A stretch of 64,000 nucleotides of DNA. It comes from Theionarchaea archaeon. Its GTDB lineage: Archaea; Methanobacteriota_B; Thermococci; Methanofastidiosales; SZ-28-30. The stretch covers positions 1 through 64,000 of the forward strand of contig JACVGT010000013.1 in NCBI GenBank assembly GCA_018992685.1, given 5' to 3'. Position 1 is the first letter of the stretch. Each line of letters begins with the position of its first letter. A program made the translations under genes and the position numbers. The notes beneath the pieces are model-generated. The model ran no database searches. It had not been told where the DNA came from and saw only the letters and a program-made list of their open reading frames with translations. This document shows positions 1 to 64,000 of this stretch, piece after piece.

Positions 1-76
1 TCCAAAATAATGGCAAGATATATTCCCTTGTCATTGAGGATGAAGTCTGACGAACCAATAGTAGGAGGTAAAAAAG

Positions 77-3000
77 ATGGAAAACAAACCAGCGAAGAGA
101 GGCTTAAGCCTCTTCATATGCATCATACTGATCGGAAGCCTAGTTATACTTAGTCCACGAGAAGCCAATGCACAGCCGTACGCTATTGCCGGGTTGATTT
201 ATGCTGATGTTAATATGAACAGCATATATGATCCAGCAAACGGTGATTACGTCATTTCTGGTGAGCAATGGACGGATGGAGATGGAAATGACCGATTTGA
301 CTGGATTGACGCCAATGCCAATGGACTGATGGACGCTGGAGAAGTCAGTGAAGCATTCGTTGATGATGGTCTGGACGCTGCTGGAGGTACTCGTGATCTC
401 GGGGAAGGAGATACTGTATTTGAGGGCCCCGAGGTATGGCTGGATCAGCCAAATGCACCTACATCGCCCACCTGCACCGCAAATGAGACTGCAGGGTATG
501 CTGGTGCCTTACCTGCTGCAGTGGCAGCTGGCTGGACTCACAACTTATCCAATTACATGATCAGGAATCTGCAGCCTGGTTATCACTATGTCACTGTCAG
601 ATGCCCTGGCTTTTACACTCAGACCAAGAATGTCCATGTGCTTGGCAATGTGCCTGTCAACTTCGGGTTGATTCCCTTTGATTCTGTTGCCGGACGAATT
701 GTAAAGACTGATGGAACAGGGATCTGCGGAATGTGGGTAACTGCTACTGCTCAGTCTGCCCCCTACAGCAATCAGACACCTGCCTTCAATTTGAACATGC
801 TGTCTGATGCGGTGGGTAACTACGTACTGCAGGGGTTGCCCCCAGGACAGTACAGGATTGACGTGAACAAGGCAGAGTACATTCCACAACAGAAGCTCAA
901 TATCACTGTGGATGGACAGACATATCCCAATACGCCATTCATGGTCAATGCTCACACGACCACTGGAATCGATTTCATCAACATGAGCTACAACTACGGA
1001 AGTATCACGGGGATCGTAGCAGGTCCACCCAGCGTAGTTGTTGAGGTGCCTGGACTGGGACTATCTACCACTGCCGATGCGTCAGGGAGGTACACCATAT
1101 CGAATATTCCGGCGGGCTGGTACTACGTGGTCTTCAGAGCTGAAGGCTGGTATACTGGCGTGGAATACGTTTGTGTGGCCCCTGGCCCTGCAGCTACCAA
1201 CGTGAGAGGAGGAGTCCCGTATGTAATGACTTCCTGTCCCAGCTGTCCCACTACCACCATTGAAGGATCGATAACAGATGGAATCCAGGCTATTGAGAAC
1301 GCCATTGTAGAAGTTCCTGGAATGGGCTGGATATTTCAAGGTGTAAACAATGCTGCCAACAGGAACGTCATCAGCGACAAGGCAGGGTATTATATCTACA
1401 CAGACATCGGTCCAGGAAATCCTTCTCTGAGCTATGCTACCTGGGGAGGGTTCAGATATCAGTTCACACCTACGACAGGACGGTTCTTCGTTACTGTGCG
1501 CAATGAAGCAGGAGTGGTCTTTGATGAATGGGATGACCACCACAAAAGCACTGCTAGAGCTGTGGAAGTCGTAGCAGGCAGAGTGACCAGGGCTGACTTC
1601 AAGATGGAAGAAAACCCTGACTACAAATTCGGACGCGTTGTCGATACCAATGGAATTGGTGTGGAAGGTGCCAAAGTGTACATTCCCAACAGTCCATACA
1701 CCACTGTAACAGACAGCAATGGATACTTCTTCTTGCTGCTGCCCGCAGAAACCTACTCTGAGGACTGCGAAATGTCCTGGCAAGTTAGGATAAGACCAGG
1801 CAGAAGAGCAGAAGAAACACTGCTGTGTGGGTTCAGAGACGTATTCCAGAGGTTGATTGCTGCGCCACTGCCTGTACCTGAAGCCTCAAATCCGCACAGG
1901 ATGTACAAAGCCCGCTACCTCATCAAAGCTGAGAAATCCAATTACTTCGACGCCATGTTTATTCACATTTCCTCGCCTGGCCCAAAGGGAGTCAATCGAC
2001 CACCTCTGGATGAACAAGGGATACCCCGAGCCCCGGTAGACGATTGCGAACAGTGTATGAATGGCATTGTCATGACCATCAAAGCAGGTATCCTTAAAGG
2101 TCAGATCAAGGATGCCACAGGTAGTTACCTGAATGATGGATTCCTTTTCGTATGCGGAAGAGATATCCCCATCAGAGCCAATGGATGGTTTGAAAGCCTA
2201 GAAATGCCTGTAGGCACATACACTGCTGTGGTCACTGATGCCACAAAGTTGCAGGTTCTCGGTGTGATAGAAGGTGTTCAGGTCAAATATGACCAGATAA
2301 CCTACAAGAACGTGACGCTGCCCGCTACACCCCCAGGAAAGTTCATCTCAGGATTCGTTTACCACAACACTGTGAGAACAACTGTGGGACCTGACGCACC
2401 TGTTGATGGCACTGGTGCCTGGCAGGGATATATCATACCTGACCAGAATCTCTATTCCCCAGGGACAACGTTCCAGCCTGGAGAAGGAATATCAGGAGTA
2501 GCAGTGAAGACGACCTTTGGAGGCATCACCGCATACACTGACAGCTATGGGTTCTACATCATCAAGAACGTCATTCTACCCTCAGGGACATCCACGACCA
2601 CTATTGTGGCTACGAAAGCCGACTATGTCACACTGGCCAACCCCTCAGTAGGTCCTTCAGACGGGCTAAACTTCGTCAATGGGTTTGCGGGAGATTCAGG
2701 AGCAACTGTTTTCCCCATGTCCAAGCGACGAGGTACACTGAACGGGAGAGTGGTTAATGACGATGGTCGAGATGTTTCTGGCGCAGTGGTCTCAGTGTGG
2801 ATACCATGGGAACGGAAGGACGAAACCGACACCAATGGATTTTACATCTTCGAGAACCTGGAAATCGGCTCTTACTTGATGAAAATCTGTGGTGGAGGTG
2901 ATTGTGGTATTGACTACTGGGTTACTTACAGTGTCAACGAGTTTGGCCAGGGAGAGCCAGTCGTCCTCAACAGCATCGTGACCAAGGATTTCACCTACAA

Positions 3001-6000
3001 GAAGAGAACAGGGAGAGTCCATGGATTCGTCACTGATGTAGGAGGAAGTGTACTGGAAGATGTGAAAGTCGAGCTCTCAGGAAAGTACACTACGCTGACA
3101 GACTGCAGAGGATACTACACCGTGCTCAATGTGCCGACGGGAACGCACACGGGAACTGCATACAAGGCAGGTTACCAGATGCGGAAGTACCATGATCAGA
3201 ATGCCAGTATCGGCATTGGATGGTCGTGGTTCGGTGGTATTCCAGTACGAGCAGATTGGGCTGCAGTAGGTGCAGTACTACCTCCCATAGTACCCAACCC
3301 ACCGGCAGGTAATTTCCCCCTGCTGGTAATGACTGGTACGCCCACAACAGGATGGATCAGTGGATATCTCACTCTGGAACTCACTGATGGATTCTGTGAT
3401 GTCAACGTCAGAGTAAATCCAAGCGGCCAAGAAGCAGTAACGGACAGTGAAGGGTACTACCTCATTCTGAATGTACAGCCCTGGGATCAGTACTATCTGC
3501 ACATGGAGATCACCAACTACCTGGTCGAAACACAGGGACCCATTGCAGTCAGCGCAGGAATAGAGACCAAGGTCATCACATCCCACCTGAAACGGTACTC
3601 CTGCAATGTATCTGGATACATTCGGGAAGGATCGACACCGGTTGCGGGTGTGCAGGTCAAACTGTCTGACATGCAGAGAACACAGCTCGAATCATCCCTG
3701 TATGGTAGACATCTGGGATACTATATTACCACCACCGATGGAGCCGGATACTACGAATTCAAGGATGTGCCCTGGTCAGATGCGCAGGTATCTGATCTCA
3801 ACAAGACTTGGGCATGGAGTGTAGTAGCCCAGAAGACAGACTACTATGTTGGCGTCCTCAATGTTGTTGTGGTCTATCCAGACTGCAACGTAACAAATGC
3901 CAATATGGATTTGGTGTCCATGAATGGTGGTATCTCCGGTACTGTGACCTGGGACCCAAGCTGTGCTACTGAAGCAACAGTCACTGTGGCACAGGTTTTG
4001 GGTGGATCAGGAAGTGGAAGTGCCACTGTCAGCAACAGCGGCGACACCTACCTGATTAGTAATCTGCCCCCTGGCGCCTATGACGTGACTGCTACAGCAG
4101 GAAGCTGTGGCTTGGCAAATGCAGTCCCACCTCCGCCATATACCGGCGCATATGCTGTTCCTGTAAACTCTATCAAGACGGACATTGATTTCGCCTTCCA
4201 GAGTGCAGGAGCTCCTCAGCCGCCACCTGACCCACCTTCATTGGTAGCCCCAAGTAGTGGAGCCTCAGGTACCAGTTGTACTCCCACGCTGGACTGGAAT
4301 GATTCCACAGGTGCAACTGCCTACACTGTGCAGCTCTCTGTGTCTTCAGGCTTCAGTTCCACCGTGGTCAACCAGACAGTCAGCTCATCACAGTACACTG
4401 TCCCCGCAACAACCTTGACCAGTTATACCACGTATTACTGGCGCGTCAATGCCAGCAACGTCAATGGTACCAGCGGATGGTCCTCTGTATGGCACTTCAC
4501 GACTGGCGATTGTGGTGGAGCAACTGTACCCAACGCACCTACGCTGGTAGCGCCCAGTAATGGAGCCACCGATGTAAGCTGTGCACCCACCTTGGACTGG
4601 AACGACTCTGGAGGAGCTACATCATACACCGTGCAGATCTCCACCAGCAGTGCTTTCGGGTCTACATTGGTCAATGAGACAGTGTCGGTATCGACCTACA
4701 CAGTCCCCAACGGAACACTTTCAGGCCAAACCACGTACTACTGGCGGGTCAGCGCATCCAACTCAGCAGGCACCAGTGGCTGGTCTTCAGTGTGGAACTT
4801 CACCACAGGTGACTGCGGCTATGTCTGCCCGGGTAATGTGTGCGGTCACACAGATCCCCCTGAATGTACTGTACGGGCATACTTAGCAGGACACCTGAAA
4901 GATTCTGCAGCACCGTACTTCTACGAGACCACCTCAGACACCAACGGCGACTTCTACTTCAACCTGCCCACCACGTCCTGGGATCCTTTGTATGAACAGG
5001 AAAGAGAACCTTCCCTGTACAACATTGTGGTCTCCAAAGATGGGTATGTCGTTCAGTTCAAGACAGTAGAAGTAAGCAGTCTTACCGTTACCTGGTACGA
5101 CAATGCAGGCGGTGTTTCAGATGGCAACTTCACTCTTGGAAGCACGGGAACTGATATCTCAGGAACAGTCACTGATGGAACCTCCGGAATGCAGACTGTT
5201 GCAGTGAGAGCCTTTGACAAAGACTTCAAAGGAAGTCTTGTGAAAGTAGCTTCAGCCACAACAGATGCTTCAGGTGACTACACACTGACCTCATTACCCA
5301 CGGGAAGAACATACATTGTCAGTGCAAGCAAGGCCAACTATACCATCAAGAGCAATAACGTCAGTGCAACGACGAGCTCCAACAACTACACACTGCAGCA
5401 GGCAGATGGATCTTCAGTGATCTCCTACACAATCAAACTGAGATTCAATCCGGCAGACACACTGTATGACAAAGGGTGGAACATGGTGTCCATACCACTT
5501 AATGTAGATGCGAACACGCCACTCGCTGTCCTCATGTATGAACATGATGACAAGTGGATGCAGATGACCAGGTTGAGACCTGGAACTGGATTCACACCAC
5601 CTGGACACGCTTCAGGTGGAGCATGGCAGATCTACCCCAACTCTCCCTTTGCATCAGGGTCTGACAATGTGTTCACGCTGCACGAAACCACCTACAATGC
5701 TCAACCCTACAGGTACGGGTACTGGATCAAGGTAACAGGGAACTCAGCTGAAATAACATATGATTGGGTTGTCATTGGCACACCCAATACTCAGAAGACA
5801 ATTCAACTGAGAGCTGGATGGAACCTTATCGGACTCGCAACACAGACCAACAATCAGTCATTCACAAACGGAGGACAGATAACGTTCAGTCCCACTGCAC
5901 TGCTCCAGGTGTGGTCATTCGACGCTTATGCTGCAGGTGATACGCAACTAGGGACGCACTGGTACGCCTATATCGTTCAGGGATACCAGTCATCAGGGTT

Positions 6001-6070
6001 TACGGTGATGAAAATCGGACTAGCGTATTACGTGTACGTCTCACAAGACTGTACCATGTCCTACGCTTAG
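77..6070 (+). CDS. Giant secreted/cell-surface protein with many carboxypeptidase-regulatory-like (CnaB-type) beta-sandwich repeats and two FN3-like repeats
   Basis: 1997 aa; GGAGGT RBS upstream; signal peptide ending in ANA|Q; recurring G.V.....G...V.......TD..G.Y units; DxNxN/DxDGN Ca-loop-like motifs near the N-terminus; GWNMVSIP and GWNLIGL motifs near the C-terminus. Confidence 0.85.
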   Translation: MENKPAKRGLSLFICIILIGSLVILSPREANAQPYAIAGLIYADVNMNSIYDPANGDYVISGEQWTDGDGNDRFDWIDANANGLMDAGEVSEAFVDDGLDAAGGTRDLGEGDTVFEGPEVWLDQPNAPTSPTCTANETAGYAGALPAAVAAGWTHNLSNYMIRNLQPGYHYVTVRCPGFYTQTKNVHVLGNVPVNFGLIPFDSVAGRIVKTDGTGICGMWVTATAQSAPYSNQTPAFNLNMLSDAVGNYVLQGLPPGQYRIDVNKAEYIPQQKLNITVDGQTYPNTPFMVNAHTTTGIDFINMSYNYGSITGIVAGPPSVVVEVPGLGLSTTADASGRYTISNIPAGWYYVVFRAEGWYTGVEYVCVAPGPAATNVRGGVPYVMTSCPSCPTTTIEGSITDGIQAIENAIVEVPGMGWIFQGVNNAANRNVISDKAGYYIYTDIGPGNPSLSYATWGGFRYQFTPTTGRFFVTVRNEAGVVFDEWDDHHKSTARAVEVVAGRVTRADFKMEENPDYKFGRVVDTNGIGVEGAKVYIPNSPYTTVTDSNGYFFLLLPAETYSEDCEMSWQVRIRPGRRAEETLLCGFRDVFQRLIAAPLPVPEASNPHRMYKARYLIKAEKSNYFDAMFIHISSPGPKGVNRPPLDEQGIPRAPVDDCEQCMNGIVMTIKAGILKGQIKDATGSYLNDGFLFVCGRDIPIRANGWFESLEMPVGTYTAVVTDATKLQVLGVIEGVQVKYDQITYKNVTLPATPPGKFISGFVYHNTVRTTVGPDAPVDGTGAWQGYIIPDQNLYSPGTTFQPGEGISGVAVKTTFGGITAYTDSYGFYIIKNVILPSGTSTTTIVATKADYVTLANPSVGPSDGLNFVNGFAGDSGATVFPMSKRRGTLNGRVVNDDGRDVSGAVVSVWIPWERKDETDTNGFYIFENLEIGSYLMKICGGGDCGIDYWVTYSVNEFGQGEPVVLNSIVTKDFTYKKRTGRVHGFVTDVGGSVLEDVKVELSGKYTTLTDCRGYYTVLNVPTGTHTGTAYKAGYQMRKYHDQNASIGIGWSWFGGIPVRADWAAVGAVLPPIVPNPPAGNFPLLVMTGTPTTGWISGYLTLELTDGFCDVNVRVNPSGQEAVTDSEGYYLILNVQPWDQYYLHMEITNYLVETQGPIAVSAGIETKVITSHLKRYSCNVSGYIREGSTPVAGVQVKLSDMQRTQLESSLYGRHLGYYITTTDGAGYYEFKDVPWSDAQVSDLNKTWAWSVVAQKTDYYVGVLNVVVVYPDCNVTNANMDLVSMNGGISGTVTWDPSCATEATVTVAQVLGGSGSGSATVSNSGDTYLISNLPPGAYDVTATAGSCGLANAVPPPPYTGAYAVPVNSIKTDIDFAFQSAGAPQPPPDPPSLVAPSSGASGTSCTPTLDWNDSTGATAYTVQLSVSSGFSSTVVNQTVSSSQYTVPATTLTSYTTYYWRVNASNVNGTSGWSSVWHFTTGDCGGATVPNAPTLVAPSNGATDVSCAPTLDWNDSGGATSYTVQISTSSAFGSTLVNETVSVSTYTVPNGTLSGQTTYYWRVSASNSAGTSGWSSVWNFTTGDCGYVCPGNVCGHTDPPECTVRAYLAGHLKDSAAPYFYETTSDTNGDFYFNLPTTSWDPLYEQEREPSLYNIVVSKDGYVVQFKTVEVSSLTVTWYDNAGGVSDGNFTLGSTGTDISGTVTDGTSGMQTVAVRAFDKDFKGSLVKVASATTDASGDYTLTSLPTGRTYIVSASKANYTIKSNNVSATTSSNNYTLQQADGSSVISYTIKLRFNPADTLYDKGWNMVSIPLNVDANTPLAVLMYEHDDKWMQMTRLRPGTGFTPPGHASGGAWQIYPNSPFASGSDNVFTLHETTYNAQPYRYGYWIKVTGNSAEITYDWVVIGTPNTQKTIQLRAGWNLIGLATQTNNQSFTNGGQITFSPTALLQVWSFDAYAAGDTQLGTHWYAYIVQGYQSSGFTVMKIGLAYYVYVSQDCTMSYA
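4226..4819 (+). repeat. Tandem intragenic duplication of an FN3-like domain (2 x 97 aa; 4226-4516 and 4529-4819)
   Basis: Both copies read P.LVAPS.GA...SC.PTLDWNDS.GAT.YTVQ.S...TTYYWRV.ASN..GTSGWSSVW.FTTGDCG. Confidence 0.9.
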
Positions 6071-6126
6071 GTTGTGCCCCAAAGCGCAACCTTTATATTT
6101 TTCTCATCCAAAGGAACGTGATCAAA

Positions 6127-7719
6127 ATGAAAAAACTGATGGTATTGGCACTGGTGATGGTAGTAGTAGGAGTAGGAGTGATGCTGAACGTCGAAGCCGT
6201 GCCTACTGTACCCCCTATTCCAAGTATTTCCCCCACAAATCCGCCGGCGACCGAGCCTCCATCCGATGGAGGTGGGATTAAGACACCCACGGTTGAAGGG
6301 CTGCAGAAGTTTGAGGTAATCTCTGCGGAGGAGATCATGGAGGGGTATGCAGGCAGTTCTATTGACTACAATCTAAAGGTCATCCAGAAGGGATACCCTA
6401 ACCTCACAGTCACCCTTACTGCTGAAGTCCCCGATAAGTGGAAAGCCAGTTTCTCAAAGAATGATTTTATCCTCAAAGCGGATGATGCAGTGGAGCTACA
6501 ACTCTCTCTGTCCCTGCCAGAAACCATCTCTGCCGAGCAGCATGAGATCAAGATCCATGCAACGGGGAAAGGGGAAGAGAAAACGGTGGAAGTAGAAGAC
6601 TCAGTTACTGTGACTGCCATGACATACCTTGTGGACGTTGGCCTGACCAACTTCCAGCTCACACCGCCAAATCCCCAGGTGGGAGAATCAGTAACCATCT
6701 CTGTGACTGCTGTGAATTTCACCCAGAGGGCAATCTCCAACGTCGTGGTGGAACTTGTGGTGAACAGCACGCTTGCTTCCAGACAGACCATAGACTTGGA
6801 TGGTGGCATTTCTCAACCCATGACCTTTGGATGGAGGGCAGAATCTGGCACATTCAATCTCGTGGTGAGAGCTCAGGCTTCTGGTGACAACAATCGCAAG
6901 AATGACAGCGTAAGTCAGAGAATAACTCTTGGCGAGGCAACAGGCCAAGCTGACTCGCTGTTCAGCCAGGGATTGAGTCTGTTTACACAGGGGAAATATA
7001 CTCAAGCACAGAGCCTGTTCTCCAATGCCGCTATCCGCTACGTAGAAGTAGGAGATAGTGAGAGAGCAATGCAGGCCACCCAGTATGAGGAACTGTGCAG
7101 TTCTTACGTGAATGCACAGAATCTGATGAGCCAGGGAGACAGCGCATTCAATGCTGGTGACTTTGAAATGGCTGCCCAGTACTACACCCAAGCCAGAGAC
7201 AAGTACATGGAGATCGGTGACACAGATTTGCAGAGTGCAGCTCAGGAGAAGCTGGACAACGCCCTCGCTTCTACAGGATTTCCCATTGACATGAAGTATG
7301 TGGGGATCTCTGTGGCAGCTGTGGCAGTGATTGCTCTGGTGACCCTGTTGATCTCCAGAAGAAGAGGCCGCCCCATGCGCCCCGTTGAATCGTCTGCATC
7401 TCGATTCCGTCTGGAAGAACCCGAATCTGAGGCCCCAGCCCCACCAAGTAGCAGACCGGTGAGCACTTCTGCAAGAGAAGCTGCGCCTGCCCGTGACGTC
7501 TCACCCGCAGAACTAGTGCAATTCCATCAGAAGACTGAGGATGCGCTGAGCAGGTTCTCCAAATCATACATACGTGGGAACCTTCAGCAAGCCATGCGGG
7601 TCTATCTCTCACTGGAAGGAGAGAAAAAGCAGCTTCCGAGAGGAAGAGATCTGGAACTGGAGAGAATCATCAATGCCAATCTGAAGGAGCTAGAACACAG
7701 AATATTTGGTACTTTCTAA
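6127..7719 (+). CDS. Single-pass membrane protein: Ig-like/CARDB ectodomain, TPR-like helices, TM helix and cytoplasmic tail
   Basis: Signal peptide MKKLMVLALV; CARDB-like DVGLTNFQLTPPNPQVGE...DNNRKND; TPR-like helices; TM YVGISVAAVAVIALVTLLI followed by RRR; CTTTATAT box near 6091. Confidence 0.75.
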   Translation: MKKLMVLALVMVVVGVGVMLNVEAVPTVPPIPSISPTNPPATEPPSDGGGIKTPTVEGLQKFEVISAEEIMEGYAGSSIDYNLKVIQKGYPNLTVTLTAEVPDKWKASFSKNDFILKADDAVELQLSLSLPETISAEQHEIKIHATGKGEEKTVEVEDSVTVTAMTYLVDVGLTNFQLTPPNPQVGESVTISVTAVNFTQRAISNVVVELVVNSTLASRQTIDLDGGISQPMTFGWRAESGTFNLVVRAQASGDNNRKNDSVSQRITLGEATGQADSLFSQGLSLFTQGKYTQAQSLFSNAAIRYVEVGDSERAMQATQYEELCSSYVNAQNLMSQGDSAFNAGDFEMAAQYYTQARDKYMEIGDTDLQSAAQEKLDNALASTGFPIDMKYVGISVAAVAVIALVTLLISRRRGRPMRPVESSASRFRLEEPESEAPAPPSSRPVSTSAREAAPARDVSPAELVQFHQKTEDALSRFSKSYIRGNLQQAMRVYLSLEGEKKQLPRGRDLELERIINANLKELEHRIFGTF

Positions 7720-7767
7720 TTCTTATCTTCTAATTTTTTGTCATTTTTTTTACCCATTTTTTCATTC
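7720..7767 (+). terminator. Oligo-T terminator
   Basis: Several T6-T8 runs right after the stop codon, between convergent genes. Confidence 0.6.
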
Positions 7768-7852
7768 AACATGAATCTCGTACATAGTACAATAACCTTG
7801 CCAAATCTTTATGGTAATTCAAAATGAACACCACCTTATGACCTGATCCTTC

Positions 7853-8170
7853 TCACTCACACATCTCACAGGCTTTTGCGACTGTCTCTTTCAATTGTTC
7901 GTACTTTCTCAGCAACCTTTCACCTTCCTCAGTTAGACATGAACTCCCCCCTGATTTTCCTCCCCTTTTTCTCTCCACAACCTGCTTTCCAACATTCTTC
8001 TCTATGTGCCTGATTTTTCTCCATGCATGAGCGTATGATATGTTGAGAAGGTGGGCTGCCTCAGAAAGAGATCCTCTCTCTTTTATAGCCTGCAACAGCT
8101 GGGCTGTCCCTTCTCCCAGGAGGAATTTTCCCTGCTGGGACTCGAGCCAAATCTTATAACGCGGACGCAT
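7853..8170 (-). CDS. ModE-family winged-helix transcriptional regulator (DNA-binding domain only)
   Basis: KIWLE...GEG..QLL.AI.E.GSLS.AA..L.ISY..AW..I...E.......VE.KRGG.SGG.S.LT.EG. Confidence 0.85.
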   Translation of the reverse strand: MRPRYKIWLESQQGKFLLGEGTAQLLQAIKERGSLSEAAHLLNISYAHAWRKIRHIEKNVGKQVVERKRGGKSGGSSCLTEEGERLLRKYEQLKETVAKACEMCE

Positions 8171-8174
8171 GTAT

Positions 8175-9242
8175 TCACATCCACATGCCCAGTATAGCCA
8201 CAGTGTTGTTTATGATATGAAAAAGAATGGAAGGATACAGTGACTGGGTTTTCTCATATACAAAGGCAAGGATTACTCCTGCCATCACGGCGTAGGGAAT
8301 CTGCCAGGGGATCATGTGATAGGTGCCAAAAAACAAGGCAGACACCAGAATGCCTTTTTTCACTCCATATTTTCTTCTAAGCGCTGAATAGGCAAATCCT
8401 CTGAAAAAAATCTCTTCACCCACTGGGCCCACGATTGCCAGATTGAGGCTCATGACTAGGGGATTTCCGGACACCAACTGCTCAACAAGCTCTTTCAGGG
8501 GGAATTGGCCCAAAAATCTTTCTGTAATGCGGTATACCAACTCATTCCCCAGTACCAAGACAACTAAGAGAGGAAGAGTCTTCATAACCCACAGGGTTTG
8601 CGGGTTTTTGAAACCCAGGGCCTTCACTGTCCTTTCATAGGGATACAGGACTAGAATCACAGGAAGCACAATGAAAAGAGATGAACCTGCCAGTGAAGAG
8701 ACTGTTTCAGAAACAAATGCAAGAAGAGTCGACAATACGAGAAAGGCCACAGCGATAATCAACACAGGCGTTCCACCCCAGTTTACTTCCCCTGGGAGCA
8801 CAGGATTCAACGGTTTCCTCTCAATGAACAGTCTGACACCCAGCACCACGAAGGTAGAAAGGCAGGCCACAGCTGCCAGGAGAACACCGAGGCCAGAGAG
8901 TAACGTTCCCAGAAAGAAGACAGCAGACCAGAAGACAGGCAGTGAACTCCCCAATCCCAACAAGCCCACTGCTCCTATAATCCAAGATATACCCAGAATA
9001 GCTACTGCAAAAAAAGATACCACAAATACTTTTTCTGAAGTGCTGTGAATCTTGAGCCTGTCCTCTATCTGCCTGCGTTTGATGATGGCCACTAGAATTG
9101 CCAACCCATCCAGAAAGAAGAACGTGAGTCCCACACCAAGGATAAGGGTGCGGTGAGCTTCTGCCCACCCTGTGAGTGTGGCAATCAAATCCATTCCTAT
9201 CTCCTCTTGCTGGAGAGAAACGAGAAGCGCTAACCAGTGCAT
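8175..9242 (-). CDS. CPBP (Abi/CAAX) intramembrane metalloprotease
   Basis: GPVGEEIFFRG, FGTYH and HIINN motifs; multi-TM; alternative start at 9194. Confidence 0.9.
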   Translation of the reverse strand: MHWLALLVSLQQEEIGMDLIATLTGWAEAHRTLILGVGLTFFFLDGLAILVAIIKRRQIEDRLKIHSTSEKVFVVSFFAVAILGISWIIGAVGLLGLGSSLPVFWSAVFFLGTLLSGLGVLLAAVACLSTFVVLGVRLFIERKPLNPVLPGEVNWGGTPVLIIAVAFLVLSTLLAFVSETVSSLAGSSLFIVLPVILVLYPYERTVKALGFKNPQTLWVMKTLPLLVVLVLGNELVYRITERFLGQFPLKELVEQLVSGNPLVMSLNLAIVGPVGEEIFFRGFAYSALRRKYGVKKGILVSALFFGTYHMIPWQIPYAVMAGVILAFVYEKTQSLYPSILFHIINNTVAILGMWM

Positions 9243-9312
9243 TATTGTACTTTACTGTGCCATTTTAAAAAGGTTCTCACAGTCCTGCATCAATCCCCAC
9301 CAGTATCGATGT

Positions 9313-10548
9313 TCACTGTCCATATGTAGCACTATCTTCAAGGACTTCTTCAATTCTGAGGAGTTCGTTGTATTTTGCCGTTCGTTCTCCCCGAGCAGGT
9401 GCTCCCGCTTTGATCCATCCGCAGTTGAGGGCCACTGCCAGATGAGATATAAAGGTGTCTTCAGTCTCTCCAGATCTGTGGGACACTATCACCTGATAGT
9501 CATTGTCACATGCCAGGCCTGCAGCGTCACAAGCCTCTGAAAGCGTCCCGATCTGATTCACTTTCAGCAAAAGAGCATTGCACATACCGGTTTCGATGCC
9601 CTTCTTGAGTCGCTGGGGATTGCTCACAAAAAGGTCGTCACCTACCAGCATGATTCTGTCCCCCAATGCTGCAGTCGCACTCTGAAATCCTGCAGTGTCC
9701 TCCTCAAAAAGTGCATCTTCAATGGACACGATGGGATAGGTGTCTACCAGCTCCAGATATACTTCTATGAGCTCATCTGTGGTCAAAGGCCTTTCCTCAA
9801 GGGAATAGATCTTTCGTGCAGAATCATAGAAATAAGAAGGAGCACAATCAAGAGCTAATTTCACCTCATCTTCATATCCCAGCCTCTGCACTGCCTCTAT
9901 GATGGCATCGAGTGGTTCATGAACTTTGTCCATCTTAGGGGAGAATCCTCCTTCGTCGCCCAGTGATTGCTTTCCTCCCAGAATCGTTTCCAGCTCGTGG
10001 TATACCTCTGAGCCCATTCTCAAGGCCTCGGCAAAAGATGAAGCCCCCACGGGTGCAATCATGAACTCCTGGAAGTCCAGATGGTTGGAAGCGTGAGCTC
10101 CTCCATTAATGACGTTGAACATGGGCACAGGGAGGGTAGTTCCCTGTGGATTCAAGTAGCTGAACAGAGGGACCTGCAACCCATGGGCAGCACATCTTGC
10201 TGCAGCCAAAGAGACAGCCAGGATAGCATTGGCACCAAGGTTGGACTTGTAGTCTGTCCCATCGAGTTCCACCATCGATTCATCAATTCCTCTCTGATCT
10301 TCCACATCCTTGCCCACCATAAGCCCCGCTATCTTTTCGTTCACATTCGTGACCGCTGTCCTCACCCCTTTCCCTTGATAGTACTCCTTGTTGTCGTCTC
10401 TCAGTTCGCAGGCTTCATGGGCACCTGTTGAAGCACCAGAAGGGACTGACGCTCGTCCCCAATCGTTCTCTGTATATACCTCTGCTTCCACCGTGGGATT
10501 TCCTCTACTGTCCACAATCTGACGGGCTATAACCTTTCTTATTTTCAT
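9313..10548 (-). CDS. eno: Enolase
   Basis: DSRGNPTVEAEV, VPSGASTG, LGANAILAVS, GDEGGF, LLKVNQIGTLSE, SHRSGETED, RTAKYNELLRIEE. Confidence 0.98.
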   Translation of the reverse strand: MKIRKVIARQIVDSRGNPTVEAEVYTENDWGRASVPSGASTGAHEACELRDDNKEYYQGKGVRTAVTNVNEKIAGLMVGKDVEDQRGIDESMVELDGTDYKSNLGANAILAVSLAAARCAAHGLQVPLFSYLNPQGTTLPVPMFNVINGGAHASNHLDFQEFMIAPVGASSFAEALRMGSEVYHELETILGGKQSLGDEGGFSPKMDKVHEPLDAIIEAVQRLGYEDEVKLALDCAPSYFYDSARKIYSLEERPLTTDELIEVYLELVDTYPIVSIEDALFEEDTAGFQSATAALGDRIMLVGDDLFVSNPQRLKKGIETGMCNALLLKVNQIGTLSEACDAAGLACDNDYQVIVSHRSGETEDTFISHLAVALNCGWIKAGAPARGERTAKYNELLRIEEVLEDSATYGQ

Positions 10549-10554
10549 TTTGTG

Positions 10555-11055
10555 TCACATCCTCATTCTTTCTACTGAGTAATAAGTTATGTCACCTTCT
10601 TCGTCAATGAAAGCAAACACCATCAGTTTATTCACAGAATGTGCCAGTCGGCAGTGTTTGACAATGTCATACGTCTGGAATTCTCTCTTCTCGGGAATGA
10701 CATGGATCAGGTACTCTGCGTGCTCTTCGGGTCCTTTCCGATACACTCTGAAATGGCATCCATATTTGAACCCTGTCTTTACTATGAGACCCCTGTCCCG
10801 CAGATCCTTGTACACAAAGAAGCGGATGTCGAATTCGGCCTCAGACCTGGCAATTTCCAGCAATTGGGAGAAGTTTAGTGGTTTTCCTTCAATTTCCACC
10901 TCAATCTTGCCTTTTTCCAGGAGATACAAAGCTTCCAGAAAATTGAGATAGAGTTTCTTCTCCTTGATTTTCCCATAGAACCCCTTGCTGTGTAGCTTTG
11001 ACACTTCTGGTTCATTTTCAAAGACTATTTGAGATTCCATGAGTTTGCCCTTCAT
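10555..11055 (-). CDS. endA: tRNA-intron (splicing) endonuclease, short homotetramer-type size
   Basis: GFYG, LEALYL, VYKDLRDRGLIVKTGFKYGCHFRVY, HAEYLI, RLAHSVNK; 166 aa from ATG 11055. Confidence 0.93.
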   Translation of the reverse strand: MKGKLMESQIVFENEPEVSKLHSKGFYGKIKEKKLYLNFLEALYLLEKGKIEVEIEGKPLNFSQLLEIARSEAEFDIRFFVYKDLRDRGLIVKTGFKYGCHFRVYRKGPEEHAEYLIHVIPEKREFQTYDIVKHCRLAHSVNKLMVFAFIDEEGDITYYSVERMRM

Positions 11056-11174
11056 GAGCCCACCTGAACAAGTGATGTCCCCTCGCTGCGCGGGATAGGA
11101 ACATGACATCCAATCCCGCTGTTCACGATTTCTCTTGTCCTGGAGAAAGCAGGCTGCTCACGTTGGATATTCAT
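11052..11174 (-). CDS. Putative 40-aa small protein MNIQREQPAFSRTREIVNSGIGCHVPIPRSEGTSLVQVGS
   Basis: Fills the gap exactly: ATG 3 nt after the upstream TAG with GAGGT upstream; its TGA overlaps the endA ATG (ATGA). Confidence 0.4.
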   Translation of the reverse strand: MNIQREQPAFSRTREIVNSGIGCHVPIPRSEGTSLVQVGS

Positions 11175-11177
11175 ACC

Positions 11178-11837
11178 CTACCTCTTCTTCACCGCAATTA
11201 CATAGAAATCCCTGAGCCATCCAGGACTTTTCAGAATCTCAATGCCTTTGTAGTCTCTCTGATACACTGAAAATCTGTATTTCTTGGGAGATTCCATTTT
11301 TTCAGTGAGAAGAGAACCCATCTTGAGAATGAGGTCCTGGGCAACCTTTTGCAATCGTTCTTCGTTCTTCCTGTACTCTTTTCGATGGGTGGAGTAGTAC
11401 ATCTTCATTCGGTCTTTGACAAAGGCTCGAATTACAACCACACACCACGCAACAGCTATGATCGCGTAGAGAATGTAAGGAAGGTGTTGTGGTGAGATGA
11501 AGGGCATCCTGGCACTCATGAAAGAAACAAGAAGTATAATCCCCACAATGAGGAAGGCCTGCTTCACGAGATACCTCATGAAAGCAAAGATATTGATGTA
11601 TAATTTCATTCTGGGTTCACTGTGGTACGGCAAATCAGTAATAGCCTTCATATCATTGTAAACCTGAGACCAGTTCTCCATTCGAGCAGATTCTCTCAGT
11701 GTTCGAGTTCTTTCTCTCAGTCCTTCTACGTCGACGCCCATCCCCACTCGATAAGAGTCGATTACTGAGATAAGCCAGGCAAGATTTTCCAGCTCCTCGT
11801 CCCTATTGAGAATCTTCCGTCTAAATTTGCTTAACAT
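11178..11837 (-). CDS. Hypothetical membrane protein (2 TM)
   Basis: GGAG-rich RBS before ATG 11837 (MLSKFRR); two central hydrophobic helices; first gene of the run leading to endA and eno. Confidence 0.75.
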   Translation of the reverse strand: MLSKFRRKILNRDEELENLAWLISVIDSYRVGMGVDVEGLRERTRTLRESARMENWSQVYNDMKAITDLPYHSEPRMKLYINIFAFMRYLVKQAFLIVGIILLVSFMSARMPFISPQHLPYILYAIIAVAWCVVVIRAFVKDRMKMYYSTHRKEYRKNEERLQKVAQDLILKMGSLLTEKMESPKKYRFSVYQRDYKGIEILKSPGWLRDFYVIAVKKR

Positions 11838-12016
11838 CCCACTCCTCTCCTTCCTTTCCTTTATATATCTTTCTGAAATCGCAGCACAGACAGTAACATT
11901 TAGCTCCTCTGCAACCTCGTCGATCGCTAAAGCCCAGAAATAATAACTCTTCTGAAAATACCGAACAAAACGGAGGATGTTCACCCCCTGCCATGCCTTA
12001 GAAAAGCGCGTTAAAA

Positions 12017-12072
12017 CCGAAAGTTTTATATACCTATTCCTGACACTAGATATGTCGAACACAATTTCGACA
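12017..12072 (+). promoter_or_regulatory. BRE/TATA promoter plus inverted-repeat operator upstream of the amino-acid permease
   Basis: CCGAAAG-TTTTATATA at 12017-12032; perfect IR TGTCGAA-N6-TTCGACA at 12053-12072. Confidence 0.6.
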
Positions 12073-12098
12073 ATACACAAAAAAAAGGAGGAAAAAAT

Positions 12099-13682
12099 AT
12101 GGCGAAAGAGGAACCCATAGTATTCACAAGGAGAGCGTCAGGTCTTGTCAGAGAAATCGGACTCTTCACTGCGATTGCCATTCCTTTGACTCACACCATT
12201 GGTGGAGGTATCAACAAACTTCTCATCATCGCAAGCTACGAACACCCTGGTGCCAATGTCCCCCTCGCATTCATTCTGGCTGGTATTCCTGTGATGGCTA
12301 CGGCAATATCTTACACAATGCTAGCTGTGAGCATGCCCAGAACTGGTGGTGACTATATCTACATATCACGAGGATTGAACCCTGTTCTCGGTTTCCTCAC
12401 GAGTTGGGGATTCTGGTGGACAGAGATCATGTCATTGGGTATCATCGCTATTTATGATGTGGACTTCTGGGGTCTCAGCTTTAGAATAGCCGGTCAAGCT
12501 ACAGACAGCGCAACATTAATGCACTATGCAGACGTGTTCAAAGGAGAAGGAGCAACTACAGGTCTGATAATCGGAATTCTCATTGTTATTGTATCAGGGC
12601 TGGTGACTTACTTCGGTGCCCGTGTATACTCTTGGATCATCAACATCGGGTTGGTCCTTGGCATTGTCGGCAGTATCATCATGGTCATCTTCTTCATATA
12701 CCGATCACCTGGTCAGGCTTCCACGCTGTGGAACGCGACCTATGGTGATGGTACCTATGAGAAGATCGTGCAGATTGCCAAAGACACAGGTTGGACGCCA
12801 ACGGGCTTCAGCTTTGGAGCCACGGCAGGAGCATCTATCGGTGCAGTGTGGGCATATATCGGATTTACAGCCGGTGCCTACATGGGTGGTGAAGTCAAGA
12901 ACCCATCCAAGGGTATGGTCTGGTCCATTTCTGTCAGTGCAATCCTTATCATACTGTACTACGCTTTTGTTGGTGTCATGGTATACAGAGCCTTTGGCGA
13001 CTTTATTCCCATGTACACACATGTCACCAATAACGCTCCCGACCAATTGGAAGCAATCATGGCATCATACCCAACACCATTGCTACCCACCTTCGCTGCA
13101 GCTCTTGCACCTGGACAGAGTGCACTGCAGTTCTTGATGGCTGCATCGGGTGCCATATGGCTGCTCAATGACATTCCTGCATTCTTCCTGGTGTGCTCAC
13201 GACTGGTGTTCTCGTGGTCCTTTGACCGATTCTTCCCCGAAAAGATCGCCGAAGTCAACGACAAGTGGCACAGCCCCCACTATGCTATTCTCCTGACCAC
13301 CATTGGTGGAGTGCTGGGAGTGATGTTCTACTACGGAAGGTCGTGGGTCGCTGCTGTGGACACCACCATGCTGTACATATTTGCAGTGATGTTTGGCTGT
13401 TTGGCTGCTGCAGTTACTCCTTATGTGCGGCGTGAAGTCTACGAACGAAGTATCAAATGGGAAGTCTTAGGAGTTCCATTGATGACCTTAGCTGGTATCA
13501 TTGGATTTGGCGGCAACTTCATTCTGGTGTTTGTTGCCGGCAAGGGAATCCCAGAACGTGACCTCTTCTTCCTGGCTATCTGGATGACCGTAGGTCTGAT
13601 CATCTTCTTGGCATACTATGCGCACAACATTCGCAAGGGAGTCGACGTCAAGACCATATACGCCGAGATTCCACCTGCTTAG
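12099..13682 (+). CDS. APC-family amino acid permease
   Basis: FTRRASGLVRE, MPRTGGDY.YISR, AYMGGEVKNP, SRLVFSWSFDR; about 12 TM; GGAGG RBS. Confidence 0.92.
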   Translation: MAKEEPIVFTRRASGLVREIGLFTAIAIPLTHTIGGGINKLLIIASYEHPGANVPLAFILAGIPVMATAISYTMLAVSMPRTGGDYIYISRGLNPVLGFLTSWGFWWTEIMSLGIIAIYDVDFWGLSFRIAGQATDSATLMHYADVFKGEGATTGLIIGILIVIVSGLVTYFGARVYSWIINIGLVLGIVGSIIMVIFFIYRSPGQASTLWNATYGDGTYEKIVQIAKDTGWTPTGFSFGATAGASIGAVWAYIGFTAGAYMGGEVKNPSKGMVWSISVSAILIILYYAFVGVMVYRAFGDFIPMYTHVTNNAPDQLEAIMASYPTPLLPTFAAALAPGQSALQFLMAASGAIWLLNDIPAFFLVCSRLVFSWSFDRFFPEKIAEVNDKWHSPHYAILLTTIGGVLGVMFYYGRSWVAAVDTTMLYIFAVMFGCLAAAVTPYVRREVYERSIKWEVLGVPLMTLAGIIGFGGNFILVFVAGKGIPERDLFFLAIWMTVGLIIFLAYYAHNIRKGVDVKTIYAEIPPA

Positions 13683-13710
13683 CTCTTTTTCTTTCTTTTT
13701 CTTCTTTTTC
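13683..13710 (+). terminator. Pyrimidine/oligo-T terminator
   Basis: CTCTTTTTCTTTCTTTTTCTTCTTTTTC directly after the stop. Confidence 0.65.
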
Positions 13711-13808
13711 AATCTTCATGAAGAATAGAAACAAATTTAAGAACTGACAATTTTCAACTGTTGCAAAGAACAAGATGTATTTCTCGCACAATGTAGATCC
13801 ATCAAACT

Positions 13809-14966
13809 TTATCGAATGTGAACTTCAACAATGTCTCCATCTTGCAGGATATGGTCTGATCCTACTTTCTGTCCCTCATACTTTGCTGAAGGGCCCCAAA
13901 TCCTAGCATACTTGAATTTCCTCTGAAATTGCTTGTGAATTCTGCCAGCGGCTTCATGGACTGTGGACTGAGGCTTCATGGTGATGGGTGGGTACGCAAC
14001 CTGTTCCCCCGGGGTCTTGGTATACACTCTAATGATGTTTAGCCTGCGATAAATGGCTTCTTTCACGGGCTCCAGGTTAATACCCTTCTCTGCCGAAATA
14101 GGAACAACCTCGTAGGAACTGTACTGCCCCCTGAGCTGAACAAACTGCTCTTTGCTGTTCTTCAGGTCTCCCTTGGTAGCCAGGATGAGGGCAGGTCGAA
14201 AAGCAGTGGATTCATCAAGTGCTTCCTGAAACTGGTCTACTGTGGTGTCCCCTCTGAACACCACAATGGCATTATGCACCTTTTCTCTGAGCAAGAGTTC
14301 CTTTATGACCTGTTCATCCCCCTGAAGAAACTGTCTTCCCCTCAACTCAATCCCCCCTTCAGCCCTCTTTATTATTTCAATGTCAGGGGGATCCTCGTTC
14401 AGCCGAATACCTCCCTTTTCCAGTTCTTCCAGGATTACCGTCATCTGTTCCACTGAGTCCCGGGAAAGATCAATGACAATTGCCACAACATCTGCTGCTC
14501 TTACCGCACTCAGAATCTGAAGACCGAATCCTTTTCCCATTGACACATCCTGAATAAGTGCTGGAATCTCCACCAGCTGTATCTGCACATCCTTGTACTC
14601 AAGCATCCCTGGCGTAGGAATTGTTGTGGTAAATGGGTAGTTCCCCACTTGGACATCTGCGTTGCTCAACCGGGTTAGAACTGAGGATTTTCCCGAGTTG
14701 GGCAGTCCCACCAATGCCACCTGAGCTGCACCTTCTTTCTTCACATTAAAGACTGGACCATGCCCCATCTTCCTGGACCTGGCATCCATTTCTTCTTTGA
14801 CTTTGGATATCCTTCTCTTAATCTGCATCTGCATTTTCTCTGTTCCTTTGTGCTTGGGAATCAACGTGAGCATTTTTTCCAGTGCTCTCAACCGCTCCTT
14901 TGGATTTTTCGCCTGCCTGAACTCTTCTTCTGCAGCCTGATATTCCGGTGTCACATTGCTGGGCAT
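13809..14966 (-). CDS. DRG/OBG-family GTPase with C-terminal TGS domain
   Basis: PKHKGTE, GLPNSGKS, YPFTT, TKGD, IRVYTK, IH..F...FKYARIWG, GDIVEVH. Confidence 0.93.
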   Translation of the reverse strand: MPSNVTPEYQAAEEEFRQAKNPKERLRALEKMLTLIPKHKGTEKMQMQIKRRISKVKEEMDARSRKMGHGPVFNVKKEGAAQVALVGLPNSGKSSVLTRLSNADVQVGNYPFTTTIPTPGMLEYKDVQIQLVEIPALIQDVSMGKGFGLQILSAVRAADVVAIVIDLSRDSVEQMTVILEELEKGGIRLNEDPPDIEIIKRAEGGIELRGRQFLQGDEQVIKELLLREKVHNAIVVFRGDTTVDQFQEALDESTAFRPALILATKGDLKNSKEQFVQLRGQYSSYEVVPISAEKGINLEPVKEAIYRRLNIIRVYTKTPGEQVAYPPITMKPQSTVHEAAGRIHKQFQRKFKYARIWGPSAKYEGQKVGSDHILQDGDIVEVHIR

Positions 14967-15057
14967 ATGTGTTTTACTGTGAGAGAATTTATAAATCTTA
15001 CATGTGTCGATTAAAATGCGGCACAAAGTCTTTTAATTTCCCCTTCCGCTAGAAATC

Positions 15058-15495
15058 ATGAACAGGAAAGAAGCACTCCTGACTGAAATGAAGACATCCG
15101 TGGAGAACCTCTTGGAAGCAGCTCAGGCAGTGAAAGGATTCGAATCCACTCCCGTAACGGGCACCTGGACCGCAAGTGAGGTTCTGTCTCATATAGCAGC
15201 CTGGGATCTCTATTTTAGAGAGCTCAGCAAGACCCTGAAGAGAGAAGATCCTCTACCAGAATGGCCTGATTTCAATGAATTCAATGAGAAAGCAGTTTCA
15301 GAAAGAAGGGACAAATCCAGAGATCAACTCGTTGAGGAAGTGAGGAAAACCAGGGACACGTACATACAGTTCATACAGGAGCTGCCTGAAGATGAGGTTT
15401 TCAACAAGGGAGTCCACAAATTCAGCATAGGAAGCCTGGCCAAGGACATCATTGACCATGATAAACACCACCTGAAACAGCTGAAAGCGCACTAG
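15058..15495 (+). CDS. DinB/DUF1706-like four-helix bundle protein
   Basis: WTASEVLSHIAAWD and C-terminal HDKHH. Confidence 0.8.
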   Translation: MNRKEALLTEMKTSVENLLEAAQAVKGFESTPVTGTWTASEVLSHIAAWDLYFRELSKTLKREDPLPEWPDFNEFNEKAVSERRDKSRDQLVEEVRKTRDTYIQFIQELPEDEVFNKGVHKFSIGSLAKDIIDHDKHHLKQLKAH

Positions 15496-16113
15496 CTATT
15501 TGATCACCGAAATGCATTCCTCAAGAGCTATTGTGAGGGATTTTACCATGAGATCGAGGCTCATAGAAGCTTTTCCAGGTTTATCCGCTGCCTGTTGGGG
15601 CAAATAAGGAAGGTGCATGAATCCTGCTTGCACTGGCAGAGCATGGCGCTTTATGTAATGTAGCGTTCCATACAACACGTGGTTGCACAGGTATGTCCCT
15701 GCAGAATTGGAAATCACAGCAGGAATTCCTGCCCTCTTCAAGGCATCCACAATCCTCACCACAGGAATGGAGGCAAAGTATCCGTCCTGTCCCTCAGGTT
15801 CGATGATCTGATTCCCTCTTAGAATTCCTTTGTTGTCCTTGACTTTCGCATCATCACAGTTGATGGCAATCCGTTCGACTGCCACGTGGGTATATCCACC
15901 TGCTTCTCCCATGTGTAGAATGATGTCAGGCTTCACTTCTCTACAGAAAGCGATGGCTTGTTTTCTGGCCTCGTCAAAGACGACTGGTAGCTGTCTTGCC
16001 ACAATGTCAATGTCCAGCTTCAGCTCCAGTACTGCTTTGCATGTTTCCCACGAAGGGTTGACTGCTTCTCCTTTAAAGGGTTCGAACCCGGTTAGTAAAA
16101 CTCCCACACGCAT
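15496..16113 (-). CDS. pcp: Pyroglutamyl-peptidase I
   Basis: LLTGFEPF, NPSW, ERIAIN, SNSAGTYLCN, GFMHLPY. Confidence 0.95.
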   Translation of the reverse strand: MRVGVLLTGFEPFKGEAVNPSWETCKAVLELKLDIDIVARQLPVVFDEARKQAIAFCREVKPDIILHMGEAGGYTHVAVERIAINCDDAKVKDNKGILRGNQIIEPEGQDGYFASIPVVRIVDALKRAGIPAVISNSAGTYLCNHVLYGTLHYIKRHALPVQAGFMHLPYLPQQAADKPGKASMSLDLMVKSLTIALEECISVIK

Positions 16114-16694
16114 CACCGCGGATTTGGCCAGAACTTGCCCCTGTACCATGGAGTTATAGGACAGCCCAGGCACCTGTTAGAGCTGTAGTAGGCACATTCT
16201 CTACAGTTGACCTCCAGTTCACAGGTCTGGTTTTCTATTTCCAGTTTCACGGGGAAGACAAAATCCTTGACAGGGGCTACAACCACATCAAAATTCACGT
16301 CCGATACCAATGGATTACTGCGCAAATGACGATCGATAATCGCCTCCAACGTGGCCACATCTTCGCCCATGAAAAACATGCACAAGTTGTGCTGACCAGA
16401 CGTAATGAGCCCGTTCAGGAAGAAGGGACAATCACTAAAGACCTCCAGAAGATGGGGTGTATTCTCGGCAGTCACATCAACCTTGGCCAAGTTGAGTCCC
16501 ACCGTCTTGAAATTCATTCCCACCATATAGTGAACAGCACCTTTTTCGCTGAGTTTCCTGATTCTCACTCCAACTGATGGCTGTGACAGGTTGACTTCCT
16601 TGGCGATGTCACTCTGAGACATCTGTGGGTTCTCCTCCAGAAGCGATATGATCTTTCGATCCTTTTCATCGAGGCCGAGCTTTTCTTTCAACAT
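16113..16694 (-). CDS. Lrp/AsnC-family regulator with Cys-rich C-terminal tail
   Basis: LDEKDRKIISLLEENPQMSQSDIAKEVNLSQPSV..RI.KL HTH; tail C-x5-C-x2-C-x7-C-x2-C; TGATG overlap with pcp. Confidence 0.88.
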   Translation of the reverse strand: MLKEKLGLDEKDRKIISLLEENPQMSQSDIAKEVNLSQPSVGVRIRKLSEKGAVHYMVGMNFKTVGLNLAKVDVTAENTPHLLEVFSDCPFFLNGLITSGQHNLCMFFMGEDVATLEAIIDRHLRSNPLVSDVNFDVVVAPVKDFVFPVKLEIENQTCELEVNCRECAYYSSNRCLGCPITPWYRGKFWPNPR

Positions 16695-16856
16695 GATTTT
16701 CTGAACTATGTGTACTTTATAAGTCTATCCTCTAGGTTATTACTTTCCACCCCCAAATCTAAATAGTATGAGAGGATATGTGGACGATTGATCAATACAA
16801 ACCTCACCTCATCACACTGCACATAACTCTTTTAACAGGGGATACCTTCTTTCAAT

Positions 16857-17723
16857 ATGAAGCTCATTGGCCCCCGAACACCACTCTGTGTGGGTCTGGC
16901 CCGCAAGCTGGAATGTGATTTTGTTGAGATGGACAGGAGAATATTCCCTGATGGAGAGCTTAACCCCCGCATTGTGGAAGCTCCCAGAGAGGTATTGCTG
17001 GTGAACACTCTCTCTTCGGAGAGGTTTGACCCCAATAGATATTTGCTGGAATTCTATTTTTCCATAAAAAATCTCACAGAAAGAGGGACAGAATCCATTG
17101 TGGTACTCATGCCCTATCTGCCTTATTCTCGCCAGGACGCAGTATTCAGGGAGGGGGAGTCCTTTACTTCCAAGTATGTTCTTGAATTGTTCAGGGATCT
17201 TGGCATTGGTACCCTCTTTTCAGTGACCTTCCACCTTCATCGCCAGCAGACAGGCAACTTTGTGCCGGGGATCACTCTTCATGATGTCTCCGGCATTGAT
17301 GCACTGCGCGACTTCATCAAGAAACGATTCATCCAGGAAGAACAGCCGATCTTCATAGCCCCTGATGAAGAAGCTGAAAAATGGGCTCGAAGAGTGGCAA
17401 CTCCCCTGAATGGCGAAGTTTTCGTCTTTAGCAAACGAAGAAATCGCTCGAAAGGAGCAATAGAAACTCAAGGAGAGATACCAGAAGGACGTGATGTGGT
17501 CATCGTTGATGACATGATTTCTACAGGGGGGACTATCCGAAACGCTGTTAATATATGCAGAGTCTTCAAATCCAAGAAGATCTTGGTGTGTGCGGTCCAC
17601 GGCATTTCCTCTCAAATTCCATTCCAGGATATCGACATTGTTACCACCAATACCATAGACAATCCTTTTGCTGAAGTGGACATGACACCCTATCTCGCGG
17701 AAGCTCTGTCACAATATCTTTAA
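16857..17723 (+). CDS. prs: Ribose-phosphate pyrophosphokinase (PRPP synthase), divergent
   Basis: FPDGE, MPYLPYSRQD, APD, VVIVDDMISTGGT, CAVHG. Confidence 0.88.
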   Translation: MKLIGPRTPLCVGLARKLECDFVEMDRRIFPDGELNPRIVEAPREVLLVNTLSSERFDPNRYLLEFYFSIKNLTERGTESIVVLMPYLPYSRQDAVFREGESFTSKYVLELFRDLGIGTLFSVTFHLHRQQTGNFVPGITLHDVSGIDALRDFIKKRFIQEEQPIFIAPDEEAEKWARRVATPLNGEVFVFSKRRNRSKGAIETQGEIPEGRDVVIVDDMISTGGTIRNAVNICRVFKSKKILVCAVHGISSQIPFQDIDIVTTNTIDNPFAEVDMTPYLAEALSQYL

Positions 17724-17745
17724 GGCAGCCTGCCGGTGTTCCAGT

Positions 17746-18477
17746 ATGAACGTGGTGTATCATCCCAGGTTCCTGGAGGATTACCCCACTGCCTCTTGTG
17801 AGTGTCCAGACAGGATTGTGAATATTCTTGAAGCACTGGAAGGGTATGCGCTGGTAGCACCAGAGGCTGCTTCTGACGCCCAGCTCAGCATGATCCACGG
17901 AGGTACCTATATCGAAACGGTGAAGAAGGAATGTCCTGATACCTACGCTGTTGCTGCACTTGCAGCGGGAGGAGCTGCGAAGACAGCTCTCCTCTCACTT
18001 GAAGAACCCGCGTTTGGGTTAATTCGTCCCCCAGGGCACCATGCCAGCAGAAACTCTGCATGGGGATTCTGTTTCTTCAACAATATGGCACTGTCTTTGA
18101 CGATGCTGAAGGAACAGGGGCTGATCAGAAATGCCCTGGTGCTGGACATTGACCTTCACTTTGGAGATGGCACGGTCGATATACTCGGCAGCGAGCCCTG
18201 GGTATCCATTTTCAATACAAGAGCACACGAAAGAACGCACTATATGGATGACGTAAGAAAAGTGCTGCGAGAACATGAATACGACGTCATAGGAGTCTCT
18301 ACAGGATTTGACACCTATGTGAGAGACTGGGGAGGCATCCTCACAACTGAGGATTATTTCATCATAGGGAGCCTTGTTAAGAAATCTAGTGAAAAGCGAT
18401 TTGCGCTCTTAGAGGGAGGATACTACCTCCCTGACCTTGGAAAGAATGTGCTGTCTTTCCTGAAAGGACTCTACTAG
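17746..18477 (+). CDS. Histone deacetylase/acetoin-utilization family protein
   Basis: RPPGHHA, GFCFFNN, LDIDLHFGDGT, STGFD, LEGGY. Confidence 0.93.
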   Translation: MNVVYHPRFLEDYPTASCECPDRIVNILEALEGYALVAPEAASDAQLSMIHGGTYIETVKKECPDTYAVAALAAGGAAKTALLSLEEPAFGLIRPPGHHASRNSAWGFCFFNNMALSLTMLKEQGLIRNALVLDIDLHFGDGTVDILGSEPWVSIFNTRAHERTHYMDDVRKVLREHEYDVIGVSTGFDTYVRDWGGILTTEDYFIIGSLVKKSSEKRFALLEGGYYLPDLGKNVLSFLKGLY

Positions 18478-18506
18478 TGTCGGGCGCCACAGGATTATTC
18501 CGCATG

Positions 18507-19625
18507 TCACCTCTTGAGAATGATGAGTCCCCCAAGGAATGCGAAAATCGGAACCAAGACAAATGAAGTCTGCATGGACGACATGTCCGTTATTGCACCC
18601 ATCAATATGGGAGCAACTGAGGCCATAATATAGCCCACAGAAAAGAACAGTCCCAGTCCTGTGCCGTGCATTTCCTCTGGTGTCCGATCAGTGAGCAACC
18701 CGAACAGCGTGGGCCAGACACTGTTGAAAAGTAACCCAGCCAGACAAGCAAAGCCAATCATCGCATAGTATTGGGGTAATGAAAGTAACACATACATCAG
18801 CACTCCTGAAAGGATTGACATTACACAAACGATCTTGGGCTTTTCGTACATGTCAGAGAGCTGGCCTCCAATGATCTGTCCAACAACGCCGAACCCATTG
18901 AATAGAGAAAGGAACAATCCAAACGTTGCAGAAGTAAATGCAAGGTCAGCCAGCTTCAGAGGCAGGAAGATGGTAAGCCCTCGGGAGGCCATTGAGACAA
19001 AGCCCAGACTGATGATCACCAAAAAGATTTTTCGGACAAACAGGCTGCGTACAGCGACCTTCCGCTTTTCACCTGCTTCTTCTTTCACCAAACCCAGGAA
19101 CAGAATACATACAACAATCCCTGCCACCGGGAAAACTCTGAATACAAAACGCCATCCATACAGCTGGGCTAGTACTCCCGCAATCACAGGAAATATGGTC
19201 ATACCCAGGTTGCCTCCAGCTCCATGAATTCCCAGAGCTTTTCCTTTCTGGTGCTTGAATGCACTGGAAATAAGTGAAACGCTGACTGGATGGTATACGC
19301 TGGCTCCCAGACCAGCCAACAAGTTCCATATCACAAGTTGGGCATATGACTGAGAAATGCCCATAAAATAGAAGCTCACCGAAAGACACAGTAATCCACC
19401 GACGATGAGCATCTTGCGCTTCCCCGTATAGTCAGAGAGATACCCCGTGAAGAATTGACCTGCTCCAAGAGAGATGATCATGCATCCACCGAGCACACCT
19501 ACCTGCAGGTAGGACAGAGATAGCTCTTTGGCTATCAAAGGAAGCAGAGTGGGCAGGACCAATTCAAACCCATCATCAACCAGGTGGGCGAGAAAGGTCA
19601 ACCCCTGCATGCGGGCTAGTGACAT
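18507..19625 (-). CDS. MFS transporter (Fsr-like)
   Basis: AHLVDD, GYLSDYTGKR, YHP, GKALGIHGAGGNLG, GGQLSD; about 12 TM. Confidence 0.9.
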   Translation of the reverse strand: MSLARMQGLTFLAHLVDDGFELVLPTLLPLIAKELSLSYLQVGVLGGCMIISLGAGQFFTGYLSDYTGKRKMLIVGGLLCLSVSFYFMGISQSYAQLVIWNLLAGLGASVYHPVSVSLISSAFKHQKGKALGIHGAGGNLGMTIFPVIAGVLAQLYGWRFVFRVFPVAGIVVCILFLGLVKEEAGEKRKVAVRSLFVRKIFLVIISLGFVSMASRGLTIFLPLKLADLAFTSATFGLFLSLFNGFGVVGQIIGGQLSDMYEKPKIVCVMSILSGVLMYVLLSLPQYYAMIGFACLAGLLFNSVWPTLFGLLTDRTPEEMHGTGLGLFFSVGYIMASVAPILMGAITDMSSMQTSFVLVPIFAFLGGLIILKR

Positions 19626-19731
19626 GAAGTGAAAATCTTGATGGGGTTTTTAAAACTATTGTTGTAGAAAGAGGATAGGGCCCTTCACCGACCCTGTGAA
19701 CCTGTCTCTGACCGTTCAGAATCGTCTTGCA

Positions 19732-20043
19732 CTACGTCCTTGAGCCCACAATTACCAGTATTCCCACTACAAGAAAGAACAGGGCAGCAGCAATATACAT
19801 CGGAAACGCCATATATGCCCTCAAGACCCAGAGACCACCAACTACTGCCAGCACAATTCCCCAGGCGCGATCATAAAATGAAGCACCTGTCATGATCATC
19901 CATCCTCCCATCCCCAGGAGCGCCATGGGTATCACCATGACTACGGGCACATGAGCAATCCACACCACAAGCAGCCCCACAGCAAGGATGATGAGAAACA
20001 CTCCCCAAAATATCTTCTGCAGGAAGGCGTGATTTGAATCCAT
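19732..20043 (-). CDS. Small integral membrane protein (4 TM)
   Basis: 103 aa, highly hydrophobic; GGAG RBS; TTTATAAA box upstream. Confidence 0.7.
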   Translation of the reverse strand: MDSNHAFLQKIFWGVFLIILAVGLLVVWIAHVPVVMVIPMALLGMGGWMIMTGASFYDRAWGIVLAVVGGLWVLRAYMAFPMYIAAALFFLVVGILVIVGSRT

Positions 20044-20132
20044 ACATCTCCAGTCTTAATAACATTTATAAACATTCCTTCATCATTCCTTCTTCTCTCC
20101 TGCTGACAACCAGTGGGTTCCCTCAGCCGCAA

Positions 20133-20174
20133 TCGAAACCTTTATATATTCTAGAAATTTCTGAAATTTTAGAA
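20133..20174 (+). promoter_or_regulatory. TATA promoter and palindromic operator of the regulator-tes operon
   Basis: TTTATATA at 20141-20148 followed at once by TTCTAG-AAATTTC-T-GAAATTT-TAGAA. Confidence 0.65.
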
Positions 20175-20191
20175 AAATGTGGAGGATATTT

Positions 20192-20680
20192 ATGAACGAC
20201 AATATTCGAGGCGAACTGGTACAGGAGCTCGTTGTCATGGCTCGATATTGGGGATTGTCTGAAGGAAGTGCAGCAGTATACGCTGTTCTCGCCCTGTCAG
20301 GGAACGCATTGAACATGAATGAACTGCAGAAGCTTACTGGATACAGCCTGTCCTCAGTGTCTACCCATTTGAAGTCACTGACTGAAAAATACCTGGTGAC
20401 CAAGATGAAAGAAGAGGGAGTGTACGTTTATAGGGCAGAAATGGATTTCGAGCAAATATTCAGGCTGCTTTCAAAAGAACTGCTGGACCGGAATATTCTG
20501 CCCCTGCACAGGAAGGTCAGAGAATTCAGAGAAGTGCAAGAAGGAGCCCTGAATCAGCACTTGTCTCGTCTCGAGCAGGAGATGTCAAAACTCATTGACT
20601 ACCTGACAAAGATCATATCTACGAGAGGTGAAGCTCATGGTATTGAGGAAAACAACATCCTTATGCCCAGTATGTCATGA
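20192..20680 (+). CDS. GbsR/MarR-type winged-helix transcriptional regulator
   Basis: ARYWGLSEGSAAVYAVL.LS...L.M.EL...TGYSLSSVSTHLK.L; GGAGG RBS. Confidence 0.82.
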   Translation: MNDNIRGELVQELVVMARYWGLSEGSAAVYAVLALSGNALNMNELQKLTGYSLSSVSTHLKSLTEKYLVTKMKEEGVYVYRAEMDFEQIFRLLSKELLDRNILPLHRKVREFREVQEGALNQHLSRLEQEMSKLIDYLTKIISTRGEAHGIEENNILMPSMS

Positions 20681-22121
20681 GGTCATAGAAGCAGATATCG
20701 TGGAAGAGAATGGCAAGGTGATGATGGAGAAGACCTGTCCTGATCATGGATTCTTCAAGGATCTCTATTGGGGAGATGCAGACATGTACAAGAAAGCCCA
20801 GAGATTCGTCCATGAAGGAAAAGGAATCTCAACTCCCATTACCACCAGAGAGAAAGGATGTCCTTTCGACTGCGGCATCTGTAATGAGCATAAGACCACC
20901 ACTATACTGGCAAACATTGACTTGACTAACAGGTGCAACATGCGATGTCCCATCTGTTTTGCCGATACCACCTCTGAATACCTGTATGAACCCTCATTTG
21001 AGGAAGTCGTGGAGATGCTCAAGGTTCTGCGCGGCGAAGCTCCAGTCCCCTGCAAGGCTGTTCAGTTCAGTGGGGGAGAACCAACAGTACGATCAGATCT
21101 TCCAGAAATTATTCGGAAGGCGAAAGAACTGGGATTTGCGCAGATACAGATTGCAACCAACGGATTAAAGCTTGCAGAGTCCCTGGACTTCTGCAAGGAA
21201 CTGCGTGATGCGGGATTGAACACGGTGTATCTACAGTTTGATGGGGTTACTCCAGATGTGTATGAAAAGACCAGGGGATTCAATGCCTGGCCAATTAAAG
21301 AGAAGGCCATTGAGAACTGTGAAAAAGCAGGGGCCACCAGCATCTGTTTGGTGCCCACCCTTGTTAAAGGAATAAACGATAACCAAGTCGGAGATATCAT
21401 TCGGTATGCATTTGACCATCGCAGAGTGGTGAGAGCAGTGAATTTCCAGCCCATATCGTTTGCTGGCCGTCTCAGGTATGAAGACCTCATGGACATGCGG
21501 ATAACCATTCCGGACTTTACATATCTGGTGGAAGAACAGACGAATGGACAGATAACTGCACAGGATTTCTATACAGTGCCCACAGTGGTTCCCATATCTC
21601 ATCTCGTAGAAGCCTTGACTGGGAAACCGCAGGTAGAGTTTACCTGCCATTTCACGTGCGGTGCTGCAACGTACGTTTTCAAGGATGGAGACAAGCTAGT
21701 ACCCATCACACAATTCATTGACGTAGTGGAGTTAACTGACTATCTGGAGGACTTGTCCCAAGAGAAGATTGGCGCCGTCAAGAAGCCGCTGGTGGCAGCC
21801 AAAGTACTGAACAAGCTGAGGAAAGTAATAGACAAGGACAAGAAACCTGGATACTTGAACATCGAAAAAATGCTGCTGGATATCTTCTTGGGCCGCTCAT
21901 ACCTGGATGAATTCAGTTATGAAGCTGTTCTCATTGGATGCATGCACTTCCAGGATGGATATAATTTTGATCTGGAACGAGTGCAGCGATGTGCCATTCA
22001 TTACGCACTTCCAGACGGGCGTGTCATACCGTTCTGTCCTTTCAACACTGTACACAGAAAGGAATTTGAACGGGAGTACGCCAGGCAGAAAGGTACACTG
22101 AAAAAAGAAGTCACAGTGTAA
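20637..22121 (+). CDS. tes: Tetraether lipid (GDGT/macrocyclic archaeol) synthase, radical SAM
   Basis: SLCPVC...KTCPDHG rubredoxin-like site, GCPFDCGICNEH, CNMRCPIC, GGEPT, YLQFDG, NFQP.SF.GR, CMHF.D.YNFD..RV.RC.IHY, IPFC; closely resembles MJ0619. Confidence 0.92.
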   Translation: MVLRKTTSLCPVCHEVIEADIVEENGKVMMEKTCPDHGFFKDLYWGDADMYKKAQRFVHEGKGISTPITTREKGCPFDCGICNEHKTTTILANIDLTNRCNMRCPICFADTTSEYLYEPSFEEVVEMLKVLRGEAPVPCKAVQFSGGEPTVRSDLPEIIRKAKELGFAQIQIATNGLKLAESLDFCKELRDAGLNTVYLQFDGVTPDVYEKTRGFNAWPIKEKAIENCEKAGATSICLVPTLVKGINDNQVGDIIRYAFDHRRVVRAVNFQPISFAGRLRYEDLMDMRITIPDFTYLVEEQTNGQITAQDFYTVPTVVPISHLVEALTGKPQVEFTCHFTCGAATYVFKDGDKLVPITQFIDVVELTDYLEDLSQEKIGAVKKPLVAAKVLNKLRKVIDKDKKPGYLNIEKMLLDIFLGRSYLDEFSYEAVLIGCMHFQDGYNFDLERVQRCAIHYALPDGRVIPFCPFNTVHRKEFEREYARQKGTLKKEVTV

Positions 22122-22180
22122 TCTCTTTTTCCTCACTTTCTTATTTCTTTCCTCTTCTTGTTTTTCTCCTTTTCTTGACT
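22122..22180 (+). terminator. Pyrimidine-rich terminator
   Basis: Long T/C tract after the tes stop. Confidence 0.6.
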
Positions 22181-22259
22181 ATCTTTGCCATCGCTCCGAG
22201 CAGGTGTGACAAGCGCGCTTCGTGCACCAGAGTCGTACTTGCAGACTGCATTCATCGTG

Positions 22260-22736
22260 TCATTGGGATAGAAAATCTCCTATTCCCAAGTGATAGGCCA
22301 TCAAAAAAGCAAAAATTGCCACGAATAGAGTCAAGATAGTCAAAATCTTGATTAATGTTTCACTTGGAGGAATATTTCCCACTCTATTGAACTTGACTAA
22401 CTGTTTGGCGCCATCTTGAAAGAAGATGTAGTGGAAAGCTCTATACCAGAAAAAGAACAAGGTAATCCATGCAAGAACCTGATATATCCCTATATCCTGC
22501 ATTACAACGTAAAATGGGTCTTTGTATCCTCCTGCATATTGAAACAGACCAAGTAGAAAGAAGGGAACCGTCATATACAAGAAATATCCTTTCAGGAACG
22601 CATTAGCCTCCTCTGTCCATTCTGGATGCTCCTTCAGGGTCTCTGAAAGACGGTATTTGCCCCAGAGCACATTGATCGCGCCCACCGGGACACCCAAAAA
22701 CCACAAATACTGGAATATGAATATGTTTTCAACCAT
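22260..22736 (-). CDS. Hypothetical membrane protein
   Basis: 158 aa with 4 hydrophobic segments; GGTGA RBS. Confidence 0.7.
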   Translation of the reverse strand: MVENIFIFQYLWFLGVPVGAINVLWGKYRLSETLKEHPEWTEEANAFLKGYFLYMTVPFFLLGLFQYAGGYKDPFYVVMQDIGIYQVLAWITLFFFWYRAFHYIFFQDGAKQLVKFNRVGNIPPSETLIKILTILTLFVAIFAFLMAYHLGIGDFLSQ

Positions 22737-23030
22737 GGACGATCACCTTGAGTTATGATTCAAGTACTCAGGGCTGGATTGTATCCTTAATAAGGTTTTG
22801 GATACCTTTCCTGCTGGATTGCCGACATGAACAGGGCAGAAGAAGAACTCTGGATATATCAGAACACTAGTGTGTTGTCACTGTCACGCCTCTAGGATAT
22901 GCATTGCGACGGTCTGAACCATGTCCCAAAGAGACCAGCCATCTTATATGGATAGCGTAAGGTGAGCACATCTTGAAGTCAATGCACCTGCTTCAGATAG
23001 TATTATAACATGGAGATGAGAGGCTCCATC

Positions 23031-23852
23031 ATGAAAGTCTACATCTCTGCAGATATTGAAGGGATATCCGGAGTCACCGATCTTGATCATATCAGGAGAG
23101 AAGGCAAAGACTATGACACTGCACGAATGCTCATGACCAACGAAGTCAATGCTGCTGTAGAGGGCGCCTTTGAAGGGGGGGCGTCAGAGGTTACAGTCAA
23201 TGATTCCCATGGGAGTATGATAAACCTGCTCATGGAAGAACTTGATCCTCGTGTTTCTATCATTTCAGGAGCACCCAAACCCTTGTCTATGGTTCAAGGT
23301 GTTCAGGGAAACGATGCTGCATTCTTCATCGGGTATCATTCAAAAGCAGGTACTGAGGACGCCGTCATGGACCACACCTACCACGGTCGAGTCGTCCATA
23401 CTATACGGGTGAACGGTGCAGAACTGGGCGAATTGGGAATCAATGCGGCTCTCGCTGGCCATTTTGGTGTTCCGGTAGTTCTGGTTTCAGGGGACGAGAG
23501 AACGACACAGGAAGCTGAAGCCTTGCTTGGCAACGTGGAGGTTGTGGCAACCAAGGAAGGAATAGGACGCTTTGCTGCCAGAAATGTCCATCCTGCAGCA
23601 GCCTGCAAGGAGATAAAAAGGAAAGCACAGAAAGTCATACAGGAATCCAGGCAAAGGAACCCATATATCATACCTCCGCCTCTCCGTCTGGAAATGGATG
23701 TACTCTTCAGTGACATGGCTGATCGAATTGTCATGGTTCCATCTGTCGAACGAGTTTCTGGAAGGTGTGTTGCATATCACTGTGAAGATTTCGTGACTCT
23801 TTACACCATGATGAGGGCCATGATTCTCATAGCTTCCACTGCTATGCGATAG
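23031..23852 (+). CDS. dppA: D-aminopeptidase, peptidase M55 (DppA-like)
   Basis: MKVYISADIEG, VNDSHG, GYHS.AG, DHTY, GELGINA, LVSGD. Confidence 0.93.
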   Translation: MKVYISADIEGISGVTDLDHIRREGKDYDTARMLMTNEVNAAVEGAFEGGASEVTVNDSHGSMINLLMEELDPRVSIISGAPKPLSMVQGVQGNDAAFFIGYHSKAGTEDAVMDHTYHGRVVHTIRVNGAELGELGINAALAGHFGVPVVLVSGDERTTQEAEALLGNVEVVATKEGIGRFAARNVHPAAACKEIKRKAQKVIQESRQRNPYIIPPPLRLEMDVLFSDMADRIVMVPSVERVSGRCVAYHCEDFVTLYTMMRAMILIASTAMR

Positions 23853-23915
23853 ATTTTATTTCAGTGATGCATTCATACACTGAACCCCTCACGAACCTCG
23901 GGAGGAATGCAGGAG

Positions 23916-24575
23916 TCATAACAGTGCCTCAAAAAACTGGGAAAGCTTAATTCTGTCCAGGTGGCCTTCTGTTCTCACACCTGTACACACATCAACACCA
24001 AAAGGGCCTACTGCATTGATTGCGTCTCGTACGTTGGATGGGTTCAATCCTCCGGCCAGAAAGACAGGGGTGTGGACAATTTCCCGAATTTCCCTGCTGA
24101 TGCCCCAATCGTGAGACCTTCCGGTGCCTCCCAGCTCTTTCACCTTCAAGAACTGATTTCCTGAGTCCAAAAGCAGAGCATCCACATGATCAGCTGCTAG
24201 AATAGCTTCTTCAACTGCCTCTTTCCTCGTGATGTGAATCACCTGAACCAGAGAAACGCCGGGAAGCTCTTCTCGAAGCTCTTCATACGTTCCGTGGACA
24301 AGTCGGTCGCAAATCTGGATTGTATTGGCCCTTGTCCTTTTCTGCTGCTCAATGATCGGACGAGTGTCTTGCTTGCTGGTGAGAAGAAAGGAAGAAACTC
24401 CGGGTGGGACACGAGCAGCAATCTCAGCAATCAGTGCTTCCCCAATTACTCCCGGACCACTGGGCATGTCAGACACTAATCCCAGAGCTGAGGCTCCCTG
24501 CCTAATGGCTAGCCATGCCTCTTCAATGCTGGCTATACAACAAATCTTTACCCTGGGAATCTTGGTAGGGTCCAT
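23916..24575 (-). CDS. trpF: Phosphoribosylanthranilate isomerase (stand-alone)
   Basis: RVKICC, LLLDS, LGGTGRSHDW, FLAGGLNPSNV, GVDVCTGV. Confidence 0.88.
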   Translation of the reverse strand: MDPTKIPRVKICCIASIEEAWLAIRQGASALGLVSDMPSGPGVIGEALIAEIAARVPPGVSSFLLTSKQDTRPIIEQQKRTRANTIQICDRLVHGTYEELREELPGVSLVQVIHITRKEAVEEAILAADHVDALLLDSGNQFLKVKELGGTGRSHDWGISREIREIVHTPVFLAGGLNPSNVRDAINAVGPFGVDVCTGVRTEGHLDRIKLSQFFEALL

Positions 24576-24693
24576 AATTCATCCCTTCTCCTTGTTTTGA
24601 GGGAAGGTATTTCATCTCTGCCAACCCTTTATGAACAAGAGATTACCTTCATTACTGGATCGTGGGACTGTAATCAGTTTCGTGTCATTCATG

Positions 24694-25923
24694 TTATTCA
24701 TATATTTTTTCGTTCGCATTTGCCTCCATGGCATCCATCTCTACATTCCGGACTGCCTCAGGAAGGGAGAGGACCTCTCTGTAATACTCGTGCTGGATGA
24801 TTAGATTCATAACCTCGTTTGTACCTGTCCAGATCATCATTAATCGGGCATCCCGTAACATCCTCTCGATTGGGTACACGTTGGTATACCCAATCCCGCC
24901 CATGATCTGCATGGCGTGATTCACAATTTCCCAGGCTGTGTCAGTAGCACACTTCTTGGCCTCGGATACCAGCCTGCGCGTGTACCCAGTTCCTCCATAT
25001 CTATCAACTGCTACTGCTGCCCCGTGCACCAGCCCTGAAGCTGCATCCAACATGGTAATGCTGTCAGCAACTTTGAAAGAAACTCCTTCAAATTTCCGAA
25101 TAGTCTGTCCAAAGGCCTTCCTTCTGTCGCTGTATCGTGCTGCAATCTCCAATGCTGCCCTGGCCAGTCCAAGAGCTCCTGCTGCTGAGGTCATCCTCTC
25201 TGGAATCATCATCTGGTAGAAAATCTCAGAACCTTTGCCTTCACCGCAGAGTATGTTTTCAGCAGGAACTTCAGTATCTTTGAATACTAGTCTCCCTGCA
25301 CCTCCTCCTCTGGTGCCCATGATTCCGTACAGATATTCCACCTTGACACCCATGTCTCTTTCTACAATAAAGGTGCTCAAAGAGGTTCTGGGATCACCTG
25401 TCCCAGTCCGGGCATAGACGAGAAAGATGTCTGCACCTTCAGCTCCCACGACAAACCGTTTCTGTCCGTTCAGAATATAGTGGTCTCCCTCCCTGACTGC
25501 TTCAGTAGTGGTACCAAAGAAATCGCTGCCACCTCTGGGTTCTGTGAGGGCTTCTGCACAGCAGGTCTCTCCCCGTATCAAAGGTTTCAAGTACGCCTGT
25601 TTTTGCTGTTCTGAACCGAATACGTGGAGTGCCTCTCCCACAATGCTCACCAGAGAGTAGAGGCATGCCAGGGAAGCTCCCAGAATACCAACTTCTTCTA
25701 GAGCAATGATTTCATCCTGCCATTGTAGCCCTCGTCCATCATACGTATCATCAAATCGAAGACCTAAGAGGGTTCTGCGGGCTGCTTCAGCGATATATTC
25801 TCTGGGATACGTGACGTTATCAGAATCCATGTCAAGAAGGAGCTGTCGGGGAACCCACTTGACAAAATCTCGAACTTCATCACGGAGAACCTTCTGGGGT
25901 TCTGTCAAGAAAGCTTCGATCAT
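24694..25923 (-). CDS. Acyl-CoA dehydrogenase family protein
   Basis: [45 protein letters not shown]. Confidence 0.93.
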
Positions 25924-26060
25924 GTGTTCACCGTGATTGATTACTCTCTAAGGGTATTAACGTTTTTGATTTCGGCTATCTCAAAACTAAGTCTCGTAAT
26001 CTCGAGATGTTCTGGCTGAAAGAGAGCGATACTATTCTAGTAAATTTGGCTTACAATCTG

Positions 26061-26483
26061 TTATTTTTCTTTTGATGTCAGATTATCAAGAACCAATCCA
26101 AAGTCAAAATCGCTGCTTACATAGCAAAAGGACTGTGGTGGCATGAAGTCCTCGCAGATCGTGTGTGGATCTATTGGATCTTCAAATGCCTTAACCTCCC
26201 TAATTTTGATTGCAAAAGCCTTTTCTTTATTTTCGAAATAGCAGAGGTATTCTTCTCTTGACAGTCCTGCGTGAGAAGAACACTCTTCCCAGATCGTTTC
26301 AACAGATCCTTCAAGTATTTTATCCATTCTCAGCACACCCACGATTCTCTTGACGGGAGAGGTAGAATATATGTAAATACTCTCTACATCTTTCCTGAAG
26401 ATCCTTCTTCTGAATTCATACTTTTTCTCCCCATCCAAGATTCTTTCTGCGTAACGCGGTCTAACTGAAAGCAAAACGTTCAT
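26061..26483 (-). CDS. ASCH/PUA-like domain protein
   Basis: VLLSVRPRYAERILDGEKKYEFRR, IYIYSTSPVKRIVG, PPQSF.Y. Confidence 0.88.
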   Translation of the reverse strand: MNVLLSVRPRYAERILDGEKKYEFRRRIFRKDVESIYIYSTSPVKRIVGVLRMDKILEGSVETIWEECSSHAGLSREEYLCYFENKEKAFAIKIREVKAFEDPIDPHTICEDFMPPQSFCYVSSDFDFGLVLDNLTSKEK

Positions 26484-27942
26484 CAATGCCACCCTTTTTC
26501 TTTAGAAGTCTATATCCGCCTTCCCCAATCTGAATTATTGTCTGAGGTGCAGAGCGTAGGATTCTCTCTCTAGCCAATTCCTTTATGTCCAACGGATTCT
26601 TGAGGTGAAAATGATGCCTGAAAATGATCACTGTAACAGGCTTCTTTGTCAGGTCCCGGATCTCGTCGTAGGTGTAGACACTTCTCTTCCCCACAAGACG
26701 AACAATTTCATTCTCATCTGTAAGGCGCGGATACACAGCCTCTACGACTCCCAGCGAGGAGATTTTCTGTTGATCTTTGGATCGGTAGAAGAGCAAGATG
26801 TCACCTGGATGAATCTTTGTTATCTTTGAATGAGAGAGATAGGCTTTCGTGATGGTATTTCCCTGTATGTTGAGTTCCACGTATTCAGTTATTCTCATTT
26901 GCCTACTCCCGTAGTCTTGAAATAGACGATCATGAAATTCAGGAATTATGGGAACTACAAATTTGCGTATGCTGCTTCCATCCTTGAAACATGGGTAGAA
27001 TTTTCTGCTCATCTCCACGGGATCAATGTTGTCGCCATTTGCAGGCCTTAGTTTTTTCAGATAAACAGTCTCCCCTCTTCTGTTTTTTCCACATGATTCA
27101 AATCCGAACTCCGATACTAAATCAACTAAAAAGTCTTCTTCTTTCTCAAAATGTGTCAGATAAATTTCATCTATGTTTCGGTCTATACAATGCTGGAAAG
27201 CAAGTTTGAGGAGCAATTCTCCGATTTTGTATCCTATAAGATCTACTGTCAAAGTGGCAATCTTGAACCTTCTTTTCTTGGGTAGTGGTGGACCCGCATC
27301 CACAACCTCCTCCTCTTCTTTATATATGAGAATGGCTCTAATACTATCCTGTTCTTCATATACCCAGCATTTCCTACCTGCCCTTGACACTTTTTCAAAC
27401 CAACTAGTGAATTCGGCATATTCTCTTTTCAGTAAATCAAAAATGGGATCATTGACAGTAATGTTATACAAATACTCTTCTTTCAATAGTACATGGGAAA
27501 ATTGTCTCTCATGAAGCCTCTTGAAATATGCTAATGCAGAATTTATGTCCATGACTCGATCTCCAATATTGGTTTTTTGACTCTTATGCAAGATTCCGTT
27601 ATCTTGAGTGATTAGGATATCTGTGGCATTTCTATAAACCGCATACAAAATATGATTATCTGGATCTTTATTCGCTCTCATAGTATCGTGATCGACTATC
27701 TCCAAGAAATCTGTGCCTGGGGTAGGAGGAGATTCCAGGAGAGGATAAGACTTCAGCTTTGACATTATAATCTCTCTCCTTTTAGGGTCGGGATCATTCT
27801 CAATGTCCTGAACAGATCTTGGATGTACAAGAACCGTGTGCCCATTCTCTAGGATAATCCTGAGCAGTTCCTGAAGATCCTGTGCAACCAATCCCGAATC
27901 TTCACGGTAGATAAGAATATTCGTATCGATGAGAATTCTCAT
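26461..27942 (-). CDS. PIN - GNAT - EVE/ASCH-like fusion protein
   Basis: N-terminal RILIDTNIL..RE, D..IL, LITQD (PIN); middle FKIATL.V...GYKIGELLL (GNAT); C-terminal GN.I.KAYLSHS, PGD.LLFYRS, SAPQTI (PUA/EVE-like). Confidence 0.82.
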   Translation of the reverse strand: MRILIDTNILIYREDSGLVAQDLQELLRIILENGHTVLVHPRSVQDIENDPDPKRREIIMSKLKSYPLLESPPTPGTDFLEIVDHDTMRANKDPDNHILYAVYRNATDILITQDNGILHKSQKTNIGDRVMDINSALAYFKRLHERQFSHVLLKEEYLYNITVNDPIFDLLKREYAEFTSWFEKVSRAGRKCWVYEEQDSIRAILIYKEEEEVVDAGPPLPKKRRFKIATLTVDLIGYKIGELLLKLAFQHCIDRNIDEIYLTHFEKEEDFLVDLVSEFGFESCGKNRRGETVYLKKLRPANGDNIDPVEMSRKFYPCFKDGSSIRKFVVPIIPEFHDRLFQDYGSRQMRITEYVELNIQGNTITKAYLSHSKITKIHPGDILLFYRSKDQQKISSLGVVEAVYPRLTDENEIVRLVGKRSVYTYDEIRDLTKKPVTVIIFRHHFHLKNPLDIKELARERILRSAPQTIIQIGEGGYRLLKKKGGIDERFAFS

Positions 27943-28166
27943 CTTCACAATCCTCTCCACTTGTCGGTCTTGGGATTGCCACAATGAAGAGCGTTAGGTA
28001 ACTTATGCACACTTTTCATAATTAGAAGAAAAGTTCACCCTATAAAAGTTTGCCGGTCAAAAGGATTTCCTCATCACTCCCGGCTCTTTTCTAGATCAAA
28101 TTTGTGTTCTGGTTACAACTGTCATCTGATGAAAACTTTTTTATACACTCAGGCAGTGAAAGATAC

Positions 28167-29030
28167 ATGAATCAAACCCACCTTGTCTTCCTCTTTGTGA
28201 TCATAACTGCAGCGGCTGCAGTGGTCGCTATCTATACCGGGTACGCAGTGCCAGGATTTCTGGCAGCGGGAGTATCCTGTGCCCTGCTCATTGCTGCTAC
28301 AGTATATGATCGGCAGACGTCAAGACTTGAAGACAACATCATGAAGACAGGATTGATCCAGCAGTACCTCATTTCCAACTTCACTGTAGACCAATCCACT
28401 ATCCACTACCTCAAGAGACTGCTTAAAGAGGATTACAACCTCGACGTTACTGATAACCAATTGACTTCCGCAATACAGAAAGAACAAACCAGAAGAGAGA
28501 TAGAGTTGGAAGAAGAAGAATTCACAGACTTCAAGAATAAATTCTCTATTGGAAAGAGACCTGAAAGCCTGGAAGAATACATCAGGCAGTTTGTCTCTGT
28601 ATTTGGAAGAGGCTCAGTCCGCAATGTATACTACCTTAGGAAGCTGCTGGATGAGAACGATGTCAGCTATACCGAAAGAGAAGGGTTTGAAGACAAAATT
28701 ATTGCAGTGAAAAACTTGATTGAAGAGGAAATTGAGAGGAGAGGTGGGTCCCCCAGGAAAGAAGATCAAATGACCGTCAGTGTCTGTCCCAACTGTGGAA
28801 ATGAATATCCAAAAGTGCTGCTCTTCTGTCCTTTCTGTGAGGAAGGGACCGCCAAACAGTCAGAACCTGTTGGAGAGATAGTCTACTGTCCCCGCTGCAG
28901 CAGGCCCATGGTTCGCTCTATTTTGAAGAAGGAAGGCACCTTCGTCAAAGGGTATCAGTGCCGGAATCTAAAGTGTCTTCATGAAGTGACCTATGAGGAA
29001 GCCCACAATACCCAGAGAAGCATAGGGTAA
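28167..29030 (+). CDS. Membrane-anchored protein with two C-terminal zinc ribbons
   Basis: Two N-terminal TM; CPNC...CPFC and CPRC...CRNLKC. Confidence 0.72.
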   Translation: MNQTHLVFLFVIITAAAAVVAIYTGYAVPGFLAAGVSCALLIAATVYDRQTSRLEDNIMKTGLIQQYLISNFTVDQSTIHYLKRLLKEDYNLDVTDNQLTSAIQKEQTRREIELEEEEFTDFKNKFSIGKRPESLEEYIRQFVSVFGRGSVRNVYYLRKLLDENDVSYTEREGFEDKIIAVKNLIEEEIERRGGSPRKEDQMTVSVCPNCGNEYPKVLLFCPFCEEGTAKQSEPVGEIVYCPRCSRPMVRSILKKEGTFVKGYQCRNLKCLHEVTYEEAHNTQRSIG

Positions 29031-29723
29031 TGCAGGAGCTTCTGTTTTTCTGGTGGCGAGGAGCAATCCCGACAGTGAGAAAATCGAGGTGAGGACTGCC
29101 TCGAAAGCACTGTGATTGAAGAAGACAGATACCACCAGGATGGAAGGGAGAATAATATCTGCACTGCCGAGGACAAATGTCTCATCTTTGGTGTCAAACG
29201 TGAAAATTTGGGAACCTCCTCGCTTGTACACATCTTCTGCTATCACCTGCATGTGCTTCGTCTTCCTTACTGCCAACACATCATACACGGAAAGGAGTGC
29301 TAGAAAGATGATCACAGGCCAAACGGCCAGTGACACACCAAGCAGAGCAGCAATGCCTGTGGCAAGGATGACGACGCTGACTCTCTTAAACTGGGGAACG
29401 GTGTATCGGAGAACGGCTGCTATACCTGCTATAGCCAGTGATATGTAGAAATTGATGAAAACTGATAGAATGATTGCAGTCAAGACAAACAATCCCACAT
29501 ACTCAGTGAAATAGTAGAGCAGAAAACTGAGTTTGAATTTGATTAAGAGCAGGACCAACAGACTGCCAATGATAACCATAGCAAAGAGGAATAGTGAGGT
29601 GGAGGGACGATCCCCTGATTCTATGAGTACAACATCTGCAACCCAGAATTTCCTGGCCACCACAATGGCCAGGGCCTGCACGATAAGGTAGTTTGCGGTC
29701 AAATAGTATCTGAAGAGGTTCAT
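28968..29723 (-). CDS. Presenilin/signal-peptide-peptidase-like (A22) intramembrane aspartyl protease
   Basis: LSVYDVLAVRKTKHM (YD), LGSAD (GxGD variant), APALP; about 9 TM. Confidence 0.82.
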   Translation of the reverse strand: MNLFRYYLTANYLIVQALAIVVARKFWVADVVLIESGDRPSTSLFLFAMVIIGSLLVLLLIKFKLSFLLYYFTEYVGLFVLTAIILSVFINFYISLAIAGIAAVLRYTVPQFKRVSVVILATGIAALLGVSLAVWPVIIFLALLSVYDVLAVRKTKHMQVIAEDVYKRGGSQIFTFDTKDETFVLGSADIILPSILVVSVFFNHSAFEAVLTSIFSLSGLLLATRKTEAPALPYASLGIVGFLIGHFMKTL

Positions 29724-29978
29724 GTAAATCACTAGACAGAGTTTCTTTGGTTAGTATATAAGAGTTATGATGGACGATGGCTCTTATTGGATCCAGTGCA
29801 GCATTTCTCCTTTTTCCCTTTTCGAACCCGAGGAGGATTGGTGACATAAAAAGACTACGAAACAGTACAGATGCGAGCCTCGGCGGAGAGTAAGTGAGGT
29901 AGAATAAACGGGCATTGTGAATCCAACAAGCTTAAATCGTAAAGATCATAAGAGAAGACACTTAAAGAAGGTGCTGAT

Positions 29979-31985
29979 ATGGAAACCTCTATTGAAAAAA
30001 AAGATGCTCCCTCTTGCAGATTCATGGCGAAGTGTAAAGCACGTTCAGACGTGCTTCTCTTTGTACTGATAATGCTTGCTGTTCTTTTCTTTCTGGAAAC
30101 AAGCCGGGAACTCCTTGGTGCCACCTACAACATGAATTTGACCACGTTCTCAATCAACAGTTCGGTCATAGTGATCTTGCTGTTCTTCTCACCTGTCTTG
30201 TTCTTTTTCAAGCCTCAACCGCTGAGAATACCCTTGTTGATGGCAGGCGCAGGATTGCTCTTGGGTCTTGCTCGGCTCCTGATGGCATGTAGCCTACCTG
30301 TTGAAAGCTATCTGGTTTGTAATGCCATTGCTGTGGGAAGTGGTGGAATCTTCTTTACTGCTTTGATTCTTGAGAGTAGAAATCACTTCACATCTCTTGA
30401 GGCTGCACTTGCAGCTGCTTCTGGAGTGAGCATTGATGTGGTCTCTCGTATCTTGGGGAATACATTCGCCGTTACACTGTATGGGGTTACTGCTCACGAT
30501 ACAGTGTCTGCGGTTCTTACCGTGGTTCTGGTTGCACTATTCCTCCTGGCCCTGGCAGGCTGGTACTGTATTGCCAGAGTATCTCCCTCCAAAGAAGAAC
30601 CCTCTCAGTTCAGACTCTCTTCCGGAGTCTTCCTGGGCTTCGGCATGGGTGCCCTCGCTTTTCTGGTTGTAGGATTTCTCTTGTATCCCAATACAGTCGC
30701 TCGATGGGTTGGAGGGAACTATACAGAAATTGCTGCACTGGAGGCTGCTGCCCTTGCTGCTTTCCTGGCAGTGTCTCTAACCCCGTACCGAAAACATCTT
30801 CTCACCAATCACGCCCTCACTCTGGGAGGTCTTCTGATTGGTATTGCTGCATTGTCCATGGCATACTTGAGTGCGCCTCTGGTTGTTGCCGGGCTGACTG
30901 CTCTCGGTGTATTCTTCCTTCCTGCCCAAGTAGAAGGGATCGTAAGACACTTCTCTCAGAAAAAAGCAACTTCCAAGCAAATCGCCCTTGTAATGCTTCT
31001 TGGGGCTTTTGTTTTTGTGATTCTTATCTTCCTCTCCGTGTTTTCACTTACCTGGGCATTTGTGGGATTGAGTTTTCTCAGAGATCAAGGAAGGACGATC
31101 ATTCTCTGTGCAGTTCTACTCTTCCTGATATTCACCCCAATACCGAGATACGGCCACCTGAAATTTGAACCTTTTGCAGCCCCCACGAACCCGTTCTTTG
31201 TGGCAAGCATTGCAGTCCTTGTTCTGATAGGCGGGCTTGCAGGAGCTTTTGGTTACACTGTGGCTCCTCCTTCATCTCAAGAGGGCACTTTGACTGTGAT
31301 GACCTATAACTTACACCAGGGGTACAGCATGGACGGCAGGATCGATCCCTGGCAGATATTGGAACCGATTCAGGATGTATCTCCAGATATTCTTGTTTTA
31401 CAAGAATCCGATATGAACAGAGTATCCAGTACCAATGTGGACATCGTGCAGTGGTTATCCTGTCAACTGGACATGTATTACTATTTTGGTCCTTCTACGG
31501 GAGATCAGATTTATGGGGTCTCTATTCTATCCAGGTTCCCCTTATCCAACATGGTGACCTACTTTATGCCCAGCATTGAAGATCAGAGAGTACTGGTCCG
31601 AGCTGACATCCAGTGGTCGAGTGCTACCCTGTCTATTTACGCTGTGCACATGGGGCTGAGTGAAGAAGACCGCACAGCTCAGATTGCTTTCATACTGAAC
31701 ATTCTGAACCAGAATAAGAATCCTGCACTCTTGATGGGAGATACAAATTCTGTGCCCGATTCCCCACAGATAGTGAAGATAACCTGTGAGCTGAAGGATG
31801 CCTGGGTTGCTGCAGGTAATTCGCCCCTGGATCCTGCTGGAAATACCTTTGATTCTTTAGAACTGAATAAGCGAATTGATTACATACTTATCTCCCCACA
31901 CTTGAGGGCTGCCAGCTGCCATGTTGTTCGAGGAGTCTATGGATCTGATCACATACCCGTCTGGGCTGAGATTACCTGGGAATAA
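29979..31985 (+). CDS. Polytopic membrane protein with C-terminal endonuclease/exonuclease/phosphatase (EEP) domain
   Basis: About 430 aa of TM helices, then VMTYNLHQG, LVLQE, ILSRFP, MGDTN, RIDYI, SDHIPV. Confidence 0.85.
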   Translation: METSIEKKDAPSCRFMAKCKARSDVLLFVLIMLAVLFFLETSRELLGATYNMNLTTFSINSSVIVILLFFSPVLFFFKPQPLRIPLLMAGAGLLLGLARLLMACSLPVESYLVCNAIAVGSGGIFFTALILESRNHFTSLEAALAAASGVSIDVVSRILGNTFAVTLYGVTAHDTVSAVLTVVLVALFLLALAGWYCIARVSPSKEEPSQFRLSSGVFLGFGMGALAFLVVGFLLYPNTVARWVGGNYTEIAALEAAALAAFLAVSLTPYRKHLLTNHALTLGGLLIGIAALSMAYLSAPLVVAGLTALGVFFLPAQVEGIVRHFSQKKATSKQIALVMLLGAFVFVILIFLSVFSLTWAFVGLSFLRDQGRTIILCAVLLFLIFTPIPRYGHLKFEPFAAPTNPFFVASIAVLVLIGGLAGAFGYTVAPPSSQEGTLTVMTYNLHQGYSMDGRIDPWQILEPIQDVSPDILVLQESDMNRVSSTNVDIVQWLSCQLDMYYYFGPSTGDQIYGVSILSRFPLSNMVTYFMPSIEDQRVLVRADIQWSSATLSIYAVHMGLSEEDRTAQIAFILNILNQNKNPALLMGDTNSVPDSPQIVKITCELKDAWVAAGNSPLDPAGNTFDSLELNKRIDYILISPHLRAASCHVVRGVYGSDHIPVWAEITWE

Positions 31986-32055
31986 CCTTTTTCTTTTCAT
32001 TTCTTTTCTTTGGCTTTTTCAACCCAGTCTTCATTTCTCTTTCCTTTTTCTCTCT
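31986..32055 (+). terminator. Oligo-T terminator
   Basis: Repeated T runs after the stop. Confidence 0.55.
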
Positions 32056-32208
32056 GGTAATTGATAGTGACACAGCTTGATGGAGAGCAAATAGACCTCA
32101 ACTCCAACACTCTTTTGCTTTCTGCCGTGCACGAATTTCCCACGTACGCTTTCAAGGCAGAGAACCTTCCAGAGAAAAGTATTATAACTCATCAGCAGAA
32201 CGTCACAC

Positions 32209-33000
32209 ATGGATACATCTTCTCTCCAGAACCTTGCCACTGCAATCAAGAAATCATCACGAATTGTCTCTCTTACGGGAGCTGGCATCTCTGTCGCTTC
32301 TGGCATTCCGGATTTCAGGTCGGAAGGAGGATTGTGGACCCGGTACGATCCTTCTCTGTATGCATCCTATTCAAAGTTCGTTGAAGACCCTTCCTACTTC
32401 TGGGAGATGCACATAGAGACCATGCGCCTCATTGACAGAGCCCGGCCCAATCCAGCCCACAGGGCGCTGGCCGATCTGGAAGAATTAGGTCTCCTCAAGG
32501 GAGTCATCACTCAGAATATTGACGGACTGCACCAGGATGCAGGAACCAGCACCGTTTACGAGCTCCACGGCACCAATAAGACCAGTTCCTGTATCATTTG
32601 CAGAAGACAATATCCCACAAAAGAGATTGCTGACCACATCTTCTCCTTCCAGAAGGAAGATCTCATCAGAAAAATGCGGAGGGGAAATGAAATTCCGGCC
32701 TGCGATTGTGGCGGATGGATAAAGCCAGACGTTATCCTGTTCGGCGAGAAAATGTCACATGAGGTTGCTGTCGCTGCGCAAGAGCTTGCGTCTTCCTGTG
32801 ACCTTCTCTTGGTAGTGGGAACGAGTCTGCAGGTTCAGCCCGCTGCGTCCCTTCCCTTCGCCACCAAGCACAACGGAGGCGCAATAGCCTTCATCAACAG
32901 AGAGCCCACCTTCTTGAACAGAATCGCCGACCACGTATTTCTGGGAAAGGCAGAAGAAATCCTGCCTGAACTAGTCAACATGCTGAATGCCGCTACCTGA
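32209..33000 (+). CDS. cobB: NAD-dependent protein deacylase (sirtuin)
   Basis: TGAGISVASGIPDFR, ITQNIDGLH, ELHG, CIIC...CDC, KPDVILFGE, GTSLQVQPAA. Confidence 0.95.
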   Translation: MDTSSLQNLATAIKKSSRIVSLTGAGISVASGIPDFRSEGGLWTRYDPSLYASYSKFVEDPSYFWEMHIETMRLIDRARPNPAHRALADLEELGLLKGVITQNIDGLHQDAGTSTVYELHGTNKTSSCIICRRQYPTKEIADHIFSFQKEDLIRKMRRGNEIPACDCGGWIKPDVILFGEKMSHEVAVAAQELASSCDLLLVVGTSLQVQPAASLPFATKHNGGAIAFINREPTFLNRIADHVFLGKAEEILPELVNMLNAAT

Positions 33001-33811
33001 GTGCAGATCTCACCTTTTCCGGGGTCAGAATTCCATACTCTGTGATAAATCCTCTAAAATACTTGAGAGGAGTTCCATCAAAGTAGTAGTTTTTCACTCG
33101 AATGTTCTCATGTTTTTCAACAAGGACTTCATCTGGGTCTCTTTCTTCAATGGTAACATTCCGCCTGGTAAACTTGCTGGTAGAACATGCTACATATGTG
33201 GGGTAACACTTCGCTAGCAATTTTGTGCCAATCTTGTTGATAACATAATCAGGGGTGACTGAGTCCGCACCCACCAAGACAAAATCTGGGTTGAACAGGG
33301 AGGCAGCAGCGTCCACGATGAAAATCACCTCTATGCCTTTGGCAGCTAGCGACTCCGCCAGTAATTTCCCCTCGTAGTTTGGTCTACTCTCTGTGACAAT
33401 CAGGTAAAATGGATTCTCCTTATATGCATGGACTAAGATCTTTTCCACTGTAGAGCTTCTGCTGTGGGCTAACACTGTGGCCCCTTTCCTGATAAGGGAG
33501 CTCCCATGCTGTACGATGATTTCTTCTGCTTTTTTCAGCAATTGAACCCTTTCTCTGGTGGTGGCTCTGACACGTTCCAGTGCTTCCTGCAGAGTTTTCC
33601 CTTCCACAGCTGCATCCAGGACATGAAAAAGCTCGTTTTGAAGAGAAACCATACTCCGGTGAGCATCCGAAATCTTGGAGCACTGTTCTTCAATGAGGCG
33701 GAGGAACTGCTCTCGTGATGTGAACTCTCTTTCAGTGAATCTAAATAAATGGACAAGGGCTTTTTCAGTCAGTACCGCAGCTCCAGATACGTTGTCCTCT
33801 TCAATGCTCAT
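32993..33811 (-). CDS. eIF-2B alpha/beta/delta-like protein
   Basis: SGA, AHSRSSTV, TESRPNYEG, VDAA, VLVGADSV, INKIGT, FD.TP. Confidence 0.88.
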   Translation of the reverse strand: MSIEEDNVSGAAVLTEKALVHLFRFTEREFTSREQFLRLIEEQCSKISDAHRSMVSLQNELFHVLDAAVEGKTLQEALERVRATTRERVQLLKKAEEIIVQHGSSLIRKGATVLAHSRSSTVEKILVHAYKENPFYLIVTESRPNYEGKLLAESLAAKGIEVIFIVDAAASLFNPDFVLVGADSVTPDYVINKIGTKLLAKCYPTYVACSTSKFTRRNVTIEERDPDEVLVEKHENIRVKNYYFDGTPLKYFRGFITEYGILTPEKVRSALR

Positions 33812-33991
33812 GCATAAAGGTTCTTTTCATTGTATAAGAGGGTTTGGTTTCCGTTCATGGAATCGAACTCAGACTCAGTGCGATCCTCTTTCAACGTACA
33901 CGGATACATGGAAAGAGCCCCATGCATCCTGAGAACTGGACCAAATTGCTGATAACAAAACACATATAAACCTGAGCTGACATCGTAGTCC

Positions 33992-34441
33992 ATGGCAGAC
34001 ATTATCGTCAACAGGAAGAGCTTCAAGCAACTTCCCAGAATGACCAGGGACTTCATGAAGCGGGCTTCTTCAGAAATCGATATCATAACCCGCTCTTTTA
34101 CCTGGGCAGATGATGAGACTCTGGAAACCATGTACGCTCTGATAAACAAAGGTGTTAGGATTAACATTGTGGGAAAATATGGAGATGAATCGAAAGAAAT
34201 CATTAAGCAGCTGATAAAGCTTGGTGCCACAGTAAAGCTTCACGAATTCGCTGGTGAAGCCCGTTTCATGATCATTGATGAGAAAGAAGTCGTTTTCGCC
34301 ATCAGAGAACCTCTCACTCCAACAGAACGGCACTATGTTGGTATCTTGATGAAGGATGAATCCACCGCACGAACAGTAAAACAGTACGTTTTTGATGCAA
34401 TATTCAAGGAGGCTGAGGAAGCATCCTATGTTGTCTCTTGA
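33992..34441 (+). CDS. Stand-alone TrmB effector-binding/PLD-like domain protein
   Basis: A.SEIDI, KGVRINIV, RFMIIDEKEV; no HTH and no intact HKD; overlaps the bshC start. Confidence 0.6.
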   Translation: MADIIVNRKSFKQLPRMTRDFMKRASSEIDIITRSFTWADDETLETMYALINKGVRINIVGKYGDESKEIIKQLIKLGATVKLHEFAGEARFMIIDEKEVVFAIREPLTPTERHYVGILMKDESTARTVKQYVFDAIFKEAEEASYVVS

Positions 34442-35948
34442 TCCTCGCCTTTACCTTTCAGGACTTCCCCTGGATTACTTCACCAACTTTTGCAAAGTTG
34501 CCTCCTATTTCTCTGCAGACTACCATACGATAATGTCAAAGAAAAGTGCTATATCTGATGAGGTTATTTCCTCCATTGAATCTTATAATAGAGAGATAGG
34601 AGCAAGTTCCCTCGTCTTTGAGAATATCGCCCGGTTGCAGGAGAACTCTCCCGTGGTGACCGGACAGCAGCCCTGCTTACTGACAGGACCATTGTTCGTC
34701 GTTTACAAGGCACTGACGGCAGTACTCCTGGCAGAAAAGCATGGGACGGTGCCCATATTCTGGAACGCCTCAGAGGATGATGATGCAGTCGAGGTAAACC
34801 ACATCTGGGTTCACAATACAAAGCTTGAAGAAATCTCCATTTCCCTTGAGTCAGGACCTTTCTTCACTTCAGATATCAGTCCTCAAGAGAAGACCCATGT
34901 AATCACCATGCTCAGAGAGTTGACACCCCCAACCGAGTTCCGCGAACCTGTTCTGGACATGATCAGTGCAAGTTCGGAAAGGTTTTCTCAGATGTTCTCT
35001 CAGCTCCTATCGACTTTGTGCAGCGAGTACGGACTTATCATGGTGGAACCACATCTTTTCTATGAACATGCTATTCCTCTCTATGAACAACTGATCACTC
35101 ATCCCTTGAGAGCCACAGCACTGGTGAATGAAGCGGGCAACCACCTTGAAGACATGGGATATAAAAGACAGGTGCACAAGCCAGCAGAGATGTGCAGTTT
35201 CTTCATTCTTGAACGTGGACACCGACATTCAGTAACCTTTGATGGAGTATTCCATGTGGAAGATGAATCGTTCACGACTCCAGAAATGCTGGCCTACCTA
35301 TATGATCATCCAGGACAGGTTATTTCGTCAGTGATCTCCAGGCCGCTCGTCCAGGACTTCCTCTTATCAACGGCGGCGTACTGTGCTGGACCAGGCGAGG
35401 TATCATATTTCGCCCAGATGAAACGCGTGTACGAGTTCTTCAAGGTCAAAGAACCTGCCATCGTGCCCAGGCTTGGAGCAACTCTCATGGAGCCCAAGGT
35501 GCGCAAAGTGCTGGAAAAGTACGCATTAGAGGTTTCTGAACTTAGAGAGCCGGAAAAGGTATTGAAATCAATAGTAAAGGAGAATATCGAAGAATTCTTT
35601 GATGTACAGAAGAAAGAGGTTTTTCAGATCATGGGAGGTATCCAGGAGTACATCACACAGGTAGACGAGAGTCTGAAAAGAACTGGGGCAGCCATGACAA
35701 ATCACATTCTGCAGGACCTCAAGAGGTTGGAAGACAAGACAGCCTCTGCTCTCAAGAAAAAAAACGAAATTGTACTGCAGCAGATAATGAAAGCCTCTTC
35801 CAACACATTTCCCAATAATGCTCTCCAGGAAAGGATGCTCAACATATTCCAGTATATAATCCGGTATGACACTGTCGTAGAAGCAATATACGAATCATTC
35901 CGTCACGCGGTTCCAGGAGAACACCTCATACTCCCCCTTGGTGATTGA
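34428..35948 (+). CDS. bshC: Bacillithiol biosynthesis cysteine-adding enzyme BshC
   Basis: VVTGQQ..LLTGPLF.VYKA, PIFW.ASEDDD..EVNH, SRPLVQD.LL...AY.AGPGEVSYFAQ, PR, LQER. Confidence 0.9.
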   Translation: MLSLDPRLYLSGLPLDYFTNFCKVASYFSADYHTIMSKKSAISDEVISSIESYNREIGASSLVFENIARLQENSPVVTGQQPCLLTGPLFVVYKALTAVLLAEKHGTVPIFWNASEDDDAVEVNHIWVHNTKLEEISISLESGPFFTSDISPQEKTHVITMLRELTPPTEFREPVLDMISASSERFSQMFSQLLSTLCSEYGLIMVEPHLFYEHAIPLYEQLITHPLRATALVNEAGNHLEDMGYKRQVHKPAEMCSFFILERGHRHSVTFDGVFHVEDESFTTPEMLAYLYDHPGQVISSVISRPLVQDFLLSTAAYCAGPGEVSYFAQMKRVYEFFKVKEPAIVPRLGATLMEPKVRKVLEKYALEVSELREPEKVLKSIVKENIEEFFDVQKKEVFQIMGGIQEYITQVDESLKRTGAAMTNHILQDLKRLEDKTASALKKKNEIVLQQIMKASSNTFPNNALQERMLNIFQYIIRYDTVVEAIYESFRHAVPGEHLILPLGD

Positions 35949-36611
35949 ATGGATGTCCTTGCATTTTCACCTCATCCCGATGATGCCGAATTGGGAACTG
36001 GCGGCTTCCTCTTAGAGATGCGAAAAAAAGGGTATACCACAGGAATTGTGGATCTAACAGCTGGAGAACTGAGCAGCGCTGCCACTGCTGAAATCAGGGC
36101 GGCAGAATCAGAGGAAGCTTCTCGCCTTCTGGATCTAGAAGTCAGGGAAACCATGAACTTCAGAGACGGCAGCCTTACAGATTCATTTGACTCCCGGTTA
36201 CAGGTGGCAGAAATCATCAGAAGGTATAAGCCCCGGGTTGTGTTGGCGCCATACCACGAAGACCGTCATCCTGACCATGTGGCCTGTTCTCTCACGGTAA
36301 AGTCTGCTGTCCTCTATGCACGCCTCAAGAAACTCGGAGAACCACATTACCTCACCCACCTCTACTATTACATGCTGAATACTCCTTTTGCACCAACCTT
36401 CATCATGGATATATCTCATTCCTTCGAAAAGAAGATGGAAGTCCTTTCATGTTATAGATCTCAATTCGGGGCAGAGATTCCCCTTCTCAAAGACTACATA
36501 CCGCACGCACGGACAAAGGCCTCCTACTATGGATCATTGGTCTCTGTGGCATATGGTGAACCCTTTGGGATAGAAGGATTTTTAAAAGTAAGTGACCCTG
36601 TTAATCCATGA
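35949..36611 (+). CDS. bshB1: N-acetylglucosaminyl-L-malate deacetylase BshB1
   Basis: DVLAFSPHPDDAELG, DLTAGE, R.AE, IRRYKP, DRHPDH, Y.SQF, YGEPF; lies between bshC and bshA. Confidence 0.9.
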   Translation: MDVLAFSPHPDDAELGTGGFLLEMRKKGYTTGIVDLTAGELSSAATAEIRAAESEEASRLLDLEVRETMNFRDGSLTDSFDSRLQVAEIIRRYKPRVVLAPYHEDRHPDHVACSLTVKSAVLYARLKKLGEPHYLTHLYYYMLNTPFAPTFIMDISHSFEKKMEVLSCYRSQFGAEIPLLKDYIPHARTKASYYGSLVSVAYGEPFGIEGFLKVSDPVNP

Positions 36612-37687
36612 GAATTGGGATCACCTGTTACCCCACCTTTGGAGGGAGTGGCGTGCTGGCCTCAGAACTTGGCCGTCAGCTCTCCAAGACCCATGACGTG
36701 CATTTCATCTGCTATGCACGGCCCTTCCGTCTAGAAGGGACAGATATCCCTTTTCACAAAGTCGATGTTCTGGCATATCCCCTCTTTAAATTTCCCCCAT
36801 ATACGCTGGCGCTGGCCTCTAAAATGCTGGAAGTGGTCCAGGAAGAAACCCTGGATATCCTCCACGTTCATTATGCAGTTCCCCATTCCACATCTGCATA
36901 CTTGGCCAAGAAGCTACTCAAAGACTCCATCAAGGTCGTGACCACGCTGCATGGGACCGATGTCCAGCTCGTGGGACTAGATCCTTCGTACTACAGTATA
37001 ACGAAGTTCTCTATTGAACAGGCAGATGGTGTTTCTGCAGTCTCAGAATCTCTGAAGAATTCCACCAAGGAGAGATTCAACATTGAAAAGGATATTCAGG
37101 TCATTTACAACTTTGTGGATCCTGCTCGATACTGGACGGAGGACCATGAGAAAAAGGTAGTCACTCACATGTCCAATTTCAGGCATATTAAGAGAATTCC
37201 CGATGTTATTGATGCATTCTGTAAAATCTCGTCTTTGGTACCTGCAAACCTGTACCTGGTGGGTGATGGGCCAGACCTGCCGTTAGCTGAAGAAATGGTT
37301 AAGAAATGCAAGATACAAGACAAGACAACGTTTTTTGGAAATGTCTGCTCCATAGAGGAAATACTGGCCAGGACTGACATATTCCTTCTGCCCAGTGGAC
37401 AGGAGAGTTTCGGACTCGCAGCTCTTGAAGCTATGGCTTCCTCTGTGCCTGTGATAGCCACTAATGTAGGAGGACTACCTGAGTTTATCGATCATGGAGA
37501 AAATGGGTTCTTGTGCCCCTTGGGAGATACACAAGCCATGGCAGAATATGCAGTTGAGCTGCTCCGGGATGAAAACTATCGAAAGGAAGTTGGCAAGAAA
37601 GCCAGAAGAAAAGTCGAAAAATGGTTTACTCCTGAGATTATTGTACCCCAATATGAAGCTTTCTATGAATCAGTGTTAACAGCGTAA
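36608..37687 (+). CDS. bshA: N-acetyl-alpha-D-glucosaminyl L-malate synthase BshA (GT4)
   Basis: MRIGITCYPTFGGSGV.A.ELG, YPLF.FPPY.LALASKM, LHVHYAVPH, TTLHGTD, HMSNFR..KR, ESFGLAALEAM. Confidence 0.95.
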   Translation: MRIGITCYPTFGGSGVLASELGRQLSKTHDVHFICYARPFRLEGTDIPFHKVDVLAYPLFKFPPYTLALASKMLEVVQEETLDILHVHYAVPHSTSAYLAKKLLKDSIKVVTTLHGTDVQLVGLDPSYYSITKFSIEQADGVSAVSESLKNSTKERFNIEKDIQVIYNFVDPARYWTEDHEKKVVTHMSNFRHIKRIPDVIDAFCKISSLVPANLYLVGDGPDLPLAEEMVKKCKIQDKTTFFGNVCSIEEILARTDIFLLPSGQESFGLAALEAMASSVPVIATNVGGLPEFIDHGENGFLCPLGDTQAMAEYAVELLRDENYRKEVGKKARRKVEKWFTPEIIVPQYEAFYESVLTA

Positions 37688-37770
37688 CAGTGATAGGAGA
37701 GATTTATATCCTCCTTCGAAGATAATATGCCAGCCATACCACAAAAATAGGGTAAAAAAAGGGAAAAGGA

Positions 37771-38682
37771 TTAGATTTCTACCTGCAGCCCCAGTTCATC
37801 CTGGAGCTCTTTGTATCTATTGCGGATGGTGACCTCAGTGACATTAGCCACATCTGAGACTTCCCGCTGTGTTTTTCTCTCGTCCTCCAAGATAGAAGCT
37901 ATGTAGAGCGAAGCGGCCGCGATGCCCTTAGGACTCCTACCAGAGAGTAGTTCTCTGTCGATTGCCTCTTTCAGTATTTCTGAAGCCTTCCTCTGGACTG
38001 CAGGGGATACTCCCAGTTGAGAGGCGAATCGAGGTAGGTAATCCATAGGATTAGTGGGAGGTAAATTGAAGCCCAGTTCCCGCATAATATAGCGGTAATC
38101 CTTGGCAATCTCCTTTTTTTCCACTCTGGCGTGTTCACTTATTTCATCCAGTGTCCGCGGCACTCTGCACTGGCGGCATGCAGCATAGAGGCAGGCAGAT
38201 GCCATCCCCTCTATGGATCTCCCTCTAATCAAATCTTCTTCCAGACACCGCCTGTACAGCACTGCTGCTGCTTCCCGAATATTCTTGGGTAATTTCAGAT
38301 GAGAGGACAGGCGCACAATCTCAGTCAGGGCAAAAGCCAAATTGCGAGCAGCTGAAGAGGAAACCTTCATCCTGCTCTGCCATTTGCGCATCCTGTAGAC
38401 CTGTGCCCTGCGCCTTGGAGAAAGGTCTCTGCCATGAACATCCTTGTTTCTCCAATCAATCTCTGTGGAAAGGCCCTTATCATGGATCATATATGTCATG
38501 GGGGCACCCGTGCGCTCCCTTTCATCTCTTTGCTCAGAGTCAAAAGCTCTCCATTCAGGACCCATATCGAGAATCCCTTCCTCGATCACCAACCCACAAT
38601 TGCTACACACTATCTCTGCCCTATCATAGTCCTGAACAAGGCCTTTGCTCTTGCATTCAGGACATATTTTGTCACGTAACAT
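37771..38682 (-). CDS. tfb: Transcription initiation factor IIB (TFB)
   Basis: CPEC...CSNCG Zn ribbon, [48 protein letters not shown]. Confidence 0.97.
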
Positions 38683-38903
38683 AACGTCACCTAATAATAT
38701 GGGTTAATCTGTGTCAATGTACACTACCTATTAGAATTCAATGTGTCCCGGGAACCCATTCCACTTCTCATGTTCTGACATATATTATAGTGAAAACTAT
38801 ATAAAGCTTTCGGTTGCCGGTGCTATCGCTGTACCGAAAGTGGAAGGTATTCCATCTTTTATCTCTCTTTTTTCCTCCTCGACACTTCTCGAGGAAAGTC
38901 AGA

Positions 38904-40217
38904 TCAGACACTATCTTCCAAAAGCTTCTTCATCAGCTCCAGCTTCTTCTCTTTGGCAAATCGGAGTTTATTCATCTTCTTTAACTCTACCTGTCGGGTG
39001 AACAGCATGGTGTCAGGTTCCAGGTTCTCGTCCACCATGACATGAGACCCCACGATAGAATTGGGACCGATCCTCATCCCAGGCAAGATGGAAGCATTGA
39101 TGCCAGTCTTGCAGTTCTCCCCCATGACGCACCCGAACTTGTCCATCCCCGTTTCCACAGACTGCGCATTGATTTTCACCTTCACCTGCTTTTCATCAAA
39201 GCGGAAGTTGGCAGTGACTGTCCCCGACCCAAAAGAGCATCCATCGAGGATGATGGAGTCACCCACATAATTGGTGTGAAACCAGCAGTCGGCTCCGATG
39301 TAACAATTCTTTACCTCTGTAGAGAACCCAACCACTGTCCGTGCTCCGATATGAGAATAATCTCTCACCAGAGAGTTGTTCCCAATGATGCACCCTGGAC
39401 CCAGATACGCAGGCCCATGGACAGTGGCATACTCAAAGACTCTCACATCTTCTTCAATTATGACCTTGCCTTTTATGGTAGCTTTTTCAGAAATCTCCGC
39501 AGACTCTGCAACCCGGGGCAGTGCTGTGTCCATGAAATAACGTGTGGCTGCAAAGATGTGCCAGGGATACTTGACAGCAGTCCAGAACCCGTCATACATC
39601 ACGGGTGAAAACACAAATCCTTCCTTTATCATGGAAGTGAGGGCTTTCTCATACACGTCATCACGAGAACTTTCTGTCTTTTCCAGGAATTTCAACAGGG
39701 TATCGGCATCCCTGTGGTAGTGCACCACAAGGTTTACCAGATCGGAGGGTTCATTCCCCGCTCCGGGTTTTTCCATGATACCCTTGACTTTTCCTTGGTC
39801 AACTATGAGATACCCGCCCGGGAAGTATTTCTGCACCTTGTATCCAAGAATGCACGCATCACTCTCGCCTTCACGTGCAGCGAACATATTGTGGTACGCA
39901 GAAGATTCAAACAGGTCATTGGGGTTTACCACCAAGATTTCATCGCCTGAGATGACCTCTCTTGCAGCAAGGAGCGCATCTGCCATCCCTAGAGGATGTT
40001 TCTGCACCACGTAAGCATGAGCATTGCCAGCCACTTCTTTGATATCTGAAATATTCTCGGGGTTGGAGACGATGACAAAATCATTCACGCCTGCTCTCTG
40101 AGCCAGCTCGATTTGATGTAAGATGAGTTCTTTGCCCAGAAACTTTAGCAGACATTTCTCCTTTACAATAGGGAACATTCGTTTCCCCACGCCGCCTGCA
40201 AGGAAGACAATCTTCAT
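38904..40217 (-). CDS. Bifunctional sugar-1-phosphate nucleotidyltransferase/acetyltransferase (GlmU-like)
   Basis: LAGGVGKRMFP, PLGMADAL, EKP, YPW; hexapeptide tail with NYVGDS, TANFRFD, KTGINAS. Confidence 0.88.
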   Translation of the reverse strand: MKIVFLAGGVGKRMFPIVKEKCLLKFLGKELILHQIELAQRAGVNDFVIVSNPENISDIKEVAGNAHAYVVQKHPLGMADALLAAREVISGDEILVVNPNDLFESSAYHNMFAAREGESDACILGYKVQKYFPGGYLIVDQGKVKGIMEKPGAGNEPSDLVNLVVHYHRDADTLLKFLEKTESSRDDVYEKALTSMIKEGFVFSPVMYDGFWTAVKYPWHIFAATRYFMDTALPRVAESAEISEKATIKGKVIIEEDVRVFEYATVHGPAYLGPGCIIGNNSLVRDYSHIGARTVVGFSTEVKNCYIGADCWFHTNYVGDSIILDGCSFGSGTVTANFRFDEKQVKVKINAQSVETGMDKFGCVMGENCKTGINASILPGMRIGPNSIVGSHVMVDENLEPDTMLFTRQVELKKMNKLRFAKEKKLELMKKLLEDSV

Positions 40218-41569
40218 GGATCCACCTTCTCGAGAGCTTTTTCTACTATTTGGTTTCCTTCATTCAAAAAGGTTTCCATAGCAGATAGAGATTCAGACTC
40301 ACAGAGTACCCGTATCACAGGTTCAGTCCCACTTGGTCTGATCAATAGCCAGGAATCAGTAAATTCAAGGCGAATACCGTCCAGCAAGCTGACGTTCTCA
40401 GGAGACAACTGGGACAGGGAAGATTGAACCTCACTCATGAGCTGTTCTTTCCTGTTGTTGGGGCAGCGGATGCTCGATTTCGCAAAGTACATGGTGGGCA
40501 ACGAGGCAATAAACTGGTGGATTTGATGAGGATGGTCGATGTGCTCAAGCAGGAGAAGTGCAGCATACAGAGAATCAGGATGCATGCCTATTTCGGGCAA
40601 GACGTATACACCAACTTGTTCTACTCCAATGCAGGCATGTTTTTCTTTCAGAAGCTGTGCAACGTGAACATCCCCTACTTTCCCACGTTCCACTGTCCCC
40701 CCTGCCTTTCCTACAGCGCAGTCCAGAAGCCGCCCTGTTTCCACTGTGGTGGCCACCACCTTTCTGGAGGACTCCTTCACCACCAAATATGAAATGAAGG
40801 CAATCATCTCGTTGTATCCCAGGAATCCCCGGTCATCGCAAAATACTACCCTGTCAGCGTCCCCGTCGAAGCAAACAGCAAGATCAGCTTTTTTGTCCTT
40901 GAGGTATTGCACGGTCTGCTTCAGGGTGTCTTCCTTGGGCTCCGAAGGTCGAGAGGGAAACCTACCATCAGGGACATCATTTATTGGCAATACAGAGATG
41001 CCCATCTCCTCAAATAACTGGGAGGCGATTCCGGAAGCAGCTCCATTTCCGGGATCAACTACTACCTTTAGCTGAGTATCAACTGAGATCTTATCCTTCA
41101 CTGCTTCAAAATAGTGAGTGTGGGCATTCTCCTGTTTTGTCATGTGCCCCAGACTGCTCCAGGGCGCTGTTCTAAATGCTTTATCGAAATAAATCCTTTC
41201 GATGTACTGTTCCTGTTCGACAGAATAGCCAATCGTTGAGGGATTCCATAATTTGACCCCGTTGAACTCAGGGGGATTATGGGAAGCAGTGATCATCATG
41301 CCGGAAGCCATTTCCAATTCCCTGGTCAGAAAAGCCAGACATGGGGTGGGAAGTATCCCGAAATCCACCACATTCACGCCTGCAGAGAGAACTCCCGCGG
41401 TCAGACTGCTCTTGATCATATCCCGTGACAGCCGCGGATCAGTCGCCACACAAACCTGGGAATCTGGAGGTAGCGAGGAGCCCACAGCCTTTCCAAGGTT
41501 CAACGTACTCTCGGTGGTGATCTCTTCATTGACTACTCCCCGAACTCCACTGGTTCCGAATAACCTCAT
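40214..41569 (-). CDS. glmM: Phosphoglucosamine mutase / phosphohexomutase
   Basis: LFGTSGVRG, MITASHNPPEFNG, FDGDADR, VGD, LIRPSGTEP. Confidence 0.88.
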   Translation of the reverse strand: MRLFGTSGVRGVVNEEITTESTLNLGKAVGSSLPPDSQVCVATDPRLSRDMIKSSLTAGVLSAGVNVVDFGILPTPCLAFLTRELEMASGMMITASHNPPEFNGVKLWNPSTIGYSVEQEQYIERIYFDKAFRTAPWSSLGHMTKQENAHTHYFEAVKDKISVDTQLKVVVDPGNGAASGIASQLFEEMGISVLPINDVPDGRFPSRPSEPKEDTLKQTVQYLKDKKADLAVCFDGDADRVVFCDDRGFLGYNEMIAFISYLVVKESSRKVVATTVETGRLLDCAVGKAGGTVERGKVGDVHVAQLLKEKHACIGVEQVGVYVLPEIGMHPDSLYAALLLLEHIDHPHQIHQFIASLPTMYFAKSSIRCPNNRKEQLMSEVQSSLSQLSPENVSLLDGIRLEFTDSWLLIRPSGTEPVIRVLCESESLSAMETFLNEGNQIVEKALEKVDP

Positions 41570-41577
41570 TATACCAC

Positions 41578-43986
41578 CTAGTCTTCTTCGCTCTTCACCA
41601 CCGTGACAGCGCTGACCAGATCACTGTTCTCCAGTGTCATGGCGATGACGCCCTGGGTGGCCCTCCCCATCACTCTCATCCCTTTTGCAGGGATTCGGAT
41701 GAGTTTTCCCTGTTGCGATATGATCATTACCCCATCTTCACTGGTAACCGCCCTCATACCTGCGACGTTCCCGGTTCTGGAGGTGACTTTCATACATACC
41801 ACACCTTTCCCGCCTCTGTTCTGAATTGAATACTCAGAGAACTCTGTTCTCTTGGCATATCCTTTCTCCGTGACTGTCAGCACGCTTCCTTCTTCTGGTA
41901 TGGTAACCATTCCAATCACACCATCTCCGCGCCTCAATGTGATCCCTCTTACACCATGTGCGTTCCTTCCCATGGGGCGCACATCCTGCTCGTGGAACCT
42001 GATTGCCTTTCCTTTCTGTGTGGTGATGAACACTTCCTGGGTTCCATCAGTATGAATGACAGTGATCAGTTTGTCATCCCTGAGCTGGATGGCGATGATC
42101 CCACTGGGACGAGGATTGCCGAACTCGCTCAGTGCAATCTTCTTTATCATGCCCTCCCTGGTTGCCATGAGTAGGTATTCATCCTCAGGAAAATCATTCA
42201 CTGAAATGGCAGCAGTCACAGTCTCATCTGCAATCTTCAATAAGTTAATTAGTGGCTTTCCTCTCGCAGTTCGTGAAGACGTGGGAATCTGGTATGCTTT
42301 GGACCAGTACACCTTTCCTTTATCTGTGAAGAAGAGAATGTAGTCATGAGTAGAAACAATGAACAGGTGATCCACAAAATCCTCTTCCTTGGTTTCAATA
42401 CCGATAACGCCCTTTCCACCCCGACGTTGCCTGCGGTACTCGTCGATGGCTGTCCTCTTGATGTATCCGTCCCGGGTAATGGTGATTACCACATCTTCGT
42501 CAGAAATCAGGTCCTCCATGGTGAGGACAGCGCCTTCCTCAACAAGCTCCGATCTCCTCTCGTCTCCATAGTTCTCTTTGAGCTCAAGTAATTCACCCTT
42601 GATAACTTCCAGAATCGTCGCACGGCTAGCCAGAATTCCTTCCAGTCTACGTATCTCGCCTAGCGTTTCTTCCAGATCCCTGCGCAGGTTCTCGCGTTCC
42701 AGACCTACCAGTCGCTGCAATCGCATGTCCAGGATGGCTTTTGCCTGCTTTTCACTCAGGTCAAATCGAGACTGGAGCGCTTCTCTTGCTTCTTCCACCT
42801 TCTCAGATTGCCGTATTATGGTAATGACTTCATCAATATTATCCAGGGCTATGAGCAGTCCTTTCAGGATATGAGCCTTTTCCCTGGCTTTCTTCAGGTC
42901 AAACTCAGTTCTCTTTGTGATAACCTGTACTCGATATTCAATATACTGGTTCAGAATCTCTTTTAGTGAGAGAACTCTGGGTTCCCCTTCCACAAGGGCC
43001 AGCATGATTATGCCAAAGGTGGTTTGCAGCTGGGTGTGTTTAAACAATTGGTTCAGGACAATTTCAGGTGCGAAATCTCTGTGCACTTCAATGAGGATGC
43101 GCATTCCTTCCCGGTCAGACTCATCCCTCAGATCGGATATTCCCTCAATTCTCTTTCCTCTCACCAGAGTTGCTATGTCCTCTATGAGTTTTGACTTATT
43201 AACCTGGTAGGGGATTTCAGTGATCACGATTCGATTAACTCCATTTTTCTCAGATATGTCTGTTCTGGCCCGTAGGGTCAGTTTGCCTTTTCCACTGCGG
43301 TACGCCTTCTCAATACCATATTTTCCATAGATCAATCCTCCTGTAGGAAAATCTGGTGCCCTTATTACCTTCATCAGCCGAGTCATAGACACCTCTGGGT
43401 TGTCCGCCACCATAATCAAGGCATCCACAACTTCGCTCAAGTTATGAGGAGGAATATTCGTTGCCATCCCCACTGCAATTCCTGAGCTTCCATTAACCAG
43501 CAAATTCGGAAGTTTTCCAGGAAGCACAAGAGGCTCTGTTAAACTATCATCAAAATTTGGAACAAACTCCACAGTCTCCTTGTCAATATCTGCCAGAAGT
43601 TCCTGGGCAATGGGTGCCATCTTAACCTCGGTGTAGCGCATGGCAGCAGCAGAATCACCATCTACACTGCCAAAGTTACCCTGCCCGAAAACAAGAGGAT
43701 ACCGCAGGCTGAATTCCTGGACCATCCTGACCAGTGAATCATAGACAGCGGTCTCTCCATGAGGGTGATACTTACCCAAGACCTCTCCTACCACGCGTGC
43801 AGACTTCCGGGTGGGCTTATCTGCAGTGAGGCCCATCCGATCCATTGCATACAAGATTCGTCGGTGAACTGGCTTCAATCCATCCCTGACATCAGGAAGT
43901 GCACGACCCACAATAATTGACATCGCATAATCAATATATGACTCTTTCATCTCTCGTTCTAGGGTCGTTTCAATAACATTGGGCAT
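41578..43986 (-). CDS. gyrA: DNA gyrase subunit A
   Basis: SYIDYAMSIIVGRALPDVRDGLKPVHRR, GKYHPHG, AAMRYTE, GyrA-box QRRGGKG, CTD blades. Confidence 0.97.
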   Translation of the reverse strand: MPNVIETTLEREMKESYIDYAMSIIVGRALPDVRDGLKPVHRRILYAMDRMGLTADKPTRKSARVVGEVLGKYHPHGETAVYDSLVRMVQEFSLRYPLVFGQGNFGSVDGDSAAAMRYTEVKMAPIAQELLADIDKETVEFVPNFDDSLTEPLVLPGKLPNLLVNGSSGIAVGMATNIPPHNLSEVVDALIMVADNPEVSMTRLMKVIRAPDFPTGGLIYGKYGIEKAYRSGKGKLTLRARTDISEKNGVNRIVITEIPYQVNKSKLIEDIATLVRGKRIEGISDLRDESDREGMRILIEVHRDFAPEIVLNQLFKHTQLQTTFGIIMLALVEGEPRVLSLKEILNQYIEYRVQVITKRTEFDLKKAREKAHILKGLLIALDNIDEVITIIRQSEKVEEAREALQSRFDLSEKQAKAILDMRLQRLVGLERENLRRDLEETLGEIRRLEGILASRATILEVIKGELLELKENYGDERRSELVEEGAVLTMEDLISDEDVVITITRDGYIKRTAIDEYRRQRRGGKGVIGIETKEEDFVDHLFIVSTHDYILFFTDKGKVYWSKAYQIPTSSRTARGKPLINLLKIADETVTAAISVNDFPEDEYLLMATREGMIKKIALSEFGNPRPSGIIAIQLRDDKLITVIHTDGTQEVFITTQKGKAIRFHEQDVRPMGRNAHGVRGITLRRGDGVIGMVTIPEEGSVLTVTEKGYAKRTEFSEYSIQNRGGKGVVCMKVTSRTGNVAGMRAVTSEDGVMIISQQGKLIRIPAKGMRVMGRATQGVIAMTLENSDLVSAVTVVKSEED

Positions 43987-44157
43987 GAAATCCCATGCTT
44001 TTGTTACCATTTAAAGCTTTTCAGAATGTTGGCACCCTCTCATCTGGCGCCCTGAGTTATGAGATATACAAATCTGAATAACAACGATGGCTGGAGACCT
44101 TCATAGACGTAGGAGATTTCACTCCGTGACATGGTGCATTGCATTGGTACCACACGT

Positions 44158-44182
44158 AAAAAAGAAGGGGGTTACCCCCTCT
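44158..44182 (-). terminator. Hairpin plus U-tract intrinsic terminator
   Basis: AGGGGG-TTA-CCCCCT (44166-44180) with an adjacent A run on the + strand, directly after the stop of 44183-44428. Confidence 0.65.
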
Positions 44183-44428
44183 TCATGGAAAGCCTGCTCC
44201 TATCATTCGATCATCTCTGTCCTTGAGTCTCTGGTACTCTTTCCACTGTGATTCCGTGATGATGTACAGTTCTCTCTTGTCGTAGGTAGGCTTGATTATC
44301 TTTACCAGCCCTTTGTTGATGTACTCTGCCACAACGTACTCCTTTATTTGTTCCAGATACTTCACTTCGCCTCTCAAAATGCAGGCAAAGTTGAATAGTT
44401 CTGAAAGATACTCCTTTTGGTCTTCCAT
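44183..44428 (-). CDS. Hypothetical protein (81 aa)
   Basis: GGGTGA RBS, TTTATAAA box near 44490, own terminator. Confidence 0.7.
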   Translation of the reverse strand: MEDQKEYLSELFNFACILRGEVKYLEQIKEYVVAEYINKGLVKIIKPTYDKRELYIITESQWKEYQRLKDRDDRMIGAGFP

Positions 44429-44602
44429 CTTGTTTCACCCCGTTGTTCCAATGAAAAGGAATTGGGACTATCGTCAGTATTTGTCCGTGTTTATAAATGT
44501 TCCGTTTTATCTCTCAAAATATGCATCGTATGTATAGAAAAGGACATCAGTTGCATCATAGTGGAAAGAAAACGAGATTGTAGGTAAACTACCATTCAAA
44601 TC

Positions 44603-45274
44603 CTACAGCCCACACGGCGAAGTAAGCAAGGTCTCAATGTATTGATGAGCTTCCTCAAGTGAGGACACATGCGGGTTGTACTGACCGTATTCTCCCTCTA
44701 CCAACAGGGTAGGAAGTCCCAGAGCTCTTGCTCCTTCCAGGTCCACTTGAGGTTTGTCACCCACCATGAGAACAGTCGCAGGTGGGAAATTGAGTTTTTT
44801 CAGTACAAAAGAGTAGGGTTCGGGAGAGGGTTTGCACTGTTCCGTATCCTCACCTGCAACTACTATCAGATCAAAATAGTGGAGCAAGGGGAGAGAATTG
44901 ATTCTCCTCTTCTTGGAATGGCTCTCACCATCATAATCAGTGAGCAGAACCAGCTTAACCTGGGACTTCAAAGAAGCAAGGAGAGATTCTGCATACGGTT
45001 TTATGAAGGTAGTGGAGGTGACGGAGTCCCAGTAGAGGTCAGTCAGGTGCTGTTTTTGTGACGATGTAAGATCAATATCAAATTCTTCCCACCACTGGTT
45101 GCGATCATAAACACCCTCAACATTGAACCTGTAGTGAATCTCCTCCATTCTGCGAACGGTTTCCTCATGTCCGGCACCGCAGGCAACCAGCTGATCACAC
45201 ACTCTCCTCTTGGCCATTCCCAGGTCGCAGTCTGTGAGAGTCCCATCCAGGTCAAAAATCACTGCCTTAAGCAT
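44603..45274 (-). CDS. HAD-family hydrolase
   Basis: VIFDLDGTL, KPSP, MVGD...DL.GA...G. Confidence 0.92.
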   Translation of the reverse strand: MLKAVIFDLDGTLTDCDLGMAKRRVCDQLVACGAGHEETVRRMEEIHYRFNVEGVYDRNQWWEEFDIDLTSSQKQHLTDLYWDSVTSTTFIKPYAESLLASLKSQVKLVLLTDYDGESHSKKRRINSLPLLHYFDLIVVAGEDTEQCKPSPEPYSFVLKKLNFPPATVLMVGDKPQVDLEGARALGLPTLLVEGEYGQYNPHVSSLEEAHQYIETLLTSPCGL

Positions 45275-45288
45275 AATCTCACGAAAGA

Positions 45289-45516
45289 CTACATTCTGTG
45301 CATTCTCTTTTCAAGTTTATCTTTTTCCGACTCTTCCTCTTTCATTTGCCAGCATATTACGCCATTTTTTTCAATGCTTTCGATCTTCCCTTCTTCTGCC
45401 AGCCTCAGCAAATTTTTCCTGACTTCAAACACCTTGGTTCCAGTTTTCTCTGCGACCTCCGCTGTAGAAAGAGCGGAATCTGCTTGTTCCAAGATCTGCT
45501 CAATTTTTTGATACAT
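45289..45516 (-). CDS. Small winged-helix protein (FaeA/PapI-like)
   Basis: LSTAEVAEKTG....EVRKNLLRLAEEGKI.......W. Confidence 0.72.
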   Translation of the reverse strand: MYQKIEQILEQADSALSTAEVAEKTGTKVFEVRKNLLRLAEEGKIESIEKNGVICWQMKEEESEKDKLEKRMHRM

Positions 45517-45780
45517 CTAAATCAACTCCTTGATAAAGTGAAGGCACTTCAGAATGTGTTCAATCTCATTTAAGTCTTTGGTTTCACTCAACCGTGTCAG
45601 GAGTTCTGCTCTTTTCAGATGGAGGGCGGCATCAGTTGCCAGCTGAGAGGATTCCTCTTCTTCCTCAGTACAATTGGCACAGATTATCTTCCCATCCTTT
45701 TCAAATAGTGGGTAGCCGCACTTCTCGCAGTGCCTCGACGTCATCCTTGCTCCGCTTAAAAGTAATCGCGAAATATCCAT
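45517..45780 (-). CDS. UPF0148 / autoantigen p27-like zinc-ribbon protein
   Basis: LLSGARM...HC.KCG.PLFEKDGKIICANC. Confidence 0.82.
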   Translation of the reverse strand: MDISRLLLSGARMTSRHCEKCGYPLFEKDGKIICANCTEEEEESSQLATDAALHLKRAELLTRLSETKDLNEIEHILKCLHFIKELI

Positions 45781-45973
45781 ATACTGGATAGAGGATAGCT
45801 CGTTTAAAAGACTATCTAGAACAGGATCATTTTGAGTTTGATGAATCAAAGAAGTGAAGAAAGAAAAACAAAAGCGTGAGTAAGAGAATCTTACCCAGGC
45901 TCGAAATCGCCAGTGATGAGCTCCGGGATGGCCGGACGGAACTAATCACTATGGCTGTAGCATCAGGTGCTGT

Positions 45974-46159
45974 TCACACCTTTAATGCGCGCGTTTTCTG
46001 CAGCATGGTGGATCCAGAGCCTGTGGTAGTCTGACAGGTATCATCCTTCTGCTTGCAGTTCTTAATGCTCTGGGCGAGTCTCCAGTTCTCTGCCTCTTTC
46101 TGGAGTTCCTGCATTTTTTGCTTTCCAATTTCATACGAGATCATCAGGAATTCATTCAT
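45974..46159 (-). CDS. Small hypothetical protein (61 aa)
   Basis: Strong GGAGGTG RBS; helical ELQKEAENWRLA; divergent from a wHTH regulator. Confidence 0.65.
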   Translation of the reverse strand: MNEFLMISYEIGKQKMQELQKEAENWRLAQSIKNCKQKDDTCQTTTGSGSTMLQKTRALKV

Positions 46160-46197
46160 ATTCTCACACCTCCTGAGATTTTTATCATGATGAGTTT

Positions 46198-46376
46198 ATA
46201 TTAACACATCATGCTAATAATAACTGGCTGTGTTCATGCTTATAAACTTTTCTGTTGTCATATGTAAAAGGCACTTTTGTTTCATTCTACAGTCGTTCTC
46301 AAGTAAAAAGAAGATGATTATGTTCAAAAAAAAAGGTATCATGTCATCATAATATAAACACATCATGTTATTATTA
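46198..46376. promoter_or_regulatory. Duplicated operator-like sites in a divergent promoter region
   Basis: ATATTAACACATCATGCTAATAATA (46198-46222) and ATATAAACACATCATGTTATTATTA (46352-46376), 21/25 identical, each with an AACA-N5-TG(T/C)T dyad. Confidence 0.6.
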
Positions 46377-46460
46377 TCTCTGTAGGCTCATAACAGATTC
46401 ATATGTTTATAACATCTTTCAATGCAAACATTTATATACTGTTCAATCGAAAGTAGTATT

Positions 46461-47054
46461 ATGAAAAAACAGGAAATGGTCAAGGTTGTCAAAGACCCAA
46501 AGATCACTGATCTACTCAGTAATCCCAACATGCACCGCATTCTCAATATAATGAGACAAGGGGAGCTCAACGTGAAAGAAATCCACACATTGTTCAACAA
46601 GGACTACGAAGATAAGAAAACCCTGACATCAATATACCGATACATGGACACGCTTCTGGAAAACGATCTGGTGTTTGTGAGCAGAGAAGAACTGAAAAGG
46701 GGCCACTTGATGGAGCGAAATTATTCCAGAACAGCAATGTTCTTCCTTTTCGAGGAGACTTCTGACGAAGATCTTATTGATGCAACGTCCAGACTCTTCC
46801 AAAAGATCTACCACATTGATGACAAGAACGCAGAAGAGTTGAAGGCATTGATACAGGAAAGCGAAAAGAGCATGACCGAGCAATCGCATGGATTCTATGA
46901 GGTCCATGGGAAAGAGGTGTTGGACCTAGAAAAGGCGCACGGATTCAAGGCAGCGCGGGCAGCGACCAAAATACTGGTAGAATTCATCTTCTTCATCGAA
47001 AACCCCGAAATGATCAAAAAGATCCGTGAAATAGTGAAGAAAAGTTCTGACTAG
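46461..47054 (+). CDS. ArsR-like winged-helix transcriptional regulator
   Basis: LLSNPNMHRILNIMRQGELNVKEIH...KTLTSIYRYMDTL...LV; YSRTA. Confidence 0.75.
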   Translation: MKKQEMVKVVKDPKITDLLSNPNMHRILNIMRQGELNVKEIHTLFNKDYEDKKTLTSIYRYMDTLLENDLVFVSREELKRGHLMERNYSRTAMFFLFEETSDEDLIDATSRLFQKIYHIDDKNAEELKALIQESEKSMTEQSHGFYEVHGKEVLDLEKAHGFKAARAATKILVEFIFFIENPEMIKKIREIVKKSSD

Positions 47055-47093
47055 CGTTGTTGGTTCAGAGAAACTCTAGCCGGGAAGGATAGG

Positions 47094-47618
47094 TCATTTA
47101 TGGGATACTATCCTGGGTTCTTTCCACTCTTCCCGCAGAATGCTGTACATGACGCCGTCGTGCCATCTTCCTTTGTTAAATACAGACTTTCTAATTACTC
47201 CTTCTTTAGTAAATCCCGCTTTCTCCAGCACTTTCTGAGAAGCTGCATTTTCAGGGCTTGCTTCTGCCTGGACTCTCACTATGTCTTTTGAGAGGAACAG
47301 GAAATCCACTAGTATCTTGACAGCCTCAGTGCAGTAGCCTTTCCCCCGTTCTTGGGGAGAAACGCAATATCCGACAGAAAAATGAGGGCCCTGCGGGGTG
47401 CACATGATCTGACCAATCTTGGTTCCATCCTTTTTTTCAATGATGAACCATCTTTCATCGGAGCTTAATCCCTCGTACCACTTCTCCATGTCACGAAGGG
47501 AATTCTGTTCTAGAGGCTCAAACTCGCCGCCGAATTGTGGATCATTACTCCATGTGGCAGCCAGCGGCAAATCCTCTTTTTCCAGGATTCGTAGGTTGAC
47601 AGTGACACCTTTTAACAT
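47094..47618 (-). CDS. GNAT N-acetyltransferase (RimJ/RimL family)
   Basis: RGKGYCTEAV, N.ASQKVLEKAGF.KEG, YSILREEW. Confidence 0.92.
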   Translation of the reverse strand: MLKGVTVNLRILEKEDLPLAATWSNDPQFGGEFEPLEQNSLRDMEKWYEGLSSDERWFIIEKKDGTKIGQIMCTPQGPHFSVGYCVSPQERGKGYCTEAVKILVDFLFLSKDIVRVQAEASPENAASQKVLEKAGFTKEGVIRKSVFNKGRWHDGVMYSILREEWKEPRIVSHK

Positions 47619-47846
47619 TCTATCACCGTATCGTATGCATGATACCTTGCTCAGCTTATAAAATCTTTGATGTGTTCGGGGGAATAGGGTCTACCTTCTT
47701 GATCTAAGCTGTTGCAGGCTGAGGCTCACATTCCACAGCCAACCCACACTGACACGCAACGTGACCCAGGATACTCTTTCAACAGTTCCGAGTGGTCAGT
47801 GAGAAATTCATGAATAGAGTTATAATGGGTGATCATATTACAACAT

Positions 47847-48941
47847 ATGAGAATCACGCCATCCCTGGACTGTCGCAGACAGGGGGTCGCATTCCTTCTG
47901 GTCGGTTGTTTGTCCATGTTATATGCTGAATTGTTTTCAGGGGCGTCCAGCTTGTGGTTTCTTGATGCATGGTCGATCCTGGTTACCTTTCCCTTGTACA
48001 TGGTTCATGTCATCTTCTTTCTTAATATGGCTCTGCGGACTGCCAGGACATCGCCTGTCCACCTGTATCTGTGGGGCATGCTGTTCGCAATGTATGAATC
48101 CTGGATCACCCAGGTTTTGTGGGTGGGCTACACTGTCAACCAGCCACTTTTCGGAACACTTGGCGGAATTGCTATAGGCGAATTTCTTGGCTTGGTTTTG
48201 TTTTGGCACCCTGTCATGTCCTTTGTTGTACCTTTGATAATCTTTGAAGTGCTGGTCCTCTCTATAAGTATAGATAACCCAGAAAACAGAATATTGCCCA
48301 GTCACGTGCCCTTGTTGATTGCAACTCCCAGAAACAGGAAGATACTTGGCTTTCTATACATCCTAGGCTCAATATTCATGACAATAAGTTATCAAGGGAA
48401 TATTCTCCTGGGATTGGCAGTACTGGGAGGCACGTACGGAATAATATATGGGTTGTACAGAAAGGCCATCGCGTACCAGGTCACGATACACTCATTGCGT
48501 GTGGGAAAGAGAGGGTTCGCGTTTGCTCTAGGTTACCTGCTGTTATTATATACAGCTATGTTTTTCGGGTATGGATACCAGCATGGAAGAATCTCTGGTC
48601 CTCTTCCCATTGCAACCACTGTTTTTTTGTACATTGTTTTCATGTGGCTGATACTCTCTTCTCGCCCCGCTGAGGAATCTGTTGAAATACCTTCTTCCCT
48701 TATCGGACGAAGAATATCATCACGTATGTTAAGAACTGCTATTATCCTTCAACTGATCCTCATCTGTGGATTGGGCATCGTATACTCTGCAGTTCCGTTT
48801 GTTGCCCAAGGAGCCTTCCTCATCTTGTATGTTCTTATCTGTGGAGTAGGAATATACCTTTTCATGAAAGCCATTCGCCTGAGAAACAGCCAGACAGAGA
48901 ATTTTCTGAAACACACATTAACTCAGTTGTCTGAATCCTGA
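47847..48941 (+). CDS. Hypothetical polytopic membrane protein
   Basis: About 10 TM; AELFSG, LYLWG.LF..YES..T.VLW, LVLFWHP.MSF. Confidence 0.75.
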   Translation: MRITPSLDCRRQGVAFLLVGCLSMLYAELFSGASSLWFLDAWSILVTFPLYMVHVIFFLNMALRTARTSPVHLYLWGMLFAMYESWITQVLWVGYTVNQPLFGTLGGIAIGEFLGLVLFWHPVMSFVVPLIIFEVLVLSISIDNPENRILPSHVPLLIATPRNRKILGFLYILGSIFMTISYQGNILLGLAVLGGTYGIIYGLYRKAIAYQVTIHSLRVGKRGFAFALGYLLLLYTAMFFGYGYQHGRISGPLPIATTVFLYIVFMWLILSSRPAEESVEIPSSLIGRRISSRMLRTAIILQLILICGLGIVYSAVPFVAQGAFLILYVLICGVGIYLFMKAIRLRNSQTENFLKHTLTQLSES

Positions 48942-49137
48942 GTTCTGAATTAGGAAGATGGTAATCTAGAAAGCTTTCGTCAATCTTTGTTACTTTCTTT
49001 GATCATTCAGGAAAAGAAGCAGCTCTTGACTCCACTAACCCATGAGTGTCAATGTTCTCACACTGAGTGTCCTCTGACTACTTGTACTGCGCACCATAGA
49101 AGGATTTAAAAGGATGATTTGTCATAACCCAAACTCC

Positions 49138-50046
49138 ATGAAAGAGACTGTGATAGAAACTGTAAAGGGCTACACTGATCTTACCAGGATACACTTCTGG
49201 TTTGTATGGCCTCTATTATTCTGCTCTGGGCTGATGCTGGCATTCAAAGTCTATGGTAGCTTCACCTGGGGATTGACCGCAAAAGTCGCACTCATTGGTC
49301 TTCTGGGATTTGAAGCAGGATTTGTGCTGAATGATTATGTGGACAGAGATACAGACAAAAAGGACATCGAAAATAGTCTAACCAGGTACTGGAGACCTTT
49401 TAAGGAAAGACCGATACCCTCGGGGATAGTCTCCCCCAAGAGAGCTATTCAAACATTTTTCGTATTTGTAGCTGGGGCAAGTTTGCTGGCAATTACGCTT
49501 CCTTATCCTCATAATGTGTATGTTCTTGCTGCTGGAGGGTACTGCTACGCCATGGAATACTTCTACCAGATAAAAAAGAAGAATCAGACATTCCCCGTAG
49601 CCCAACTATTGGGAAGGACGGATTTTGTACTATTTCCTGTTGCAGGTTACCTGTGCTATGGTCATCCTGACAAATATGCTCTCCTGTTCTTTGCTTTCTT
49701 CTACCCTCTGGCTCTTGCCCACTTGGGCGTGAATGATATTGCAGACACGATAAATGATCAGGCCAAAGGTCTGAAGACGATCCCCGTCCTTTATGGCGCA
49801 AAAGGGACTGCATACTGGGTTCTGGGGTTCACAATATTACATGTGTCGATTGCGCCCTTCTTCCTGAGAGAAGTGGGAAACATTGCCCTGGCCAGCCTGG
49901 GAATAACCTCGGTGCTTCTGGGGATTGTCAATTACAGCGTATTGAAAGAAAAGAGTCCTCAAGCAGGGTTACGGGTTCTGCCCCTGATTCATATGACCAT
50001 GCTCATATATGGTATTTCTATTATCGCCAGCTATGCTTTTTCTTGA
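49138..50046 (+). CDS. UbiA-family prenyltransferase
   Basis: NDYVDRDTD...RPIPSG and NDIADTIND...GLKTIPVLYG Asp-rich motifs. Confidence 0.9.
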   Translation: MKETVIETVKGYTDLTRIHFWFVWPLLFCSGLMLAFKVYGSFTWGLTAKVALIGLLGFEAGFVLNDYVDRDTDKKDIENSLTRYWRPFKERPIPSGIVSPKRAIQTFFVFVAGASLLAITLPYPHNVYVLAAGGYCYAMEYFYQIKKKNQTFPVAQLLGRTDFVLFPVAGYLCYGHPDKYALLFFAFFYPLALAHLGVNDIADTINDQAKGLKTIPVLYGAKGTAYWVLGFTILHVSIAPFFLREVGNIALASLGITSVLLGIVNYSVLKEKSPQAGLRVLPLIHMTMLIYGISIIASYAFS

Positions 50047-50148
50047 TCATGATTTCGTGGGCAAAATGTAAAGACTCGAGAGAGCACAGGAAAAATAACC
50101 TTATTCTGGGGATTCATTCTTAAGTCTTGTCTCTGAAGAACTGCCAAG

Positions 50149-50961
50149 GTGAACATCTTGATTTATGAACTGCGCGACAGCATGAGAATCCTTCCTCTGG
50201 CTGAAGCTCCACAGTTAGCGCTAGTCATGTCTTCAATTGGAGAAGGGAACACTCCAAATAGAATCTGGGTTGATGACCCTGACACCCCGAAAAGTGCCTT
50301 CGTTTGGGATACCACACACTGCTTGTACTTTCTGGGAAATCCAGGCGAACCCTTCCGAGAAGAACTTGAGAAAAAATTGGCCAGTGAAATTATTCCAGCT
50401 GCTGCAAGAAAGAAAATCTATGTCTTCAAGATCCACTTTACCCCTCATTGGGAAAAAAACCTCCCTGGAATTTTTGCATCCTTCGAAAAAAGGAAGCGGC
50501 AGCTCTATGCTTATATTGCGCCTTCTGTCGAGGTAAAATCACCGCCCAGAGGGTTTACAATCCAGAAAATCAACAAGGAATTTCTGGAATCCCCTCTCAA
50601 AAACAAGCTGGACCTTGTTGAAGAGATCGAATCATGCTGGAAATCTGTTGCAGATTTTCTGGATAATGGATGGGGATTCTGCATCACACATGAGGAAAGA
50701 ATTGTGTGCCGGTGCACAGCAGAATATGTCAGCCAAGGGGCATGCGGCATTGGCATAGAAACAGGAGAAGAATACAAACGAATGGGATGTGCTACAGCTG
50801 CTGCATCTGCTTTGGTGGATTGCTGCCTGTCACGAGGGATTACTCCTCACTGGGATAGCTGGGAGGATAACATCCCCTCTATTAGGACAGCCCAGAAAGT
50901 CGGGTTTGTAAAAATGTCTGATTTTTCTGTGTACTTTGGCAATCTCAATCTCGTAGAATAA
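50149..50961 (+). CDS. GNAT-family acetyltransferase
   Basis: IWVDDP, GIGIET.EEYKRMG.AT, GITPHWD...DNIPS..TAQKVGF. Confidence 0.88.
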   Translation: MNILIYELRDSMRILPLAEAPQLALVMSSIGEGNTPNRIWVDDPDTPKSAFVWDTTHCLYFLGNPGEPFREELEKKLASEIIPAAARKKIYVFKIHFTPHWEKNLPGIFASFEKRKRQLYAYIAPSVEVKSPPRGFTIQKINKEFLESPLKNKLDLVEEIESCWKSVADFLDNGWGFCITHEERIVCRCTAEYVSQGACGIGIETGEEYKRMGCATAAASALVDCCLSRGITPHWDSWEDNIPSIRTAQKVGFVKMSDFSVYFGNLNLVE

Positions 50962-51035
50962 CGTAAGTAGCTAGCACTTTATGCAGAAGGGGAAAAAGAG
51001 AAGAGAATGGGAAAGAAAATGGGAAAGAAAAGAAG

Positions 51036-52997
51036 CTAAATTTGAAGAGCGGCGTTGGCCCCTTCATGAACTGCTCTCAGAATGGATTTTGGTTCCACAC
51101 AATCCCCTATTGCCCTTAGCTTGTAAAAATCTGTTTCAATCAGTTCCTCCAATATCTTTCTCTCTGGGTAGAATCCCACTGCCAGGATGACCGCATCTGC
51201 TTTCAGCAATCGCTCTCCCGAGGACTCTGCAATAATTACGCCTTCTTTCACAATTCTGACTGCTCTCGAATTGGGCAGCATGACAACTCCCAGATCTTTC
51301 AATGCCTCGCACGTTACATACCGTGCAGAAACTCCCATATCGGGACATATGACGGGCAGTTGTTCAATAAGAGTTACTTTCCCTCCTTTTTCCGCAATGA
51401 ATTCTGCCGTTTCTGCGCCCACTCGACCTCCACCGATGACGACCACAGCTCCCACGGGAACTGTGGCACCCTTGAGAACATCTTGAAATCCTTGTACACA
51501 TTCAGAATCAACTCCCGGTATTGAAAGTGTGGCTGGGACTGCTCCTGTGGCAACGATGACAACATCGGGAGACTGACTCACAACGAAGTCAGTGGTGACT
51601 TCCTTTCCCAAGACTATCGTGACTCCCAGGGCTTCAAGCTGATGAATCAGCCAGCTGAGAAACTCCTGCATTTCTTCTTTGTGGGGCGGCTTAACGCCTA
51701 GTACCATCTGTCCTCCCAGTTCCTTCCCTCGTTCATACAGAGTCACTGTGTGTCCTCGCATGTGTGCATACAGTGCGGCTGTCATACCGGCAGGGCCTCC
51801 ACCAATGACCATGACCTTTTTTGGGGTTTCCACTTTCCTAATTCGGAATATCCTTTCCCTCCCAAGTTCTGGGTTGATGGCACAGGTACATGCTGCAAAC
51901 CGGCTGGTATCCAGATCCAAACATTGGTTGCAGGCGATGCACTTTCTGATGTCTTCAGTTCTGCCTTCTTGCACTTTCTTTGGCAATTCTGGATCTGCCA
52001 GCAATGCTCGGGCCATTCCAACGAGATCCAGGTTTCCTTCAGACAGTGCCCTCTCTGCCAGCCAAGGATCATTTATCCTCCCAACTCCAATGACAGGGAC
52101 ATCGACAACCTCTTTTACTCCAGCAGACAGCCCCAGGTGCACGCCACGGGGTATTCGCATGGGAGGTATATTCCAGTTGGTGGCTTCAAGTATTGAACTT
52201 CCTGCAGAAACATTGAGCATGTCAGCGCCTGCCTCGACGAAATAGGGAGCCTGTTTCTTTGCTTCTTCAAGCTGGATGCCTGTCGGACCAAAGTAATCGT
52301 CACCATTCATGCGAAACGATATAGGAAAGGATTCCCCAGTTTCAGCCCGTACGCGCTCTATTATCTCTAGTGCAAAACGCATTCTTCCTTCAAAATTCCC
52401 ACCATATGCATCAGTTCTTTTGTTAGTATGGGGAGATAAGAATTGGTTGATCAAATACGAATGGGCCCCATGAATCTCTACCATGTCAAATCCTGCTCTC
52501 TTGATTCTCTGGGCTGCTTGCCCGTAGGCTTCCACAAGATCTTTGATGTCACGTGTGGACAGTCTGCGTGGGGTAATCATGGCCTTACCATGAGCTCCCA
52601 TAAAAGCTCCTGCATGGGCTACAGGGGAAGGCGCTACTGGTTCTGATCCATAGACAGACTCGGAAAGACGTCTGCCGCTGTGTATCATCTGTACTCCTGC
52701 TTTTGCCCTATAGTTGTGGAGGGCTCTTGCCAGTTCCTTCAATCCGGGCATGAGATCGTCACTATATACTCCTAACTGGTTCGGGCGGTACTTGGCTTCA
52801 GGGACTATATACGCACCCGCAGTCAGAATGAGTCCTGCCCCGCCTTCTGCCCTCCTTTCCAAATAGTCTATCATTCGAGGAGTAACGCTGCCATCGTAGT
52901 CTGCATACCTGACAATCATTGGTTCCATGACAATTCTGTTTTTCAGTTCCATGCCTCTTACAGACAGAGGACTGAACAGGTTTGGAAAGCTGTCCAT
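51036..52997 (-). CDS. NADH:flavin oxidoreductase with FAD and Fe-S domains (FadH/BaiCD-like)
   Basis: LKNRIVM.P, EIHGAHSYLINQFLSP..NKRTD.YGG, CIACNQC...C.INP, GGGPAG, GGGRVG. Confidence 0.93.
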   Translation of the reverse strand: MDSFPNLFSPLSVRGMELKNRIVMEPMIVRYADYDGSVTPRMIDYLERRAEGGAGLILTAGAYIVPEAKYRPNQLGVYSDDLMPGLKELARALHNYRAKAGVQMIHSGRRLSESVYGSEPVAPSPVAHAGAFMGAHGKAMITPRRLSTRDIKDLVEAYGQAAQRIKRAGFDMVEIHGAHSYLINQFLSPHTNKRTDAYGGNFEGRMRFALEIIERVRAETGESFPISFRMNGDDYFGPTGIQLEEAKKQAPYFVEAGADMLNVSAGSSILEATNWNIPPMRIPRGVHLGLSAGVKEVVDVPVIGVGRINDPWLAERALSEGNLDLVGMARALLADPELPKKVQEGRTEDIRKCIACNQCLDLDTSRFAACTCAINPELGRERIFRIRKVETPKKVMVIGGGPAGMTAALYAHMRGHTVTLYERGKELGGQMVLGVKPPHKEEMQEFLSWLIHQLEALGVTIVLGKEVTTDFVVSQSPDVVIVATGAVPATLSIPGVDSECVQGFQDVLKGATVPVGAVVVIGGGRVGAETAEFIAEKGGKVTLIEQLPVICPDMGVSARYVTCEALKDLGVVMLPNSRAVRIVKEGVIIAESSGERLLKADAVILAVGFYPERKILEELIETDFYKLRAIGDCVEPKSILRAVHEGANAALQI

Positions 52998-53421
52998 TTG
53001 AGTTCACCTATGATAGAAGACATATCTCGCTATAAAAGCCTTTGTATTGATAGTATTTGTATAATTAGAATTTAGTTTTTGTCCAGGATGATGAAATGCT
53101 AAGCTACAGGGAGATACCTGATAAATAGAAGAGGAATCCTCAGATGGGTGGGCTTTCTCTTTCAGGTTCTCATATTTCCAGTCCAGATTTCACTATTGGA
53201 GGCAGTGCTATCCAGAATAAAGCTATTTATGTACTGTGGACACTTCTCTCGTGATTTTCCACTCTCTAGTCAGGCCGCCAGTCCCGAAACGAGGAATGTG
53301 CCTGTGTACATATGAAGCAGCATATGGGGGGATTCACAAAATCATGACTCCATGAACACGAAATGGCAAGTATCTTGTCCTGAAAATGTATTTAAAGGAT
53401 ATCGATTCAATCAAGTAGTGA

Positions 53422-54108
53422 ATGCGCATGAGAAAATCTGTCAAGTATACGCTCATCGGAGTGGTAATTGTCACAGTGATGATATCATCATTCATGTACT
53501 GCGGACATACCCTCTATGAGAGAACGTATTCCAGCCAGTACTACTACGAGATTCAAATTGATCCCGACTCCTCATTGAACGGGGTTGTCCTGTATGTCCC
53601 ACTACCTGTCTGTGACAGTGTGTCACAGGTGGGAGACATCATTAAAGCTGGAAATGCCAAGAACCCAGAGAACATCCACTGCAGTGTAGTCTATACAGAA
53701 TATGGGGCGATGCTCAGAATCTTAGCCGACTACATAGATGAACCTGCAGTAATTGCAGTCTTGAAGCCTGCTGATACTACCATTGACACCAAGAACCCTC
53801 TCCAGACCGAAATGGTGCTCTCTCCAAAATATGATCTGATCCAAGTAGCATGCGACTTTCCTCATCCTGAAAAGTGGGATAACCAGCTAGCCTGTTTCGA
53901 ATACCAGACTATGCTCTATGCTGAGTTCACTCCTCTTGGGTCTCTCACGGTGTCTGTGACTTTAGAGGGAAGAAACACCTGGTGGATCCTGGGCTGGTCT
54001 GGCAACTCTTATCGAGACCAGATCCTGGCTACCGTGAATGGAGAGAGCGGATGGCATCGAGCGAGAGGAGAGCTCGTGCAAGGTGAAGGTCTCTATTCCT
54101 GGATTTGA
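53422..54108 (+). CDS. Hypothetical membrane-anchored/secreted protein
   Basis: N-terminal hydrophobic helix, LYVPLP, beta-rich body; TATTTAAA upstream. Confidence 0.72.
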   Translation: MRMRKSVKYTLIGVVIVTVMISSFMYCGHTLYERTYSSQYYYEIQIDPDSSLNGVVLYVPLPVCDSVSQVGDIIKAGNAKNPENIHCSVVYTEYGAMLRILADYIDEPAVIAVLKPADTTIDTKNPLQTEMVLSPKYDLIQVACDFPHPEKWDNQLACFEYQTMLYAEFTPLGSLTVSVTLEGRNTWWILGWSGNSYRDQILATVNGESGWHRARGELVQGEGLYSWI

Positions 54109-54227
54109 ATGAAAGTGGCCTACATCTATCCCCTTTCTCACTGATTGAGAGCTCTTGAATGTGAGACATTGCTTCTAGGAGACTGAGAGACAGAAAAGAA
54201 TTTATATAATGTACGACAAATGTGATC

Positions 54228-55391
54228 ATGAAAAACAGTGTGGTCGTTGTGGTATTTCTAGCCTTTGCAGCATCCATTGTCCTACTCTCCAGTCAGGCAT
54301 TCGCTGTCTCTGATGAACCCTTCACCATAACCATAGAAGTAGACAAAGGGTGCGGAGGCGACTATTTCGTTGGTGACATGCTCACTGTCACGTGGGTAGT
54401 CTCACACCCTTGCGAAATCGATTTCTGGGAAGAAGAACCTGACGGAATCAAGAGAAAACTCTCTTCAAGCATTATTTCGGGTGCAGGAAGTGGCTCTCGC
54501 GGGTGGACTCTGAAAGACTATGGATACGGAAGGAGAGTCATTCATGCAGAAGCAATCTCACCCTTTGGAATGGGAAATGCGTCATGTGAATATTACGTCC
54601 TGAAGAAGGCAGCAGATATTAGAGTTGAAGTCACTGACCAGGACGGGATGCCTATTTCTGCTGTAGAGGTGTTGCTGGACGACGCACACGTTGCAGCAAC
54701 TGATACCTCAGGAAGTGTCGTCATCCCAGAAGCAGAATTCGGAGAACACACCATTACAGCACGATATGGCGGAGAAGAGCAATCCACGAGAATTAGAATA
54801 GCTTCTACTCAAACTCAATTTGTGGATTTCGTGTTCACAATTGAGAAACAGGGATCCATCAAGATCCAGGTGGTAACCCAGAATGGAGATCCGGCCGCTG
54901 ATGCAGATGTATACGTTGACGGATTCAAAGAAGGTCGGACAGATTCAGAGGGCGTTTTCACCGTGACAGTTCCTGCTGGTGATCACACAGTAGAGGCCAG
55001 ATGGCAGAATCAATCAGACGAACAGCATGTTACCGTTTTAAGTAATCAGATGAGCTTTGCTGACCTCACGATCACCGTGCCTGTCGAGGCTGTACTGACC
55101 ATACGCGTTGAAGATGACGCAGGAACTCCTCTCAGCGACGCCAACGTGTATGTGGACAATGTCTTTGCAGGAAGAACTGACGCACAAGGGTTGGCCCAGT
55201 ACAGGACTGTTCCAGGCCCCCACACGCTGCGAGCAGAAAAGCAGGGATACATCACATCTTCAATGAATGTCAATGCAGGCGAAGGACAGACTGATGCAGC
55301 CTTGGTTCTGGCCCAGGAGGGAAAAGCGGCACTGTCGACAATTCTCGTACTCATAGGGCTGGGCTACATGCTCATGAGGAAGCGTGCATGA
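54228..55391 (+). CDS. PEGA/carboxypeptidase-regulatory-like domain surface protein with C-terminal TM anchor
   Basis: Signal peptide; three V.VD....G.TD..G......G.H repeats; C-terminal TM followed by RKR. Confidence 0.82.
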   Translation: MKNSVVVVVFLAFAASIVLLSSQAFAVSDEPFTITIEVDKGCGGDYFVGDMLTVTWVVSHPCEIDFWEEEPDGIKRKLSSSIISGAGSGSRGWTLKDYGYGRRVIHAEAISPFGMGNASCEYYVLKKAADIRVEVTDQDGMPISAVEVLLDDAHVAATDTSGSVVIPEAEFGEHTITARYGGEEQSTRIRIASTQTQFVDFVFTIEKQGSIKIQVVTQNGDPAADADVYVDGFKEGRTDSEGVFTVTVPAGDHTVEARWQNQSDEQHVTVLSNQMSFADLTITVPVEAVLTIRVEDDAGTPLSDANVYVDNVFAGRTDAQGLAQYRTVPGPHTLRAEKQGYITSSMNVNAGEGQTDAALVLAQEGKAALSTILVLIGLGYMLMRKRA

Positions 55392-55483
55392 TTGAGAAGG
55401 GATAGTTCCGAGATTTCATTCATGCAGAACCGCATGTGGCAGACCCCAACATATTTATATGGTGAGCACCTCCTAGTGGCACT

Positions 55484-57262
55484 ATGAGATGTAAGGCATG
55501 TATGAGAACAATTGCTCCCAGCCAGAGTCAGAGATTCTCTGGATTTGACTTCTGCACTGCATGTTACGAAGCTCTGGAATTGGGACAACTGACAGATGGA
55601 GAAAAAAGCTCAGATAACTACATTATATCTTTCTCAAATGAGAATAACCATCAAGTCTTTGAAGCACTCCTTAGAATAGCTTCCAAATTTAACAAAGGGG
55701 CAGCCGATACCCTTCTCTTGAGATGCAATGAAATGATTGGTCGTGATGTAGCAGGGCCCCAGGAAGTGCTGGCCTGTTTGTTGGCTGCCCATGCACTGCA
55801 GAAAAGTACAGGTGAGCAGCCGTTAACTACAGTTGGTGAACTAGCAGTTTATAATATTGGCAAAAGACTGGCTGCAGAAATATTCAAGTCAAATAATACG
55901 CCGATGCCCGATGAACCGCTTGATGACGAGGCCATGAGGAATCTATTTACCCAGCTGTCGTGGCAGCGATACACAACCTGCATTGACGTGTTCGACCATA
56001 TTGCTCAATCTGAGATTACTGAGCCGATACGAGAATTCCTTGTCAACCTGACTGAGATGTGCCAATCCATGGCAGAAGTGAAGGAAGTAGACTGTTCTCG
56101 TGTTGATGAGGGTGTGTACCTTGACTTTCCTCCTGAACTCACCCCCTCTCTACTTGAGACACTGGGGAATGAACATACATTTTCTTCCTGGAATGGATTC
56201 AAGGAAATCTTCCAGAAATTCCAGGATATGTTCCTAAGTAAGAAGATTAACCTGCTCTTTCCAGAAGGAGTCCAGGATGACAAAGAAATACACGTTCTGA
56301 TTGAAGAAGGAGAGCTGTATGTCACCTCACAGTGGAGAAAGATTAGGGAAAACCTTGATGCTGAAGGTGCAGACTTTGTGGCGACATTGATGAAAGAGGT
56401 CCCCCGTTTTGTGGTGGAAAGGGCTGCAGGAGGGATCGATACCCTCCGATCCATCGTCGAAGAGGGAGTGGCTGACACTGAGAACGCTGACCTGATCCTG
56501 TTGCAGAGTTCGTTCCTGAAAGAACAGGAGACCGTGGAACAGGCGGTCACCATGCTGGAAGAGAAGGTTGCTGCCATTGGTGATAAACCTTCCTTGCTGG
56601 TTGAGCTGGCTCTTCAGTACATTGAAACAGGTGAGGTGGACAAGGCCATTGACACACTGAAGAGAGTGGCTGAAATGGAGCCAGCTAACTGGCTTCATCC
56701 TATGTTCATTGCTGAAGTGTACGAGAACAGCGGTCGGTTCAAAGAGGCTGCAGAATACTACAGAAAGGCCAGCGCCTTGACCTCGCCTGACCCCTATTTG
56801 TTGAGCTCCCTGAAGAGGGCAGAAACGGGAGAAATACTGGCTGAGATTGAAGATCTGATCTCCAAAGAAGAATATCAACGTGCATTAAATCTGGTGGAGA
56901 AGCATTTTGATCCTTTTGAAATAGACATCTTTCACTATTATAAAGGGGTTGTCCTTGCGAGAATGAGAGAATCCAGAGATGCCCTGAGGGTGATGACTGA
57001 TTACCTGGACATATACAGTGATGACGAAGAAGGATGGCTCGAAAAAGCGGGGATCTACCTAGATCTGGGCAATTTCGCGGCTGCTGCCCGCTCGTTCAGA
57101 CAGTGTTTTATACTTACACCAAAAGATGTTCGCCCTCTGGTGTGGGAAGCCCTCTGTCATAAGAAACTGGGGAGATCCAGATACTACAAACGATGCATTA
57201 ATCAGGCTCGAAAAACTGATCCTGAGAAGACTAAAGCACTCCTCAAGGAACTTCCTTTTTAG
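55484..57262 (+). CDS. TPR protein with N-terminal CxxC...CxxC zinc finger
   Basis: CKAC...CTAC; about 6 TPR-like repeats in the C-terminal half. Confidence 0.8.
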   Translation: MRCKACMRTIAPSQSQRFSGFDFCTACYEALELGQLTDGEKSSDNYIISFSNENNHQVFEALLRIASKFNKGAADTLLLRCNEMIGRDVAGPQEVLACLLAAHALQKSTGEQPLTTVGELAVYNIGKRLAAEIFKSNNTPMPDEPLDDEAMRNLFTQLSWQRYTTCIDVFDHIAQSEITEPIREFLVNLTEMCQSMAEVKEVDCSRVDEGVYLDFPPELTPSLLETLGNEHTFSSWNGFKEIFQKFQDMFLSKKINLLFPEGVQDDKEIHVLIEEGELYVTSQWRKIRENLDAEGADFVATLMKEVPRFVVERAAGGIDTLRSIVEEGVADTENADLILLQSSFLKEQETVEQAVTMLEEKVAAIGDKPSLLVELALQYIETGEVDKAIDTLKRVAEMEPANWLHPMFIAEVYENSGRFKEAAEYYRKASALTSPDPYLLSSLKRAETGEILAEIEDLISKEEYQRALNLVEKHFDPFEIDIFHYYKGVVLARMRESRDALRVMTDYLDIYSDDEEGWLEKAGIYLDLGNFAAAARSFRQCFILTPKDVRPLVWEALCHKKLGRSRYYKRCINQARKTDPEKTKALLKELPF

Positions 57263-57321
57263 ACTGTTATGACACCCGAAGTAGCCTAAAAGTATTTAAG
57301 CTCGTTCCAGCAGTCCACACT

Positions 57322-57705
57322 ATGAGCAAAATAGATCAGCTTCTGGATGCTGCATCAGACAAGTTCACAGCCGCTGAGGTCTTGATCAACCAGGAATTCC
57401 ACGAAGATGCTGTTTCAAGATTGTTTTACGGTCTCTTATTCTGTGCCAGAGCCCTTCTGCTGACCAAGGAAGTTTCGACAGAGAATCCTGATGAAATCAT
57501 TGCAGGATTTGAAAGTCAATTCATCAAAAAGGGTGTCATTGACAAGGAACTGGGTTCTCTCATAAAGGATACAAAGAAACTGGCAGAAAAGGCAGATTTT
57601 TCTCCTACCTTCAGCATGCCTGAGGATAAGATGAAAACTATGATGGAGGATGCCCAGTTGTTCATGGAACAGGTGGAAGACGTTATTAGTGAGATAGAGG
57701 AGTAG
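57322..57705 (+). CDS. HEPN-domain protein (orphan, degenerate)
   Basis: AVSRL.Y.....ARALL, F...FIK.G, AEKADF in place of R..ADY. Confidence 0.75.
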   Translation: MSKIDQLLDAASDKFTAAEVLINQEFHEDAVSRLFYGLLFCARALLLTKEVSTENPDEIIAGFESQFIKKGVIDKELGSLIKDTKKLAEKADFSPTFSMPEDKMKTMMEDAQLFMEQVEDVISEIEE

Positions 57706-57825
57706 TATCCCTTTTTTATTTTTATTCCATTGGCTTAAGCTGACTCTTTTCTGGGATTAGCAGTACATCCCTCAAAAAGACAACCCCATCCAAAGTCTTA
57801 TATAGAACAGGAAATTCCTCATAGT

Positions 57826-58485
57826 ATGCCCGCAATTACCTGTACATCACTTACAAAAATCTTTGACAAGAATCCGGTGGTGGATGACATCACGTTTGAG
57901 GTTGAGGAGGGTGCCATCGCAGGTATCGTTGGTGACGATGGTGCTGGAAAGACAACACTGCTGAAACTTCTCACTGGACTGCTGAGACCCACATCAGGAA
58001 CATGCACACTCTTTGACACTGATGTTACTCGCAACCCCGCCAGAGGATTGAAAGGAGTGGGGTGTCTCGTTGGGGAGCCTGCATTCTACGAAGAATTCAC
58101 TGCCCAGAAAAACCTGGAACTGTTTGCTGCCTTGGCACAGGTGGACTCAGACGGAGTTACTGATCTCCTTGGCATCACCTTCAAGTCCACCAGAGTTCGA
58201 TATCTCACCCCCGCCATGAAGAAGCTCTTGGGAATCGCTGTTGCGTTTCTGGCAGAGCCCAAGCTGCTCATCCTGGACGAACCGCTTAACCTCAACGCAT
58301 CTGCCCAGGGTCTTGTGAAAAAGCTGCTGAAGGAACAGAAAGAAAAGGGGAACACGATCCTGTTCACCACAGGCATTCCTGCCGACGTGAAGGAGCTGGC
58401 CACCTATGGGGTTGTCCTGAAAGAAGGAAAGGCTGTCTCTCAGGGGGCACCCAAAACCCTTGACTTCAAGGGGGTGAATCCATGA
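57826..58485 (+). CDS. ABC transporter ATP-binding protein (degenerate motifs)
   Basis: GDDGAGKTT and LILDEP present; signature reads LTPAM and H-loop reads TTG. Confidence 0.85.
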   Translation: MPAITCTSLTKIFDKNPVVDDITFEVEEGAIAGIVGDDGAGKTTLLKLLTGLLRPTSGTCTLFDTDVTRNPARGLKGVGCLVGEPAFYEEFTAQKNLELFAALAQVDSDGVTDLLGITFKSTRVRYLTPAMKKLLGIAVAFLAEPKLLILDEPLNLNASAQGLVKKLLKEQKEKGNTILFTTGIPADVKELATYGVVLKEGKAVSQGAPKTLDFKGVNP

Positions 58486-59231
58486 ATGTGTACCGCGTGA
58501 CGAGATTTGAAGTCAGCAAGCTATTCAGGCAGAGAATAGCCCATGCAGGCTTCATCGTTGTCTTTCTTGTGTGCTGCGTATACTGTGTGATAAACTGGAT
58601 GACCCGCCCTGTTGGATCTTACAGTGGAGTCATGATTATTACCGACAACATCAGTTTCCAGAACAGTCTGCTGATTCTGCCGTTTCTGGCCATTCTGGTG
58701 GCAGCCAACTCTGTCAGCGGAGAACTATCTTCAGGAACCCTGCGAACCCTGCTTACCAGACCGGTGAAGCGAGATAATGTGATAGTAGGGAAGTTTCTGG
58801 CCGAATTCTTGTACATGTGCCTGGTTGTGTATGGAATTGCACTGCTCTCCTTTCTGTTTGCAATCAGATGGGGATTTCCCGAGGACTTCATATCCTTCAT
58901 TCCCAGATTGCTTCTGATCTGCCTGGTGTATGTCCTGATTAACATGATATTGGCGGCCTTCACCTTTGTGGTAGCATCTCAGAGCACCAGCATCGCTCTC
59001 ACTGCCTTTGCGTCCTTGGGATTCTACATGATATCAATGCTTGTGGAATTCTTCAACAAGATCCAGACGTATATGTTCCTCAATAACGCCCAGACTCTGT
59101 TCCAAATGCTGATGGGAGGACCATTTGAATTGAGGTCTACCTACTTTTCTGTGGGAGTAATTCTCATCTACACACTGGGTCTCCTGTTAATTGCCTCGGT
59201 GTTATGGGAAAAAAGAGATATCAGGTCCTGA
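58482..59231 (+). CDS. ABC-2 type permease
   Basis: VSGELSSGTLRTLLTRPVKR..VIVGKF; C-terminal KRDI; ATGA overlap with the ATPase. Confidence 0.9.
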   Translation: MNVYRVTRFEVSKLFRQRIAHAGFIVVFLVCCVYCVINWMTRPVGSYSGVMIITDNISFQNSLLILPFLAILVAANSVSGELSSGTLRTLLTRPVKRDNVIVGKFLAEFLYMCLVVYGIALLSFLFAIRWGFPEDFISFIPRLLLICLVYVLINMILAAFTFVVASQSTSIALTAFASLGFYMISMLVEFFNKIQTYMFLNNAQTLFQMLMGGPFELRSTYFSVGVILIYTLGLLLIASVLWEKRDIRS

Positions 59232-59654
59232 ACAATGGTCATTCGTTGCCCATTCTGTATGGAGAGAATGGGCTTTTTTCATCCTCTATTGCTCCAGGAG
59301 CTCCAAGACCATGATCACAGCGAGTAATCACTTTCTGAACGAACACAACTTACCAGCAGAGATAGAAATTCTTCAAATACCCTGAAAATTTTCCCATTAC
59401 CGTCTGTCATCACCCATAAAAAAAGTCAAGAATCTCGCAAGCAGATTTGAACAGTTGTACCATCATGCAAACATTTATATATCGATTTTGAGCTTTATGA
59501 AGTGGAGGAAAAGACGAGAGACGAGATACTGTGTGTTTCCACGGGGTTCATCGGGCCCCCTTGAGGCAAGAAAGCGGTCCAATATGCCCCGGTTATGGTG
59601 GCGTTCTGGTCGTTGAGCCTTTTCTCACAGTATTTCTCTCCAGAGGTGAGAGAG

Positions 59655-60854
59655 ATGAGTTCCATCCTGAATGTACTGCAATGCGTTGACGAGCCCGCCT
59701 GGATGAAGAGTCCGGTAGAAACGCAAGAAAAGATACTTGAGGACATTGTCCACAGAAATAGGAATACTCGATTCGGAAGAGAGTATCTATTTAGAGAGAT
59801 TAGAAGTACAGAAGATTACAGAAAATGCGTTCCTCTTTCTATGTACTGTGATATTGAACCATATGTACAGAGGATGGTGTATGGGGAAAAGGATGCTTTG
59901 GTCATGGAGCAGGCCACAGCATGGATCGAGTCTGTGAGACTCGACAGAAAATCACGGTTGATTCCATACACTCAGGACATGGCTGGTGGATTCAGGGATG
60001 CATATCTGAGGTTGTTTGCCTCCAGAACAGAAGATTGGGCGTACGTTTCGGGAAAGGTGATTGCTGGATTGGAACATCCCATCCACATGGTAGGGGGAAA
60101 TCCAGCAGGAGACATACTTGCTCTGGGAAGCAGCACGCTGAGATCAACGCCAGTCTTGGGAAAGGTAATCACTCCTCGGCTGACAGAATCTGATGCTGAT
60201 TGGGAAAAACGGTGGAAGAAGGCTGCTCAACAGGTTTCAAGACAGAATGTAATTTCTGCTATTGTTGATCCAGTTCTCTTTCTGAAATTCCTGCGGATGA
60301 TTCAATCCAACAGCGGAGTGGCTGACATTCGTCAATTGTGGCCTGATTTCTCCTTGGTAATGACGACAGTAAACACAAGGCCTTTTGAGAACGTGCTTCA
60401 ATCTCTTCTGGGTCATGTGGAGTTCAGGAGGCTATTCTGTACTGATGAGGTTGTCGTAGCCGTCCAGCTGGATGAAAAAGGTGTGGTGCCCTTGCTTGAC
60501 CACTGCTATCTTGAGTTCATTCCTTTGAAGCAGTGGAGAGATATGGAACTTGAAGGAGGAACCTACAGGGAATACGGATTTGACATTGAGACTATCGACA
60601 CTGCTGTTTCAGGAGAAGAATATGTTTTAGTCGTTACTACATCTGGGCTGTACCGGTATATCTCTGGAGACATTGTCACTATGGTTGATAGTCTGCACAT
60701 GGAACCAACTGGGTTCATTGACGAATGGGCAGTTCTTCCTGAACTCGCGCAGCAAATCGTACTACTGAGGGAAGTGGCACGAGACACATCTCGGACAGAA
60801 CATCAGCTGGTGGCTGTGGAATCTGAACCCATGAGATTTCTGTTCAAAATCTGA
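59655..60854 (+). CDS. GH3 (acyl-acid amido synthetase)-like protein, degenerate and truncated
   Basis: QEKIL..I...N.NT.FGREY.F..I....DYR..VPL..Y, LEFIP, GEEY.LV.TT.GLYRY..GDIV; GAGGTG RBS. Confidence 0.75.
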   Translation: MSSILNVLQCVDEPAWMKSPVETQEKILEDIVHRNRNTRFGREYLFREIRSTEDYRKCVPLSMYCDIEPYVQRMVYGEKDALVMEQATAWIESVRLDRKSRLIPYTQDMAGGFRDAYLRLFASRTEDWAYVSGKVIAGLEHPIHMVGGNPAGDILALGSSTLRSTPVLGKVITPRLTESDADWEKRWKKAAQQVSRQNVISAIVDPVLFLKFLRMIQSNSGVADIRQLWPDFSLVMTTVNTRPFENVLQSLLGHVEFRRLFCTDEVVVAVQLDEKGVVPLLDHCYLEFIPLKQWRDMELEGGTYREYGFDIETIDTAVSGEEYVLVVTTSGLYRYISGDIVTMVDSLHMEPTGFIDEWAVLPELAQQIVLLREVARDTSRTEHQLVAVESEPMRFLFKI

Positions 60855-61139
60855 ACCTGGTAGGAGTACGAACCTCGGAGTGTGACATGCAAGGGGAAGG
60901 GGACTGGTTCCATGAGAGACTGTACGGTTCCCGTGAATATGGACACTTTGTGACTGATAGAATCCTCGAAAGAATCCTGTGGTCAATCCCACGATACATG
61001 GACGGTTCAACTTCTGGCTCATGCATTCTCTTTTTCCACAAGATCTGAAGAGAGTTTCATGAATATCGGCTAGTCCGTACCCCTACCTCCACTAGTTCTT
61101 GTGTTCTATGTACAATCTCAGTGAAAGCAATCTGTTCAA

Positions 61140-61240
61140 AAAAGGAATGAAAGAGTGGGATTGAGAACAAGACGAAGGAGGTGAAATCCATGGAAGTGGT
61201 AACTTGTTTTCTTCCCACTCTTTGGAGTTGTTACTCCGCA
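61140..61240 (-). ncRNA. Candidate sRNA copy 1 (hairpin with anti-SD loop); ends approximate
   Basis: 11-bp outer stem (61150-61160/61213-61223) plus inner AACAAG/CTTGTT stem; minus-strand TTTAAAAA box at 61259-61266; U tract downstream. Confidence 0.55.
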
Positions 61241-61469
61241 TATTCTTTGTCATGTCCCTTTTTAAACTTTTGCAGTATTCGATACCCGTCACATCGTACT
61301 GATTTGTGTAGTTTTTACTCTAATCAGGAGGGAGCACAAAATTACCATCCAGAAAAGTGCAACTAGTATTCTTTTATCTGGAAAACATTCGTGAGAAGAA
61401 GGATTGAGAAGAGTGGGATTAAATAAACAAGACGAAGGAGGTGAAATCCATGGAAGTGGTAACTTGTTT
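61166..61469. repeat. 44-bp perfect direct repeat (61166-61209 and 61426-61469), period 260 bp
   Basis: AACAAGACGAAGGAGGTGAAATCCATGGAAGTGGTAACTTGTTT occurs twice, each flanked by AGAGTGGG and CCCACTCT. Confidence 0.97.
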
Positions 61470-61497
61470 ACCCACTCTCCTCAGTGTTTAACTACAA
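61395..61497 (-). ncRNA. Candidate sRNA copy 2 (hairpin with anti-SD loop); ends approximate
   Basis: 13-bp outer stem (61405-61417/61471-61483) plus 8-bp inner stem; minus-strand CTTAAAAA box at 61518-61525; pyrimidine tract downstream. Confidence 0.55.
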
Positions 61498-61720
61498 TGG
61501 CACATTAGTGCCACTCCTTTTTAAGTCTTTGTAATGCTAATGTAATCAAATTTTCGGAATTAAAAAATATGACCTATTTTATGGTTCCAAGTGCACATTA
61601 TTTCTCAATTAGACTTTTTATTTAGATAACTCTATCTCAAAGCGATTTCCCTATTCCTGATTCGCATATTGATCTGTGCAGGCTAATTCATTCCTGACCA
61701 GTACGTGAGATTTACGCATT

Positions 61721-62251
61721 CTATTCCTGGACAAAGTGCCATTCACACCATACATCTCCTGAATGCTCGTCAGGGGGACAGCGCACGCAGACACACGTGA
61801 TATGAGGGTTGATTTCTCTTACAAAATTGGAGAGGTAGTTGTATCTCACCTGTTTGCAGGGGAACTCTGGAAATCCTTTCTTTAACCGAGTTAACTGTGT
61901 CTTGCAATTGAGGATCCTCAGAATGCCTGTACCATTTTCCACGGTGATGATTTTCTCCTGTTGATCAAGTGCCCAGCTCGTGGTCTGCAGAGCTCTCATG
62001 AGAGTCTCAACAGAAGGGTCTTGCAGGTTCAAGATACGCTTGAGGGCTTTTGCTTCAAGAGTTCCCATGGCATTCCACACTTCGGCATCAATTTCTGCAG
62101 CAGCCTCTGTCCCAAACCGGTTCTCAATACCCAGAAAGTACAACCCATCTACTCTCCAGATGTTCCTGTTATTGAACATCATAATCTCAATGAGCTTATC
62201 CCTAGGCAATGCTTCCAACATGTCTCTGTCTTCGTCACTGATGTACGACAT
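61721..62251 (-). CDS. DUF6125-like (V4R/ATC-hydrolase-like fold) Cys-containing protein
   Basis: W.VDGLYFL.IE..FG.E.A..ID..VW, C..Q..R..KG..EFPCK, C..CPPD.H....WCEW.F; GGTGA RBS. Confidence 0.72.
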   Translation of the reverse strand: MSYISDEDRDMLEALPRDKLIEIMMFNNRNIWRVDGLYFLGIENRFGTEAAAEIDAEVWNAMGTLEAKALKRILNLQDPSVETLMRALQTTSWALDQQEKIITVENGTGILRILNCKTQLTRLKKGFPEFPCKQVRYNYLSNFVREINPHITCVCVRCPPDEHSGDVWCEWHFVQE

Positions 62252-62333
62252 TGAGTCACCGAATCTGGCTTCACTCTTCACCATATAAGTGTTACCCTCC
62301 AAACCAGAGTATGAAGGTCGCTCAAAGAGCCAC

Positions 62334-63641
62334 TCACACCCCCCCACAGGCTGTGGCAAGGGTTCTCCATTGTGGAAACCTCTTTGGGTTTTTTGGATAT
62401 CGACTGTAAACAGCCCTTAGGATACCCATCTTGCCGAGAGCACAGGCCAATTTGAAGAGGAGGGAAGGGGTTTTTGCTGCATTAGCGGCTGTGGTAAGGA
62501 TGTCAGTCAACGTAAAGGAGGGTTCTTTTTCCTCCAGCTGAGACAAGACTTCATCAGTGATGACATTCTGCAACAAGGATTGGAGTTCTTTGCTGGTAAG
62601 AGACACCATGAAGTCTCTTAAAGGCAGTGATGATCCAAGAAGCGCACCGTATCTCTGCATGAAATCATAGTTGTACTTCCACAATACCTCCAGAGAGGTG
62701 TCTTTGCTGTGGATGGCCTCTGCTGCCGTTGTAGCTGCCATGTGGCCTGCAGTGAAGGCAGGTGCTATTCCTTCTCCTGTCAAGGGATTCGTGTGCCTGG
62801 CAGCATCACCACAGGCCAAGAGACCTGGAGCCACCATGGAAGGAAGAGAACCTCCAAGGGGGAGAGCACCATAGCCTGCTTGGGTTTTCTCCTTGATTTT
62901 GAATCGTGTGTGTTCGTGGAGCGCCTGAGCCACTGCCTTTCTGAAATGGGTACTGCGCTGTTCCATCCCTCCAGCACCCACGTTCAATTCATAGGTTCCC
63001 TTGGGAAAGAACCAGAAATACCCTGAAGGCACGAAGGAATTGTCAAAAACGATGGTTGCGTATTCCTGAGATATTGCCTCTTCCAGGATGATGTTCTCCT
63101 TATATCCCAATCCGATACGTGATGGGCTGCCGCGCCCACGTCTGAGCTCCCTACTGAGGACAGAGAAAACCCCACTACAATCCATGGTCAATGTCCCAAG
63201 GTAGGACGCATCATGAGTCTTAACACCATGTACTTCATTTTTCCCAACAGACCCCCGTACGACTCCTTGGTGAAGTTCTGCTCCTCTTCTGAGAAGCTCC
63301 TTTACCATGGTCTGCCCAAACTGCCATCTGTCTATAGTGCATAGAGGGTCGGTCACCCGAACGATGCCATGGTCACCGTCCATAAGTCCAGAAAAGGTGC
63401 AGACTTGCAGGCCTTTCAAAGGATAATGATCAACAGAAATCTGAAATTCATTCTTGAGCCATTTCACGATCCTCATGGGCATGAGTTCTCCACAAATCTT
63501 TCTGCCGACAAATTCTCTCCCTTTACGTTCTATGATACAGATGGTGAGATCCTCTCTCAGTGCTGTTAGGCCTGCAGCTGCTCCTGCAATTCCGCAGCCA
63601 ACAATAACGAGATCATAGGGAGCAATCGTCATATCACTCAT
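62334..63641 (-). CDS. Geranylgeranyl reductase-family FAD oxidoreductase (DGGGPL reductase-like)
   Basis: YDLVIVGCGIAG, KICGE, IDR..F, GYFWFFPKG (YxWxFP), GDAA...NPLTGEGI. Confidence 0.87.
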   Translation of the reverse strand: MSDMTIAPYDLVIVGCGIAGAAAGLTALREDLTICIIERKGREFVGRKICGELMPMRIVKWLKNEFQISVDHYPLKGLQVCTFSGLMDGDHGIVRVTDPLCTIDRWQFGQTMVKELLRRGAELHQGVVRGSVGKNEVHGVKTHDASYLGTLTMDCSGVFSVLSRELRRGRGSPSRIGLGYKENIILEEAISQEYATIVFDNSFVPSGYFWFFPKGTYELNVGAGGMEQRSTHFRKAVAQALHEHTRFKIKEKTQAGYGALPLGGSLPSMVAPGLLACGDAARHTNPLTGEGIAPAFTAGHMAATTAAEAIHSKDTSLEVLWKYNYDFMQRYGALLGSSLPLRDFMVSLTSKELQSLLQNVITDEVLSQLEEKEPSFTLTDILTTAANAAKTPSLLFKLACALGKMGILRAVYSRYPKNPKRFPQWRTLATACGGV

Positions 63642-64000
63642 GATTAAGGAATTGTTGTTTAAGAATCTTATCATTTAGTAATCATGGCTTGTAGAATCTT
63701 TAACTTAATTGACGGTTCTCTCTAAATTCTTCATTCGATGCAAAAAGCGCTACACGAAAGTTCTAAGATCGTTGTAAACTTTTCACGACATTTTGATTGA
63801 GGAATGTTTTCAGCCTGCAAAAGCTCTCACCCCGCTAGATCATTCTCCCATCCGGATTGTCAGTCCGTGGGCTGCAGAAACCGGCGGAGGATGTTGAGAG
63901 GCCGAACCTCGAGACTCGCTTTCTGAGCATCATCCAATGCTCAGTGCGCAGTGCAAAAGATTTATTACAGGATGCGTAATAGACTGTGGAGGTTACAGTA

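Follow-up and report, generated by a model that had tools for sequence, protein, structure and literature searches.

A predicted bshC-bshB1-bshA operon for bacillithiol synthesis, probably acquired, in a Theionarchaea archaeon

Results and discussion

Organization of the locus

The window analyzed here, a stretch of 64,000 nucleotides, belongs to an uncultured sediment archaeon of the Theionarchaea, placed in the order of Methanofastidiosum and in the same class as Thermococcales. It carries a bsh operon at 34428..37687 (+), composed of three same-strand open reading frames (ORFs) which abut or overlap. The features considered in the window are:

15058..15495, plus strand: DinB_2-superfamily protein, 145 aa (Pfam DinB_2 45.2 bits, MDMPI_N 29.1)
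32993..33811, minus strand: IF-2B-family gene, upstream flank of the operon
33963..33970, plus strand: TATA-like box CATATAAA, read from the sequence
33992..34441, plus strand: 149-aa ORF, TrmB C-terminal-like domain (PF11495)
34428..35948, plus strand: bshC, 506 aa, cysteine-adding enzyme of bacillithiol synthesis (TIGR03998, PF10079, PF24850)
35949..36611, plus strand: bshB1, 220 aa, GlcNAc-malate deacetylase (TIGR04001)
36608..37687, plus strand: bshA, 359 aa, GT4 N-acetylglucosaminyl L-malate synthase (TIGR03999)
37771..38682, minus strand: tfb, downstream flank of the operon (478 bits, cut-off 384)
38904..40217, minus strand: archaeal glmU-like gene (TIGR03992 Arch_glmU 282.5 bits, just below the cut-off of 292.1)
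40214..41569, minus strand: glmM (TIGR03990 Arch_GlmM 449.5 bits, cut-off 439)

The start of bshB1 is the first base after the bshC stop codon, and bshA overlaps bshB1 by 4 nt. For bshC, the ORF listing gave a TTG start at 34392, and the ATG at 34428 fits a database protein of 506 aa (P0001); a GAGGA Shine-Dalgarno-like site can be read ahead of it at 34415-34419. The 149-aa ORF shares its last 14 nt with the start of bshC and the TATA-like box is centered about 25 nt 5' of its ATG. This box is likely an archaeal promoter that would drive a leaderless four-gene transcript, the 149-aa ORF being probably co-transcribed with bshC. A scan of the window for sigma-70 promoters and terminators, blind to archaeal promoters, did no better than on shuffled sequence, and an Rfam scan of the window returned 0 matches.

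The original prediction placed three abutting or overlapping bsh genes at these positions, between archaeal neighbors (tfb and an eIF2B-like gene); the ORFs bear out the coordinates and strand, and both flanks are as described. The motifs it quoted are all present in the translations, namely IGITCYPTFGGSG and HVHYAVPH in BshA, HPDDAELG in BshB1, and GQQPCLLTGPL, AGPGEVSY, LQER and EDDD in BshC.

Identity of BshA and BshB1

Gene identity was scored against NCBIfam equivalog models with their curated cut-offs, Pfam being used for domains. BshA, BshB1 and BshC all exceed their equivalog cut-offs, and the complete canonical pathway announced from motifs is thus upheld by the profile search. BshA reaches 485.1 bits with TIGR03999 (cut-off 273.7), the runner-up family scoring 125.3 bits, and matches the BshA of Bacillus anthracis (2JJM/3MBO; E 3e-113, 382 bits) and of B. 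subtilis (5D00; E 5e-98). It retains 110 of the 113 columns conserved in at least 95% of 96 homologues, the changes being S139A, T143S and E279S. In the BshA tree, it groups with the BshA rows, from which generic GT4 paralogues are set off by a branch of length 2.36.

BshB1 scores 213.3 bits with TIGR04001 (cut-off 182.5) and only 48.3 with the BshB2 model (195.25), and its structural matches are 1UAN (E 1.2e-45), 2IXD (E 1.8e-39) and 6P2T (E 2.6e-33). The alignment, read against the accessible text of PMC4101496, equates the zinc ligands H9, D12 and H110 with H12, D15 and H113 of BC1534, and residues D11, R50, R106, H107 and D109 with D14, R53, R109, H110 and D112. All eight residues named there as metal ligand, catalytic or substrate-binding (8/8) are therefore kept.

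BshC, its EDDD motif and the upstream 149-aa ORF

BshC scores 342.6 bits with TIGR03998, 77 bits over the equivalog cut-off of 265.8, and both domains of the family, Rossmann-like and coiled-coil, were found by Pfam (PF10079, 220 bits; PF24850, 86.7 bits). It aligns with B. subtilis BshC (PDB 4WBD) across residues 41-501 (E 2.3e-39). Of the 66 columns with a conservation of 85% or more across 87 other BshC, 54 are retained; the 12 departures include G83C in the first of the signature motifs (GQQxGLLTGPL, FWxxxEDHD, AGPxExxY, QER) and H118D in the second, where the EDHD of 4WBD aligns with EDDD.

The original prediction had read this EDDD as a possible sign of altered chemistry. The motif itself is real, and G83C and H118D are both invariant in the 32 BshC of the Theionarchaea clade (32/32). 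The chemical reading fared less well: among closely related BshC of archaea and of the sister group in which the remaining motifs are kept, the site is H, D or S, so that position 118 looks like a variable site and EDDD argues only weakly for new chemistry. The last step cannot be read from sequence, because reconstitution of the BshC reaction has never been achieved, even with bacterial enzymes, and the cysteine donor is not known (PMC5790435).

The 149-aa protein appears to consist of a single isolated domain similar to the C-terminal, sugar-binding part of TrmB (PF11495, 25.0 bits, cut-off 22.2; PLDc_2 below cut-off). Its nearest Atlas clusters are small archaeal TrmB-domain proteins (0.92), and its family profile retrieved nothing better than E 0.31 among solved structures. 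Its 29 homologues in the databases all show 82-95% identity, and those with an organism name are from Theionarchaea or Methanofastidiosia. In a tblastn search, the ORF was recovered solely in loci of this genus type, each time immediately ahead of bshC; in the loci of the same genus, the protein is 95, 95 and 89% identical and BshC only 78 and 58%.

Such observations bear on whether the operon could make a variant thiol, the Theionarchaea BshC attaching another residue, using another activated donor or needing the 149-aa protein as a partner. The two invariant substitutions would fit this alternative, as would an ORF that overlaps the bshC start, is found nowhere else and is conserved at 82-95% where BshC drops to 50-58%, all the more as BshC may require some unidentified substrate, cofactor or protein (PMC5790435). 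We nevertheless consider it improbable. The substituted site varies among relatives that are otherwise alike, and BshC remains far above its equivalog cut-off; BshA and BshB1 are fully canonical, and a GlcN-malate core is therefore expected. The 149-aa ORF is absent from G003, which represents another Theionarchaea genus, and from Bathyarchaeia and bacterial operons, so that it is not a general requirement.

Native location of the operon

In the contig, the operon is flanked at either end by archaeal marker genes. The surrounding gene order is identical in two other loci, L005 (Theionarchaea archaeon) and L006, the same flanks recur in L005, L006, L074 and L075, and the glmU-like/glmM neighborhood is the same in L005. 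Contigs from sequencing runs of two studies other than that of the window cover both ends of the operon: those of run X5 extend over 34111-36626 and 36613-37840, no letter (0) differing from the window, and one of run X8 spans 37286-38162. The bshA-tfb junction, where an assembly chimera had been envisaged, is thus bridged by both studies, and the junction between the upstream ORF and bshC is spanned too. Run X3 gave contig pieces on the flanks only, a gap in contigs that proves nothing. In the RNA run X18, contigs cover tfb only and carry 66 differing letters (the gene of a relative), and are uninformative on bsh expression.

The description of the operon as well integrated also holds, as the GC content, GC3 and codon usage of the bsh genes match those of neighboring genes and the syntenic position is conserved. 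A bacterial fragment mis-assembled into an archaeal bin or contig was envisaged for the sole reason that the three families are characteristically bacterial; no point supporting it was found. The bridged junctions, the flanks shared by four loci, the matching composition and a genome contamination of 0.71% together make it extremely improbable.

Distribution and phylogeny

BshC was found in the four genomes of the family (4/4), against 0 of 37 other relatives and 0 of 129 genomes from the rest of the phylum. Related Theionarchaea MAGs show the gene order of the window, and the C-B-A order was observed in 25 of 38 evaluable metagenome loci. BshC trees were inferred with the LG+G4 model. In the careful tree of 48 rows, a clade of 16 (support 96/97) takes in all 13 named archaeal BshC, from Theionarchaea, Bathyarchaeia and Heimdallarchaeota, and its sister group (92/79) includes an Atribacteria sequence; the relatives of the window BshC are nested among bacterial BshC. 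This nesting and the restriction to one family within the phylum agree with the acquisition that had been proposed. In the BshA tree, the window BshA is found with Bathyarchaeia and Aerophobetes sequences.

The bshC-bshB1-bshA arrangement also occurs on bacterial contigs, the 25 metagenome loci including some that have bacterial ValS, MutL/MiaA or MnmA next to the operon. Both the tree placement and this shared C-B-A order fit an en bloc transfer of the operon. The BshC of G003 groups with Bathyarchaeia (94/92), which suggests two acquisitions within the family; a single clade for the family's BshC was not rejected by an AU test (p 0.277).

Substrates, redox partners and candidate thiol users

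UDP-GlcNAc, the donor substrate of BshA, is made by the products of glmU and glmM. The glmU-like gene and glmM of the window lie outside the operon, beyond tfb and on the other strand. The genome encodes a malic enzyme, and a search with PF00056 found no LDH/MDH-type malate dehydrogenase.

None of the four family genomes, which are 84-91% complete, yielded the disulfide reductase or the bacilliredoxins (Bdr/YpdA, BrxA/B, BrxC): TIGR04018 (Bdr/YpdA) gave 0/4 at E <=1e-30, the best match in G000 scoring 80 bits against 339.9, and TIGR04019 and PF06491 each gave 0/4. With Bdr and bacilliredoxins missing, conjugation or detoxification (DinB_2), metal or sulfur handling, or recycling by another flavoprotein are the more likely roles for the thiol in this strictly anaerobic lineage. 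The DinB_2-superfamily protein is found in 4/4 family genomes and 0/37 other relatives, a phyletic pattern that makes it a candidate thiol S-transferase for the product of the operon. In Bathyarchaeia loci, a DinB_2/MST-like gene adjoins bshC divergently.

The missing reductase and redoxins could also mean that no redox thiol is made in vivo, the pathway stopping at GlcN-malate or GlcNAc-malate (as a solute or glycoconjugate precursor) or the operon being silent cargo. This appears very unlikely: the three genes are intact, translationally coupled and kept in every family genome searched, and dozens of relatives in the databases, 50-82% identical, carry them untruncated. The intact set, retained across the family and its relatives, suggests that purifying selection acts on all three genes. 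Moreover, bacillithiol-type thiols are used outside Firmicutes by Thermus, Deinococcus and the anaerobe Chlorobaculum tepidum (PMC6282198 for the last).

Proposed pathway and significance

We consider it likely that this Theionarchaea-type archaeon harbors a functional, horizontally acquired bshC-bshB1-bshA operon whose product would be bacillithiol or something chemically very close. From its sequence, BshA is predicted to join L-malate with GlcNAc from UDP-GlcNAc, giving GlcNAc-malate; BshB1, a zinc enzyme, would remove the acetyl group to form GlcN-malate, and BshC would add cysteine to yield bacillithiol (Cys-GlcN-Mal) or a very close compound. The bsh genes are translationally coupled and probably transcribed with the 149-aa ORF from one archaeal promoter. 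The source was probably anaerobic sediment bacteria with the same gene order, from which the operon would have entered archaea as a block, the same lineage of operon now occurring in Theionarchaea, Bathyarchaeia and Heimdallarchaeota.

Little is known of which small thiols archaea use and, according to the accessible text of Rawat and Maupin-Furlow 2020 (PMC7278568), no archaeon has been found to contain bacillithiol. The novelty implied by the original prediction does not hold as such: the same text reports archaeal BshA and BshC homologues (39 InterPro hits each, mostly Asgard), and the proteins themselves already appear at NCBI and JGI under the names BshC and BshA, assigned to Theionarchaea or Methanofastidiosia. 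The literature search found no paper linking Theionarchaea with bacillithiol, the two words co-occurring only unrelatedly. The present locus extends a complete canonical pathway to Theionarchaea, outside the Asgard group named in the literature, and contradicts the statement of a 2025 RefSeq survey that no archaeon has all three genes (PMC12719100). It also points to an 'archaeal-type' bshC-bshB1-bshA operon that passes as one unit between archaea and bacteria of anaerobic sediments and, given the absent reductase and redoxins, to a function that differs from classical aerobic redox buffering. The concrete, intact bsh genes are available for heterologous tests, and the tightly conserved upstream protein of 149 aa could be tried at little cost in the unsolved BshC reaction.

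A broader scenario, which we regard as a long shot, is that bacillithiol is a main low-molecular-weight thiol of several anaerobic sediment archaea (Theionarchaea, Bathyarchaeia and Heimdallarchaeota), spreading between them as a single operon and working without the bacterial Bdr/Brx proteins, with the almost invariant 149-aa protein as a BshC accessory factor in Theionarchaea and the disulfide recycled by a different enzyme, for instance a CoADR- or TrxR-like flavoprotein.

Comparison with known systems

The three genes belong to the same families as the BshA, BshB1 and BshC of Bacillus subtilis, B. anthracis, Staphylococcus aureus, Deinococcus and Thermus, with the zinc and catalytic residues of BshB1 shared and BshA close to solved BshA structures. 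The locus differs from the bacterial system by its archaeal host, by a BshC of a distinct FWNASED(D/H/S)D subfamily and by the lack of any Bdr/YpdA or Brx among the genes found. Whereas bshA and bshB1 share an operon in B. subtilis and bshC lies elsewhere (PMC5790435), the window has one compact bshC-bshB1-bshA unit. The archaeal homologues of PMC7278568, mostly Asgard, already raised the idea that bacillithiol could be produced in archaea, and one BshC from Heimdallarchaeota belongs to the clade of the window BshC; the accessible text of that article names Asgard only, whereas all three genes are present here in Theionarchaea, in canonical form.

Mycothiol synthesis by MshA, MshB and MshC follows the same logic, with a GT4 glycosyltransferase, a PIG-L deacetylase and then cysteine ligation. 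MshC is, however, a CysRS homologue unrelated to BshC, and hits to the Msh models fall well short of the cut-offs (MshA 59.7 bits against 462.5, MshB 25 against 224). The N-methyl-bacillithiol of Chlorobiaceae (Hiras et al. 2018, PMC6282198) provides a further parallel, as a bacillithiol-type thiol of obligate anaerobes from sulfidic habitats; that system has an extra methyltransferase, NmbA, and a role in sulfur trafficking has been proposed for its thiol.

A bacillithiol operon in a native archaeal context

The window carries three genes on one strand which bear out the bshC-bshB1-bshA operon originally predicted at 34428..37687:

34428..35948, + strand: bshC (cysteine addition), 506 aa
35949..36611, + strand: bshB1 (GlcNAc-malate deacetylase), first base directly after the bshC stop
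36608..37687, + strand: bshA (GlcNAc-malate synthase), overlapping bshB1 by 4 nt

The bshC start rests on the fit of a database protein (P0001) to the ATG at 34428, which has a GAGGA 8 nt 5' of it; the ORF listing begins at an earlier TTG, 34392. All three products pass their NCBIfam equivalog cut-offs (BshC, 342.6 bits vs 265.8; BshB1, 213.3 vs 182.5; BshA, 485.1 vs 273.7), Pfam recognizes the two BshC domains as well as PIG-L and the GT4/GT1 pair, and the family motifs quoted in the original prediction were all found in the ORF translations.

The archaeal neighbourhood claimed from tfb and an eIF2B-like gene is likewise supported by family matches, NCBIfam assigning the flanks to an IF-2B-family gene, tfb (478 bits vs a cut-off of 384), an archaeal glmU-like gene, archaeal glmM (449.5 vs 439) and gyrA, with a tRNA-intron endonuclease, a DRG-type GTPase and a presenilin-type signal-peptide peptidase farther out. 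The nearest public locus (L005, titled ‘Theionarchaea archaeon’, BshC 78% identical) matches the window in eight genes and their arrangement, and a more distant one (L006, BshC 58% identical) has bshC-bshB1-bshA followed by tfb, as in the window. Logan contigs from sequencing runs of two other studies span 34111-36626 and 36613-37840 (run X5, 0 differing letters in both) and 37286-38162 (run X8); both operon junctions, from the upstream ORF into bshC and from bshA to tfb, are therefore independently bridged. The bsh genes have a GC content of 0.465-0.477 and resemble neighbouring genes in GC3 and codon usage, which, together with the gene order common to L005, agrees with the description of the pathway as well integrated. 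Completeness and contamination of the genome stand at 91% and 0.71%. An assembly chimera can be ruled out for practical purposes, considering the bridging contigs, the same flanks in L005 and L006 and the matching composition. Judged from its sequence, the locus is a real, canonical and natively integrated bacillithiol operon.

Two other proteins of the window, with CarboxypepD_reg-like repeats, are presumably surface proteins:

77..6070, + strand: 1997 aa
54222..55391, + strand: 389 aa

Conservation of the enzymes

In alignment, BshB1 retains all three zinc-binding residues and the Asp that acts as acid/base, as well as the equivalents of Arg53, Arg109, His110 and Asp112 of BC1534, with residue roles as described in the excerpted text of PMC4101496. 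BshA matches the solved B. anthracis enzyme with 382 bits and keeps 110 of 113 near-invariant columns, and BshC keeps 54 of the 66 positions whose conservation reaches 85% or more among 87 other BshC. The EDDD motif of BshC, previously raised as a possible sign of altered chemistry, is real: Asp occupies this site in 32/32 BshC of this Theionarchaea clade, and among 119 aligned BshC the site is His in 81 and Asp in 35. It reads H in G003 (the second genus of the family), Heimdallarchaeota and two Bathyarchaeia, D in the window's genus and three Bathyarchaeia, and S in the Atribacteria group. This variation within the archaeal clade and its sister makes EDDD a variable position, and thus weak evidence for new chemistry. 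A Gly to Cys change in the GQQxGLL loop is private to the window's genus. According to PMC5790435, BshC activity is yet to be reconstituted even for the Bacillus enzyme, nor has its source of cysteine been found.

Distribution and origin of the operon

BshC scores over the cut-off in all four genomes of the window's family, its own included, in none of 37 other relatives and in 0/129 genomes from elsewhere in the phylum (97 of these from a single family); the pathway is therefore a trait of one family and not of the wider lineage. In the class to which one Bathyarchaeia carrier belongs, two of 301 sampled genomes have a BshC over the cut-off. Distant BshC-like ORFs of ~580-600 aa occur in 61 of these 301 genomes (L030-L052, e.g. 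L030, G362:C41:531-5024, and L033, G299:C3:187935-192425); they score 20-94 bits, far under 265.8, sit on a long branch of their own (length 1.06) in the BshC tree and have no counterpart in the window's genome. A 1.09-Mb Bathyarchaeota chromosome, partly masked at the locus, carries a bshA reduced to ~85 N-terminal residues beside intact bshC and bshB1 (L007:8195-8602; G133:C1:290609-290863), and no second BshA over the cut-off was found in that genome.

HMMER, run over all 1.84 billion cluster representatives, yielded 5881 BshC relatives, the best after the window's own cluster being Candidatus Bathyarchaeota (39% identity), Candidatus Methanofastidiosia (37%, the type of G003) and Candidatus Heimdallarchaeota clusters. 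A careful 48-row tree under LG+G4 unites all 13 archaeal BshC that carry a name with three further sequences in one clade (support 96/97), whose sister (92/79) is a group with an Atribacteria sequence; the remaining rows are bacterial or lack an organism name, and an 87-row quick tree with distant paralogues as root shows the same picture. This topology and the family-restricted occurrence of BshC fit the view that the pathway was acquired. The BshC of G003 groups with Bathyarchaeia, apart from the window's genus (94/92); a single BshC clade for the family is not rejected by the AU test (p 0.277), so that one or two acquisitions within the family are both possible. For BshA, sequences of Theionarchaea, G003, Bathyarchaeia and Candidatus Aerophobetes fall into one group of the quick tree (support 94), and archaeal BshA is thus not cleanly monophyletic.

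A search of metagenomes using the alignment of the clade returned 581 relatives, and 38 of the best 80 loci were evaluable (at least 2 kb after bshC). The order bshC-bshB1-bshA on one strand was found in 25 of these 38, C-A-B in two, C-A and C-B in three each, and bshC alone in five. A flank scan (55 ORFs, 10 of these loci) revealed C-B-A operons beside plainly bacterial genes: MutL and MiaA in L107, MnmA in L115, and a bacterial-type ValS (783 bits vs 704), pyruvate kinase, PurD and PurH in L105. The simplest reading of these comparisons would be that archaea received the whole operon in one piece from anaerobic bacteria of sediments and then passed it among themselves.

Substrates, recycling enzymes and candidate S-transferases

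UDP-GlcNAc genes adjoin the operon and could supply its substrate; malic enzyme is present in the window's genome, and an LDH/MDH-type malate dehydrogenase was not found there. Profile searches detected none of the bacillithiol disulfide reductase (Bdr/YpdA) and bacilliredoxins (BrxC, BrxA/B) in the four family genomes, which are 84-91% complete. TrxR-like (224 bits) and CoADR-like (289 bits) proteins of the window's genome stay under the cut-offs. A weak match in the YpdA and CoADR searches joins an Old-Yellow-Enzyme-type FMN oxidoreductase (Pfam 277.6 bits) to a pyridine-nucleotide-disulfide oxidoreductase domain (112.6 bits):

51036..52997, - strand: fusion protein, 653 aa

Two further PIG-L/LmbE paralogues of the window's genome, both under BshB cut-offs, are possibly conjugate amidases or unrelated deacetylases; one of them also matches the Mca model weakly:

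L071:1489-2184 (G000:C18): BshB1 model, 99.5 bits
L072:1480-2160 (G000:C1): BshB1 model, 81 bits

The window's genome encodes two proteins of DinB_2, a candidate thiol S-transferase superfamily. One shares the phyletic pattern of bsh, a single evolutionary event that links it to the operon only weakly:

15058..15495, + strand: DinB_2 protein, in 4/4 family genomes and 0/37 other relatives

At Bathyarchaeia loci, a conserved DinB_2/mycothiol-S-transferase-like gene (155-160 aa, Pfam DinB_2 54-55 bits) adjoins bshC divergently, and thereby independently links this superfamily to the archaeal operon; its product is a candidate bacillithiol S-transferase:

L078:5193-5660, - strand
L080:5138-5620, - strand
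L009:5210-5692, - strand

One Bathyarchaeia locus has a PEMT/ICMT-type membrane methyltransferase directly 5' of bshC instead (L008:5226-5870, + strand).

A conserved small ORF upstream of bshC

33992..34441: 149-aa ORF, overlapping the bshC ATG by 14 nt

Some 25 nt 5' of its own start codon is a TATA-like CATATAAA. The product is a stand-alone domain resembling the TrmB C-terminal domain (Pfam 25.0 bits vs 22.2; Atlas protein clusters), conserved far above its neighbours (89-95% identity vs 58-78% for BshC at the same loci). Its 29 homologues in the database all share 82-95% identity, and those with an organism name are without exception Theionarchaea or Methanofastidiosia. By tblastn it occurs only directly 5' of bshC in this genus type, and locus comparison and tblastn found it absent from G003, Bathyarchaeia and bacterial operons. 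The ORF 5' of bshC in G003 is a different protein of 200 aa (L063:4277-4879, - strand; G003:C3), without match in the family search and 25% identical to the 149-aa ORF, with a GalE-like epimerase beyond it.

Comparison with previous reports

Our literature search found no link drawn between bacillithiol and Theionarchaea, and Hiras et al. 2018 (PMC6282198) do not mention archaea. Excerpts of a 2025 RefSeq survey (PMC12719100) report the complete pathway in no archaeon; those of Rawat and Maupin-Furlow 2020 (PMC7278568) count 39 archaeal InterPro matches for BshA and as many for BshC, with Asgard predominating. NCBI and JGI already carry names for the Bsh proteins of the window. What the present analysis adds is modest: the lineage, the proposed block transfer, the lack of the known recycling enzymes and a conserved small ORF.

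Follow-up and report, generated by a model that had tools for sequence, protein, structure and literature searches.

Results

The window, as we call the whole stretch of 64,000 nt that was analysed here, from a contig of an uncultured Theionarchaea archaeon living in sediment, contains close to its end a gap of 866 bp (60855-61720) between two convergent ORFs, which encode a GH3-family and a DUF6125 protein (Table 1). This gap hosts an exact direct repeat of 44 nt (61166-61209 and 61426-61469), whose copies lie 260 nt apart just as the original prediction, made by reading the bare sequence, had described them. Around each repeat copy the DNA can fold on either strand into a two-tier hairpin whose loop is large and open, also as predicted: the minus-strand folds reach -29.0 and -28.0 kcal/mol (z -4.2 and -4.0) and the plus-strand folds -37.0 and -30.7 kcal/mol (z -5.0 and -3.0), and for each of the four cases (two copies on two strands) none of 200 shuffles folded as well. 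The further claim that the stems differ between the two copies while pairing is kept stood only in part, as the outer stems of the window copies are nearly alike and covariation emerges only when relatives are added.

Table 1. Genes, putative RNA units and sequence elements in and around the intergenic gap (positions in the window)
Feature	Position	Strand	Remarks
GH3-family gene	59595..60854	+	Pfam GH3 and GH3_M; converges on the putative RNA genes; conserved neighbour
Small RNA, copy 1	61138..61236	-	predicted, ~99 nt; 5' end placed by the geometry of copy 2, 3' end by the T6 run 61143-61138
Loop core, copy 1	61173..61195	-	same sequence as in copy 2; within the 44-nt exact repeat
BRE/TATA-like promoter, copy 1	61257..61271	-	AAAAGTTTAAAAAGG; TATA TTTAAAAA at 61266-61259
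Small RNA, copy 2	61396..61495	-	100 nt; ends from the head-to-tail junction 61495/61396 in a 131-nt metatranscriptome contig
Loop core, copy 2	61433..61455	-	UUCCAUGGAUUUCACCUCCUUCG: palindrome UCCAUGGA, 16S-tail-like UCACCUCC, CAU
BRE/TATA-like promoter, copy 2	61516..61530	-	AAAGACTTAAAAAGG; TATA CTTAAAAA at 61525-61518
DUF6125 gene	61721..62284 (ORF to 62359)	-	Pfam PF19620, E 6e-36; directly upstream of the RNAs, same strand

Read from the minus strand, copy 2 has a 5' tail of 12 nt, then an outer stem of 13 bp (61483-61471 paired to 61417-61405), an inner stem and the open loop, and closes with a 9-nt pyrimidine 3' tail. In copy 1 a mini-hairpin stands at the 5' side, the outer stem is formed by 61223-61213 and 61160-61150, and the loop and the terminal T6 run complete the unit. 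The covariance model described below scores the two at 59.3 bits (copy 2) and 51.6 bits (copy 1) on this strand. The loop reads as had been stated, namely as a sequence like the 16S tail followed by CAU: UCACCUCC agrees in 8 of 8 nt with the 16S 3' tail (...GAUCACCUCCA) found in a genome of the same genus, and CAU follows it at the spacing of a start codon. The mean unpaired probability predicted for the loop core is 0.77 (0.76 for its UCACCUCC part), and the core contains in addition an 8-nt self-complementary stretch (UCCAUGGA).

Copies, stem types and conservation

Searched with an exact 22-mer in one genome per prokaryote species, the element was found only in members of the same genus, apart from one chance match in a bacterium, while an exact 20-mer returned 66 loci in metagenome contigs and viral contigs gave 0 matches to the element. 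With duplicates and ten plain bacterial gene starts removed, the set comprises 60 distinct copies, several of which come from overlapping assemblies and are not independent; four belong to this genome, five to two same-genus genomes and the others to metagenome contigs. This genome (3.03 Mb, 91% complete) carries two copies in the window, one on C11 and one truncated by the end of C1, and of its two congeners one has two syntenic copies and the other three. Likewise, when 34 genomes of the order were scanned with a covariance model, firm matches (E up to 3e-8) were confined to the three that belong to this genus. Seven marginal matches (E 6e-5 to 0.01) were obtained in G001 (C8), G003, G004, G013, G017, G025 and this genome (G000:C3), five of which were checked: the one in G004 lies antisense within a cas4 gene adjoining cas1 and is therefore false, and those in G003, G013, G017 and G025 are devoid of the conserved loop. 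Weak BLAST matches in G018, G025, G041, G043 and G056 proved to be ordinary gene starts without a hairpin. The comparison with Rfam, which had been named as a check, returned no family on the elements, as a cmscan of Rfam 15 over 60500-62200 (both strands, E up to 10) yielded three chance-level matches, all of them elsewhere.

The copies fall into different stem types around the common loop core UUCCAUGGAUUUCACCUCCUUCG. Type A, to which both window copies belong, counts 24 copies with the outer stem GAGAAGAGUGGGA / UCCCACUCUUCUC and appears as a stand-alone element with a promoter of its own; type B counts 34 copies, mostly with GCAGAGGGUCUGCA / UGCAGACCCUCUGC and with variants such as GCGGGGGGUCC / GGACCCCCCGC, and lies upstream of winged-helix genes; and two copies (on C1 and C11), situated in a region of degenerate ORFs, have yet another outer stem. 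Across 54 aligned copies the loop core is invariant or nearly so, an invariance that is partly built in because the search pattern fixed 20 positions; conservation nevertheless reaches past the pattern at both sides, and the kept core amounts to ~23 nt plus flanks.

Within type B alone, 97.6% of 409 helix cells pair and 6 of 14 base pairs show compensatory changes, values that none of 500 shuffles reached. A model built only from type B recovers the type A copies at 48-64 bits, and in an all-type alignment of 52 copies, which was fitted to that type B model, pairing is kept in 95.1% of 680 cells and compensatory changes occur in 13 of 14 pairs (again reached by none of 500 shuffles), whereas slid controls of the same alignment pair at 41-60%. 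When all 54 copies were aligned with MAFFT, RNAalifold detected no more than a 3-bp helix in the loop, because the two stem types had been aligned out of register; they were then analysed separately and later on the model-based alignment. Judged by this covariation in the type B and all-type alignments and by the empty Rfam result, the proposed undescribed family of archaeal small RNAs is evidently real, an uncatalogued RNA family of Theionarchaea whose stem is under selection for pairing.

Gene neighbourhood of the two main types

The setting of the window copies recurs in other lineages. Orthologs of the DUF6125 gene (70-85% identity) adjoin 14 of the 22 type A copies outside the window, that is 16 of 24 with the window's two, and GH3 orthologs lie beside many type A loci. 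Of the 34 type B copies, 25 are followed on their own strand by a small winged-helix gene of the HxlR/HTH_45-like kind, which in no case lies antisense. Restricted to type B copies with at least 300 nt of sequence, this link holds for 23 of 29, and for 0 of 24 type A copies, as counted with a profile built from ten of the counted proteins. In seven type B loci (L049, L066, L067, L075, L078, L082 and L098) the winged-helix gene has its Shine-Dalgarno site right beside the hairpin, within 10-20 nt of it, and its start codon 44-50 nt from the loop core. In other type B loci a TATA box, AAAGTATAAAAAG, lies between hairpin and gene. Taken together, the same-strand gene in 25 of 34 copies, the seven abutting loci and the TATA box intervening elsewhere leave room for a reading in which type B could serve as a cis-acting leader.

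Start regions of the linked winged-helix genes include a GGAGGUGAAAUG type. In one type B subgroup the start region of the neighbouring gene, GGAGGUGAAAU, complements the loop perfectly over 11 nt, and overall the winged-helix starts pair with the loop only slightly better than control starts do, at a mean of -17.6 kcal/mol compared with -15.8 kcal/mol (p 0.013, computed on non-independent sequences). The single winged-helix homolog of this genome (C15:125243) and the paralogs in G001 and G002 are free of a hairpin, and their starts pair moderately with the loop (-14 to -26 kcal/mol).

Strand and promoter

Several lines of evidence distinguish the two strands. In its minus-strand reading the type B helix has 399 canonical cells out of 409, 41 of them G.U pairs, compared with 361 cells and only 3 G.U pairs on the opposite strand; the asymmetry of wobbles is weaker in type A (10 against 5). 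Furthermore, a box AAAnnTTTAAAA precedes the loop core by 66-77 nt in all 24 type A copies and in 1 of 34 type B copies, and a T-run follows the core after 26-50 nt in most type A copies. The TATA-like boxes announced upstream of each window copy are real, and their motif AAANNYTTAAAAAGG has no further match in the 64 kb, where 0 would be expected; the box AAAnnTTTAAAA resembles two (duplicated) rRNA promoters, CGAAACGTTTAAAAG, of a same-genus genome. Because of the G.U asymmetry, the promoter box, the T-runs and the same-strand winged-helix genes, we take the minus strand, which the original prediction had favoured, to be the functional one, and the RNA to be read from it.

Environmental RNA

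RNA from exactly these two elements is present in environmental transcriptomes. Two soil metatranscriptome runs from a single study contain 11% and 5%, respectively, of the words that make up 60900-61700, and within these 801 nt the RNA contigs cover only 61180-61295 and 61391-61507, one contig of copy 1 extending ~22 nt beyond the former interval with a match to the congener's sequence. In the same two runs, no RNA contig lies over 60900-61179 or 61508-61700; two other runs (X3 and X4) had no contigs over the stretch and are uninformative. The break at 61180 is explained by the exact 44-nt repeat, in which a graph of 31-mers must break.

A 131-nt contig runs from 61469 down to 61396 and then from 61495 down to 61440, a head-to-tail join of a unit that is 101 nt long in the strain detected as RNA and 100 nt in the window. 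Both of its ends repeat the same 30 nt, and 131 equals 101 plus 30, as would be obtained from a circle read by the 31-letter words from which we take Logan contigs to be built; no direct repeat able to fake such a cycle was found in the region. The junction end 61495 lies exactly 22 nt after the TATA box CTTAAAAA, and the other, 61396, falls in the pyrimidine tract, 9 nt past the stem. In this way the two separate ~100-nt units with promoters of their own that had been proposed gained defined ends for copy 2. A further contig of 212 nt overshoots copy 2 by 12 nt beyond its 5' end and by ~97 nt beyond its 3' end, which fits read-through toward copy 1, or a precursor.

Judging by the junction, the RNA may have a circular form as well, and the junction could also be an artefact of reverse transcription or ligation. 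The RNA evidence consists of unstranded contigs, not reads, at a depth of 2-4 from one study, and the junction is seen in one low-depth contig. With regard to the enzymes, the genome encodes RtcB, and in its 91%-complete assembly no Rnl-type RNA ligase was found, the two PF09414 matches being DNA ligases. Inspection by eye of the sequences around 61495 and 61396 for a bulge-helix-bulge motif found no 4-bp helix between 3-nt bulges.

Search for pairing partners

In a duplex scan across the genome, the best sites apart from the element's own four copies were ordinary Shine-Dalgarno-led gene starts. The start of a nearby ABC permease gene, put forward earlier as a possible target, does match in part but is not singled out: a fuzzy search, which returned the first matches and not the best ones, gave 241 sites that differ from the central 22-mer by at most 5 edits, this start among them. 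Of 1700 Shine-Dalgarno-led starts, 39 carry exact GGAGGTGA, usually 4 nt and not 5 nt ahead of the start codon, and by this measure the complement of the loop is not the consensus start region of the genome. Pairing of the loop with 23S rRNA around 320-360 (-32 kcal/mol) involves a generally conserved 23S stretch and large internal loops, and was taken as chance.

Discussion

The whole of these observations is best explained, with about an even chance in our judgement that this is right, by promoter-driven genes for ~100-nt hairpin RNAs that mask Shine-Dalgarno and start regions. The two elements would be separate genes for a structured RNA of ~100 nt, transcribed from the minus strand, each by its own strong archaeal promoter. 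The 13-bp two-tier hairpin would hold the loop open, and the core UUCCAUGGAUUUCACCUCCUUCG would present UCACCUCC and then CAU at the spacing of a start site; we infer that pairing of the loop to the Shine-Dalgarno and start regions of mRNAs would then keep the 30S subunit from binding. The stand-alone type of the window would act in trans, the sister type upstream of winged-helix genes in cis or on the neighbouring gene, and the RNA would possibly also be circular, as the head-to-tail junction indicates. Masking of Shine-Dalgarno and AUG is the simplest reading of the loop, and a plausible one. The conserved stretch exceeds what such masking needs, which hints at another partner, such as a protein or a second loop in a loop-loop contact via UCCAUGGA.

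Carried further, this hint leads to an explanation that we consider unlikely but deserving of attention, in which the RNA mimics the 16S tail and acts through a protein or other factor, such as a recogniser of the 16S 3' end or of pre-rRNA, a winged-helix protein, or loop-loop pairing through UCCAUGGA, and not by pairing with mRNAs. A kept core of ~23 nt plus flanks, the 8-nt self-complementary stretch, the presence of UCACCUCC in both the loop and the 16S tail, the promoter resembling those of rRNA, and a genome-wide scan that returned no extended mRNA target would all suit such a mimic. So would a second motif, UUCCAUGGA, which is found again immediately 3' of the 16S gene of the congener G001, but it is absent beside the 16S gene of G004, from another family of the same order, and the match in G001 may therefore be due to chance; moreover, the two motifs stand in reverse order in the loop and in the pre-rRNA, and the partner protein is purely putative. 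Somewhat less probable still is that the hairpin works only in cis, providing the DUF6125 gene with a 3' UTR or terminator and winged-helix genes with a 5' leader, with no free RNA acting in trans. In keeping with this, 16 of the 24 type A copies follow DUF6125 in its own orientation, seven type B hairpins abut a Shine-Dalgarno site with 44-50 nt from loop core to start codon, and one RNA contig overruns both ends of copy 2; a promoter-like box at a fixed distance in 24 of 24 type A copies, however, speaks for a separate transcript, as does the stretch 61508-61700 between DUF6125 and copy 2, on which no RNA contig was found, and the junction contig, which defines a discrete molecule of 101 nt. 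In some type B loci, too, the TATA box AAAGTATAAAAAG separates the hairpin from the gene.

The plus strand offers a different kind of function, since there the open loop holds a perfect Shine-Dalgarno sequence, AAGGAGGUGA, 5 nt before an ATG, and many of the encoded peptides are short and hydrophobic; the original prediction had accordingly quoted two window peptides, correctly as to their sequence, as candidates for a leader peptide or for a type I toxin with the minus strand as antitoxin. Such a strongly initiated mini-ORF (MEVV...) now seems very improbable to us. Complete ORFs occur in 56 of 60 copies, yet these vary from 5 to 58 aa in differing frames and yield 54 distinct peptides with only the loop-encoded MEVV in common, and a conserved peptide, leader peptide or toxin is therefore unsupported; read from this strand, 41 wobble cells of type B turn into A.C mismatches, and no conserved promoter lies upstream. 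We give just as little credence to a function at the level of DNA, whether as a miniature mobile element, a recombination site or a palindromic operator. Several copies per genome (four here), of which one is cut by a contig end and two lie among degenerate ORFs, together with the palindrome TCCATGGA in the core might evoke such an element, but with four copies in 3.03 Mb, and with the same DUF6125 ortholog adjoining 16 of the 24 type A copies, the pattern is not that of a miniature mobile element or IS; synteny of the location extends across lineages, the alignments reveal neither terminal inverted repeats nor target duplications, and the viral contigs are free of matches. Strand-specific wobble pairing, covariation of the stem and RNA contigs confined to the elements likewise point to an RNA.

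In its putative mode of action, an RNA that masks ribosome-binding sites would be most like sRNA41 and sRNA154 of Methanosarcina mazei, which are described in a review as intergenic sRNAs whose loops are proposed to cover ribosome-binding sites and repress translation, sRNA41 at several sites inside polycistronic mRNAs (PMC5867862). The likeness concerns the mode reported there: in both cases independent archaeal sRNA genes carry loops directed against the ribosome-binding site. The window elements appear as transcription units of their own, with a promoter at fixed distance, RNA contigs confined to the element and a gap between convergent genes, and their loop, predicted to be open, holds in UCACCUCC a copy of the 16S tail. 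They differ in that the conserved stretch of the family also spans the start codon and ~10 further nt, and in that the genes are tandem twins with a sister type tied to winged-helix regulator genes.

Among bacteria, RsaE/RoxS and RNAIII of Firmicutes have C-rich, anti-Shine-Dalgarno hairpin loops with a short motif (UCCC) that pair with the ribosome-binding sites of several mRNAs. A pyrimidine-rich anti-Shine-Dalgarno motif in a hairpin loop is common to these RNAs and ours, although the former are bacterial and non-homologous, and the window loop consists of an 8-nt copy of the 16S tail plus CAU. RNA thermometers and the expression platforms of riboswitches, on the other hand, are cis leaders that sequester a Shine-Dalgarno site. 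Somewhat reminiscent of these, the loop could in the seven abutting type B loci pair with the Shine-Dalgarno site of the next gene on the same transcript; unlike in such leaders, the anti-Shine-Dalgarno sequence of type B resides in the loop and not in a stem opposite the site, and the pairing would therefore be a pseudoknot. The comparison further fails for type A, which has a winged-helix gene downstream in none of its 24 copies.

Known archaeal circular RNAs are mostly guide RNAs and processing intermediates. The head-to-tail junction described here likewise belongs to a structured RNA of ~100 nt, with ends held close by a terminal stem, but the window RNA has neither C/D nor H/ACA boxes and no Rfam match. 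In particular, no guide family of Rfam matched, and by eye no RUGAUGA was seen and the stem is followed by ACU, not ACA.

Speculative, and rather doubtful in our own estimate, is the idea that a possibly circular and strongly expressed RNA mimics the 16S tail together with the initiator anticodon CAU and serves as a general decoy for Shine-Dalgarno-led starts or for factors binding the 16S tail, that its sister copies are hard-wired beside winged-helix regulators, and that the family is one instance of a wider, undescribed class of 16S-tail mimics recurring in several uncultured archaeal lineages.

Regulatory RNAs of archaea are poorly known. Searches for Theionarchaea and for archaeal anti-Shine-Dalgarno sRNAs gave no such RNA among the matches listed, by their titles and the beginnings of their abstracts. 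What we describe is a new RNA family with strong comparative support and first evidence of expression, for which we infer the function set out above. If the junction represents a true circle, a regulatory RNA would be added to the circular RNAs of archaea. The family offers covariation of its stem, a defined promoter, RNA ends mapped in the environment and a link to one family of small regulators, and with these at hand the control of translation initiation by RNA can be put to a concrete test in archaea.

Hairpin variants and related segments

Besides the stand-alone hairpins (type A) and those upstream of winged-helix regulator genes (type B), the genome containing the window carries a third stem type, whose two copies have a slightly altered loop (Table). 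Both lie within paralogous regions, about 85% alike over more than 120 nt, whose content is limited to short degenerate ORFs and a fragment of a DNA methylase. A contig end truncates one of the copies. Outside the genus, the sub-threshold match of the covariance model, built from hairpin copies, was antisense and fell within cas4 of G004, a genome of the same order in which cas1 and cas4 are adjacent. A match to the search pattern, the exact loop 20-mer, came from an unrelated metagenome contig (L081), in which TTTCACCTCCT, the complement of the start region AAGGAGGTGAAATCCATGG, stands upstream of that region; the two make up a stem of the classic kind that sequesters the Shine-Dalgarno site.

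Table. Locations of the features described
Feature	Location	Sequence
Third-stem hairpin	G000 C11:30947-31066 (L034)	stem GUGGGGAUCUGG / CCAGAUCUCCCAC
Third-stem hairpin	G000 C1:16-60 (L003)	stem GUGGGGAUCUGG / CCAGAUCUCCCAC
cas1 and cas4	G004, L118 484-1955	
Search-pattern match	L081 680-720	
ORF with HEPN-like N-terminus	window 57322-57705	
ABC transporter pair	window 57826-59231	
Loop heart beside 16S gene	G001, L110 1490-1510, minus strand	UUCCAUGGA
Repeat upstream of 16S gene	G001, L110 3170-3240, minus strand	CGAAACGTTTAAAAG, two copies

Surroundings of the regulator genes

In several type B loci, two tandem winged-helix genes flank the hairpin, one on either side. In L050, L057, L085, L092 and L101, and in type B loci related to them, CAUGGAGGUGGGGGAG and UUCACCUCCUUUUCCCCCA lie between the hairpin and the winged-helix gene as a second Shine-Dalgarno-like/anti-Shine-Dalgarno-like pair, which could form alternative pairings with the hairpin loop and the real Shine-Dalgarno site. 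Furthermore, several winged-helix paralogs of the same-genus genome G002 (L134, L136, L137, L138, L141) carry a perfect palindrome, TGTTACACGTGTAACA, upstream of their AAAACTATATATAG promoters. This palindrome also occurs near two hairpin loci (L036, L086) and is a likely operator of this regulator family. In the window itself, an ORF with a HEPN-like N-terminus, as read by eye, is located directly upstream of an ABC transporter pair.

The rRNA locus

In the same-genus genome G001, the 9-nt heart of the conserved hairpin loop, UUCCAUGGA, also occurs 2 nt beyond the 16S rRNA gene's 3' end. There it partially overlaps the strand that pairs (UGGACUCAAA with UUUGAGUCCA) with the 5' leader. At the corresponding 16S-adjacent position in L109, which represents another family of the order, the 9-nt sequence was not found. 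Upstream of the 16S gene in G001, two copies of CGAAACGTTTAAAAG about 50 nt apart look like tandem rRNA promoters, and this pair provides a promoter consensus for the genus.
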